A stretch of 64,000 nt of DNA from Octopus vulgaris (lineage: Eukaryota), in contig OX597838.1 of assembly GCA_951406725.2 (NCBI GenBank), positions 8,928,001 to 8,992,000 on the forward strand. The letters run 5' to 3'. How positions within the stretch are numbered: the first letter of the stretch is position 1; each line of letters begins with the position of its first letter. The translations under genes and the position numbers were made by a program. Below the pieces are notes generated by a model. The model was given only the letters and a program-made list of their open reading frames with translations, searched no databases and had not been told where the DNA came from. Positions 1 through 64,000 of this stretch are shown one piece after another.

Positions 1-48
1 ATATTATAAATATATATATATATATATTATAAATATATATATATATAT

Positions 49-86
<38 letters not shown>

Positions 87-107
87 ATTATAAATGTATA
101 TATATAT

Positions 108-317
108 ACTCTTTACTCTTTTACTTGTTTCAGTCATTTTGACTGCGGCCATGCTGGAGCACCGCCTTTAGTCGAGCAAATCGACCCCGGGACTTATTCT
201 TTGTAAGCCCAGTGCTTATTCTATCGGTCTCTTTTGCCGAACCGCTAAGTGACGGGGACGTGAACACACCAGCATCGGTTGTCAAGCAATGCTAGGGGGA
301 CAAACACAGACAAACAA

Positions 318-352
<35 letters not shown>

Positions 353-453
353 CATATATAAGACAGGCTTCTTTCAGTTTCCGTCTACCAAATCCACTCA
401 CAAGGCATTGGTCGGCCTGGAGCTATAGCAGAAGACACTTGCCCAAGATGCCA
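108..453 (-). mobile_element. SINE family A copy (head partly deleted)
   Basis: Reverse complement of the 4455-4853 body. Confidence 0.88.
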
Positions 454-464
454 CTCCTGCGCCA

Positions 465-550
<86 letters not shown>

Positions 551-624
551 GTATTATAAATATATATAAATGTACTTAGTATATATATATATATATTATA
601 TATTATAAACATATATAAACATAC

Positions 625-666
<42 letters not shown>

Positions 667-1059
667 TTAGGGTATAAAGGTACTGTCCGATTTTTAACAC
701 CTTTTCAAATTCGATTTAAGATATTATTTTTATTACGTTTGAGACGAAATGTTACATGCTTTCAGAATATCATTTTTGAAGTAAAGAAAGAAACCTTAGT
801 TTCTAAAATGAAAAAAAAGGAATACTTTTTTTCTTTTTCTACTGCATCCCATACTGCCACCATTATCAACAGCATGGGGTGAAAGCGATCGGACGGTACG
901 ACGCTTATTTAAGAAATTCCACAGTGGGATGAGAGTCTTAAAAATGAAGATGGTAGAGGACATTCCATCTACTCTCGAATATCAGCGTTTAAAAACAATA
1001 GTCGAAGGAAACCCACATTTAAAGAGTCAGAAACGTCTCGTGTTTGGTTTCAATGTTTC

Positions 1060-1478
1060 AACTGTGTCAGATCGCTTGAAGGTAATTTGGTAAAGTGAAA
1101 AAAAACTCGATGACTTCACTGAAAATCGAAGACTTCGGCATTTTGAAGTGTTTTATGCTCTCTCTGCCATCCTATTAATCCATTCCTTGATCGGATTTTA
1201 ACTTGTGACGAGAAGTGGATCCTTTATAACTATCATAAGCGATCGGGTCAATGGATTGATTGTGCTGAAGCACTCAAACAGTTTATGGTGACTGTCTGGT
1301 GGTCTTTTATTGGTGTTGTCTATTACAGCTTTCTGGAACCAAACTAGAGCATTACATCGGAAGTTTAATGTAAGCAACTGGAACAAATGCATGTTCACTT
1401 AATCGGCGTAATCCAATTTTGCTCCACGACAACGCCCGACCGCACCTTTCCAAGATGACACTGCAAAAACTCACAGAC
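1060..1478 (+). mobile_element. Mariner transposase relic
   Basis: Translates with stops to LDRILTCDEKWILY, MVTVWWS..VVYYSFL, PILLHDNARPH. Confidence 0.85.
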
Positions 1479-1479
1479 G

Positions 1480-1840
1480 TGATATTATATATATGTATAT
1501 ATTTATATAAAATATATACTATATTATATACATATGTATATATCTATATAAAATATATACTATATTATATATATATGTATATATTTATATAAAATATATA
1601 CTAAATTATATACGTGTGTGTATATATATACTCACATATATAGATATATTTGTATATAAAATATACACTATTATATATTTATATATATATAAATATAAAT
1701 ACATACTGTAGTACTATATATATATATGTGTGTATGAAATATACACAATATATTATATGTATGTATATAAAAAATATATAAAATATATGCTATATAAAAG
1801 ATCGCCTATATTTGTATATAAAATTTATACTACATTACGT
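1480..1840. repeat. AT-rich ~40-bp degenerate minisatellite
   Basis: tatattatatatatgtatatatttatataaaatatatac repeated with decay. Confidence 0.8.
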
Positions 1841-1850
1841 ATATGTATGT

Positions 1851-2200
1851 CTAAATGGTCCAAATATTGTACCTACATTCATGAATGAATACGCAATGGC
1901 CGACGACGCCCTCTTCAGGGAACCAAGGCGCGTTCTCATAACGCTTTTCCACAGTTCTTGGGGGCATTTCTGGAATCGGGAACTTCATAGTTATAAACAT
2001 CCCATGTAGGGGCCGTGAGATTACAGACATGGAAACAGGCGGCTTTCCGGACAATGCTGCCTCTAAGTCCTTCTTCATCTGTTGATGGGTTGCGAGTGGG
2101 TTGGCATCGGTAATCACCTGAAGCCTAGCTCGCATTTTTTTCATTGACCTTAACGTGGTGGGCGCCTCCTCTGGGTAACTTGTGACGCCTCCCAGAGCCT
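1851..2200 (-). mobile_element. Tc1/IS630-like transposase relic
   Basis: ORF 1851-2144: NPLATHQQMK..VS.SVISR.L (HTH-like) and CVFIHECRYNIWT (decayed first-D motif). Confidence 0.6.
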
Positions 2201-2819
2201 TAGATCGCTACTATGGATCGGGCACTACTACCTCTTTTAATGCCAACATGTGTCTGCCTGTTGCATGTAATCGGTTTGAGGCCCCTCGAAGGCGTCATCT
2301 AGGCTTGCCCTATCTTCGTCCGATATACGCATGTACCTTACGTATGGCTCCGTGATTACAAGTTGGAGGAGTAAAAGGACGGGATATAAAATGCAACTGA
2401 TACCGACCGGTTATGAATATTGCAATGCAAAAAGACTTTCGTGGGCAGAGGAATCACGTAATTTATCTTTTCCTTGTAGCTATGACAACATAATAAAATT
2501 TGCTCGACAAAACATCATTTTTAACATTTCTTAAAATCTGAGAAAGAGCACATATAAATTAAGGCTAAATTGAACGAACTTATTCCCAATTCGAATGCTC
2601 TCCACGGGCATTTTGATTTGAATGGTGTAAATGCTAAAATTCTTTGACCGAAAGTGCGAAATTGAATGATCGAAAAACGAACTTAAATGACTAACTTCCT
2701 GGCTCTAACTTTTTTCGCGATTTTGAATGACCCGATTATTAAATTGAATGACAAACGTACAAAAATGGACTGCAAAAACCGCTATTATATCTATATATTA
2801 TATATATTAATATTACATG

Positions 2820-2850
<31 letters not shown>

Positions 2851-3012
2851 GTGTGTGTGTGTGTGTGTGTTTATATTTATATATATATATTAATAGTTAT
2901 CGCCAAGCTAACATGGCAGTCCAGAAAAATAGGACGAATGCTTCCTATTTTTGTGGACTGCCATATTAGCTTGCCGATAACTATTATTACCTAGTACTGC
3001 TGCCGTAGTTTC

Positions 3013-3059
<47 letters not shown>

Positions 3060-3188
3060 CACACATATATACACGTATATATACACATATATATACATAT
3101 ATATATATGTATATACACATATATATACATGAATATACATATATATATGTATATACATATATGTGTGTGTATACGCACGTACACACAC

Positions 3189-3236
<48 letters not shown>

Positions 3237-3769
3237 CGAGAGAGAGAGAGAACCGAATTTGTTGCTGCCTAAGTTTTGCATAATTGGCTATTTTTGAATA
3301 TATGATTCCAACGAATACGTTTCAGGTCTAGATTTCGATTACATCAGAATTTTAATAAAAAAAAAAACAACAAACAAAAAAAAAACATGGTGGCGTTGTT
3401 GGTGGTGGGAGATAACACATCTCAGCAAAACGTTACAACAAACACGCCATGTTTGAAGTTATCTGTCCGCCATCCCACTTTTGTTTTTTTGTTCGTTTTC
3501 GTTGTTATTTTGAAGATCAAATTCCAATACTCGTAATCCGCACCATCAGAGAAGTGTTGGTAGAAAATTTTATCTGAAAATTATTCGATTTTTAGAAAAG
3601 TATGAAGAAACATGAGCCGCGTCAATTATCCGATACCCTTCTTCAGCTTTTGAAGAAAAAAAATCACAACAAATTTCCGTATCACGAACCTATACAATCT
3701 AAAAAATATTTCTGGAAACTGTCATTAGAAAATACGAGTTTCTCAGAAAGTTACATAAAAGCGAAGTCG

Positions 3770-4159
3770 GTAGACCTTTCCGTCGATTTCCGTAAAAAAA
3801 ATTTTTTTTTTTTACATATGGGCTTGCGGAAACTTTTGAAGTAATGAGAGCGAAAGAGACCAAAAGAAAGCGATTGTATGACGAGGGAAGTTCTTTTGAA
3901 GTTACCGTGCATGGCAAGCATTGATGTACATGTGTGTGTGTGTGTGTGTGTTCGATGGGGTGTGGGAGACAGAAAGTATGTTGTGTAAGTGAAGTGCTTC
4001 TGTTAGTGTGTGTGAAGAGACAGAGTAATGTGTGAAAGAGAGAGATAACTGAAATTTCGCTCTCATTACTTCAAAAGTTCCCGCAAGCCCATATGTAAAA
4101 AAAAAAAGAAGTTTTTTACGGAAATCGACGGAAAGGTCTACTAGGGACGAAAGATCGCC
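3770..4159. mobile_element. MITE with long (~80-100 bp) TIRs and 9-bp TSD, Mutator-like
   Basis: TIR gacctttccgtcgatttccgtaaa..gggcttgcgg..gtaatgagagcg and its reverse complement; GCGAAGTCG at 3761-3769 and 4160-4168; the left TIR lacks ~18 bp. Confidence 0.85.
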
Positions 4160-4454
4160 GCGAAGTCGAAGTATCGGGCGCACGCATATAGCTAAACCAT
4201 TTGTCTTGTTTTGCATTAAAATTACATCTTCCCTTTCATTTTTTACCAATTTAGCCCTTTACTTAGTCAAAGCAAAGCATTTTCACAAGTTTGTCCTAGA
4301 CGTTCATGCTTCTTTACAGATTTTCTGTTGGCCCTTGTAGTATACGTTTTTGAGCAATATAAAACTTTCCTTTCACAAGTTCCAAGTTGCTCTGATGCTT
4401 GAAAATTTGGAATGCGTTTCACGATGCATAAACAACAGAGAAATATATCCTATA

Positions 4455-4853
4455 GGCGCAGGAGTGGCTGTGTGGTAAGTAGCTTGCTAACCAACCACAT
4501 GGTTCCGGGTTCAGTCCTACTGCGTGGCATCTTGGGCAAGTGTCTTCTGCTATAGCCCCGGGCCGACCAATGCCTTGTGGGTGGATTTGGAAACTGAAAG
4601 AAGCCTGTCGTATATATATATATAAGTGTGTGTGTATATGTTTGTGTGTGTCTGTGTTTGTCCCCCTAGCATTGCTTGACAACCGATGCTGGTGTGTTTA
4701 CGTCCCCGTTACTTAGCGGTTCGGCAAAAGAGACCGATAGAATGAGTACTGGGCTTACAAAGAATAAGTCCCGGGGTCGATTTGCTCGACTAAAGGCGGT
4801 GCTCCAGCATGGGCGCAGTCAAATGACTGAAACAAGTAAAAGAGAGTAAAGAG
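4455..4853 (+). mobile_element. tRNA-derived SINE family A (~400 bp, internal (TA)n/(TG)n, GAGTAAAA tail)
   Basis: A box (TGGCTGTGTGG) and B box (GGTTCAGTCC) in the head; many near-identical copies in the window. Confidence 0.9.
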
Positions 4854-4987
4854 TATGAATATATGTGCACTGTGATACACAGGACTAATGAAGGTTGAGA
4901 CAATAAGGGTGCGATTTAAGGTTAAATGTGTCTGCTATCTTTAACTCGTTGGTAAACAACTACCATAAATCCTCAAGTATAGTCTGC

Positions 4988-5476
4988 CCTTGAGTATAAT
5001 ACGCAGGGGATTTTTAGGGGGCTGTACCTCTGAAAAATTTAAACCTGTGTATAATACGCACCCCTTCTCTAAATTGAGTCAAGGAGGTCTATATAACGTC
5101 CTTGGTTTGTAAAAATGTATACGGTAACGTCCTTTATTATTATTGTATATATAACATAATGCAAACGTGTAGCTTTTTTGTGCATTTTGTTTGCAGAAAA
5201 TAAAGAAAAAACAGTAATAACGTTTAATAAATGTTGCTTACTGCAAGTTATGGATGAGCCTTTTATGACTTCATTGCTTTCAGGCTTAGCTTAAGTTATT
5301 TTCACGCCCGACATCACAAAATGCGTCTGAATAAACATTGCCAGACAGCAAATAGAGACTCGGACATGGTTTAGAAAATAATTTTCATTTTTAACCTCGT
5401 ATATAGTATGCACTATGGATTTTGACCTTTAAATTTTGGGGGGAAAATGCGGATTATACTCAAGGATTTACGGTAT
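4988..5476. mobile_element. pogo/Tigger-like MITE
   Basis: Inverted repeat CCTTGAGTATAAT (4988) / ATTATACTCAAGG (~5453); right end ..GGATTTACGG-TA. Confidence 0.6.
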
Positions 5477-5499
5477 ATATAAAAAAAAGTCTCCTTAGC

Positions 5500-6000
5500 T
5501 TCAGGTAAACTGGTTGACGTGCATTTTACGGGCGTAAAAATATGAAATTTTTCTGAGAATAATCCTTTTTTTTTTATTAAAGGTACAAGGCCTGAATTTG
5601 GTGGGGTGGGGCTACTTAATTAAATTGACCCAGTACTTAAGATGCCATAAGGATAAAAGGCAAAGTCGACCTCGACAACATCTGAACTCAAATTATACCG
5701 CTACGTATTTTGTCTGGCGCGTTAACGATTCTTCCTCCTCGCCGCCTAAAACTAAATTTTAAGAGAAACCGTATATGACAGTGACATCCTGTAATTTCAT
5801 GGAAATAATGTGACGTAACCACTGAATAAGTACCCTGGCGGCTGCTTCTGAAGTACTTACCCCATTACGAGAATGTACTAATAGTTTTTTTTGTTCGTGG
5901 ACGTGGCATAAGCGAGTTCTTTTAACAAAAGTTTTAAAATGTCATTGTTGTCGATTCTAGTTTTTATTGCAAATTACTTTCACTTTTTTAGGACAGTTTA
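5500..6000 (+). promoter_or_regulatory. Candidate IRF promoter/enhancer: GAS matches 5551-5559 and 5796-5804, CRE-like TGACGTAA ~5811, IRF-E 5976-5986
   Basis: TTCTGAGAA, ATTTCATGGAAAT and ACTTTCACTTT (reverse complement AAAGTGAAAGT), in largely non-repeat DNA 0.8-1.3 kb upstream of the first coding exon. Motif matches only. Confidence 0.4.
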
Positions 6001-6276
6001 CTTACACCTTTTTTTAAATTTTTTTACCGTAAACTGTATTTAAACCACGAAACTTTTATCGTATATTTTTTTTGACGTGGCCATTCCTACAGGTGCTATG
6101 AATTTTTCAAGATTATTTCTATTAACCGAGAAACTAAACTTTACATGTCATCGAATTCCGGAAAAAAAAAAATTCATAGCAGTAATTAAATGGAACGATC
6201 GGTTTATTGATTTATTTAATCAATCGACTAGTCCCCTCACCACAAATTGCCGGCCTTGTGTCTACAGCAGAAAGGA

Positions 6277-6461
6277 GTACTACTACTACTACTACTACTA
6301 CAACTACTACTACTGTTGCTATTATTATTATTATTATTGTTATTATTATTATTATTTATTATTATTATTATTTATTATTATTATTATTATTTATTATTAT
6401 TATTATTTATTATTATTATTATTTATTATTATTATTTATTATTATTTATTTATTATTATTA

Positions 6462-6525
<64 letters not shown>
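6277..6525. repeat. (TAC)n/(TAT)n microsatellite
   Basis: Read directly. Confidence 0.98.
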
Positions 6526-6526
<1 letters not shown>

Positions 6527-6807
6527 GGGTAGTGTTCTGGCAAAATCGTTACCTTGCCATACAAAAGATCTGAACAGCTTTCTTTGATCCATTTTCATGT
6601 TCTAAAGTTCAAATGCTGCCAAGGTGGATTTTTCCCTTTATCATTCAACCTTTTGGTCAGTAAAATAAATACCGGTCAAGCAGGGGTGGGCAATGTAATC
6701 GACTTACAACACCCCACCCCACCCACCAACCCGCCGTCACCAAATTTCATTGTTGAAACATTTAATTTTATTTCTATTTTTTTAATTTTTTTTTTTATAA
6801 ATTCAGA

Positions 6808-7935
6808 ATGCCCAATTACAAAAGAAGAAAACCAATGATGAAGATCCGAATGAGAGATTGGTTGACCAATTTATTAGACAGCAAAAGTATTCCAGGCCTT
6901 GAGTGGCTAGACAAGAATAAACAGATATTCCGGATTCCTTGGAAGCATGGATCTCGTCAGACCTGGAAAGTAGACGATGCTGATTTGTTCGTGAGGTGGG
7001 CAGAACATGGAGGTGAGTTGTTTTGTCTTCGATGCCCCCTCTCTTTCTATCTTTTACTTGTTTCAGTCATTTGACTGCGGCCATGCTGGAGCACCGCCTT
7101 TTAGTCGAGCAAATCGACCCCGGGACTTATTCTTTGTAAGCCCAGTACTTATTCTATCGGTCTGTTTTGCCGAACCGCTAAGTGACGGAGACGTAAACAC
7201 ACCAGCATCGGTTGTCAAGCAATGCTAGGGGGACAAACACAGACACACAAACACATACACACACATATACATATACGACAGGCTTCTTTCAGTTTCCGTC
7301 TACCAAATCCACTCACAAGGCATTGGTCGGCCCGGGGCTATAGCAGAAGACACTTGCCCAAGATGCCATGCAGTGGGACTGAACTCGGAACCATGTGGTT
7401 GGTTAGCAAGCTAATTACCACACAGCCACTCCTGCATCGGTTTTTGCCTTAATGTTAATTGGAATCCAGTTGCTTGGTGCTACATTCAACATGACCTCTT
7501 GTAATGTTCTTATATATCCATTACACGCTTGGAGTAGTTGGCGCTACGTAGGGCATCCAGGTATAGAAACCATGGGAAATCAGACTGGAGTCTGGTGCAG
7601 CCTTCCCAGCATGGACAATGGACGTTAAATGATGATGATGATATATATTATTTATGTCTATGTTTGTTAGTGAAATTCTGTTACCCTTGTCCTCCTTTGT
7701 CCTAGTTTACTGGTCATAAAGTTTTGTTTACTAATCAGTCCATCATCGCAAAAGAAGATCCAGGCGCAGGAGTGGCTGTGTGGTAAGTAGCTTGCTAACC
7801 AACCACATGGTTCCGGGTTCAGTCCCACTGCGTGGCATCTTGGGCAAGTGTCTTTTCTGCTATAGCCCCGGGCCGACCAATACCGTGTGAGTGGATTTGG
7901 TAGACGGAAACTGAAAGAAGCCTGTCGTATATATG

Positions 7936-7966
<31 letters not shown>

Positions 7967-10900
7967 GTCTGTGTTTGTCCCCCTAGCATTGCTTGACAAC
8001 CGATGCTGGTGTGTTTACGTCCCCGTCACTTAGCAGTTCGGCAAAAAGGGACGGATAGAATAAGTACTGGGCTTACAAAGAATAAGTCCCAGGGTCGATT
8101 TGCTCGACTAAAGGCGGTGCTCCAGCATGGCCGCAGTCAAATGACTGAAACAAGTACTCTTTTACTTGTTTCAGTCATTAGACTGTGGTGGCCATGCTGG
8201 GACACCATCTTGAAAAGTATGCTAATCTGCTAAATAACAGCTACTTTATGGAAGACCACTGGTTGGCCATACATAAGAAGCCCCACCTCTATCAAATGTT
8301 ACATAAACTCAACTCATTATATTAAATATGAAACTTTTTTTTCTTTTGGCCATATTTTTACGTCTGATGTTAATCTGCTTTTCAGGTAAATACAACCAAA
8401 CGCTAGGGAACCCAAACACAAAAAGGTACAAAGCCACTTTCCGGTGTGCACTAAACAGTTTACCAGACTGTGAAGAGCTGAAAAAAGAAAGTAGAAAAAG
8501 TGGTTTAAATGCTTTCAAAGTTTACCAATTCAAAGACGAGTGTGAGTATTCTTAGAAATGTAAGACTCTTTAAACCCCGTTGATAGAAAACAACACCCAA
8601 CATTTTCTACATTCTTAATGTATAGGATTGGGGCGTAATTTTTGTGGCTTTTTTTTCAATGAATTTTATTCAACAAAAACAGCTTTAAATGATTATTCCG
8701 GAGCATATTCACCATCTACTTCAATTACTGCTTCCCATTTGCTTGGCAGATGGTCAGACGGTCATTTAACCCTTTAGTGTTCACATTATTCTATCACACA
8801 TAATGCTTATTGATTCACATTGATTTGAATTAATCATGCATTATCTAATACCTTCAAGATCTTGATGGTGTAATTACTTAATATAGAATAACATTGTAGG
8901 GTAGGTGTGAGGGCCTGGATCTGGTCAGTTTGAACATAAAACAGATAAAATATTTTGGCCGGATATGGCCAGTTTAAATACTAAAAGGTTAAAGATGTTT
9001 TTGTTAAATATTGTTTTTGATTTTCTTGAATAAAATTTGCTGAAAAACACCTGCAATAATTATGCACCAACCCAATAGAATACATTTTGGTTGAATACTT
9101 CCCATGCTTCAATATTATTAATTTTTCTATATGGTGTTGCTAAAACAATTTTGCAGGCTTCATAATAGAATATAGATTTAGGTGCCTTCTGCTGTAGAGG
9201 CCTGAGCTAACCAAACCCCTGTGAGTTGGTTGACAGAAACTAAAAAGAAGAAGTGTCGTGTGTCTGCTTGACTGATCAGGTCCTGACTTTGCTATTATGT
9301 GACACCACCTTAGCTGCAGGTTTCATGCCAAAATTAACCCAATAAGCTAATTGAGGCCCACAAAGAATAAAGCTGATAAACTGGTCATCTGAAGAGGCAT
9401 GAAGGACGAACGAAATATGCTTTCACAGCCAGCCCTCTGTGTGCACCAGTTCAAACTGTGATGACAAAAATGGAAAAACATTAGCTCCTTGAAGACGCCC
9501 TTACCACCTGCCTAAGTCCACAAGTCACCAAGCTGAATACAGCAGTACATGTCATTCCAAATCTATTTATATTTGACAGATTGTTCTGTCAGACATGATA
9601 GTTAGTTATTCATGTTACTTTATCATGTAGCTGTAAGATTATTTTTAGAATAACATTGTAGGGTAGGTGTGAGAAGCCAGATCTTGCTAGTTTGAACATA
9701 AGGCCAGTAGAATATTTGGGTCATATATGGCCTTTGAAGTGGATTAATGGATTAACTGACAAAAAACAATTGGTGCATTCTGAATACTTCCAGCAATAAG
9801 TGCCATTCAAATTTAAATTTATTCAGTTTGCATAATTAAATTTATACAATTTACTAAAGTCTGTCTTTTGTTTATTGTAGACAAAAGAAAACGCTCGAAA
9901 CACCAAGAACATTCTGATGACGATTCTTTAAAGGTAAGCATTGATGTATTTTGGTCAACCATTCACTTCTGATTGAGAAAAACCTATGATCTAAGACATT
10001 CCAGCCATGTCCATCCAATTATATTCCTCACATGAATATGAACTTGCTATAGGGACAACAAATAATCTTTCCTGCTATAGGCAGAAAGCCTGAAATTTTA
10101 AGGGAGGGGGCAAGTCGATTACATCGACCCCAGTACGCAACTGGTACTTATTTCAGTGATCCCTAAAGGATGAAAGGGAAAGTTGACTTCAGCAGGATTT
10201 GAACTTGGGACTTCAAAGACTGATTGGGTTATAATAGTTTGTTCTGCATGATTGTATTAGTAATATTATTAATGTTCTAGAGTAAAGATTATTTGCCAAC
10301 ATAACATGGTAGTCCTGTTTTAGGACGAATGTTGCTGTAATTTAGCCCCAGGAGACATCGTCTCCAACTGGCTATACGACATGATCTCTCTCTTTACTCT
10401 TCTATTTGTTTCAGTCATTTGACTGCGGCCATGCTGGAGCACCGCCTTTAGTCGAACACATCGATCCCAGGACTTATTCTTTGTAAGCCTAGTACTTATT
10501 TTATCGGTCTCTTTTGCCGAACTGCTAAGTGACGGGGACATAAACACACCAGCATCGGTTGTCAAGCAATGCTAGGGGGACAAACACAGACACACAAACA
10601 CACATACATATATATATATACATATATACGAAGGGCTTTTTTCAGTTTCCATCTACCAAATCCACTCAAGGCTTTGGTCAGCCCGAGGCTTTAGAAGAAG
10701 ACACTTGCCCAAGGTGTCACGCAGTGGGACTAAACCCGGAACCATGTGGTTGGTAAGGAAATGTCTTACCACACAGCCACTCCTGCGCCTGTGTCTTTAT
10801 ATTTTCAAGCACGTTGTTAGATAATCAATTAGAATTCTTCAAAATTTCAACAGAATTTATTAATCTTATCCTATTTCTTTTTTCTTTTTTTTTATCTTAG

Positions 10901-13900
10901 AGTTTTTCAGAGTCCAGTGACATGAGCTCACCAAAAAGAGAAAGTTCCACATCGAGTGATGAAGAATATCATCGAGTATCACAACAATTTCATGGTAAAT
11001 TCCACTACTGGTCTTTTGTCTGTTTACTTTTCTGTGAATTCAGTATGATACTTGATGGATGGTATAGCATGGTATGGCTGTGTTGCTTCCCAACCACCAG
11101 GTTCCAGGGTCGTTCTGACTGTTTGGCACCTTGAGAGGCATCTTCTACAGTTTCAAGCTGCCAAAATCTTTGTGAGCAGATTTGGTAGACGGAAACTGAA
11201 AGAAGCCCATCATGTGTGTGGACTCAATACATGAAGCAGGATTAATAGAACACAAAAGCTTGTGTGTGTGTGTGTGTGTGTGTCTGTCTGTCCCTCGTGT
11301 GTGTCTGTCTGTCTGTCCCTCCATTGCTTGACCTCTAGTGTTGGGTTTACATCCTGTAACTTAGCAGTTCAGCAAATGAGATCAATGGAGAGACCAAGCT
11401 TTATAAAACAAATAAATAAAGAATACTGGGGTTTATTTATTCATCTAGAAAATCTTCAAGGCAATGCTCCAGCGTGGCCTCAGTCTAATGACTAAAACAA
11501 GATAAAAAAAACAACAGAAGGATGGAGATAAGTGTCTCAGCTGATCCTTATTTCTTTGACCCTGAAAGGTTGAAAGGTAAAGTTGACTTTTAACAACCAA
11601 ATTTGAACAAAAAAGATGGATGAAATGTTGCTATGCATAACATACTGGGGATTCCGCCAGTTGACCATCTTTATACTAGCTTAACCCTTTAGCATTTGAA
11701 CAGGCCATATTTAGCCCAAATATTTTACCTGTTTTACGTGGAACCTGACTAGACTCTAATTAACTCTTTAATTACTAATTGAACTTTTTGTTTTTGTTAC
11801 TTCAGATCAACAAAGTGGCGGCGTCTGCTACAGAACATATGGTAAGAATTTGATTTTGGATTTCTGTTGATCTCTTAACTTGCCAGCTAATCTGTGCCTT
11901 TGCTAGCTGACTACATGCATGTACACAGTATATCTGGGAATTTAATATCTTTCTTGCCCTAGTGTCTCTCTATGTAATATTGGCTATTTTTTTGGCAGTG
12001 GGGGATCTATTGAAGGGCTTCTGTACAGTTTTCATCTGCCATATTCATTAACTTGGCTTTGGTTAACCCATTCTACCATACAAGATGCTTGCCTATGGTG
12101 CCATGCAGTAGGACTGAATACTGCCTTGTGAGGGCACCTGGCTTAGTGGTTAGGGTGTTGTATTCGCAGTCTTGAAATAATGGTTTTGTTTCCTGAACTG
12201 GGGCATTTCATTGGGTTCTTTAAACAAACCACTTCATCTCTTGTTGCTCTGTAATCATTTCAACACCTGATGTGTGGCACAGCTGTACAGGTAATGTCGA
12301 TGTGATGGAGGGAAGGAGTTAGTGCAGAGCACAATAAACAAATCATTTGTTCAGATTGTTAAGCAAGAAATTTCAGAATCATCTTTCTTTGACTCGAGAA
12401 ATTTCCAAGAAGAATGGTTGCTGTACTACATGTGATTCTTACAAAACACCTGTAAATTTGGACAGGTGTTCAGTTATTATAACAGTCTAGTCCAACAGAC
12501 TGATATAGTTACTGTAGACAGAATCATTTGTTAAACTAAATCAGATATGGGTATTCATTGCTTATCACACTTGTGTTCTGAGTTCAAATTCACCCAAGGT
12601 TGACTATGATTTTCATCCTTTGATGGGGCAATGAAATCTAGTACCAGTTAAGTACTGGGGTCAATGTAATCAACAAGGCTCGTTCCCCAGAATTTCAGGT
12701 GTATAGTTGTGGTAAGAAACTTGCTTCCCAACTACATGGTTCTGGGTTCAGTCCAACTGTGACACTTTATACAATTGTCTTCTACTACAGAATCTCATAC
12801 CAACCAAAGCCTTGTGAGTGGGTTTCATAGATAGAAACTGAAAGAAGCCTGTTATATATATGTGTGTGTGTCTGTTCTACCACCACTGCATCCCCATAAC
12901 TTAGCAGTTTGGCAAAAGAGACCAACAGAATAAGTACCAAACTTAATAAGTACTGGGGGGGGTCAATCTGACTAAATCCTTCAAGGCAGAGCTCCAGCAT
13001 GGCCACAGACTAATGACTGAAACCAGTAAAAGATAAAAGATACTAAATTTTTCTTTTATGTGGCAGCAATTTCTGAATGACCGGGATGGGTGGGAGGGAG
13101 GTCTGCCGAGTTCCGTGAATTGGCATTTATGAAACCAAAGTTTCTTAAAAGTCATAAAATTATTATATATATTGCTTTTTTCTTCTTTCTGTTTTTCTTA
13201 ATTTTAATTATTTCTTTTCTTTCCTTTTTCGCAGAAACTCCACAATTTAAAACAGAAGACGGTACGTATCCTTCTTGCAAAATTTACAACAAAGATTTCT
13301 TTGACCTTGTCTTGGACAAATACTTAGATATTCCATTCCTTTATCTTCACCCCCTACCTCACACACAATCACCCCCCCCCCCCCTACACACACACGCACA
13401 AGAGACTTGAAATAAATGGGCGGCCAGTTTATTATATCTTAGGTTTAAATTAACCGAATTGGTCTGATTTGGAGATGGGGTCAATTACAGGTGGGGAGAA
13501 TTACAGGTATATGATGAGAAAAGGCTGCTTCCCAATCATATTTCCTGGTTCGGTCCCACTGCACAGCACCTTGAGCAAGTATTTTTTGGCAGATAAAAAA
13601 AACTGAAAGAAGCTTGTGGGTGTCTCCTTGTCTTGACATCACACAATGGTTATAAACGAGCATTTTTGTGATTCTTTCATCACTTTCAATCATTATAATC
13701 AAAATGAAAAATAACGAAGATTGGTTATTTTGTTATGGATGATTGCACATGGCTCTTTCCAATTTTTGTTTCCCCACCCCTGATGAGGTGGGAGGAATAT
13801 TCTTGAAAGTTATTTAGTGACTTTTCTGCTATTGGTACCATATAAAAAGCACCCAGTACACACTGGAAAATGGTTGGCGTTAAGAAAGCATATCCAGCTG

Positions 13901-16900
13901 TAGAAACTATGCCAAAGCAAACAGCTGAAATTATTGCATTCTTCCGACTTGGCAGTTCCGGTGGAACCTATTTCTTTACTACCCACAAGGGGCTAAACAC
14001 AGAGAGGATAAAGAAGGACAGACAAACGGATTAGGTCGATTATATCGACCCCAGCGCATAACTGGTACTTACTTAATTGACCCCGAAAGGATGAAAGGCA
14101 AAGCCGGCTTTAATTTGAACTCAGAACATAGCGGCAGATGAAATACCTATTTCTTTACTACCCACATGGGGTTAAACACAGAGAGGACAAACAAGGACAG
14201 ACAAACGGATTAAGTCGATTATATCGACCCCAGCACATAGCTGGTACTTACTTAATCGACCCCGAAAGGATGTAAGGCAAAGTCGACCTCAATTTGAATT
14301 CAGAACGTAGCGGCAGACGAAATACCGCTACGCATTTCGCCTGGCGTGCTAACGTTTCTGCCATCTCACTACTGGAACCATCCAACCCATGCCAGCAGGG
14401 AAAACAAATATTGAATGATGATGATGATGATGATGATTTACCGGGGTCAAAAAAGCAACAGAGTATGTAATTTTTTTCACAACCCTTGCAGCACGGAGCA
14501 CTCCTCACAAACGTAGCTCATGAGCTGGTTGTGATCAATAAACAGTTTTAAGGAGGAGCTGGTAAAAGACAAACTAACATGCAACGTGCATGTTGCATGC
14601 TGAACTCAAAGAATGGAAGAAAAGACTAAAAACGCAATGTGCATGTCGAAATAATGTAAGAGAGAAGAAAAAAAAACAGGTCCAGTGATGGTCTGTATGT
14701 CATGTCTGACACCACTGATGTGTAGCTCTGCTACAATTTTCTTGTAGAAGATGTTTTCTTCTAACACTGTACATTCTAGACTCATTATTGTTGATTTGAA
14801 AACTTTCTCAAAAATCAAAGGCTTCATCATCTTCGTTTAATGTCCGCCTTTCCATGCTTGCATGGCTCTGATGGAATTCATTGATGCAGATGTTCTGTGG
14901 CTGGGTATCTTTCCTCTCACCAACTCTTAACCTCTTTCCAAGCAAGCTGATATTTCCACACAGCCAGGTGTGTTTTCCACTAAAGATTATGAAAGGATTA
15001 CCGTTGCTTCTATAACAGTGATGTTTGCTAACAACTTGCACGTGATCTCCAGATGAAGAGTTGCACATACACATATATATATATATAAACATATCATCAT
15101 CATCATCGTTTAGCGTCCGTTTTCCATTCTAGCATGGGTTGGACGGTTCAACTGAGGTCTGTGAAGCCAGAAGGCTGCATCAGGCCCAGTCTGATCTGGC
15201 AGTGTTTCTACGGCTGTGTGCCCTTCCTAACGCCAACCACCCCGCGAGTGTAGTGGGTGCTTTTTACGTGCCACCTGCACAGGTGCCAGACGGAGCTGGC
15301 AAACGGCCACGGTCGGATGGTGCTTTTATGTGCCACCAGCACGGGGGCCAGGCGAAGCTGGCAACGGACACGAACGGATGGTGCTTTTACGTGCCACCGG
15401 CACGGAGGCCAGTTGGGACGGCGCGGGCAACGTCCACAATCGGATGGTTTGCTTAACCACAGCTGCAATTTCCATTGATGTTCCAAGAAGGAAAGGTATG
15501 TAGGCCACAGGTTATGTTCTCACTGGTCTTTCTGGGTCTTCTCACGCACAGCATACTTCCATAGGTCTCGGTCTCTAGTCATTTCCTTGGTGAGACCTAA
15601 AGTTCGAAGGTCATGCTTCACCACCTCGTCCCATGTTTTCCTTGCAGCAGTCCTTCAGTTTTTCTAAACCCTGTAAAAGAACTTGGAAAGTTGGACTTCC
15701 AACTTAGCCTTTCGTTGACACCCATGAAACCAGGAACTTTTCAGCAACCCTTGGAGATATATATAGTGATAGGCTTCTTTCAGTTTCTGCCTACCAATTC
15801 CATTCCACATAGCTTTAGTCAGTCTGGAGCTAAAGTGGAAGACATTTGGCCTAAGATGCCATATAGTGGGACCGAACCTGAAACCCTTGTGCTTGAGAAG
15901 CAAACTTCTTAACCAGACAACTGTGCCCCCAGGAAGGTTACATCATCATTATTACCGAACCCAGGCATGTCAAAATTTGAAATTTTTACATAAAAAAAAA
16001 ATTGATTTTACTTAAAAGTTAATGAAAGATAATTATCTCTTTTACTAATTAGGAATTTAAAGTATCTTGTAGAAGGCCTTGCATCTTATTTTATTTCTTT
16101 TTTTTTTTTTCAGGAAGTGCCCAACAAATATTCAACACAATGATGGGATATCAAGTGGTAAGCTTCCTCTCTTCACCATATTTACTTTTATTACTCTTCA
16201 TAATCCTAGTAAAGGTGCGCTGATTAGTAGTTAGGGCATTCGGCTCATCATCGTAAGGTCGTGAGTTCAATTCCCGATGACATGTTGTAGCCTTGAGCAA
16301 GACACTTTATTTAACGTTGCTCCAGTCCACTCAGCTGGCAAAAATGAATTTTACCTGTAATTCAAAAAGGGGTCAGCTTTGTCATATTCTGTGTCATGCT
16401 GGATCTTCCTGAGAATTGCGTTAAAGGGTATGCATGTCTGTGGAGTACTCAGCCACTTGCATGTTAATTTCACAGGCAGGCTGTTCCATTAAATCAGATC
16501 GACAGGAATCCTGGTCATCGTAACTGTTAGGGAGAGTAGATCCTTTCTACGCAAGCAGGGCGGGCCCTAGGGTTGCTGGTGCCCTGACCAGATCAGGGCG
16601 CTCACACCTAACCTACATTGACATTCTAAAAATGAACAATCACATCATTGAAACCTCAAAGCTATAAGATAATGCATGATTAATTAAAAGCAATTTGAGT
16701 AAAAAAATATTACATTTAACAGAGTAATCTGAACACCAAAGGGTTAAAGTAATTGAAAGAAACACAGAGCATCTCAACAGAAATATGGTAGCAATACGGT
16801 TAATAAGAATAGCAATAATAATTTCTTAGATTAGTACATTATCACAGATTTAGTAACTTTTTTTAAAACGGACCCTATCCCTCCTTTTACATGCTTGGTA

Positions 16901-18947
16901 CTTTGTCCTATTTTTCTTTTTATCAACTGTAAATCAATGAAAAGTAGGGTCTTCTCCCTTAACGGGGGATTTTGAAGGACAACTGAAATACAACTTTTAC
17001 CACCGTATTGGTTTTATTAATTAATTCTGCTGATAATGAAAAGTTCAACTCCTCAATCCTACCCAATCTGCCAGTCATTACCTACTCTTCCCCAACCTCT
17101 GCCCAATGCATATTTATCATTGACCACCCCTCCACCCTTGTCGATCATTCGCTACAACCACCTGCAATCCATCATCCTCAATCATCACTCCTCCCTGATG
17201 CCCCTAAACTCTTCACTCATTCCCTTATCTCTAACGACTTCCTCTTGCAACTTATTCTGTCCCCGTTCACTTCTTATCGACTCCTTCTGCCTCGAGGGTC
17301 CAGTTTGATACCTCATCGCTATTTTGTCTTCTTTTCCAGCTGCAGCCCGGATACTTCCACCCTCTCTTCTGTAATGTGAGTAATCATGTAGGTCCTGGAC
17401 AATAAAAACACCTCTTGTATTCTGGTCCCTTCCTACATACTTTAATCTCTCATATCCTAACACAAAGTCGCCTCCTTCTCTACTGTATCCGCCACTCAGT
17501 TAAAAGGGATCTCTTCATCCAGTTTGCTAACAATTCTGCAGCTTGCCGCTTTAATAAAATAAGTAACAAATAGTAATAAGAGACTAATAATAAAGATAAT
17601 AAAAATAATGATAATAATAATAAAGATCATCATCATCATCATCATCATTTAGCGTCCGCTTTCCATGCTAGCATGGGTTGGACAGTTCAACTGGGGTCTG
17701 GGAAGCCAGAAGGCTGCACCAGGCCCAGTCTGATCTGGCAATGTTTCTACAGCTGGATGCCCTTCCTAATGCCAACCACTCCGTGAGTGTAGTGGCTGCT
17801 TTTTACGTGCCACCGGCACAGGTGCCAGACGGGGCTGGCAAACGGCCTCGGTCGGATGGTGCTTTTTATGTGCCAGACGGGGCTGGCAAAAGGTCATGGT
17901 CGGATGGTGCTTTTTACGTGTCACCGGCATGGGGGCCAGGCGAGGCTGGCAAACGGCCACGATCGGATGGTGCTTTTTATGTGCCAGACGGGGCTGGCAA
18001 AAGGCCATGGTCGGATGGTGCTTTTTACGTGTCACCGGCATGGGGGCCAGGCGAGGCTGGCAAACGGCCACGATCGGATGGTGCTTTTTACGTGCCACCG
18101 GAACAGGTGCCAGACGGGGCTGGCAAACGGCCATGGTTGGATGGTGCTTTTTACGTGCCAGACGGGGCTGGCAAACGGCCACGGTCGGATGGTGCTTTTT
18201 ACGTGCCACTGGCATGGGGGCCAGGCCAGGCTGGCAACGGCCACAATCGGATGGTGCTTTTTACATGCCACCGGCACGGAGACCAGTCGAATAAAAATAA
18301 TGATAATAATTCTTTCTGCTATAGACACAAGGCCCGAAATTTTAGCAGAAGGAACTCGGTGATTATATCGACCCCAGTGCTTGAATGGTATGTATTTTAA
18401 CCCATTCCAGTGTGCACAATGGACGTTGAAGAGAATGTTGATGATTTAACAAAACTTGACAGGATGAAAGGCAAAGTCACCCTCGGTGGAATTTTAACTC
18501 AGAACATAAAAAACAGACGAATTACTGCTAAGCGTTTTGCTCGGTGTGCTAACGGTTCTGCCAGCTTGCCATCTTAATAGTAGTAATGATGATGATGATG
18601 ATGCCAATTCACCTTCTCTAATTTTGTAATTGTAGGCCAGATTGATCATATTACGTGTTTCACCGAGTCACCTTACAATGTCGACAGATATCTGAAGGAC
18701 AAAAAGCATTGGGTATCTGAAGGTCTTGTATGTTACTGCTCTATTGCTACTACTGCTACCCGGGTACTTGGTTCAGTCTCAGTAATCTAATAGCAGGCTA
18801 AGTTTTATGGTGGGTGTATGTGTGTGTGGTGTGTTTTTATATATATATATATATATATATAAAAAAAAAAAATTTTTTATCTTCGGTTTTTTTTAAATAT
18901 GCTAGACCACTGGTTTTTAATTGATTAATATTAATTTCTACCCTTAT

Positions 18948-18979
<32 letters not shown>

Positions 18980-19502
18980 GTAATATATGAATATATATAT
19001 GTGTATATACATGTATATATCGTCATCATCATTTAGCGTCCGCTTTCCATGCTAGCATGGGTTGGACGGTTCAACTGGGGTCTGGGAAGCCAGAAGGCTG
19101 CACCAGGCCCAGTCTGATCTGGCAGTGTTTCTATGGCTGGATGCCCTTCCTAACGCCAACCACTCCGTGAGTGTAGCGGGTGCTTTTTACGTGCCACCCG
19201 CACAGGTGCCAGACGGAACTGGCAAACGCCCACAGATGGATGGTGGCATAGGCGAGGCTGGCAACGGCCACGAACGGATGGTGCTTTTTACGTGCTCCCG
19301 GCACAAGGCCAGTCGGGGCGGCGCTGGCAACGGCCATGAACAGATGGTGCTTTTTACGTGCCACCGGCACGGGGGCCAGGCGAGGCTGGCAACATGTATA
19401 CATGTATATATATATATATGTATATATATATATACATGTATATATATATATACATATATATATGTATATATACATATGTATATCTATGGATATATGTGTA
19501 TA

Positions 19503-19550
<48 letters not shown>

Positions 19551-21100
19551 TACATACATGTACAGACCCATGTAAATATATTTTTTATTTATGCACCCTT
19601 TTCAAGCCTAGTCAGGCTCATGGGCCCGGTTTCTATGGCGTATTTGTTACCAAAGCATCATACACCTGATTGGTCAAGGTCTGTTTGGCAGGCACTCACT
19701 AAATGACCGTTGTCCAGTCAAAAGCTGCATTTGCCATACTATAAAAACAGTGTAGCATTAGTCACTGCTTTTGTGAATTTATTAATATACCAAATAGGCA
19801 TAGGTGTGACTGTGGTAAGAAGCTTGCTTCCCAACCACAAGGTTCCAGGTTCAGTCCCACTGTATGGCACCTTGGCCAAGTGTCTCCTATTATATAGCCT
19901 CAGGCTTACCAAAACCTTGTCTGTGGATTTGGTTGATGGAAACTAAAAGAAGCCCATTGTATATGTGTGTTTATGACCCTGTAACCTAGCAGGTCAGCAA
20001 AAGATACTGATAGAATAAGATCTGGGTTGATTCAGCCTTTGAGGCAGTGCTCCAGCATGGCTGCAGTCTAATAATAAATAAAATAGATAAAAGGTCCTTT
20101 CTTCCTTTTAATGTTAATCTTTCTCTCCCTCTCCTATATAACTTCCTCCTTTCTTTCATATTTCTTCCGCTTCTCAGCCATGTGTCCCCATTTTTACCCC
20201 TTAACCATCCTTCCTCATTATCTCCATTCCAAAGCACCATCATCATCATCGTCATTAATGAATATATTGTCGTTACTAATGATAAACCATTAAAACCACA
20301 TCAATTACTGCATCAGGACCACCACCGCCACAACCAGCATTCTAAATGGTTGTTCCACATGCTGGAAATAAGTCAAAATCCTCTTCAAATCAATCTTTAA
20401 GGAAGGACAGATTCATTTAGATAATGTCTCACTCCAGAAGATATCCTATCTATGGTTCCGGGTTCAGTCCCACTGCGTGGCACCTTGGGCAAGTGTCTTC
20501 TACTATAGACTCAAGCCAACCAAAGCCTTGTGAGTGGATTTGGTAGACGGAAACTGAAAGAAGCCCGTCGTATATATGTATATATATATATATATATGCG
20601 TTTGTGTGTCTGTGTTTGTCCCCCTAGCATTGCTTGACAACCGATGCTGGTGTGTTTATGTCTCCGTTACTTAGCGGTTCGGCAAAAGAGACCGATAGAA
20701 TAAGTACTGGGCTTACAAAAAGAATAAGTCCCGGGGTTGAGTTGCTCGATTAAAAGCGGTGCTCCAGCATGGCCGCAGTCAAATGACTGAAACAAGTAAA
20801 AGAGTAAAGAGTAAACCACACAAAAAAACAAAACAAAAAAAAAAAACGAAGTGGTTGGCATGGCTGGAACGCTTTTTTGTAGGTCTCCTAGATTAGGAAA
20901 TGATGACCTTGATTAGGTTTAAACATCAACCACCACCACCAACACCCTAGAAACCTAAGCATTATCAGTTATTATGTATAGCAATCCTTAACCAATACCA
21001 AATTACTAACTCCTTTTTTTTGCTCACTTTTCAGGAAGAAATTGAGAACCACCATTTACTCGACTGTGAGGAGATTGGGAATTTTACGCTCCTCAGATAA
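6808..21100 (+). CDS. Interferon regulatory factor (IRF1/IRF2-like), spliced; exons 6808-7012, 8386-8541, 9881-9933, 10901-10994, 11806-11841, 13235-13261, 16114-16157, 18641-18727, 21035-21100 (768 nt, 255 aa)
   Basis: Exons 1-2 give the IRF tryptophan-repeat DNA-binding domain ([23 protein letters not shown]....[25 protein letters not shown]). The downstream small exons all have pyrimidine tract+AG and GT ends with compatible phases and join in one frame to TAA at 21098-21100. AG at 6805-6806 implies an upstream non-coding exon. DBD exons are secure; the last two exons are less certain. Confidence 0.88.
7040..7435 (-). mobile_element. SINE family A copy
   Basis: Reverse complement of 4455-4853. 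Confidence 0.9.
7762..8157 (+). mobile_element. SINE family A copy
   Basis: Near-identical to 4455-4853. Confidence 0.9.
10386..10790 (-). mobile_element. SINE family A copy
   Basis: Full-length reverse copy; splits a foldback MITE arm. Confidence 0.88.
13966..14362 (-). mobile_element. SINE family B, two tandem copies; others at 46666-46900 (-), 48209-48421 (-), 52301-52430 (+) and many decayed ones
   Basis: Shared GAGTTCAAATTCCGCCGAGGTCGACTTTGCCTTTCATCCTTTCGGGGTCG core with B-box-like GTTCAAAT. Confidence 0.85.
15093..15633 (-). mobile_element. 5'-truncated copy of the RTE LINE (ORF end + 3'UTR)
   Basis: Matches 38450-38510 and 38830-39158 in reverse; (CAT)n tail. Confidence 0.85.
16212..16530 (+). 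mobile_element. Older tRNA-derived SINE (family C); related copies at ~12132-12400 and ~42121-42400
   Basis: tRNA-like head (TAGTAGTTAGG..GAGTTCAATTCC) followed by CCTTGAGCAAGACACTT. Confidence 0.65.
17627..18288 (-). mobile_element. RTE 3'UTR copy with expanded internal module array; further copies at 19021-19393 (-), 45837-46225 (+), 47599-48036 (-), 48742-49096 (-), 49742-50043 (+), 59147-59577 (-)
   Basis: Shared tail ..GTTAGGAAGGGCATCCAGC..CCAACCCATGCTAGCATGGAAA.CGGACGCTAAA(TGA)n matching the 3' end of 35223-39158. Confidence 0.87.
20452..20812 (+). mobile_element. SINE family A copy (5' truncated); older diverged copies at ~11065-11510, ~12697-13040, ~19797-20085, ~42695-42950
   Basis: Same body and tail sequence. 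Confidence 0.85.
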
Positions 21101-21349
21101 AGAATTGTCTCTGTGTATATAAACTATCGAATGACTTTTAAACTTGTAAATTCATATCATTTTCCTGCTCTTCCTCCATCTCCTCTTTTCTATTGTCTGA
21201 AATAAAAAAAAACAAAAAAAAATTTTAAAAACTTGTTGACCCTTGATCCTTGTGTCTGGAACTATTTATTTTGCTTTTGACAGTCCATTAAACGTCGATC
21301 CAAGTTACCCACGGGAGTGGACATGGCTGACAAGGCCAATGCAAGACAG

Positions 21350-22225
21350 GCAGAGTCTGTGGCACAGTGGTTGCTGAAAGTGACTCTGAACAAGAGCAGA
21401 GTCTGTGGTACTGTGGTTACTGAGAGTGACTCCGAACAAGAGCAGAGTCTGTGGTATTGTGGTTACTGAAAGTGACTCCGAACAAGAGCAGAGTCTGTGG
21501 CTACTGAAAGTGACTCTGAACAAGAGCAGAGTCTGTGGTACTGTGGTTACTGAGAGTGACTCCGAACAAGAGCAGAGTTTGTGGTATTGTGGTTACTGAA
21601 AGTGACTCCGAACAAGAGCAGAGTCTGTGGCTACTGAAAGTGACTCTGAACAAGAGCAGAGTCTGTGGTACTGTGGTTACTGAAAGTGACTCCAAACAAA
21701 AGCAGAGTCTGTGGTACTGTGGCTACTGAAAGTGACTCCGAACAAGAGCAGAGTCTGTGGTACTGTGGCTACTGAAAGTGACTCTGAACAAGAGCAGAGT
21801 CTGTGGTTACTGAAAGTGACTCCGAACAAGAGCAGAGTCTGTGGTTACTGAAAGTGACTCCGAACAAAAGCAGAGTCTGTGGTACTGTGGTTACTGAGAG
21901 TGACTCCGAACAAGAGCAGAGTCTGTGGTTACTGAGAGTGACTCCGAACAAGAGCAGAGTCTGTGGTTACTGAAAGTGACTCCGAACAAGAGCAGAGTCT
22001 GTGGTACTGTGGCTACTGAAAGTGACTCTGAACAAGAGCAGTCTGTGCTACTGTGGCTACTGAAAGTGACTCCGAACAAAAGCAGAGTCTATGGTACTGT
22101 GGTTATTGAAAGTGACTCTGAACAAGAGCAGAGTCTGTGGTACTGTGGTTACTGAAAGTGACTCCGAACAAGAGCAGAGTCTGTGGTACTGTGGCTACTG
22201 AAAGTGACTCCAAACAAGAGTAGAG
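21350..22225. repeat. Minisatellite, ~20 units of 46 and 38 bp (CTGAAAGTGACTCCGAACAAGAGCAGAGTCTGTGGTA[CTGTGGTTA])
   Basis: Read directly; a 46+46+38=130-bp higher-order period at the left end (ORFs at 21405 and 21535 are identical and 130 bp apart). Confidence 0.97.
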
Positions 22226-22999
22226 TTAACCTTGAAATGAGATCACCATGTAGTGCACATAAGGTTGTGATGCACCTGCCTGGTGTACCCTTATCAGACG
22301 GGTAGTCGTGATGGGTATACTGGGCTTCGTACATTTTACCCCAGTGTTACTTTGATGGCATGCACTGCTCTCTCACTCAATAATAATAGTAGTAGTAGTA
22401 GTAATAATAATCCAATAACATCGATGGAATTAGATAAAGGGACCTGTGGAAGACTTGAAGGAAGTGGTCTTGTAACGAAAAAAAAAAAAAAACGAAACAC
22501 GTGATATCATCACAGGAAAGTTTACAAATTATAAAATAGAAATGGAACAAAATAGTAAGTACATAAATTGAGTAATTTCGCATACACTCGAATGTCTACA
22601 CAATCATATATACATTTTGATACCCGTAGGACTACACATACATCTCAATGTTCAGACAACTACGTGAAATTTACAGGACACACATACACACGCATATGAA
22701 AATACGTGTCACAAACGAAGCAAAAACAAAAACAAAACATTTTTCTTTCGTTTTTTTTTCTTTATTTCTTTTCATTTTGTGAATTAACACAGTGAACCAT
22801 CCACAGGTTTAAAAACACCACCGAAAAAAACCCCAAAAAAACTATACTCCGAGATAAATCTATCAATAAAAAAAAAAAATACAGATGAATACTGATCTGT
22901 TAGCCTTAAGATGTCACGTTGCGAGTAATGTTTACATGCAGAGAACACGGAGACGGTGCTGTCTCAAAAAATTGACCGTAAATAGACAAATCTGTCCCC

Positions 23000-24190
23000 T
23001 AATGTCAAAGCTCGTCATGCCTCACTGTTAACAAAGCAAAATACAAAGTGGAATGGCCATCGACTGGATTATAAAGGACCACATATTCGAATGTTGAACC
23101 AGATTCAGGATGAAAAATCAGCTACTGGTTCAAATCTTTCCAACATACAGGAGTTGGAAGTACCACACAACCGGAATATTCCAACAGATGGCCATCCATG
23201 CTTGTCATCAAATAATCAAAAGAAAAAGATTGAAAAATGGTCTAGGGAAATTCTTACGGCCTTCTACCATGCCATGTATTTCCCTACAGATAAATCTAAC
23301 ACTGTACAAACATACTTAAACTGGAGACAGAAACACCCTGAAGTAAGACCCTACATAGACAGTAACAAACTTGCCAACGTCAGAAGAAACATTATGAAAA
23401 AGAAATTACACTGACTGAAGTAGAGATTGACCAAATTAAACAAGCAGTAAAGAATGAAGCTGTAGCTAAAGAATCTACTACAGAGGAAATAATTATAGAC
23501 CAGATCAGGGCTGATGAAAACACAGTAAGGATTAAAAGAGTTAGTGTAATTTTTTTTTTTTTGAAATACTCTCTGAACCAACCATAAACCCTGAGGCAGA
23601 TGAAAATCAAATAGATGAAGAAAGTCACACAGAAATTGACCCAACAGAATTACATGATCTAAAAAATCCAATCGTGACTGAATGGCTGAAAATTAAAGAA
23701 ACCAGTATGAATGAAAGTGATACTCTCCCCAAAAGTTTGCAATTCTAACCAAAACCTGAAAATAATTGGTAAAATCTGCCTTGCACTTACAGATATAATT
23801 TCAGATAATAATGTTGATATTACAGATCTCAGTTACCTGTACTATGCATCCATGAAAATCTCAACGATTTGTGAAATCATGAAAAGATTAGAAGACGACA
23901 ACATTCCCACAAAAGCCTTCTTGGCAAGAGCGTATTCAACACCTAATTCAGCTCCTTATGTTTGACATAGAATGTTTGAAAAACCTTAAGTTTGGCAAGA
24001 CTACCAAACCTACAAAAACCCAAAAATTAAAGAAAAAATATAATATGAAAACCATACTTGACATTGATGCCACCATAGAAACCATCAAGCAAAAGGTTAT
24101 GTCCTAAAGCTGCTTGCATAGCAAGGTATGAAATGCGCGTTAGATTCTTCAAGGATAACAACATGTTCAAAAATAACCCCAAAAATTTTC
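23000..24190 (+). mobile_element. Degenerate 5' part of a Dong/R4-type (RLE) LINE
   Basis: Fragments resembling the R4/Dong N-terminal region (WRQKHPE..DSNKLANVRRNIMKKK; ETIKQKV..RYE..RFFKDNNMFKNNPK); many stops. Confidence 0.6.
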
Positions 24191-24641
24191 CGGCCACCAC
24201 AAACAGTTATAGAAGGAGCCTTTCTTATTCTTCAACATAATGACGGACGCCATCATATCATCGATGCCTTTTCTCTACCGTCATCACCATCGTCGTCTTA
24301 GAACTTCACGTCGTCGTTATCTTCGTCGCCATCACCACTAAGAACAATGTTGTCTCAAGTCCACTAGTCGCCTTTCCACCGCCACCGTCGACCAAGATGT
24401 ACATAGCAACTCGCGGAACTTTAGCTTTCACGCTGTTCGTGCATAGCGCGCCAAGGATTAACAGCCCAGTCTATCTGCGAGATTCTTCTGTAACGATTTA
24501 ACCTGTCACAGCATCGAAGCTACAACTGCTACACATTGTGTTCAACCGGCATCTGCATTTGTGATTTCAACATTCTGTTACAGAACGAACTGCTATTGTG
24601 CATCAGGCTATTAGAGACTGGTAAATTAACTCCATATTCCC

Positions 24642-26228
24642 AGCAGCATATTCCCTAATGAACAGAAAGGATGTAAACGTGGATCCTACGGCTGTAAAGA
24701 CCAACTACTCATCAATAAGATGATCTTAGAAGATTGTCACAAACGACACAAAAACTTATCAATAGCCTGGATAGACTATAAAAAGGCTTTTGATAGCCTA
24801 CCACATAGCTGGATTAGGAAATGCCTGGAAATGTATAAGATAGCACCTACTCTGCGAAACTTCTTGACTGTAAGTATGAGATCATGGAGAACCACACTGA
24901 CTTTGAACAGTGACAATGAATCTCTAAATGCTAGAGATGTAAAAATTTCATGTGGCATTTTCCAGAGTGACTCACTATCACCACTCCTCTTTTGTCTAGC
25001 CTTAATACCTCTCTCAAAATTGCTCAATGATGCACAGTACGGATATAAAATGTTTGATAAAAATATAAATCATCTCATTTACATGGATGATTTAAAGCTC
25101 TTGCAAAAAATGACCAACAACTCAAGGGCTTACTAACGATTGTTAAATAATTCAGTGATGACATCAAGATGCAATTTGGCCTTGATAAATGTGCAAAAGC
25201 TACCTTTGTCAAAGGAAAAATGACGGAAACCTTGACCAGCAGAGCGTCATAAAAGAGTTAGGCAGAGAGCTACAAATACCTATGGGTACTTGAAGGGGAC
25301 AGAATCGGGTATTCAGTGATGAGGGAAAGGATCAGAAGAGAATGTTATCGCAGGGTGAGAGCAATACTCAAGACAGAGCTGAATGCGAGAAACAGGATCG
25401 AAGCGATCATGACTTACAGTTTCAATATCGTTAACTGGTCAAAATATTGAAATATGTAATCTTGACAGAAAAATACAAAAATGGTTAACAATGCATAGAA
25501 TGCACCACCCTAAGGCAGATATAGAACGACTTTATCTGCCAAGAAAAGAGGGAGGCCGTGGACTTTTGCAACTGGCAATAACAATGAAGATTGCTACAAT
25601 TGGCCTAGACACCTACCTGAAAAACTCTGAGGACTGGATGTTAAAACTTGTCTCAAAACATGAAAACAAGAAAGCATCATACTCAGTAACAAAACAGGCA
25701 AAGGAATATCTAAGTGAATTCCGAATACAACAAATTTCGGAATTAGAGATAGACATACAAGAAACAAGCACAGAAAAAGCTAGGCGCATGAAAACCCGTG
25801 CCAAAACTGCGGCCTTAGATATTCTGACTGATAAATGGCAAGAAAAACCTCTCAATGGCAAATACCCAAAGAGAGTGAATAATGCTGATGTTGAGGAAGC
25901 CCTGACCCATCAATGGCTAATGGCTTCTGGCTTAACATCTGAAACAGAAGGGTTTATCATAGCAGCCCAAGATCAATGCCTTCCTACAAGGAACTACCAG
26001 GCCGACATATTAAAGAACAGCAGCTTCCCAACACGTCGTGTATGTCAACAACAAAATGAAACCATTGATCATGTTGTCTCCAAGTGCAGTCTTCTTGCGC
26101 CTACAGAGTATCTCAACAGGCATGAAAGAGCTGCACAATATACTCGCTGGATAATTTGCAAAAGCTTGGACTTGCCCCATGATAAAAACTGGTGGGAACA
26201 CAAACCACTTCCAGCACTTGAAAATGAT
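24642..26228 (+). mobile_element. Dong/R4-type LINE fragment A (RT through CCHC region), degenerate
   Basis: [102 protein letters not shown]. Confidence 0.88.
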
Positions 26229-26230
26229 CA

Positions 26231-27824
26231 CCAAATTCGAAAAGAAAATCAAACTGGAGGAGTAGAATTGAAACTGAGATTGAATCATTGCGAAGGGAGG
26301 TATCAATATTAACTGAGCTGTTTGCTGGAAATGGTGTAAGATCAAGAAAAGGTAGGAAGATTGTGAGAAAATATGGATTCTCAACAAGAGAAGAACTAAT
26401 GTCAGCGAAAGAAACACTTAAACAAAATGTTCAAGCAAAAGCTCAGAAAATACGCAGATTTGAGAAAAGAATCAAATGCTACAAGCAAAATAAGATGTTC
26501 AAATCCGACGCCAAATCATTTTACAGGGAAATAGGGAAGGAAAAAAATAACCATTGAAAATCCACCCCTAATGGAAGAAGTTGAAGACTTTTGGAAGGGG
26601 ATCTGGAGTGATGAGAAACCATACAATGAAAATGCAGACTGGATCAAACGCACCCAAGATGCCTACAAAAATCTACAAGAACAGGTATGGGAAGACATCT
26701 CAATCGCCGACCTAAGGAGGGCACTAACGAAGGCTCATAAGTGGAAATCCCCTGGTATTGATAGAGAACCAAATTTCTGGCTCTCATCCCTCTTGTCCGC
26801 ACACAAAATCTTAGTAACACTATTTAATAGTATTATAAAAGACCCGGAAAAAACTCCCCATTGGATGGCAAATGGTATGTATTACTTACCTCCTCCCCAA
26901 AAATAACAAAACGAAAGACCCCAAAAACTACCGGCCTATAACATGTTTGTCTACTACCTATAAGATTTTGACATCTATTCTAGTAGAGAAAACATATACG
27001 TTTATGGAAGAGAATAACCTCTTTCCCACTGAACAAAAAGGATGCAGACGAGGCTCATACGGATGCAAAGATCAGCTCCTAATTAACCGCATGATCCTTG
27101 AGAACTGCCATAACAAGCGCAGAAATCTCAGGTCTTCATGGATTGATTATAAAAAAGCCTTTGACAGCATACCACATTCGTGGATTCTGAAATCGCTGGA
27201 CATTTTCAAAATTTCTCCTGTGATTTCAGATTTTTTAAAGTATAATATGTCACTATGGAACACGAAGCTCCAATTATGCCATTCTAATGGAGTATTGTGC
27301 TCAAACAATATTAGTATAAACTGTGGCATTTTCCAAGGTGACTCACTTTCAGCACTAATATTCTGCATAGCACTAATACCACTCTCAAGTGAACTGAATA
27401 GAACAGGGTATGGCTACAAAATTGACAACAGGAAAATAAGCCATCTATTTTATATGGATGATTTAAAACTATATGGCAAAGATGATGAAGAGCTTCAAGG
27501 ACAACTACATACTGTGAAAGGATTTAGTGATGATATCGGGATGGAGTTTGGCCTTGAAAAGTGTGCCAAAGCCACTTTTAAGAAAGGGAAATTGGTAAAG
27601 TCAAGTTCAATCGAATTAGATGTGGAAACAGTAATAAAGGAACTTGAGCAAGAACAAACCTATAAATACCTAGGAATAAATGAAGGCTCTGGTATCCAGC
27701 ATGCAAGCATGAAAGAGAAGTTTAGGAAGGAATGTTATAGAAGAGTTCGAGCAGTCCTGAAGTCTGAGCTGAATGCATATAATAAGATGTTAGCCATAAA
27801 TTCCTTAGCAGTTCCAGTTGTTCT
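26231..27824 (+). mobile_element. Dong/R4-type LINE B, 5' half (RT), interrupted at ..INSLAVPVV
   Basis: FWKGIW, WKSPGID, NYRPITCLSTTYK, GIFQGDSLS, FYMDDLKLY, YKYLGI; clearly different in sequence from fragment A. Confidence 0.9.
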
Positions 27825-28599
27825 TTAAAAGTTAAGTGAATCGTTCAACCTCGCTACGACTACCTTCTTTCTTGCACTTATCCTTACTCTTTCTCTATTC
27901 TTCAATTTCCATCTCATTGTATTGTCCCTCATTCTTTCAGTATTCCCTCATTACCCTGTCTAGCTCAAACATTTTTTTTCGTTTAGACTTGTCTCCAGGT
28001 TCATAGCCACTCTGATTTTTCAATTTTTCAATTTTTCGTTTAGTATTGTCTCCCGATTCATACAAACCCATTTGCTAGCTCACGATTAACAGAACCTCTT
28101 TACTCAGCTACGGTGTTATATTAGCTATCAATAATGATATTCCCTCTGATTTTTCTGATTTTCAAACCTATTTATCTAATGTTTATTTATCGACAATGCC
28201 GTCCCCAGTCAAATTCCCTCACACCGCTTATTGTCACGTGTCCCTTGACCTCTCTCTCTAACTAACCCTATCTCTCTCTCGCTATGTTCCCCCCTTCCCA
28301 TAACCATCATCGCCATGGTCCTCTATGCCCCCCCACTCCCCAAAACCATCATCGCCATACATAAAAGAGCGATCGCATTTATCGTTAACCCCACTCGCTT
28401 CAAAAATTTTGTTCTCGAGTTACTGTTCATTTGCGTTGTGAGAAATTGCTGCCTTCATTTAAGAGAGTTCGGATTGGTGCTACTATTGTTTGTGTTAACT
28501 GTTTTGAACAGTGCCCGTTGTAAAACGGTAATTTTCGCCCTACGGGGCAGAAAATTTGTATTAACTGTATTTTTGTTACCTTGGAGGTAATTTTTTGAA

Positions 28600-29998
28600 A
28601 TGGAGTTCGACTTGACGTCGAAGGAAGATTTTCCCGTGATGGGAAAAAGTGAAAATAAGGATAAACAAGTACCCAAACAGTCATTCTCGGCCGCGGTGGG
28701 CGGCGCCATGATGGATGTCGAATTCAAAATTGAACAGCTATACGAATTCAGGAATCTAGTAAAAGTGGAAGGAGGCGAGATAAGGCTTGTACCGCCGCAG
28801 GCAAAAGTACAAGAGATCAAAGAAAGAATTGTGATTTACAAGGTATACAGCTTCAAAGAAAAGAAGATAATGGATGTGAAAAACGAAATTGTCGAGAAGT
28901 GCCTGTCCCCGGTGTGGGACAAAATTCGTCATGTCGTGAGAGGTGCACGCAGTGCTACGGTCGAGGCGCACTTTGACACGGCAGAGGTGGCGAGAGAGGT
29001 GTCGTCGTTGACCCTTAAAAACGACGACATCATGCTGCTACCCTCGTACATGGGGAAGCGAACTGCAAAATTACTGGTAGAAGACATACCCAGAGGGTAC
29101 GACATCATGTGGGTAGCAGCGGCGGTCCTGCACAACATTGAACGTGAAATATCAATACTGCAGATGAGAAGGAAAGAGGTGGTAAGGTGGAAGGGTCAGA
29201 CCCTGGAGCTCCTAGTGCAGGCGGAGAACAAAATCCTGGAAAACCTGCCCGACAGAATCTTTAATGAGGACGGTACGTCCAATGAGAGTTTCGGTGGAGG
29301 GACGTAGACCCAGATGCTTCAAGTGTGGAGAGAAGGGTCACGTCCGATCCAACTGTATTAAAAAGAAAAAAACAGAAGAAGCGCCTCCTCAAAGTGTCCC
29401 CAACACTGAAGGGGAGGAAACAGGAAAAAACAACAAAAAGACGAAGACAAGTACGGAAACAAAAACGGACCAGACAGAACTAATGGACTACACACAAGTC
29501 ACCCATAAAAGAAAAAAAGATAATACCCAGGACTCCCCTCCCCAAACAAAGAAAAAAACAGCAAACACAGCAGACACACACATCAAGCAAATCCCCCAAC
29601 CCTACCCCCATGGCACTGTTTTCATTGGAAAACAGTTTGCCAAGCCCCTCCCCATAAAACAAGACATAAAAAAGTGCTTACTGAAAAACGAAAGAATAAT
29701 AGCTTTCGATGAGAAAAATGAAAAAGTATATAAGTGTTGCAAATTCTCAAGATTTGTACTGTACAGTAGAGCCACAGATGTAAAAGCAACCGCTCGCTTC
29801 GCCAAGGTAGGGGAGGACGAGTGGAAAGGAGGAGGTTCTTCAGGAACATCTGAGGAACCGTCTAATAAGAGACGTAACCAAAGAGGTTATGGAGGGCAAA
29901 CTAATAATAACCCCGGCAACCACACCCACCCAGAGCCCAGTGGCAACGCCGGTCAAGAGCCCTGCAGCAGCGGAAGAAGGGGAAGCAGGCAGACTTAA
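28600..29998 (+). CDS. Tx1-like ORF1 (gag-like, CCHC zinc knuckle), frameshifted near 29280
   Basis: ORFs 28600-29307 and 29264-29998 overlap in different frames; CFKCGEKGHVRSNC knuckle. Confidence 0.8.
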
Positions 29999-30054
29999 AC
30001 TGTCATGCTCCCTTTCACAACCGTGAGTACTTTTATGTTTCTCTCTCACCCACA

Positions 30055-33000
30055 ATGGCTAAGCTGGGTTGTATAAATGTACGTGGAATGGGGTCGAAAC
30101 GGAAACAAATTTGTTTCCTGAACGACCTCACAACACACGGTGTAGATATTGCTATTGCAACCGAGTCCAAGATGAGCGAGACCCAAGCGTTCTCGCCTCT
30201 TCTAAATGGTTTCGAGAAATTTATTTCTCCTAGCCGAGGAAGAGGCAGAGGCGTGGCAGTCTTCATCAGGAAGAGCTTGGACTTGCAGGTAAGTACTGTC
30301 TTTCTGGACCCAGAAGGCAGGCTGGTTGTCCTGGATGTGACTCACGTAAGTAAACAGTCCTTCAGGTTGGTAGCTGTCTACGCCCCGAACGAGGGTAGAC
30401 AGACGGGTTTTTTCGGAACCTGGAGCCCTTTTTAGCGACGTCGAAAACAGTAATCCTAGTAGGGGACTTTAACACTGTCCTTGAAGCGCACATCGACAAT
30501 GTTGGCTCAACCAATAGGAAGGGGAACCCTAGCCTCAAGGGTCTACTAGAGAGCTTTGATCTAGTGGACCGTTACCGACTGGATGAGCCGAGCGTTCCAC
30601 AGTGGACGTGGAGTAACAACGACGGCTCACACAGATCGTATCTAGATAGGATATTTATTAAGAAAAGAGATAAGGATACGTTTAGTTGTCCACAATTTCA
30701 TATTGTACCTTACTCGGATCACAAATTTGTGACGTGTGAGGTGCAATTAGACAAGTGTCATAGACAGGGACCCGGGTACTGGAAGCTGAACAAGGCTATT
30801 TTGAATTGTGAAGACTTCCGTACCCGGATTAAGGTGTTAGTTCAGAGGGCATTGTGTGGCACCATCATTAACAATAGATGGTGGCACGCCCTCAAAAGAG
30901 CCATTCGTTTAGAGTCCGTTAGATTTAGCAATCAGCTAAGGATAGATAGGGCTAGTCTAGAGGGCGATTTAGTTAAGAATCTAGACGAGGCAATGGAAGC
31001 TGGCTCTGCATCCGGAGTGTTGGCGGCAAGGACGGTATTGTACCGCCACCTTAACTCCAAACACGAAGGTTGCAGAGTCAGAGCTAAGCTGCGCGCTGGG
31101 AAACGAGAAGGTATTAACGTGGCCGGATGGGCCCGTCGTGTGGAGAGTCAGAGAGGCAACAGAGCCTCAATCAAATCTTTGACTGACGAACAGGGACAAA
31201 AGATCTATGGACAGGAGGAGATGCAAAAGTTTCTTCACCAGCATTTCGCTCGCGTGTTCGGGGGTGGTGGTTCGCTGGATCGGGGGAGGGCCTTAAAGGA
31301 CTTCCTAGCCGGCGGACCGCGGCTCGCGGGGCGTGAGGTGGAGTGCTGTGAAGGAGCGATCACTCCCGCGGAGATAAGGGAGATACTGGCCGGATGCGCC
31401 GGGGAGAAGTCGCCGGGGTTGGATGGTCTGCCCTACGAGTTTTACCAAAGTATGCCGGACTTGTTCGGGGGAATACTGGCGGGCGTCTACACGAACTGGC
31501 AGCAGAATGGGAGAATTCCCAGTTCTGTAAGCCGGGGAGTGGTGACGCTAATCCAGAAAGACCCGAGCAAGGGGGATAACATCAGTAACTACAGGCCCAT
31601 AACTCTACTTAATGTAGAGTTAAAGATTTTGGCCAAGGTGTTGGCAAAAAGGTTGACGGTTGTCGTGGAGAAACTTGTAGGGAGAGCACAGACATGTGCA
31701 ATTCCAGGCAGGTCGATCCAGGACAACCTTCACCTTATACGCTATACCTTAGATAGGGTGGGTAAATTAGCCGGCAAAGGCGGGGTAATGGTCCATTTAG
31801 ACCAAAGTAAAGCCTTCGATAGGGTAGACCATGGGTACCTGGCGACGGTCCTCGAAGCGGCTGGGCTGGGCCCTGAATTTCGCGGGTGGATCTCCGCTAT
31901 GTATAGCGGCATCAAGTCCACCGTCCAGATAAACGGTTACCTAACGGAACCGTTTTCGATCGAGTGTTCAGTGCGTCAGGGGTGCCCCTTGTCACCACTT
32001 TTGTACGTATTGGCTCTTGAGCCATTGCTGCGAAAGTTGGAGAGGCTGGGAGTAACTCGGATGAAATCGGAGGTGGGAGGACGGTTACTGCTTATGCGGA
32101 TGACGTCACCCTCATCGTGTCCAAAGAGGCCCAACTACCTTGTGTAGAGGAGGCTATCAGAGGATACGAGGCGGTGGCAGGAGCAAAGGTTAACAAGGAC
32201 AAATCGGTTGGCTTGCGCCTCGGCACCTGGAGGAGCAAGTCGATATCGTCCAGTGTCGTGGGACACTGGACGGATGGCCCTGTTAAGTTGCTGGGAGTTT
32301 GGTTCGGGCCAGACTCCCAAACGGAGAAGAACTGGAGTGAGGTGACAAGCAAGGTGGAAGCCATAGTACGGACCTGGTCCGGAAGGTTTCTGTCCTTGAA
32401 AGGAAAGGCGGAGGTGGTGCAGATGTTCATTGCATCTGTAATCACCTACCGCCTGACCGTTGTCCCTTGCCCCGATTCATGGCTTAACAAGTTGGAGCGA
32501 ATCCTTTTCCGCTTTTTGTGGAAAGGAGGAAGGCCACTTGTGAGGCGCTCCGTTTGCTGCCAGGAACCGTTAAAGGGTGGGTTAGGAATGCCTTGGTTGA
32601 TGATGCGCAGACATGCGTTGAGGCTAAGGCATCTCTGGCACCACCTGGAGGGTGATAAGGTGTGGAGTCCGCTGGCAGGGGGATTTTTCCCGAGACCGGC
32701 CTCCTTAGTGAATTTTAAACCCGGTTACATCAAAAGATGGAAACTGACTCCATGGCAAAAGGAGTGCCGACAGGCGCTCACGCTGATCCACAAGGCGGGC
32801 AAGGCCGGCTGCGGAAATACCACCTCGGTATTTTATAGAGGGCTGGTAGAGGCAAAAACGACGACGTCCTAGGAGGGGCTCTGGGGTTTGATGAAGACCA
32901 GCTTGCCAACCTGTTTAAAAAACTTTCAGGTCGGGGTATTTGGATAATTTCCAAAGATCCCTGGCCTGGCAGTGCTATAGGAATGCTTTACCTGTTCGCG

Positions 33001-33440
33001 AGAAGTTATCGCGGCACGGAGTTTCAGTGCCACCGACGTGTCCAAGGTGCGAGTTGGACGATGAAACCGTCCAGCACGCTTTTGTTCACTGTCGGAAGTT
33101 GTCCGACTTGATAAGTTACGCAGAACACGTGTTATCGCATCTGGGACGAGTACAGCTGTCGGCTGAGTCTATGATTAAGATGATACCGCCAACTGGACTC
33201 TCGAAGGAAGGTGAGGCATGTTTTCACTGCACGGTTGCAGTAATAAAGGAATGCATGTGGAGAACGAGAATGGAAGGAGCCACGATAGGATCCTTTGTCT
33301 CCGGCCCCAGCTTGCTCACTTACTTCAGATATCATCTGAAGAGCAAAATGGGGCTGGAAAAGAGGATCTTACCGCGGGGTGTGTATGAGAAAAGATGGAA
33401 GGAAGTGGAAAGAAAGGTGGGTGTCAGAAACCCAGCTTGA
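30055..33440 (+). CDS. Tx1-like ORF2 (APE endonuclease + reverse transcriptase + C-terminal zinc finger), split by ~3 frameshifts
   Basis: GCINVRG..ATES (APE N-terminus), LVGDFN, SYLDRIF, YSDH, GPGYWKLN, KSPGLDGLP, NYRPITLLN, LDQSKAFDRV, VRQGCPLSP, AYADDV at ~32091, CPRC..ETVQHAFVHC. Confidence 0.9.
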
Positions 33441-35222
33441 CCATGGAGGAGAGAGAGGAAGTGGAAGCTGCAGGGCCTCATAAATTGCCGGGGTGTAAAA
33501 ACTCCAGTGAGACTACAAGTTCATCTACTGTTGTTTGTTATACTGGTTATGCAAAGGATATTATTTTATAATGAATCTAAACAAAATTTTTAATCGAATC
33601 TCTTAAATGTTTTTTGTATGTATGTCCTGTATTTGTCCTTCTGTGTATCGATTTTCATAATCATAATAAAGAAATACCCACTCGCTTCAAAATATCTAAA
33701 GACGAAATACGCACAGATCATGATTGGCTAAAGCTAAGTGAATTGTTCAACCTCGCTACGACTACCTTCTATCTTGCACTTATCTTTATTCTTTCACTAT
33801 TCTTCAATTTCCATCTCATTGTATTGTCCCTCATTCTTTCAGTATTCCCTCATTACCCTGTCTAGCTCAAACATTTTTTTCGTTTAGACTTGTCTCCAGG
33901 TTCATAGCCACTCTGATTTTTCAATTTTCAATTTTTCGTTTAGTTTTTCCCGATTCAACCCCATTTGCTAGCTCACGATTAACAGAACCTCTTTACTAAG
34001 CTACGATGTTATATTAGCTATCAATAATGATTATTCCCTCTGATTTTTCTGATTTTCAAACCTATTTATCTAATGTTTATTTATCGACAATGCCGTCCCC
34101 AGTCAAATTCCCTCACACCGCTTATTGTCACGTGTCCCTTGACCTCTCTCTAACTAACCCTATCTCTCTCTCGCTATGTTCCCCCCTTCCCATAACCATC
34201 ATCGCCATGGTCCTCTATGCCCCCCCCCCACTCCCCAAAACCATCATCGCCATACATAAAAGAGCGATCGCATTTATCGTTAACCCCACTCGCTTCAAAA
34301 TATCTAAAGAATACGCACAGATCATGAATGGCTAAAAGTTAAGTGAATCGTTCAACCTCGCTACGACTACCTTCTTTCTTGCACTTATCCTTACTCTTTC
34401 TCTATTCTTCAATTTCCATCTCATTGTATTGTCCCTCATTCTTTCAGTATTCCCTCATTACCCTGTCTAGCTCAAACATTTTTTTTCGTTTAGACTTGTC
34501 TCCAGGTTCATAGCCACTCTGATTTTTCAATTTTTCAATTTTTCGTTTAGTATTGTCTCCCGATTCATACAAACCCATTTGCTAGCTCACGATTAACAGA
34601 ACCTCTTTACTAAGCTACGATGTTATATTAGCTATCAATAATGATTATTCCCTCTGATTTTTCTGAAAACCTATTTATCTAATGTTTATTTATCGACAAT
34701 GCCGTCCCCAGTCAATTTCCTCACACCGCTTTATTGTCACGTGTCCCTTGACCTCTCTCTAACTAACCCTATCTCTCCTCTTTCTCTATGTCCCCCTCTT
34801 CCCATAACCATCATCGCCATATCTCTCTCTATGTTTCTCCCCCCCCTTCCCAAAACCATCATCGCCATATATAAAAGAGCGATCGCATTTATCGTTAACC
34901 CCACTCGCTTCAAAATATCTAAAGAAAATACGCACAGATCATGATTGGCTAAAGTTAAGTGAATTGTTCAACCTCGCTACGACTACCTTCTATCTTGCAC
35001 TTATCTTTACTTCTTTCACTATTCTTCAATTTCCATCTCATTGTATTGTTCCTCATTCTTTCAGTATTCCCTCATTACCCTGTCTAGCTCAAACATTTTT
35101 TTTCGTTTAGTCTTGTCTCCAGGTTCATAGCCACTCTGATTTTTCAATTTTTCGTTTAGTATTGTCTCATTCATACCCATTTGCTAGCTCCGATTTAACA
35201 GAACCTTTACTCACCTACGGTG

Positions 35223-38200
35223 CACCCGCCCCCCACCCCCACCACACATGCCGGAAGTTCCTATTCTCTTCCATTCCGGGGTTGCTTCCCATGAAGACTG
35301 CAAATGCTCTCACCATCCCTACCCCTCCCTACCCCTAGTCTCGACCTATGTAAGGTAATGTTCATACAGTGCAAAATATGAAAGGCTAGCGTTATGCAGG
35401 TTGTACTGAAGGCTACTTTACTACTTCATTTCTTGCACATGAATTCTGCCAAATGCGAGCTTTCTTTTCAGGTACACGAAGCTACTGTCCACCGTCCCAG
35501 GGTCTCTAGAGCCCATGCCTTCCCACACCCTCAGGGTTGGCACCCTCAACGTTGGCACTCTGAAAGGTAGGTCTGGTGAGATAGTCGAGATGCTTGAACG
35601 GAGATGTGTGGATATATGTTGCATGCAAGAAATAAGGTGGAGAGGAGGATCAGCTAGGTTCCTCACAGGCAAGGAACGCAGGTACAAGATTTTCTGGGCA
35701 GGGAACACTGACGGGGTTGGTGGCGTGGGTATACTTATCGCTGAGAAATGGGTAGATAAAGTAATTGAGGTAATCAGAGTATGTGACAGAATACTTAAGA
35801 TTAGATTAGTGCTTCATCATAGTTTAGCAACCATTATATCAGCCTATGCTCCTCAGTCGGGGCTACCCGATGGACAGAAAGACCGATTCTATGACACTCT
35901 ACTGCAGACTACCTCGTTGACGAACGACAGAGACCTTATCTTTGTGGCTGGTGACTTCAATGGTCACGTTGGACGACATGCTGGGGGCTTCCATGGCGTA
36001 CATGGAGGCTATGGCTATGGCTCCCGCAACGAGGAGGGAACCAGGCTGCTGGAGTTCTGCGATGCAAATAATCTTATGATTTGCAACACTAACTTCAGGA
36101 AACCTACCAGCCACCTAGTCACTTACCAATCGGGCCAACATACCAGCCAAATTGACTACATCCTTGCAAGGCAAAGGGAGAGATGGCTGCTTATAAATGC
36201 CAAAACCTTCCCAGGTGAAGAATGTACCCCACAACATAGACTGGTAGTTAGTGACTTTAGGATCAGGACTAGGAGGACAACCAGAAGACGACCAATATGG
36301 AGAAGAAGGATCTGGAAGCTTAAAGATCCTGCAAATGGACAGAGATTTAGGACATATTACTTGAAGCCTCTGACGAAGTAGAAGGGGATAGAGCATCACA
36401 GGGGGTAGAAGACAGCTGGACGTTTCTAAGGGACAACCTGCTGAGAGCCACTGACCAGATCTGTGGCTGGTGCAAAGTCCCCTCTCGACCTAGAATAACG
36501 TGGTGGTGGAACAATATTGTAGACAGGGCTATTAGAGAAAAGAGACAGGCTTGGAAGGTCTGGAAAAATGGGGGTAGCAGGGAATTGTATCAGACTGCCA
36601 AAAGAGAAGCTAAGGAGACAGGTTTATTTAGCCAGAGGGGAAGCAGATAAGAAAAAATTTGCCAATGTTCTGCGCCGTGAGGACCAAAGACTGGAGGTGT
36701 TTCGTGTTGCAAGACAGTGTGTGAGAGAGAATCGTGATGTGGTAGGAGAGAAGTGTGTTCGCATGGAAGATGGTTCACTTGCGCTAAATGAGGATGCAAA
36801 GAGAGAGGTTTGGAGATGCCACTATGAAAGTTGCTGAATGAAGAAAATGAATGGGATAAAGAGAGTCTGCCGAATGTTGACCCAACAGAGGGACCAGCTA
36901 TCCGAGTTGATAGTTCTGTGGTAGCTAAGGCAATTAGAAGCATGAAGACAGGAAAAGCCCCAGGCCCATCAGGAATCACTGCAGAGATGCTCAAAATGTC
37001 TGGTAGTGTCGGCTATAGCCTAGTCACCCATATAGTTAATCAGGTGATACACAAAGGGTCATACCCAATGACTGGTGTAGCAGTATAATAGTCAACTGCT
37101 ACAAAGGTAAAGGTGATGCCCTAGATACAAATAACTACAGAGGTATCAAGCTGTTGGACCAGGTGATGAAGGTTACGGAGAGGGTCATAGCCCAACTAAT
37201 TAGAGAGAGAGTTAGTTTAGATGAGATGCAGTTTGGGTTTGTGCCAGGGAAAAGTACTACTGATGCTATATTCCTGGTAAGGCAGCTGCAGGAGAAATAC
37301 CTAGCCAAAGATAAGCCCCTGTACCTGGCTTTTGTTGACATGGAGAAAGCCTTCGACAGGGTCCCCCGATCCCTTATCTGGTGGGCAATGAGAAAACTAG
37401 GGATAGATGAATGGTTAGTGAGAGCTGTGCGGGCCATGTATAGGGACGCCGCTAGTAGGGTGAGGGTTGGAAATGAGTACAGTGAAGAATTCCGGGTAGA
37501 GGTAGGGGTCCACCAAGGCTCAGTACTCAGCCCCCTCCTATTTATCATAGTCCTCCAGGCAATAACGGAGGAATTCAAGACAGGATGCCCTTGGGAGCTC
37601 CTCTATGCTGATGACCTTGCTCTAATTGCTGAGTCGCTATCAGAACTGGAGGAGAAGTTTCAGGTGTGGAAACAAGGATTAGAATCGAAGGGCCTCAGAG
37701 TCAATCTAGCTAAAACCAAAGTCGTAATCAGTAGGAAGGTAGACAAATCACAAACACCTTCAGGTAGATGGCCCTGCTCGATCTGTAGAAAAGGTGTAGG
37801 TAGAAACTCTATAAGATGCACCAAGTGTAAGCTATGGACACATAAGAGATGCAGCAATGTCAAAGGAAGGCTAACTAGGAAGATGGTTTTTGTATGTGGC
37901 AGATGCTCAGGAACAATAAACACTGAAAATGCTCTGAGACCAACTTCTGTCACTTTCCAGGGAGAAAAACTAGAAATAGTTGATAGTTTCCGTTACCTAG
38001 GTGACCAAGTCAGCAGCGGGGGCGGGTGTGCTGAAAGTGTAACTGCTAGAGTAAGAATAGCTTGGGCAAAGTTCAGAGAGCTCTTACCTCTGCTGGTGAC
38101 AAAAGGCCTCTCGCACAGAGTGAAAGGCAGACTGTATGATGCGTGTGTACGAACAGCCATGCTACATGGCAGTGAAACATGGGCCGTGACTGCTGAGGAT

Positions 38201-39158
38201 ATGCGTAAGCTCGCTAGAAATGAAGCCAGTATGCTCCGATGGATGTGTAATGCCAGTACTCACACTCGGCAGAGTGTAAGTACCTTGAGAGAAAAGCTGG
38301 ACCTAAGAAGCATCAGTTGTGGTGTGCAAGAGAGACGTTTGCGCTGGTATGGTCATGTGGCGAGAATGGATGAAGATAGTTGTGTGAAAAAGTGCCACAC
38401 CCTAGCGGTTGAGGGAACCTGTGGAAGAGGCAGACCCAGGAAAACCTGGGACGAGGTGGTGAAGCACGACCTTCGAACTTTAGGTCTCACCGAGGAAATG
38501 ACTAGAGACCGAGACCTCTGGAAGTGTGCTGTGCGCGAGAAGACCCGGCAGGACAAGTGAGTCCACAACCCGTGGCCTTCTACATGGGATGGAGCCAGCC
38601 TACGTATGCATACCTTCCCTTCTTGGGACACAAAACTCTACTTGTGAAGACGTGTTGAGGCAAGTGAGGATCAGAATGGAAATTGCGGATGTGCTACCAG
38701 TGCCGGTGGCATGTCGAAACTCTGCTTGTGAAGACCCATTGAGGCAAGTGAGGATCAGAATCGAAATCGATCAATGGAAATCGATCAATGGAAATTGCAG
38801 ATGTGTTACCAGTGCCGGTGGCATGTAAGAGAACCTTCCGTTTCGCGACCGTTGCCAGCACCGCCCCGTTTCGTGTTCGTTGCCAGCCTCGCCTGGCCCT
38901 CGTGCCGGTGGCACATAAAAAACACCATCCGTTCGTGGCCGTTTGCCAGCTCTGGCTGGCACCAGTGCGGGTGGCACGTAAAAAGCACCCACTACACTCA
39001 CGGAGTGGTTGGCGTTAGGAAGGGCATCCAGCCGTAGAAACACTGCCAGATTTGACTGGGCCTGATGAAGCCTTCTGGCTTCACAGACCCCAGCAGAACC
39101 GTCCAACCCATGCTAGCATGGAAAACGGACGCTAAATGATGATGATGATGATGATGAT
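35223..39158 (+). mobile_element. Near full-length RTE-clade LINE (single APE+RT ORF ~35515-38560 with ~4 frameshifts, ~600-nt 3'UTR, (GAT)n tail)
   Basis: LRVGTLNVGTL..QEIRW, AGDFNGHVG, SQIDYIL, KAPGPSG, QFGFVPGKSTTD, FVDMEKAFDRV, GVHQGSVLSP, YADDL (37604), FRYLG, RRLRWYGHVARM, RGRPRKTW; ends in gatgatgat at 39138-39158. Confidence 0.93.
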
Positions 39159-40380
39159 GTGCTTAACTGGAATACCAGTGAAATAATGAAATTGACAGAA
39201 AAATCCACAAGCTACTGACTTGTAATAAGATGCACCATTCAAAGGCAGACGTGGATCATTTTACCTTTCCAGAGCTCAGGGAGGTCGAGGCTTGATCAAG
39301 CTTGAACTTAAGTACAAAACCACCACAATCAGACTGGCCAAATACCTTGAAACAACCAACGATTGGATGCTAAATCTTGTTGAAAAACATGAAAGACCGA
39401 AAAAACTTCACTCTATTCTGAAAGAGAGCAAAAAATTTGCTACTGATCTCTTAGATACCCACCAGATTGATCAGGTTGAAGGAAATGTGCCAACTGCTGC
39501 TGCAAAGAAAATAAAATTAATTGCAAAGATAAAAGCACATGAAAAATTAGCTAGCAGATGGGAACAGAAACCTCTGCATGGCAAGTATGTGGCCCGTAGC
39601 AAAAAAGCTGATGTCGACCAGAAACACACGCACCAATGGTTACGAAGCTCAGGGCTAAAAGCAGAGAGTGAAGGTTTCATATTAGCTGCTCAAGACCAAA
39701 GCTTATTAACCCGGAACTACCAAGCTAATGTGATTAAAAAATGGAGCTGACCCAAAATGCCGATTCTGTAACGATGAGATTGAAACTATAGACCACCTAA
39801 TCTCAGGGTGGAGAGTCTTAACACCTGTAGAATATAAAGCAAGACATGACAGAGTCGGCCAGTATTTACACTGGACAATATGTCGGCATTATAAAATCAA
39901 AACCACTGACAAATGGTATAAACACCATCCTGAAGCTGTGACTGAGGGAGAAAATGTGTCGATTCTATGGGACTTCCTCGTACAGACCGACAAGACTATA
40001 AAAGCTAATAAACCGGATATTATTATAAAAGATCAGACAAAAAGGATGTGTTTATTAATTGACATGAGTATTCCCTGTGACCACAATATAGCGGCGAAAG
40101 AATTTGACAAGATTAGTAAATATAAAGACCTGCTAATAGAAATTGAAAAAACGTGGCATCTCAAGGCAACTACAGTACCAGTGATTGTGGGATCTCAGGG
40201 AATGATAAAAAAAGGTACTGAAACCTATTTGAAAATGATACCAGGCTTACCATCCCTACAGGAAGTACAAAAAATCGTGTTAACTGGAACGGCTCATGTA
40301 CTGAGAAGAGCATTATCGCTGTGAAAACAACATCCATTCATGAATTTATTTATTTATTAATTTTTTTAAATCCATATTTT
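39159..40380 (+). mobile_element. Dong/R4-type LINE B, 3' half with CCHC and PD-(D/E)xK restriction-like endonuclease
   Basis: Resumes VLNW..IDRK..MHHSKADVD, then ESEGFILAAQDQ, CRFC..ETIDHLISG, NKPDIII..IDMSIP..KISKYKDL, LTGTAHVLRRALSL stop. Confidence 0.88.
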
Positions 40381-41017
40381 ACCTGTGAATTTGCGTGTGT
40401 AATCTGGGAATGCATGCAATGAGCTTCTCTGCCCTAGGTGTTCGGAAAACATTCGGCGAGAAATGGAAGAAAATTTGAAGAAAGAAGGAAAAAAAAAAAA
40501 ATTAATAATGATTCTTTCTACTAAAGGAAGAAGACCTGAAATTTTGAGGGGACGGAGTGCTCAATCGTTACTTATTTTATTGTCTCTGAAAGGCAAAGTT
40601 GAGTTTGGTAGAATTGATGCGGAACGTAAAGCCGGAAGAAATTCCATCGAACATTTTGTCTGGTGTACTAATGAGCTTACTAGTGAGCTTACCATGGCTG
40701 ATCGCACTACCAGTGCCTGTTCTGGTACTGTTATTCTATATATTTTTGGCAGGGAGATGAATCGCTGCTATCTCTAGTGGTCGAGTGTCCATCACTGATG
40801 AGATCAAGGAAGGTAAAAATCATGTGATTTGGTGGTCTTGGCATTGGACGTGGTGGGGATTTATCTCCCCTACTTGCACCAAAAAGGCCAATATCAGAGT
40901 TTCTCTCATGGCATCTGCTGCAGTATGGTTTGTTCTAACACAACATTCACGATTGAGGCAGGACAAAACTTTACAATGATGTTTTGCAACATCCTAGTAT
41001 GATGCATTCTTGGCCAG

Positions 41018-41700
41018 TTAATGGTTTAACATTCCTGCTTCCAAAAAATTATAGACCCATTACCTGCTTAACAACAATGTATAAAACGCTAAAATCTGTC
41101 CTGACGGAATATGCCTATAGTTTTTTAATAGACAGCAGCATATTCCCTAATGAACAGAAAGGATGTAAACGTGGATCCTATGGTTGTAAAGATCAGCTAC
41201 TCATCAATAAGATGATCCTAGAAGATTGTCACAAACGACACAAAAACTTGTCAATAGCCTGGATAGACTATAAAAAGGCTTTTGATAGTCTACCACATAG
41301 CTGGATTAAGAAACGTCTGGAAATGTATAAAATAGCACCTACTCTGTGAAACTTTTTGTCTGTAAGTATGAGATCATGGAGAACCACAGTGACAATGAAT
41401 CTCTAAATGCTAGAGATGTAAAAATTTCATGTGGAATTTTCCAGAGTGACTCACTATCACCACTCCTCTTTTGTCTAGCCTTAATACCTCTCTCAAAATT
41501 GCTCAATGATGCACAGTACGGATATAAAATGTTTGATAAAAATATAAATCATCTCATTTACATGGATGATTTAAAGCTCTTTGCAAAAAATGACCAACAA
41601 CTCAAGGGCTTACTAACGATTGTTAAATAATTCAGTGATGACATCAAGATGCAATTTGGCCTTGATAAATGTGCAAAAGCTACCTTTGTCAAAGGAAAAA
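41018..41700 (+). mobile_element. Second copy of the RT region of Dong/R4 fragment A
   Basis: 41133-41700 is near-identical to 24642-25220. Confidence 0.88.
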
Positions 41701-43264
41701 TTCAATAAACATTCAATTTCTTTCAGAAGCTATGGAGAAGTACAGTTCACCTGGCTGCAAATTGGTAAACCATTCTATTTACAGATGGCAGCATATCACC
41801 AGTCATTATGTACTGAATTCAAATCCCACCAAGGTAGACTTTGCCTTTCATTGTTTCGGAGTTGATAAAATAAGTACCAGTTGCATACTGGGGCTGTAGA
41901 AAGGATTATTATTACTGTTATGACTAAGGCAATAAGCTGGCAGAATCATTAGTGCATTGGACAAAATGCTTAGCAGCATATTTCTGGGTCTTTACGCTCT
42001 GAGTTCAAATACTACCAAGGTCATCTTTAACTTTCATCCTCCTGGGGTCAATGTAATTAACTTGACCCCCTCCCAATTGCTAGCATTGTGCCATTAATTT
42101 TAAATAATTGTTATTTAGTGAAGGTGTGTGGTCTAGTGCTTCAGGTGGTGAACTCACAATCTAGTGATTGCAGGTTCAATTCTTTGGATGAGTGGCGTGC
42201 TGTGTTCTTGAGCAAAACACTTTGTCTCACGTCGTTCCAGTCTACTTGGCTGTAAAAGGGTTAACCCTGTGATGGACTAGCCTTCTGATCGGGGGAAGTT
42301 AGTCTGGTCACCTAACCCAGCGGAGTGGCATCACTCAAAAGCTAAAACAATGCAAAGTGTATTGTGACCAGCGATATGAGAAGAATATTCTTGTGTATGA
42401 TGAATGAGTGAGACTTTGGCATTGAGGAGAAGACCCATCAGGCCAAGAAAAATCGCAGTTATGGCAGATTCCGGGATCATACAAATGGCATCCGTGCCAG
42501 TGGAACGTAAAAGCACCCATTACACTCTCAGAGTGGTTGGCATTAGGAAGTGCATCTGGCCACGGAAAACCATGCCAAATCAGACTGGAGTCTGGTGCAG
42601 CCTTCCAGCGTGTCAGCCCTGGTCAAACCATCCAACACATGCAAGCACGGACAACAGACATTAAATGATGATGATGCTATATAACAATACCACAGTTTGG
42701 CTGAGTGGTTAAGAAGATAGCTTTGCAATGATGCAAGATTTGGGTTCAGTCCCACTGGACGGTACCTCGGGCAAGTGTCTTCTGCTTTAGCTCTAGGCTG
42801 ACTAATGGCTTGTGAGTGAATTTGGTAGATAGAAACTGTGTGGAAGCCTGTTGTGTGCGTGTATGTGCTTGTCTACTGTTTGACAACCGATGTTGGTTTG
42901 TTTACTTCCCCATAGTTTAGCCGTTCAATAGAACAAGTACCAGACTTTAAAAATATAAAAAAATAAATGGCGTCATTCTTGTTCAACTGGACCAGTCAGG
43001 AGTAAACTGCAGCCCATGGCACTTTCTGAATGGCACATCTAATTTCACCAGGAAAATAGTATTTATTAAAATTTTCCAGTAGTGCGATCCACATGATGAT
43101 GAGACACATCTCATGTGGCCTGCTTGCCTGCTTCTTGAAAAAAAAAAAAAAGGTCGTCTGTTCCTGAACTAGATCCTTCAAAGTGGTACACCAGCCTGGC
43201 CACAGTCCAGTGATTGAAACAAGTATCGCATAAAAGAAGACGAAGATGTAAGGGGTTGTCCTGT

Positions 43265-43695
43265 TCAGCGCCAAATTTGTATCTCACCGTCCAGACTGCA
43301 GCATGCCAGGGTACTGGGCAAAACCGGATGGTATGCAACATCCATTGTCACAGAGAATCCAGTCTCAAGACTCTGCAACATTAAACCATTATAGAAGTGG
43401 TAAGTATAAACCTTACCATCTGAACTGCCACTACTTACATATCGACCATCAAAGGATATGTCAAAACCAATCTTGTAGCCCAGCAACTGCAAAAGAAAGA
43501 GGAAAAAATTCTATAAGGCGCAGGAGTGGCTGTGTGGTAAGTAGCTTGCTAACCAGCCACATGGTTCCGGGTTCGGTCCCACTGCGTGGCATCTTGGGCA
43601 AGTGTCTTCTGCTATAGCCTCGGGCCGACCAAAGCCTTGTGAGTGGATTTGGTAGACGGAAACTGAAAGAAGCCTGTTGTATATATGTGTGTGTG

Positions 43696-43728
<33 letters not shown>

Positions 43729-45233
43729 TTGTGTGTCTGTGTTTGTCCCCCTAGTATTGCTTGACAACCGATGCTGGTGTGTTTACATCCCCGTCACTTA
43801 GCGGTTTGGCAAAAGAGGCCGATAGAATAAGTACTGGGCTTACAAAAAAGAATAAGTCCCGGGGTCGATTTGCTCGACTAAAGGTGGTGCTCCAGCATGG
43901 CCGCAGTCAAATGACTGAAACAAGTAACAGAGTAAAAGAGTAAGAGTATAATATTTCTATAATATCTGTGCGATGAAGAAGGTCTACAAAAGTACCTGCC
44001 CTCAACCATTTTGTCTTATCTCTGTAAGCTGGTTACAAAGGTTACTCGCTTGGCAACAGGTGGGGGTTGGTGTCAGGAAGGGCATCCGGCCGTAGAAAAC
44101 ATGCCACACGCATAGCGCTGCGTATATGTGCATAGTCGCCAGACTATTGAGACGTTTCAACAGGGGAGAGAGAGCAAGCAGGTCTCCATAAGTGCTACAG
44201 TTCAATGGATCGTGTATTCACTCAACCACAGCTTAGAGAACGGGCGAAAGAATGCAAGCTGCCTCTCTGCATCACTTTAGTTGACTATGGAAAGGCCTTT
44301 GGCAGCGTTGAGGCCAACATAGCACTGAAATTGTTGGAAATGCAAAGTGTTGAGGTACAATACATCAAACTGCTGAGAGATGTGAACTCTGGATGCACAA
44401 CAGATACAGCTCTGCTATCACCACCAGTAAGGGTTTCAAATAAGGAGATACTATGGAGTAAAGATTGTTTGCCAGCATAACATGGCAGTCCTGGTTTAGG
44501 ACGAATGTTGCTGTAATTTAGCCCCAAGAGACATCGTCTCCAGCTGGCTATACAACATGATCTGTGTCCTTATATTTTCGAACAAGGGAATCTAGCACCC
44601 CCACTCATATTGCCTTGTTTAAAAATATAAGGACACAGATCGTGTCATATAGGTAGCTGGAGACGATGTCTCCTGGGGTTAAAATTACAGCAACATTCGT
44701 CCTAAACCATAACTGCCATGTTATGTTGGCAAGCAATCTTTACTACAAAGTACTATTGCTGAACATCTCTTGTTGTGAGATTTGAAAATAGTAATTTTCT
44801 AAGGAGATACCATCTTGGTAAAAGTTAGTGTTTCAAGGATTGAGCAGTCGATATGATATAGACATATATACACCCATACATACAGAATGGAGGGAAGAGA
44901 GCGAGAGCAGCTGAGGAAAATATGAAATAGCCAGAAGTTTGACATTGAGTTGTTTCTCATAAGAAGAAAGAAGCAGAAAGAACGAGATTTGCACAAATTG
45001 TTTGCACTATTCTGCAAGACTAGCCTGAGCTTAAGCACTCTATCGCACACCCTGACTACCTCTATGACGTTATCCACCAATTTCTCTGCAAGAAATATGC
45101 CTAGACCACCTACTCCGCCAGTTACCTTCCCAGAAGATTTTATACCTATGTGCTTTGCCTGTGAGGGCCCTGGCAGAATCTCCTCTCCACCTTACCTCTT
45201 GTATGCAGCATACATCAACACGCCTCCGTCTCC

Positions 45234-45271
<38 letters not shown>

Positions 45272-48200
45272 ATCATCATCATCATTTAGTGTTTATTTTC
45301 CATGTTGGCATGGGATAGCTGGTTTGGCTGGAACTGGAAAGATGGAGAGCTGCAGCAGGCTCCAATCTTACACACACACACACACTCATATATTTATACA
45401 TTTGCATGCATATACAAAAGTACATGAAGCTAGATATGCACACACACACACACACGAACACAGACTGTACACAAAAATCTTGTTAAGATGAGAAAGAAAA
45501 CGAACCTTGTGTTTCTCAAATCTCTTGGATTTATCCATCTTGAAAGGGGATTTCGATGAAAACAAGGCGATATAACCTCCTTGACTCTGGGCAAGGAATG
45601 TATTCTCCCTGGGGTGTTGGCAAAGTCGGGCACATATATATTTCTCCTGCAAATTGAAACATCAAATGTAATGAAGTAACATGTAAGTAAGAAATGTCAT
45701 TTGTATTGATTTAGGTTAAGAAATTACATCATCATCAATATTTAAGGTCCACTTTCCCATGCGTGCAGGGGTTGGAGGGAGTTTACTGAGGCAGATTATG
45801 CTAGGGCTTAATGCCCATTCTGTCACCAACCTTTACCTGTGCTAGTGGGGTGCCAAGAGTCACATCCGAGCGTGATCGTTGCCAGAGCAGCCAACCGGCT
45901 TCCGTGCCGGTGGCACGTAAAAGGGCACCATTCGAGCGTGATCGTTACCAACATCGCCTTACTGGCACCTGTGCCGGTGGCATGTGTAAAAAAGATTCGA
46001 GTGAGGTCATTGCCAGTACTGCCTGACTGGCCCCATGCCAGTCACATGTAAAAAGCACCCACTACACTCTCGGAGTGGTTGGCATCAGGAAGGGCATCCA
46101 GCTGTAGAAACTCTGCCAGATCAAGATTGGAGTCTGGTGCGGCCATCTGGTTCGCCAGCCCTCAGTCAAAATCGTCCAACCCATGCTAGCATGGAAAGCG
46201 GACGTTAAACGATGATGATGATGATATCATAATTAATCTTAAAAACAAAGAATGCAGTACGTACATGGTAAATCTGATTTGAGAGAACAACCCCAGTCTG
46301 ACAATGCCATGCCATTATATTTCGGTCAGCTGAATCTTGACTGATGATATCACAGCAGCTGAAGAATGTCTCTCCATCACGTGAGAACACAATGTCCTGT
46401 ATCTGGGATGGAACAGCAGCAATGGGAAGAAAATGGCAAAAAAGATTAGAAGCTAATAAAAAACGGTACAAGATCAATACAAACAAATACGAGTAATTAA
46501 TGCAGCAACCATGTTGCTTGTTAATGAATCCTCCTCATCATTTAACGTCCGTTTCCCATGCTGGCATGAGTTGGATGGTTTAAATGAAAGCTGATAGGCT
46601 GGGGAACTGCACCAGGTTCCAATCTGATTTGGCATGGTTTCTACAGCTGGATGCCCTTCCTAATACCTATTTCTTTACTACCCACTAAAGGGGCTAAACA
46701 CAGAAGGGACAAATAAGGACAGACAAACGGATTAGGTCGATTATATTGATCCCAGTGCGTAACTGGTACTTATTTAATCGACCCCAAAAGGATGAAAGGC
46801 AAAGTCGACCTCGGCGGAAATTGAACTCAGAACGTAACGGCAGACGAAATACGGCCACGCATTTCGCCCGGCGTGCTAACGTTTCTGCCAGCTCGCCGCC
46901 CTAATACCAACCACTCCAAGAGTGTAGTGGGATGCATTTTATGTGGCACCAGCACGGGTGCCAGTTACGTAACACTAGCATCGACCACAACTACGACTCC
47001 ACTTGGCTTGACGGATCTTCTCAAGCAGGGTGTATTACCAAAGATCTTGGCCACTTGTCGCTGACACCCAACATTCAAAGGGTGCCTTTTATGAAAAATC
47101 AATTTGTGATTTCGTCCCCCTTGCCCTTCTCTTCCCATTCTTTCTTCTGTTTACTTTTTGTATCTTGAGGGTTCACACTGGCATCTTGCCATCACCATCT
47201 TTCTCTCCCTCTCCAGCTACTCTCAATGTGGAGTAGCTATGTATCTCCTCTACAGCAAGGAACCCATTCTGCCCCTCTATCATATTTCAGCCATTCAACA
47301 GCTGGCATAAAACCCAGCCCCATGGCTTTACTACACTTCCACCTAAGCTGAAGGGGCTTATTTTTTTTCTTTTGCCTTGCAAGTTACTGGGTGACTTCAT
47401 TTCGAGCTGGCCTGGTCAGTGTTAAGAAAGACATCCAGCTGTAGAGACCGTGCTGAAGCTTAACTGGAGCTCGATGTAGTCCGATAACTTGTTGGATCCT
47501 GTCGAATCATCCAACCCAAGCCAACATGTAACAGAGACATTAAATGATGATGATGATGGTGGTAATGAGGAGGATGCCAAACACGAACATCCTGCCTATC
47601 ATCATCATCATCATCTAACGTCTGTTCTCCATGCTAGCATGGGTTGGACGCTTCAACCGGGGATCTGGGAAGCCAGAAGGCTGCACCAGGCTCCAGTCTT
47701 ATCAGTCAATGTTTCTACAGCTGGATGCCCTTCCTAACGCCAACCACTCCGTGAGTGTAGTGGGTGCTTTTTACGTGCCACCTGCACAGGTGCCAGGCGA
47801 GGCTGGCAACGGCCACGGTCGGATTGGTGTATTTTATGTGCCACCGGCACAGAAGCCAGTCGAGGCGGCGCTGGCATCGGCCACGAGTCGGATAGTGCTT
47901 TACGTACCACCAGACCAGGGATCCTGGCTGGTTCAATTCGATTTCGCTTGCCCCAACATGTCTTCGCAAGCAAAGGGGGTTGGCATGGGTGCCTGTCGTA
48001 CGGTCGGATTGGTGTATTTTACGTGCCACTGGCACCTTTTAGCAATATCTAGAATTACATTATCTAACATGTTTTTTCTTCATTTACAGCAGTAACAGCC
48101 AGCTGCTCTACAAAGTGGTTGGTGTTAAAAAAGGGCATCCGGCCAGAGAAAATCTACTGCCATGAATTTCATCTCGCCCATGCAAGCACAGAACAGTGGA

Positions 48201-51200
48201 CATTATATATTTCTTTACTACCCACAAGGGGCTAAACACAGAGGGGACAAACGGATTAAGTCGATTATATCGGCCCCAGTGCGTAACTGGTACTTAATTT
48301 ATCGATCCCGAAAGGATGAAAGGCAAAGTCGACCTCGGCGGAATTTGAACCCGGAACGTAACGGCAGACGAAATACGGCTACGCATTTCGCCCAGCGTGC
48401 TAACGTTTCTGCCAGCTCGCCGTGGACATTATAATGATGATAATGATGATGATGATAACTAAGAACACGGAATGATATTCTTATCTATTCTTCAGTTCTG
48501 TTCTGCACAAACCTCTCTGTGCACCCAAATGAAATATCAGGAAAGAGAGTGCAGTTAAGTTAGGTTATAAATTGTTCTGATGATAAGATATCCTTCCCAA
48601 CACAAACATTTGTGAATTGAAGTGACAAAGCAGAGCTTAATATCACACAAAGCTTCCCATCCCATTCACACTAAATTAGAAAAGAGATGAAACTATAGGA
48701 CAGCAAAGATCATGATTGTGCTGTTGTGATTATAATAATAATCATCATCATCATTTAGCGTCCGCTTTCCATGCTAGCATGGGTTGGACGGTTCAACTGG
48801 GGTCTGTGAAGCCGGAAGGCTTCATCAGGCCCAGTCTTATCTGGCAGTGTTTCTACGGCTGGATGCCCTTCCTAACGCCAACCACTCCGTGAGTGTAGTG
48901 GGTGCTTTTTACGTGCCACCCGCATAGGTGCCAGACGGAGCTGGCAAACGGCCACAAATGGATGGTGCTTTTATGTGCCACTGGCACCGGACACGAACGG
49001 ATGGTGCTTTTACGTGCCACCGGCACGGAGGCCAGTCGGGGCGGCGCTGGCAACGGCCACGAACGGATGGTGCTTTTTATGTGCCACCGGCACGTGATTT
49101 TATAATAATGAGGTTGTGATAAGGTTTACTAACTTACAGTTCCGAGGCTGTCTTTGTAGTTGTACTGTCTCACTGGTTCTTGGGCAGTTCTGAGGTCCCA
49201 GGAGTAAACGACATTTTTGGTGCCAGTCAACACCAGGTTGGCATTGACTGGGTGGTAGCGAGCACATGGCACAATCTCGTGGTGGGAAAGGGTTTGTAAA
49301 GCAGATCCTGTGCATGAAGATGGTAGCATTAATTAGGCTTTCTGGAAGAGTCTGGTTTTGGGCACTGTAAACGTCTCAACCCTTTCACTGCAAAATTAAA
49401 TTTCATGATCATTCCAGTAAAGATGCTAAATATCTACCCAAAAATACAACTGGTATTTTCTGCTTCAATAAAATTAACACATCTCAATGAATTATAGTTT
49501 CAAACACAACCATTCCTTAACAAAAGACAGAATGGGATATAAAACTGCTTTCTGTGGCTAAGAATTATTACATTTTGAACAGATATATCTGATTTCCGCA
49601 GTAAAAGGGTTAAGTAATGATAGCAACAGTGATGAGAATGATTACACTAATGATACACTAATAACATTCCTTATTCTCTCATCATTATAATGTCCACCAT
49701 CATCATTTAGCATCCGTTTTCTTTGTTGGCATCTCTCTATATAAAAAGCACCATCCTGAACGTGGCCAATGCCAGCGCCGCCTTGGCTAGCTTCCGTACC
49801 AGTGGTCATTCAAAGCTCCAACTGATCGTGGCCGATGCCGGACCCCCACTGGCACCTGTGTAGGTGGCACGTAAAAAGCACCCACTACACTCACGGAGTG
49901 GTTGGTGTTAGGAAGAGCAACCAGCTGTAGAAACTCTGCCAGATCAGATTGGAGCCTGGTGCAGCCCCTGGCTTCCCAGACCCCGGTCGAACCGTCCAAC
50001 CCGTGCTAGCGCGGAAAACGGACGTTAAACGATGATGATGATGAATTTTAACTCTTTAACTGTGAAATTAAATTTCATGGTTATTCCAGTAATGATGTTA
50101 AACATCTCCCAAAAATAGAATCGGTATTTTCTGGTAGTCAGACTGCTTCAATAAAATTGACAAATTTCAATAGAAAATGGTTTCAAATATGACATTCCTC
50201 GACAAAAGACAGAATGGTGTATAAGACTGCTTTCTGCAATTAAGGGAAATGAAATTTTGAATGGATGTATGTGATCCCTGCAGTAAAAGGGTCAAATACA
50301 CAGGAGACAGGCCGATGTGGTTGGCTGGGTTAGTAACAAAAGGGTTAAGCACACAGCTGTTGTCTCCAAATCTGTAAAATAAAATTAATAACTCACCTGT
50401 CTCTACATCCGTAACAACAGCTTTCCGATCGTAGCCACAGGTGAGCACATGACGGCCACAGCTACTCCATTCCGCATCTTTAACACAACTAGAATGATGT
50501 GTAACTGTCTGGACACACGGTTCCAAAAGCGACCAAACGTTCCATATTTTAACTAGAGAGTCATCTGCCACCGATAGCAGGAGATGACTGTACTGAGCGA
50601 CACACCACCGAATACGGTTAATGCTGCCCACATGAGCTTGAATTGTAGTCTCTTTCTTCTTGGCTATTTGATTTGGGCCAGGGAAGGCTTTCGATTGGTA
50701 TGGACCAATTTTACTGTGAACAAAATAAAGTTTCCGCTTGGTTTGCATCGAATTAATTCCAGGTAAACTTTCAGATGTTGTTCCACGATTCTCGCTTTTA
50801 TGAAGTCTTTGCTTCTTGCTTGTATAAGCCTTGACACAAGACGATTCTTGTAAATCAGGCACCAACGCTTTACTAGACATCGATGCTTCTTGTTCGGGAG
50901 CCGTTAATTCTTCTTCTTCTTCATCAAACGGTGTAATTATAGTTTCAGAATCAGTAACATTTTTAAGAAAATGTTCTTTCAACTTCCCTGGATTTGCGAT
51001 TTCTTCTTCAGAAATACCTTTCCAGAAATCCACAGACGGTAAAGAGACGCTGCTTCCGTCATGATTTATAACAAAATCAGACACAGTTTTTTGAGGACTT
51101 TTATACCATAAATTCGTTGTGTCAGCAGCTGAACTAGTTTTCCCCTCCCTCTTGTTTCCTTCTTCTTCATCATCATCATCATTTAAAGCAAAGAAGTTAA

Positions 51201-51294
51201 ACCGACGCTTTTCTTTTGGTTCCTTGATATTTTCTTCAGAATCTGAGTTTGTATCAGAGCTGCTGCTGCTGGAATATTGGCAGAGACGCTTCAT
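43265..51294 (-). CDS. WDR25: WD40-repeat protein WDR25, spliced; exons 51294-50397, 49307-49138, 46402-46265, 45646-45506, 43486-43265 (1569 nt, 522 aa); probable 5'UTR exon with donor near 51644
   Basis: Acidic N-terminus followed by WD repeats (AHVGSINRIRWC..LLLSVADDSLVKIWN; VKDAEWSSCGRHVLTCGYD; SADRNIMAWHCQTGVVLSNQIYHEKYIC; VSSGSSDGKVYTY; VAYHPVLPSTLACCSLDGEIQIW). The LSNQIYHE.Y.C and YHPVLPS.LA.C motifs match my recollection of WDR25. All junctions are GT-AG with compatible phases. Confidence 0.9.
43517..43947 (+). mobile_element. SINE family A copy
   Basis: Full-length, ~30 bp from the last WDR25 acceptor. Confidence 0.9.
44190..44440 (+). mobile_element. Old RTE-like RT relic; an APE relic of the RTE family lies at ~44990-45230 (-)
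   Basis: QLRERAKECKLPLCITLVDYGKAFGSV; on the minus strand VDNVIEVVRVCDRVLKLRLVL. Confidence 0.7.
44457..44743. mobile_element. Foldback MITE (~130-bp arms, ~25-bp loop); left-arm copy at 10280-10385 interrupted by a SINE
   Basis: agtaaagattgtttgccagcataacatggcag... and ...ctgccatgttatgttggcaagcaatctttact are reverse complements over most of the element. Confidence 0.88.
49378..49613. mobile_element. piggyBac-like MITE; diverged sister copy at ~50048-50295. A related TTAA-CCC family lies at 8767-8992, ~16610-16746 and ~61970-62097.
   Basis: Ends aaccctttcactg ... cagtaaaagggttaa (CCC/GGG termini next to TTAA). Confidence 0.6.
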
Positions 51295-51874
51295 CGATAG
51301 CTGCAAAGAAAAAAAAACAAGAATCTATACATAAAAATGAATATTGAACACATACATCATCATCCTCACCAACACTTAATGCCTATGGTCTATGCTGGAG
51401 TGGGTTGGATGGAGCAAAGGGCTCTGATGGGTCCAAGGACTGCACCCTGTTTTAATGTCTGCTTTGGCATGGTTTCTATGACTGGGGCCCCTTCCTAATG
51501 TCAACCACTTCACAGCATGCACTGGTTACTTTTTTGTGCCACCAGCACAAAAAAAAAAATGATAATAAAATAAAGAAAATCAAAATAATAAATAAATAAA
51601 TGAAAACAAAAGGTAAAATAACGTAGAAAAGAAAAGAAAAATACCTTTCAGATGGCGTGGTTTCCGTTTATATCGAAATTTAATGTGACTTACATATTGA
51701 CATACACACACACATATATAAATACATATACAAAGATAACTAAGGCCGGTCTATGGGAATACTGTGGGAATACCGTGCATAAAGCGCTTAGTTTTGCAAC
51801 GTTATCATCAGACCCCAAAACCTCGTGAGCACATGGCCGGCCCCCCCCCTCTCTCTCTCATTCTACACACACAC

Positions 51875-51913
<39 letters not shown>

Positions 51914-52428
51914 CATATATGTACGTACCTACCTCTACATGTATATATACACGCATATATGAGTACAGGACACCAAAAAGTCGTCGAACACAATGAGAAA
52001 CGAAAACATAGACACAAACCAAAGGAACTGGACATTTTTTTAAACAACAAAAATATAGAGTACAGGACAATTAACACAAAGAAAAAACCCCTTCTTCAGT
52101 CGCTATGGTTTCATCTACTCTACGTTTCGAAGGTGATATATATACATATATATATACACACATACACAACCTGAAGGCTGATTAGCCAACCATATTATTA
52201 ATATATATGCAAAATGAAACTTGAAATATCGAAGACATGCGACCTGTGTGTCGCTATACACGTGTACACATCCACCGAATTATATATATATATATATATT
52301 GAGGTCGACTTTGCCTTTCATCCTTTCGGGGTCGATAAATTAAGTACCAGTTACGCACTGGGGTCGGTGTAATCGACTTAATCCCTTTGTCTGTCCTTGT
52401 TTGTCCCCTCTGTGTTTAGCCCCTTGAG

Positions 52429-52470
<42 letters not shown>

Positions 52471-52901
52471 CTTCCTAAATTCTGTTTTAATCGTAATATA
52501 CACCATCTAAGATGTATTTATAGAGAATTTAATTAAAAAATGACAATTCTACTGAAAGTTTTGAAGCAGCAAAGTCGGTGGGACGAAAAGAACGAATGTG
52601 GCGGGAAAAAAATGTAAAAGTTGAAATTTTGGTGGGAAATTATTTTCAGAATCGTAATTTCTGTTGTGCGAATCACAGGAATAATAATAATAATGATGCA
52701 AAGGGAGCGAGAGAACCACCGTTTTCCTTTCCTGTGAAGTGAGGAAGACTTTAAAGGACGGCAGTTCCAAAACTCTGCTAATTAAGGAATAATGCGTAGA
52801 TACAATATTAAGGAAATCTTGAGATATTTACCTGATTCAGTCTTTTACAGAAGCTGTTGATATCGTTTGGGTTAGGAAAGAACAGGCAGTGAAAAATATC
52901 G

Positions 52902-53333
52902 GGCAATCTTTCGTCTCTAGTAGACCTTTCCGTCGATTTCCGTAAAAAACTTTTATTTTTTTTTACATATGGGCTTGCGGGAACTTTTGAAGTAATGAGA
53001 GCGAAAGAGACTAAGAGAAAGCGATTGTATGACGAGGGAAGTTCTTTTGAAGTTACCGTGCATGGGAAGCATTGATGTACATGTGTGTGTGTGTGTGTGT
53101 GTTTGATGGGGTGTGGGAGACAGACAGTATGTTGTGTAAGTGAAGTGCTTCTGTTAGTGTGTGTGAAGAGACAGAGTAATGTGTGAAAGAAAGAGATAAC
53201 TGAAATTTTTTACTCGGTGTATGTGTATATGTATGTATATTATTTCAAAAGTTCCCGCAAGCCCATATGTAAAAAAAAAATAAATTTTTTTACGGAAATC
53301 GACGGAAAGGTCTACTAGAGACGAAAGATCGCC
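52902..53333. mobile_element. Second copy of the same MITE
   Basis: Near-identical to 3770-4159, with complete ends GGCAATCTTTCGTCTCTAG...CTAGAGACGAAAGATCGCC; TSD not recognisable. Confidence 0.85.
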
Positions 53334-55588
53334 ACAATGGCAATTTCCAAAAGTTTTGGGAGTTAATTAAACCAATTAAGGTAGCTTCGACTGAGAATAG
53401 AAAGAAAAAAAACGAACGCAAAATGTAATGAGTCGTAGCTTACTTTTTTCTTCTTCTTCTTCTTGTCTCTCTCTTATTCTTAAAATATCGAAGGAGATAA
53501 ACTGTATGAGAATATAAAACAATAAATCACCAACGAAGTCTTCTTATTTCTGGACATTTTCTTTTCAATTCCGACCGAGTAGTTAACTATTATACGCAAG
53601 TTATCTCCCTTGACAGAGCCTCAAACAGGTCAATAGGCCTGTTAGAAATAGCAGTCAAACTACACTACAAGAACAACTTAACACATATTTAAAAAAAGTA
53701 AGACGTTGCATCACCGCCGTCGCAAGGCATGGGTACGCTGGATTAGTTGCCCGGGCATCTCTCGGATTTAGGGGTCAATTCCGACTTGCTGTCAATAAAT
53801 ACTATAGAACCCAATTTGTCCGAGGGTCCATAATACTTCTAAGCTGGGTTGTAAATTGCAATTTTTTTTTTTTAATATACAAACTTTATTATGCATATAA
53901 TACGTATGTATATGATACATATATATAGTATAAAAGAAAAACAGCAAGGATGGGGGGAAAGAAAAGAGAAAGACATCCATGCAGCACCAAGTGATTCAGT
54001 TGGTTGCACACCACAAGCGTACTTGTGGTTGAAATTGCCGAAATGCAAGAAATTAAAGAACAAATAGCTTACAAACTATAGAATTTTCTCAAGAAAGCCA
54101 AGAGTAAAAGATGTTTTATGTAACACATTCTACCAGTATACGAAGTTTAAAAGTGTTTAGTTTCAAAGAAATTATTTTAAAAATCTGCCGGTCAAAGCGA
54201 AAAGATCCGCGTATTTTTATCTTCAAATTAAATTCCATTTTCTTTTTCCAAAAATGCTTAATTTCCATTTAATGAACCATTCTGTATGCACATTGTCATC
54301 AAGGGATAACTTGGGAGAAATTCTTTAAAAAAAATAAAATAAAACTGTTTCTAGAATATGTATTTATAATTATTTTAATTATAGCTACAGGTTGGTTATC
54401 CATCACACACAGACACACACACGTTCGGCAATATTCATGTTTTAAATGAATTTTTTGCAGAGATACATTTTCAAGGCTGCAATCGTAGGATTATATTTAA
54501 AGTATTTTAAAAAAAGTTTCGGATTATTCTTTGCTCCCACCTGACTCTATTGTCTTAAGATTCTTAAGACAACTCTTATTATTATTATTTTTTTAACATT
54601 AAATCCCGATATTCTTCTCCATCTAAAAGGTATTTCTTTTAAGAAAATTTCATTTAAAAATAGCCATTTTTCTGAAAGTTATGAGGAAACAAAGTCGGTG
54701 GGGTTCACACCTGTGTAGGCATGCCTCACAATAAATCTTATAAAATAAGTGAAAAAAGGCTCGATTTTTAGGACAATTGGAAACAAAGTCGGGGAGGACT
54801 GGGAAGAATGATCCGAAAGTTCTTTGGAAATTTTTTCTTTTCTAAATTTTATGAATATAATTTTAAATGTACACTAAAACAACAACCTGCCTTTGCAAAG
54901 TGAAGGTTCATTATAAGGTGAAAGTAAAGAATACGTACACCTGGTGTTTAGGGTTTTTGTTACGCCAAAAACGGTGGGGGAGAATGTATTCTTTACCTCC
55001 ACACATTATAAAACTACGCATTTTCCAGAAAATTAGAAAGAAACAAAGTCAAGAAGAGGAATGTCACACCAAAGGTTAATGTGTGATTATGGTTTATTTT
55101 GCGACACAGTGACGGATCTCTTATTGGTACTGCTAGAAATAGCAGCCAGATTTCCCTCCAATAACACCTTATTGTCTTAAAAAGCAGACAGGTATCTAAA
55201 AAATCCGATTTTTTTTTTTACAAGTACCCCTCTTATTGGACTTCCAGAAATCCCAGATTTCCAGAAATCTGGGAATCTTGTGCAATTGTATTGAGTAAAA
55301 CAGACCGTGTTTTAATGTTGGCTAATTTATCTACGGCGTATGATAAAAAAATAGTTTTGTTCTTTATTTTTAAAGTGGGTTGAAGTACCTTTAGAAGCAC
55401 CTGTATGTTTTTTACCTTTATTGTTATACTATTAACATTATGCGTCACACATGGTGCAGTATGACGTATTTTGAGGCTAATAAATTTCTAAGAGGCCCTG
55501 CTTCAGACGTGTATAAATTTGAATCTATTAAGCACAATTTAGTTCTTTACTTTTCATAGTTTATTTCGTATCTTAAGTTTTATATTTA

Positions 55589-55912
55589 GACTGTCTTCAG
55601 AAAACCGGAAAATAATCCAGAAATCCGGAACACTTCCAGTCCCAAGATTACCGGATAATTTGGCTCGGGACTGTCTTCAGAAAACCGGAAAATAATCCAG
55701 AAATCCGGAGCACTTCCAGTCCCAAGATTACCGGATAATTTGGCTCGGGACTGTCTTCAGAAAACCGGAAAATAATCCAGAAATCCGGAGCACTTCCAGT
55801 CCCTAATTTACCGGATAATTTGGCTCGGGACTGTCTTCAGAAAACCGGAAAATAATCCAGAAATCCGGAGCACTTCCAGTCCCCAAGTTTACCGGATAAT
55901 TTGGCTCGGGAC
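55589..55912. repeat. 4 x 80-bp tandem repeat ending 200 bp upstream of the WARS ATG
   Basis: GACTGTCTTCAGAAAACCGG.. starts at 55589, 55669, 55749 and 55829. Confidence 0.97.
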
Positions 55913-56112
55913 TACATTTATTCCATAGGTTTTAGCTGTATAATAAGCAGGAGAGAAATTATTGTGTAAAAAACGAGGAAGAAACCAGCCGAAGACGTTG
56001 CATTCGGATGAAATTTATCGATCAAGTGTGGACCGGAACCGGTGTCGCAGTTATTAGTTCCCCTGTGTAAGAGAAAGCTCAGTGTTGGAAGGGAGTCCAC
56101 GTTTCTAGCATC

Positions 56113-59011
56113 ATGGCAAACGAATTAGAATCAAATATGAATGAGTTGAACCTAAAAGATAAAGACGAAGAAGAAGATGAAAACGATGTGGTTAATCCAT
56201 GGAATGTCGTAAGCAAGTCAGCCAAAGGCGTAGACTACGATAAACTCATCAGTAAGCTTCTCTTGTTAATTTTTTCTCTCCTTCTTACATCATTAATTAA
56301 GCACCTGCTTATTTTATCGCTTCTGCAGTTACTGACTGGCCATGATTAACTTTCTTATAATTATTAGTATCGTTGTTTACTCCGCCCCGGGGGTTAACTT
56401 TGCTTCTCATCCTTCAGGGATCAATAAAATAAAGGACCGGTTAAATACCGGGTTCGGTTAAATAAGGGACCGGTTATGTACCTGGGGTTTGTGGTAGGCA
56501 TAGGCACCCTTTCTCAAGAAGCACGCCGCATCAGATACAGATCATCATCATCATCATCATCATGCAGGCCAACTACTAAAAAAATAATAATATATTGAAG
56601 GTAGAGTCTCGCGGGCCGCAGTTTGCCCATGCCTACTCTATATCGTCGCCAAATTCTCTCACCCAGACACACCCTTGTGTCTATTTGAGAATCAAACAAA
56701 TCTGGCAAAAAGCGTCGAATAAAGAAAAGTGATTCGCAGTATTTGTTCCGACTCCGAGTTCAAATCCTGCCGAAGGCAGTTTTACCTTTCATCCTTTCAG
56801 GGCCGGTAAAGTAAAAGTATTAATAACCAGTAGGTACTGGAGTCGATGGGATATAGACTTGACACTCACCTTCATTATCACTGGCTTCGTGCCTGAACCA
56901 GAAACCATTAGTATTATTATTAATAGCATTTCATACGCTTTAGCAACATTTCGTCCGTCTTGTATGTTCTGAGTTCAATTTCCGCCGAGGTCAATAAATT
57001 AAGTATACCAGTGGAACACTGGGGTCAATGTAATCGACTAGCACCCCTTCCCCGAAATTTCAGCCCTTGTGCCTGTAGTAGAAAGGATTATTATTATTTT
57101 TTATTATTTAAACTAAAAATTATTAGAAGAGGGTATAATTGTATTTTTGTCTGAAGGAATTTAAAATATGTTTATGAAGAACCGAAACGTTCGGTTTTTT
57201 CGTTGTTGCAGGATATAATTCTTACATTAAATAGATGGAAATAAATTGACCTATCGTTATTTTACATAATCTTGGAGATAATTCATCATAAATCACAATA
57301 TGTTTTATATTAAATGTTTTAGTGTCCAACTGTGGCGTATAGGTTATTAAATTAACAAAGCAAATGGTCTACAGCTTATCCACTTTCTGATGCAATGTCT
57401 TAAAGATTTGATGTAAACGATTGCACGAGAAAGAAGATATAAGATCTATCATTAAGATACTACAAAAAAAAAAGGAATTATTATTATTATTATTATATAA
57501 GGTGGCGAACTATCAGAATTGTTAATGCTCCGGAGAAAATGCTTAATGTTATTTCATCCGTCTTTACGTTCTGAATTCAAATTCCGACGAAGTCGACTTT
57601 GCTTTTCATCCTTTCAGGGTCGATGTAATCGATCAGCCTCCTTCCTCAAAGTTTCAGGCTTTGTGTTAAACTGTAGAAAGAATTAGAATCGTTTACCCGC
57701 CGAGTAAAGTGCTTAGCGGCATTTCGTCCGTCTTTATGTTCCGAGTTCAAATTCCGCCGAGGTCAGCTTTGCAGTGTCATCCTTTCAGGATCGACAAAAT
57801 AAGAACCAGTCAAGTATGTGGTCGACTATCCCCCTCCCCTCAAATTCCAGGCCTTGTGCCTATAGTAGAAAGGATTATTATTATTATTAGTAGTAGTAAA
57901 TTAGGACATAACATTCTTTCAGTTTGTGACCCCAAAATGAAAGTAGGGCTATAGTAATCTCTACCTGGGCAATGTCCACCTGTATATTGCCAAAATAAAG
58001 CACCACCATTTCAATGTTTTCCCCAAAAAAATTTCCTGGATTCCTGAGATCGCAATTTTCCCTAAATGAATTAAAGAAATAATATAAAAAGCTTTCCAGT
58101 TTCTTAATCTCTAACTCTTTTTTTTTTTTTTTTGTATACCTACACAACTGTACCCCGCCTCCCCTTTTTTTTAAAGGCAAATTTTCTATATATACACTTC
58201 ATACGGCGTAGACTTTATTTATATCAGAATTTGTGTAAAAAATTTCAATTTCTGAGGATGAGGAGAGAAGATTCCAGAAATTCACACCAGTTGACTTTGT
58301 TTCTTCATAACTTTTTTAAAAAATGGTTATTTTTTAATGAAACTTTCAGATAGTGTAGATCTCAATCAAAGTGGAATTTAAAAAAAAAAAAAAAAAAAAA
58401 AGCAAAAGGGACAAGGAATTAGTGGGCATGTATAGGAATTCACCAAGGATCGGTTCTCATCCCCTACTCTTTTGTTTATCATAGTCCTTCAGGCCTCAAC
58501 AGAGGAATTTAAGACTGATTGCCTTTGAGACTTTCTCTATGCTGACAACCTTGTTCTTATAGCTGAATCACTGCCAGAACTAGAGAAGAAATTTCAGGTG
58601 TGGAAGCAAGGTCGGGAACCAAAGCATTGATTTAGCAAAGACCAAAGTCTTAGTTAGCAGGAGAACAGACATCTTAGAAATCTCTTCAGGGAGATGGCCT
58701 TGCTCAACATGTAGACAAGCATTGGTAGAAATTTGGGTTAATGTTTTTTTCACGTGCCAGTAAGGCAACGGTGGTAATGTACACACTCAATATATATATA
58801 TAATAATATTAGGGAGTAAATCCAAACTTACAGGGAAAAATTAGATTTAGGATTAAATCTAATTTTACAGTATAAATATAAATTAAATTAGAGATAAAAC
58901 CACTATTAGGCAAATCAAACAGTGAAAACATAAACCAAAACATAGAAATAAAATTAATTAATATAATATACAAAATATATAAAATTTTAAATTATTAATT
59001 TATATTTATAA

Positions 59012-59045
<34 letters not shown>

Positions 59046-60077
59046 TATTATTTATTTTTTTATTAAATATATATAACTATCAAAATGTATTAAAAAGTTT
59101 AATATAAGATATTGCCTAATAGTGGTTTTATCTCTAATTTAATTTTTATCATCATCATCATCATCATTTAACGTCCGCTTTCCATGCTGGCATGGGTTGG
59201 ACGGTTCAACTGGGGTCTGGGAAGCCAGAAGGCTGCACCAGGCCCAGTCTGATCTGACAGTGTTTCTACAGCTGGATGCCCTTCCTAACACCAACCACTC
59301 CGTGAGTGTAGTGGGTGTCTTTTACGTGCCACCTGCACAGGTGCCAGACGGGGCTGGCAAACGGCCACGATCGGATGGTGCTTTTTACGTGCCACCGGCA
59401 CGGGGACCAGACGAAGCTGGCAACGGCCACGGTCGGATGGTGGTTTTTTACGTGCCACCGGCACGGAGGCCAGTCGGGCGGAGCTGGCTATGGCCACGTT
59501 CGGATGGATCTCTTACGTGCCACCGGCACTGGTGTCACAGCTACAAGTTCCATTGATGTTGATGGATTACGATTTTGATAAATGTCACACTTCTTTTGGT
59601 TTCTGTTTCAAATTCATTCACAAGGCTTTGGTGTCCACAAAACTACAATAGACGACACTTGCCCAAGGTGGCATGCAGTGGAAATGAACCTAGAACCCTG
59701 TGGTTGGGAAGCAGACTTCTTACCATGTGGCCATGCTTGCACCTATTTATTATAACTAATGCTAAACCATACTAAACCAATACTAACTGACATACTTAGA
59801 AACCAAAGCAGTGAAGGTGTCGGGGATTTGGTGTCCAGTCAAAAAATATTTTTATAAGTCACTGTTTATTTGTTTTTGGTGTTTGGTGTCCCTCTTTGCA
59901 TTCTTTCCTTTTTTATGGCGGTTCTCAATGGTCCTGTCAAAGACTTCAATAAAAGAAAACTATAAAATCTATTTCATTAAATGACACTTCTCTTGGAATT
60001 AGCTAATAATAATAATGATGATAATGATAATAATAATGATGATGATAATGATAATAATAATGATGATGATGATGATA

Positions 60078-60108
<31 letters not shown>

Positions 60109-60392
60109 TAATAATGATAATAATAATAATAATGATAATAATAATAATAATGATAATAATAATAATAATAATGATAATAACAATAACATTCAGACAAATA
60201 CATAACAAAAACACCAGGATTTACAAACACATAACATACAGAAAATTGCACTACTAGGCACTGCACACATCCTACGCAGAACACTTTCCATACAATAACC
60301 ATCAGAGCATCACAACAAATCACAGTACATACCTAAGGCACACAGAGCTGCGCTCGGTAGTGAAGTGAAAGCACGCTATAAAAATAAAACTA

Positions 60393-60433
<41 letters not shown>

Positions 60434-63074
60434 TAATAATAATGTTAATGATAATAATAATAATAACAATAATAATAATAATAATGTTAATGATGATAAT
60501 AAATAATTTTCAAATACTTCAAATGCCTTTTATGACTTATTTGCTGCGTAAACTGTTTCAAGCTGAAATTTTGACTTGGTGATATATGGTTGTCTCAAGT
60601 GTTTTACCTGTGTTAAGTTTTATAAAGTCTCTGTTGTTGGTGTTTATAGATGGAGATGTGGATGTGTGGGTAAGAAGCTGGCTTTCCAACCATTCAGTCC
60701 TTGGTTCAGTCCCACTGTTTGGTGGTCGAGTATTTTCTATTATGGCCTTGGGTTGACCAAAACCTTGTGAGTGGATTTGGTAGACAGTAACTTAAAGAAG
60801 TCTCATTTATAAATATATATATTTCTTTACTACCCACAAGCGGCTAAACACAGAGTGGACAAACAAGGACAGACAAGCAGATTAAGTCAATTATATGCAT
60901 GTGTGTGTGTATATATATATATAAAACCCTTTTCAAAATGTGACCACGTGTGTACCATTGGCAATTTTATTTTCCTCTGTCTTCCCTTCTCTGGATCTTT
61001 CCTCCTATGTTTCCGACGAAGAGCTCCGCTTGAAACATTAAACCCTCGCTCTTTCCTTCTTTCCTGAGCGTCCAATAATACTATATTTGTTCCATGTCCT
61101 CGCGTTGTTGTGTTTTTTTGTGCTTTCTTGTTTGGATTAACTATATATTTATGTGTGTGTGTATGTTTTTATGTTGAGTTATAAAAAAACTATTTCCCAT
61201 TAAATTGAAGGGTTATTCTATACTTTTAGTAGGGTACATATTATTCTTTAACAAGAATTGCGTTGACAGTGACTTCGAAGTTTCAGCCTGCATCCAGTGT
61301 CCATGTCTTGCTGCCATGCAGCATTACACTTCAAACCCAAGTATCATACAACTGACTCTTCATCCAGTGAGCAAATCCTTTTGTTGTCAGTCAAGATTAG
61401 CCAAAGATTAATCCTGAATAGAGAAATAAACTGCATAGGTTTAACCCTTTAGTTGTTAAACCAGCCATACCTGGCCAATATATTCCACCTGTTTTGTGTT
61501 CCTACTGGTTGCCTTTGAGACTTTCTCTATGCTGATAACCTTGTTCTTATAGCTGAATCACTGCCAGAACTAGAGAAGAAATTTCAGGTGTGGAAGCAAG
61601 GCCTGGAACCAAAGAATTAATTTAGCAAAGACCAAAGTCCTAGTTAGCAGGAGAACAGACATCTTAGAAATCTCTTCAGGGAGATGGTCTTGCTCAACCT
61701 GTAGACAAGCATTGGTAGAAATTTGGGTTAATGTTTTTTTCACGTGCCAGTAAGGCAACGCTGGTAATGTACACACTCGAAATATATATATATATATATA
61801 AATGTCGCACTTCTTTTGGTTTCTGTTTTAAATTCATTCACAAGGCTTTGGTTGGCCCAAGGCTATAGTAGAAGACACTTGATCAAGGTGCCATGCGGTG
61901 GGACTGAACCTGGAACCATGTGGTTGGGAAGCAAACTTCTTATCATGCCTTTTGTACTTAGCCTACAATGTCATTCTAAAAATAAACAATCACATCATTG
62001 AAATCTGAAAGCTATGAGATTAATGCATGATTAATTCAAAAGAATATGATTAAATAAGGATTACATTTGACAGAATAATCTGAATGCTAAAGGGTTGAAT
62101 CTTAACCGTCTTTTTTACTTTTATTTATATTTTTTTTTAATCAGCGAGATTTGGCTGCAGTCCTCTTGACCAAAACCTCCTTGATCGCATGGAAAAGATT
62201 ATTGGTCAGCCTCTACATCATTTCCTGAGAAGAGGTATCTTTTTTGCACACAGGTAAACTTATTTCTTCTCTCTCTCTCCCCTCTCCCCCCTCTCTCTCT
62301 CTCTTCCAGGACCTATTTTGCAAATGCATCTTACTTCCATTGCAAAACTGTACATAAAGCAATTGCTGTTAAGCTTATTAAGCAAATCATAAAGCTGTTA
62401 GTTTTGTCACATAAATTACAGACATAAGAGCAGCAGTGTTTATTTTTCATACTAAAGGTTATTATGGAGTATACCCAAAAGCTTTAGCCATTCTTGCATT
62501 CATAAATTAAATAAATTTGCTAGATACATTTGTCATGAAGAAAAAATCGGCAAGTCTGAGAGAAGGACATTGCAGGATAAGACAGAATAAGATGGCTGAG
62601 GTTACTCGTGACATGCAGTCTGTTTTTGCTGTTTCGAAGTTGAGTATTATATATAAATTTATATATACATAGGTGCAGGAGTGGCTTTGTGGTAAATAGC
62701 TTGCTAACCAATCACATGATTCCGGGTTCAGTCCCACTGTGTGGCATCTTGGGCAAGTGTCTTCTACTATAACCTCGGGCCGACCAATGCCTTGTGAGTG
62801 GATTTGGTAGACGGAAACTGAAAGAAGCCCGTCGTATATTTGTATATATATATATATGTGTGTGTGTGTGTTTGTGTGTCTGTGTTTGTCCCCCTAGCAT
62901 TGCTTGACAACCGATGCTGGTGTGTTTATGTCCCCGTTACTTAGCGGTTCGGCAAAAGAGACCGATAGAATAAGTACTGGGCTTACAAAAGAATAAGTCC
63001 CGGGGTCGATTTGCTCGATTAAAAGGCAGTGCTCCAGCATGGCCGCAGTCAAATGACTGAAACAAGTAAAAGAG

Positions 63075-63111
<37 letters not shown>

Positions 63112-63273
63112 TATTATCTTGCATTATTGATTTCTTTGTCTAATTTGTTTCAGGGAATTGAATGTTATTTTAGACTTGTACGAGAAAGGCACACCTTTTT
63201 ACCTATACACAGGACGGGGCCCATCTTCAATGGCCATGCATGTGGGTCACTTGATTCCATTCATTATAACCAA
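56113..63273 (+). CDS. WARS1: Cytoplasmic tryptophanyl-tRNA synthetase, first three coding exons 56113-56251, 62145-62253, 63154-63273; gene continues beyond the window
   Basis: Spliced translation [65 protein letters not shown] contains the class I HIGH-type motif HVGH. GT-AG junctions with compatible phases. Confidence 0.96.
58440..58730 (+). mobile_element. RTE RT internal fragment, duplicated at 61505-61720
   Basis: Decayed [34 protein letters not shown]. Confidence 0.8.
60004..60505. repeat. (AAT/GAT)n microsatellite split by a Dong 3' end
   Basis: Read directly. Confidence 0.95.
60189..60397 (+). mobile_element. 5'-truncated Dong/R4-type LINE 3' end inside an (AAT)n microsatellite
   Basis: Encodes [19 protein letters not shown] stop (cf. 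40260-40324), then a short 3'UTR and (TAA)n. Confidence 0.8.
60930..61142 (+). mobile_element. Penelope-like terminal-repeat relic with degenerate minimal hammerhead motif
   Basis: GTTT-CCGACGA-A-GAGC-TCC-GCTT-GAAAC-ATT-AAAC at 61009-61043. Confidence 0.45.
62671..63075 (+). mobile_element. SINE family A copy
   Basis: Full-length, in a WARS intron. Confidence 0.9.
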
Positions 63274-63414
63274 GTAAGTGGTCAGTTTCTGTTTTTCACT
63301 CTGTTTAACTTGACTTTTCATTGGTCTGGAGTTGATGAGATAAAATAACCTGTGTTAATTAATTTGATGCAGCCTTTTTTTTTTCATATTTGAGGCCATG
63401 TGACTACCTTAAGA

Positions 63415-63522
63415 ATCATCATCGCCATCATCATTATTATCATCATCATCATCATCATTATTATTATCATTATTATTATTATTATTATTATTATCATTAT
63501 TATTATTATCATTATTATTATC

Positions 63523-63554
<32 letters not shown>

Positions 63555-63679
63555 TATTATCATTATTATTATTATTATTATCATCATTATTATTATTATT
63601 ATCATTATTATTATTATTATCATTATCATTATTATTATTATCATCATTATTATTATTATTATCATTATTATTATCATTA

Positions 63680-63710
<31 letters not shown>

Positions 63711-63764
63711 TATTATCATTATTATTATCATTATCATTATTATTATTATATCATTATTATTATC

Positions 63765-63796
<32 letters not shown>

Positions 63797-63803
63797 TATT
63801 ATC

Positions 63804-63834
<31 letters not shown>

Positions 63835-63886
63835 ATTATTATTATCATTTATTATTATTATTATTATTATATTATTATTATTATTA

Positions 63887-63917
<31 letters not shown>

Positions 63918-64000
63918 CATCATCATCATTATTATTGTTATTATTATTATTATTATTATTATCATCATCATTATTATTATTATTATTATTATCATCATTA
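63415..64000. repeat. (ATT/ATC)n microsatellite, >580 bp
   Basis: Read directly. Confidence 0.98.

What the first reader, a model, noticed from the sequence alone, without database searches (positions are those of the whole stretch)
27826..39158. RTE LINE apparently carrying a tandem array of ~610-bp promoter monomers at its 5' end
Seen: Dong element B stops at ..AVPVV (27824) and resumes at VLNW (39159) with only about four codons missing. The whole 11.3 kb block (monomer array + RTE body + (GAT)n tail) therefore fills one junction, as expected from a single retrotransposition. Each complete monomer has an E-box (GTCACGTG, e.g. 28233), a TATA-like box (TACATAAAAG 28358; TATATAAAAG 34868) and a pyrimidine initiator-like CCACTC ~33 nt later. 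An inverted NF-Y site TGATTGGCT occurs at 33721 and 34942. The block starts ~45 nt downstream of where that initiator falls in the unit, as expected if the RNA began in a further upstream monomer. Known: mouse L1 keeps promoter activity through 5' monomer arrays; I know of no such structure in RTE elements. Inference: a sacrificial, self-renewing TATA promoter array for a cephalopod RTE.
Basis: partly seen in the sequence, partly recalled or inferred. Interest (0 to 1): 0.85.

Follow-up and report, generated by a model that had tools for sequence, protein, structure and literature searches.

The report
Jumping gene with spare promoter array
This jumping gene carries a stack of identical ~610-base units at its front end that likely act as spare promoters, and a second jumping gene sits inside one unit exactly where RNA synthesis likely begins.

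Summary
The core claim holds, with one large correction. The ~610-bp unit belongs to a young RTE-type LINE family. All 18 other arrays found run into the RTE body at one fixed point, 40 of 40 RTE 5' ends carry unit sequence (39 bp to 24.8 kb, about 41 units), and unit and ORF variants are co-inherited (Mantel rho 0.70). Three sister subfamilies carry different unit arrays with a TATA box at the same spacing. Correction: 5.27 kb of the 11.3-kb block (28406-33676) is a separate Tx1/L1-like element with a 16-bp target duplication, so the block is two insertions. That element inserts about 30 bp after a TATA box at 12 of 25 loci (6 of 9 target types), including three RTE unit types, and its site shifts with a 6-bp target deletion. 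This independently marks the unit's TATA/initiator as a likely real core promoter. RTE 5' ends favour the 60 nt after that site (14 vs 1 before, of 59). Long arrays show signs of local expansion. The NF-Y site is not conserved (2 of 169 units). No start site was mapped in RNA. It works like rodent L1 monomer promoters, in another LINE clade.

The parts
26535..27825 (+). Host Dong/R4-type LINE, part left of the insertion (family name recalled)
   Evidence: RVT_1 E=4.6e-29; 11 other copies give the empty site
27826..28405 (+). Distal monomer, 5'-truncated at unit position +49; E-box 28233, TATA 28358; ends in the first copy of the Tx1 target duplication (28390-28405)
28406..33676 (+). Nested 5271-bp Tx1/L1-like LINE (ORF1 with CCHC knuckle; ORF2 endonuclease, RT, zf-RVT, in several pieces in this copy), inserted 30 bp after the monomer's TATA box
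   Evidence: same unit position hit at C9:77.64 Mb, C6:114.84 Mb and C7:109.07 Mb
33677..34284 (+). Monomer beginning with the second copy of the Tx1 duplication; E-box 34127, TATA 34253
34285..34899 (+). Full monomer (inferred start site at 34285); E-box 34736, TATA 34868
34900..35222 (+). Proximal partial monomer (inferred start site at 34900), ending at the fixed junction shared by the arrays of the family
35223..35393 (+). Unique 5' UTR ('tether') with a GC-box-like run and CCGGAAGT, both also seen in sister subfamilies
   Evidence: motif names recalled
35394..38560 (+). RTE-type single ORF (endonuclease, RT with PHD-like insert); broken into pieces here; 1000 codons or more in 25 of 53 copies, 1055 aa in the longest
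38561..39158 (+). RTE 3' UTR and (GAT)7 tail; the last ~350 bp recur several times in the window as short elements
39159..40324 (+). Host Dong/R4-type LINE, part right of the insertion

Best explanation
The ~610-bp units are the 5' end of a young RTE-type LINE, and each likely holds a TATA-type RNA polymerase II promoter that would let daughter copies keep the promoters lying downstream of the one that started the RNA. Shown: the array is physically and genetically part of the element, varies from a fragment to about 41 units, and always ends at one junction. Inferred: transcription starts about 30 bp after each TATA box. An RNA started in the k-th unit would give a daughter with up to k-1 working promoters. 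Copies longer than one unit likely regrow their arrays in place by unequal exchange or slippage. A separate Tx1/L1-like LINE likely homes to such start sites by position, borrows the promoter, and has split the distal unit of this copy.
For: Linkage: 18 of 18 other arrays and 29 of 29 pattern-listed loci run into a 97-99.7% identical RTE ORF; 154 exact pattern hits against 0 for the control. RTE side: 40 of 40 have unit sequence upstream, and 28 of 40 reach more than 370 bp up, past the nearest TATA box. Co-inheritance: Mantel rho 0.70, p=0.0002, 45 loci. Repeated design: sister subfamilies with ORFs 82-97% identical carry ~500-bp, ~950-bp and ~560-850-bp unit arrays, with a TATA about 30 bp before a pyrimidine-rich start. 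Footprint: the Tx1 duplication starts at TATA+30 (plus or minus 2) at 12 of 25 loci with a readable 5' flank. In 9 of 13 rows scored, the TATA score there beats every other window in 400 bp upstream. At C14:37.12 Mb a 6-bp deletion in the target moves the cut 6 bp along the sequence and keeps the 30-bp distance. RTE 5' ends: 14 of 59 in the 60 nt after the site against 1 of 59 in the 60 nt before; 5 of 59 in the first 11 nt, p=0.004. Local growth: 11 of 28 shared variants are private to one locus, for example 13 of 13 units at C9:18.76 Mb and 16 of 40 at C22; a two-unit pattern recurs every 10-11 units at C22. The unit has no AATAAA or ATTAAA, which fits read-through.
Against: No start site was mapped in RNA and no reporter test exists. 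The 5'-end profile has an equally large second cluster (14 of 59 at unit positions ~357-416), and other 11-nt windows also reach 5, so microhomology to AT-rich targets may explain part of it. The Tx1 does not always land after a TATA: 13 of 25 loci (one 1.2-kb repeat at 11 loci, and 2 unique sites) lack one at -30. The RTE targets share some sequence around the site, so sequence recognition may contribute. At C7:109.07 Mb the site is 1-2 bp off. The core promoter is not better conserved than the rest of the unit between two unit types (60-72% identity in bins -60 to +20, against 65-78% in bins -260 to -180). Each unit has 8 ATGs, so how RNAs from distal units are translated is unexplained. Only 1 of 52 insertions has a non-microsatellite target duplication, so joint mobility could not be shown by duplications. 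One of 16 arrays of the ~950-bp unit had no RTE ORF within 1.4 kb.
Confidence: 0.8

Rival explanations
1. The units are passengers: a repeat picked up at the 5' end and carried along, while the working promoter is the GC-box/CCGGAAGT stretch in the unique 5' UTR or read-through from host DNA.
For: These motifs are conserved just after the junction in all subfamilies seen while units turn over. 22 of 52 insertions have (TA)n on both sides. No RNA start was mapped.
Against: No copy starts at the junction (0 of 40, 0 of 30). To be copied, upstream units must have been in the RNA. TATA spacing is kept in four unit types. The Tx1 footprint falls at TATA+30 of the units.
Confidence: 0.1
2. The units are promoters, but arrays are kept up during reverse transcription (template jumps that add units at the 5' end) or copied from long-array parents, and not by DNA-level expansion after insertion.
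For: Units of different loci can be identical (nearest-locus distance 0.0-0.1% for several arrays). Zhou and Smith discuss both routes for mouse L1 (PMC6454616, passages).
Against: Variants private to one locus are spread through long arrays, and multi-unit patterns recur. Arrays of 11-25 kb would need RNAs of 15-29 kb copied whole.
Confidence: 0.07
3. The unit is an independent satellite next to which RTEs insert, or the long arrays are assembly artefacts.
For: Arrays reach about 41 units. Length differences between units are mostly in homopolymer runs, where assemblies err. Only 22 of 197 candidates of the DNA search were scored.
Against: Arrays are polar, with a fixed 3' junction and ragged 5' ends in unrelated flanks. 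Unit and ORF variants are co-inherited. The window's array interrupts a Dong ORF together with the RTE. No orphan array was seen among the 29 listed loci.
Confidence: 0.03

Closest known systems
Mouse and rat L1 5' UTR monomer arrays (L1Md A, Gf, Tf; rat ~650-bp monomer)
   Same: Tandem 5' monomers joined to the ORF by a ~250-bp tether (PMC5381506, passages). Variable unit number up to 50, a common truncation site read as the start site, and growth by unequal crossing-over proposed (PMC6454616, passages). Unit replacement between families. All of these are seen or inferred here.
   Different: The carrier is a single-ORF RTE-type LINE, not L1. The unit is 40% GC with a TATA box and E-box, whereas rodent monomers are described as CpG islands with YY1 or AP-1 sites. 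The RTE leaves no target duplication. Promoter activity is untested here.
Dictyostelium TRE5-A (position-specific LINE)
   Same: Insertion at a set distance from a promoter complex; its ORF1 binds TBP in vitro (PMC5391098 and PMC5006619, passages). It is the nearest model for the nested Tx1.
   Different: TRE5-A inserts about 50 bp upstream of polymerase III genes. The Tx1 here inserts at the inferred start of TATA-type polymerase II promoters, in the sense direction. No protein contact was tested.
Target-specific Tx1-clade LINEs (Keno, Kibi, Koshi and others)
   Same: Two ORFs, 13-17-bp duplications, head-to-tail tandems around one duplication, and preferred multicopy targets (PMC4494074, passages).
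   Different: Those are described as chosen by endonuclease sequence specificity. Here unrelated sequences are hit at a fixed distance from a TATA box.
RTE-2_OV of Octopus vulgaris
   Same: RTE-clade LINE with a single ORF reported from an octopus (PMC9115989, passages).
   Different: RTE-2_OV has a 1109-aa ORF and a microsatellite 3' UTR, and the paper's main text never uses 'tandem' or 'monomer'. Four of its primers mismatch this family at 5-7 of 18-20 bases. It is another family.

Membership tests
RTE-clade LINE | Single ORF with AP-type endonuclease and RT, no gag-like ORF1 | tested here: met
   1055-aa ORF in intact copies; Exo_endo_phos and RVT_1; homologues are ~1050-aa proteins with the same domains. 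The feature list is recalled.
RTE-clade LINE | Short tandem-repeat 3' tail instead of poly(A) | tested here: met
   (GAT)n tail in the 52 of 53 loci where the 3' end was located
RTE-clade LINE | RT phylogeny groups with named RTE elements | not testable with these tools
   The best 120 homologues carry no clade names; no Repbase or Dfam library is held
Rodent-L1-type monomer promoter (works like) | Tandem 5' monomers of variable number joined to the ORF by a tether | tested here: met
Rodent-L1-type monomer promoter (works like) | 5' ends cluster at one unit position | tested here: inconclusive
   14 after vs 1 before the inferred site, but an equal second cluster exists
Rodent-L1-type monomer promoter (works like) | Measured promoter activity or capped starts in the monomer | not testable with these tools
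   Only assembled contigs of runs guessed to be RNA were available
Rodent L1 (membership) | Two ORFs, poly(A) tail, target duplication, GC-rich CpG-island monomer | tested here: not met
   One ORF, (GAT)n tail, 1 of 52 with a duplication, 40% GC
Independent satellite DNA | Arrays exist apart from the retroelement | tested here: not met
   0 of 18 and 0 of 29 loci; 54 of 154 pattern hits were not listed
LTR element | The repeat also stands at the 3' end | tested here: not met
   No monomer match 3' of the RTE body in any locus mapped
RTE-2_OV | Published primers match | tested here: not met
   5-7 mismatches for 4 of 4 primers tried
Tx1/L1-clade LINE (nested element) | Zinc-knuckle ORF1, endonuclease-RT-zinc-finger ORF2, target duplication | tested here: met
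   zf-CCHC, Exo_endo_phos, RVT_1, zf-RVT; 13-17-bp duplications
Tx1/L1-clade LINE (nested element) | RT phylogeny separates Tx1 from L1 | not tested
   No named references at hand; the label Tx1 is recalled
Position-specific LINE (TRE5-like targeting) | Fixed distance to a promoter element across unrelated targets | tested here: inconclusive
   Met at 12 of 25 loci and 6 of 9 target types, with one deletion-shift case; not met at 13 loci
Position-specific LINE (TRE5-like targeting) | Element protein binds TBP or the initiation complex | not testable with these tools
   No complex prediction was run

The most novel reading that the evidence does not exclude
RTE LINEs of this genome evolved rodent-L1-like renewable promoter arrays on their own, built from TATA promoters and replaced between subfamilies. 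A promoterless Tx1-like LINE finds polymerase II start sites by position, probably through the TBP-bound complex, and parasitises these arrays and host promoters. Spare units then also buffer the RTE against this promoter thief.
Probability: 0.45. Interest if true: 0.9.

Novelty: new variant of a known kind. Interest (0 to 1): 0.8.

Why it matters
A LINE copied from RNA loses any promoter upstream of its start. Zhou and Smith call the 5' monomer array a special feature of mouse L1 and say that how it is maintained is unclear (PMC6454616, passages). A second case in another LINE clade, with very young copies (ORFs 0.6% apart on average), arrays of 0 to about 41 units and at least four unit types in one genome, makes array renewal and promoter turnover directly testable. 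The nested element may be a LINE that targets polymerase II start sites by position. That would mark promoters in the genome, disrupt host genes at their first base, and offer a natural promoter-targeting mechanism. Neither feature turned up in the paper searches, but Repbase and Dfam entries and most subscription papers could not be searched.

Tried and rejected
RNA: no RNA holder listed (all rows were guesses or unknown). Contigs of 4 of the 24 listed runs were laid on 34630-36200 and covered the unit in all 4. A control lay showed depth 3-6 over most of an exon in 3 of the 4 runs and little or none in several unique bins. Contigs cannot show starts or strand, and DNA carry-over of a multicopy unit would look alike, so this is not used as evidence. 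No contig joint showed splicing from the unit to the AG before the ORF; that AG lies inside the ORF of intact copies, so the splice idea was dropped. Rfam: no match in 33600-35600 at E<=1; 1 U2 match in 13 Tx1-flank loci, about 1.5 kb from the insertion, so these Tx1 targets are not snRNA genes. NF-Y site rejected. RTE target duplications: 1 of 52. Identity with RTE-2_OV rejected. LTR and free-satellite readings rejected. Earlier findings: three look-ups returned nothing. The homologue search gave no clade names. Rows left out: the Mantel test used 45 of 53 loci (those with 290 bp or more of unit, minus one with an insertion at the junction). The first unit comparison missed the C9:18.76 Mb array, which included. 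The C3 array has a 1.3-kb stretch that was not fetched. Three 5'-truncated Tx1 copies and one whose 5' flank was not reached were left out of the 25.

Full report
Observation. Of 11 other copies of the host Dong-type LINE, 10 read through the junction as AVPVVLYSFNVLNW or a 1-base variant. The window has therefore lost 8-12 bp of target, with short microhomologies and no duplication. The block is not one insertion. 28406-33676 is a 5271-bp two-ORF LINE (zf-CCHC; endonuclease, RT, zf-RVT) flanked by a 16-bp duplication. It splits the distal monomer. The RTE with its array is about 6.05 kb.

The unit is part of the RTE. A DNA search with one unit gave 106 matches in 19 loci (22 of 197 candidates scored). 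All 18 other arrays end at the same unit position and continue into an RTE body about 99% identical to the window's; one has an ~890-bp insertion at the junction. An exact 35-base pattern gave 154 hits and 0 for the control. The 100 hits listed fall in 29 loci, and all 29 are followed by the RTE. The 54 hits not listed were not examined one by one; by arithmetic about 50 belong to three arrays already examined. From the other side, 40 of 40 scored copies of the unique 5' UTR (878 candidates) have unit sequence directly upstream, from 39 bp to 24.8 kb, and 28 of 40 reach past the nearest TATA box. A sample not chosen by score (first 30 of 144 pattern hits) gave 14 copies of this family, all with unit sequence, and 16 copies of sister subfamilies. 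These carry a homologous unit about 70-78% identical where it aligns; the shortest extends about 20 bp. Distances in the proximal unit and in the RT region 1.5-3.3 kb away correlate (rho 0.70, permutation p 0.0002, 45 loci). The family is young: ORFs differ by 0.6% on average, and 25 of 53 copies have a frame of 1000 codons or more. Some breaks may be assembly errors.

The design recurs with other units. A subfamily with a 5' ORF 82-85% identical has ~500-520-bp units in arrays of up to about 16; in 12 of 13 arrays the ORF was seen right after the last unit, and the 13th lay beyond the fetched flank. A subfamily about 91% identical has ~950-bp units; 14 of 16 arrays showed the ORF, one was out of range and one had none within 1.4 kb. 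These two units have no significant BLAST match to the 610-bp unit (best E 0.018). Six of the 16 sister copies show direct repeats of 560-850 bp. All four unit types have a TATA-like box about 30 bp before a pyrimidine-rich stretch. The core is not more conserved than the rest of the unit between the two types that can be aligned.

Evidence for promoter function, all indirect. First, the nested element. Its duplication begins 30 (plus or minus 2) bp after the first base of a TATA box at 12 of 25 loci with a readable 5' flank: 4 in the 610-bp unit, 4 in the 500-bp unit, 1 in the 950-bp unit and 3 in unrelated single-copy sequence. In 9 of 13 rows scored with a simple TATA matrix of my own, the score at that place exceeded every other window in the 400 bp upstream. 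At C14:37.12 Mb the target lacks 6 bp between TATA and site, and the duplication starts 6 bp further along the sequence, again at 30 bp. Against this, 11 loci lie in one 1.2-kb repeat without a TATA at -30, and 2 unique sites also lack one, one of them pyrimidine-rich like a TCT start (label recalled). Second, RTE 5' ends: with +1 set by the Tx1 site, 14 of 59 fall in the first 60 nt and 1 of 59 in the last 60 nt; 5 fall in the first 11 nt (p 0.004 against uniform). A second cluster of 14 lies at ~357-416, so this support is moderate. Third, the E-box is in 168 of 169 units and the unit has no poly(A) signal; the NF-Y motif is in only 2 of 169.

Mechanism. Shown: array and RTE move as one element, and most copies that reach the 5' UTR include sequence upstream of the nearest TATA, so their template RNA began further up. 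Inferred: each unit starts RNA at TATA+30, and a daughter keeps the promoters downstream of that start and loses the one used. 27 of 53 copies are longer than one unit and so hold a direct repeat that can expand. Units within a locus differ by 0.15% on average against 0.78% between loci. 11 of 28 shared variants are private to one locus, and a two-unit pattern recurs every 10-11 units in the 41-unit array. This points to growth in place by unequal exchange or slippage, though some loci have units identical to those of others. Each unit holds 8 ATGs, so the protein may come from RNA started at the nearest unit and act on longer RNAs in trans; that step is a guess. The Tx1 likely has no promoter of its own and borrows the one it lands behind. 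Its duplication recreates the site, which explains head-to-tail tandems of up to about 10 copies. Downstream units would leave the RTE working unless the nearest start is hit, as at C7:109.07 Mb.

Comparison. It works like the monomer promoters of mouse and rat L1: tandem units, a tether, variable number, a common truncation point and turnover between families (PMC6454616 and PMC5381506, passages). It is not an L1: it has one ORF, a (GAT)n tail, no duplication, and a 40% GC TATA-type unit. RTE membership rests on architecture; no tree with named references could be built. It is not RTE-2_OV (PMC9115989, passages; primers mismatch). For the nested element the nearest model is TRE5-A, which inserts at a set distance from polymerase III genes and whose ORF1 binds TBP in vitro (PMC5391098 and PMC5006619, passages). 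Known Tx1 elements are described as sequence-specific (PMC4494074, passages). PMC6007223 was seen as abstract and outline only; passages of PMC5443660 added nothing. Nine paper searches (listings only, apart from the papers named) showed no report of 5' monomer arrays in RTE elements or of a LINE that targets TATA+30. Repeat databases and most subscription papers were out of reach, and no supplements were opened.

Verdict. The array is real, belongs to the RTE, and most likely is a renewable promoter (0.8). New variant of a known kind; interest 0.8.

Noticed in passing
window 28406-33676; G000 C2:134.45, C4:112.47, C9:59.20, C14:37.12, C7:109.68 Mb: Tx1/L1-like family whose 13-17-bp duplication starts about 30 bp after a TATA box in unrelated targets, and which forms head-to-tail tandems of up to about 10 copies. 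It deserves a study of its own as a LINE that may target polymerase II start sites.
   Followed up: partly
window 33720-33731, 34324-34335, 34941-34952 and all four unit types: A three-codon open frame ATG-NNN-(G/A)GC-TAA about 40 nt after the inferred start is kept in all four unit types, although the units have diverged.
   Followed up: no
window 35349-35354 and sister subfamilies: A start-stop element, ATG followed at once by TAA or TAG, is conserved in the tether upstream of the ORF.
   Followed up: no
G000 C9:58.63, C7:112.94, C11:29.50, C20:27.11, C27:38.31 Mb and others: A ~1.2-kb non-coding repeat holds the Tx1-like element at one fixed position in at least 11 loci. Its downstream half has a short stretch resembling the start of the Tx1 ORF1.
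   Followed up: partly
L192 and L130 (G000 C2:182.80 Mb): Tx1 insertion at a CTCTTCCTTT motif followed by a GT, like the first exon of a TCT-promoter gene (motif recalled); possibly an insertion at a host gene's start.
   Followed up: no
53 RTE loci: 22 of 52 RTE insertions have (TA)n microsatellite on both sides and almost none has a target duplication.
   Followed up: partly
RTE ORF, window ~37775-37905: A PHD-finger-like insert (E=1.6e-4) lies just after the RT domain; many ~1050-aa homologues share it.
   Followed up: partly
window 15093-15455, 17626-17986, 19019-19373, 47598-47911, 48729-49094, 59142-59532: Short elements matching the last ~350 bp of the RTE on the opposite strand: truncated copies or SINEs moved by the RTE.
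   Followed up: no
window 6766-7074 (+) and 50167-51324 (-): Exons resembling an interferon-regulatory-factor DNA-binding domain and a WD-repeat protein (names recalled from the translations).
   Followed up: no
window 21350-22226: A 46-bp minisatellite of about 20 copies with 84- and 130-bp higher-order periods.
   Followed up: no
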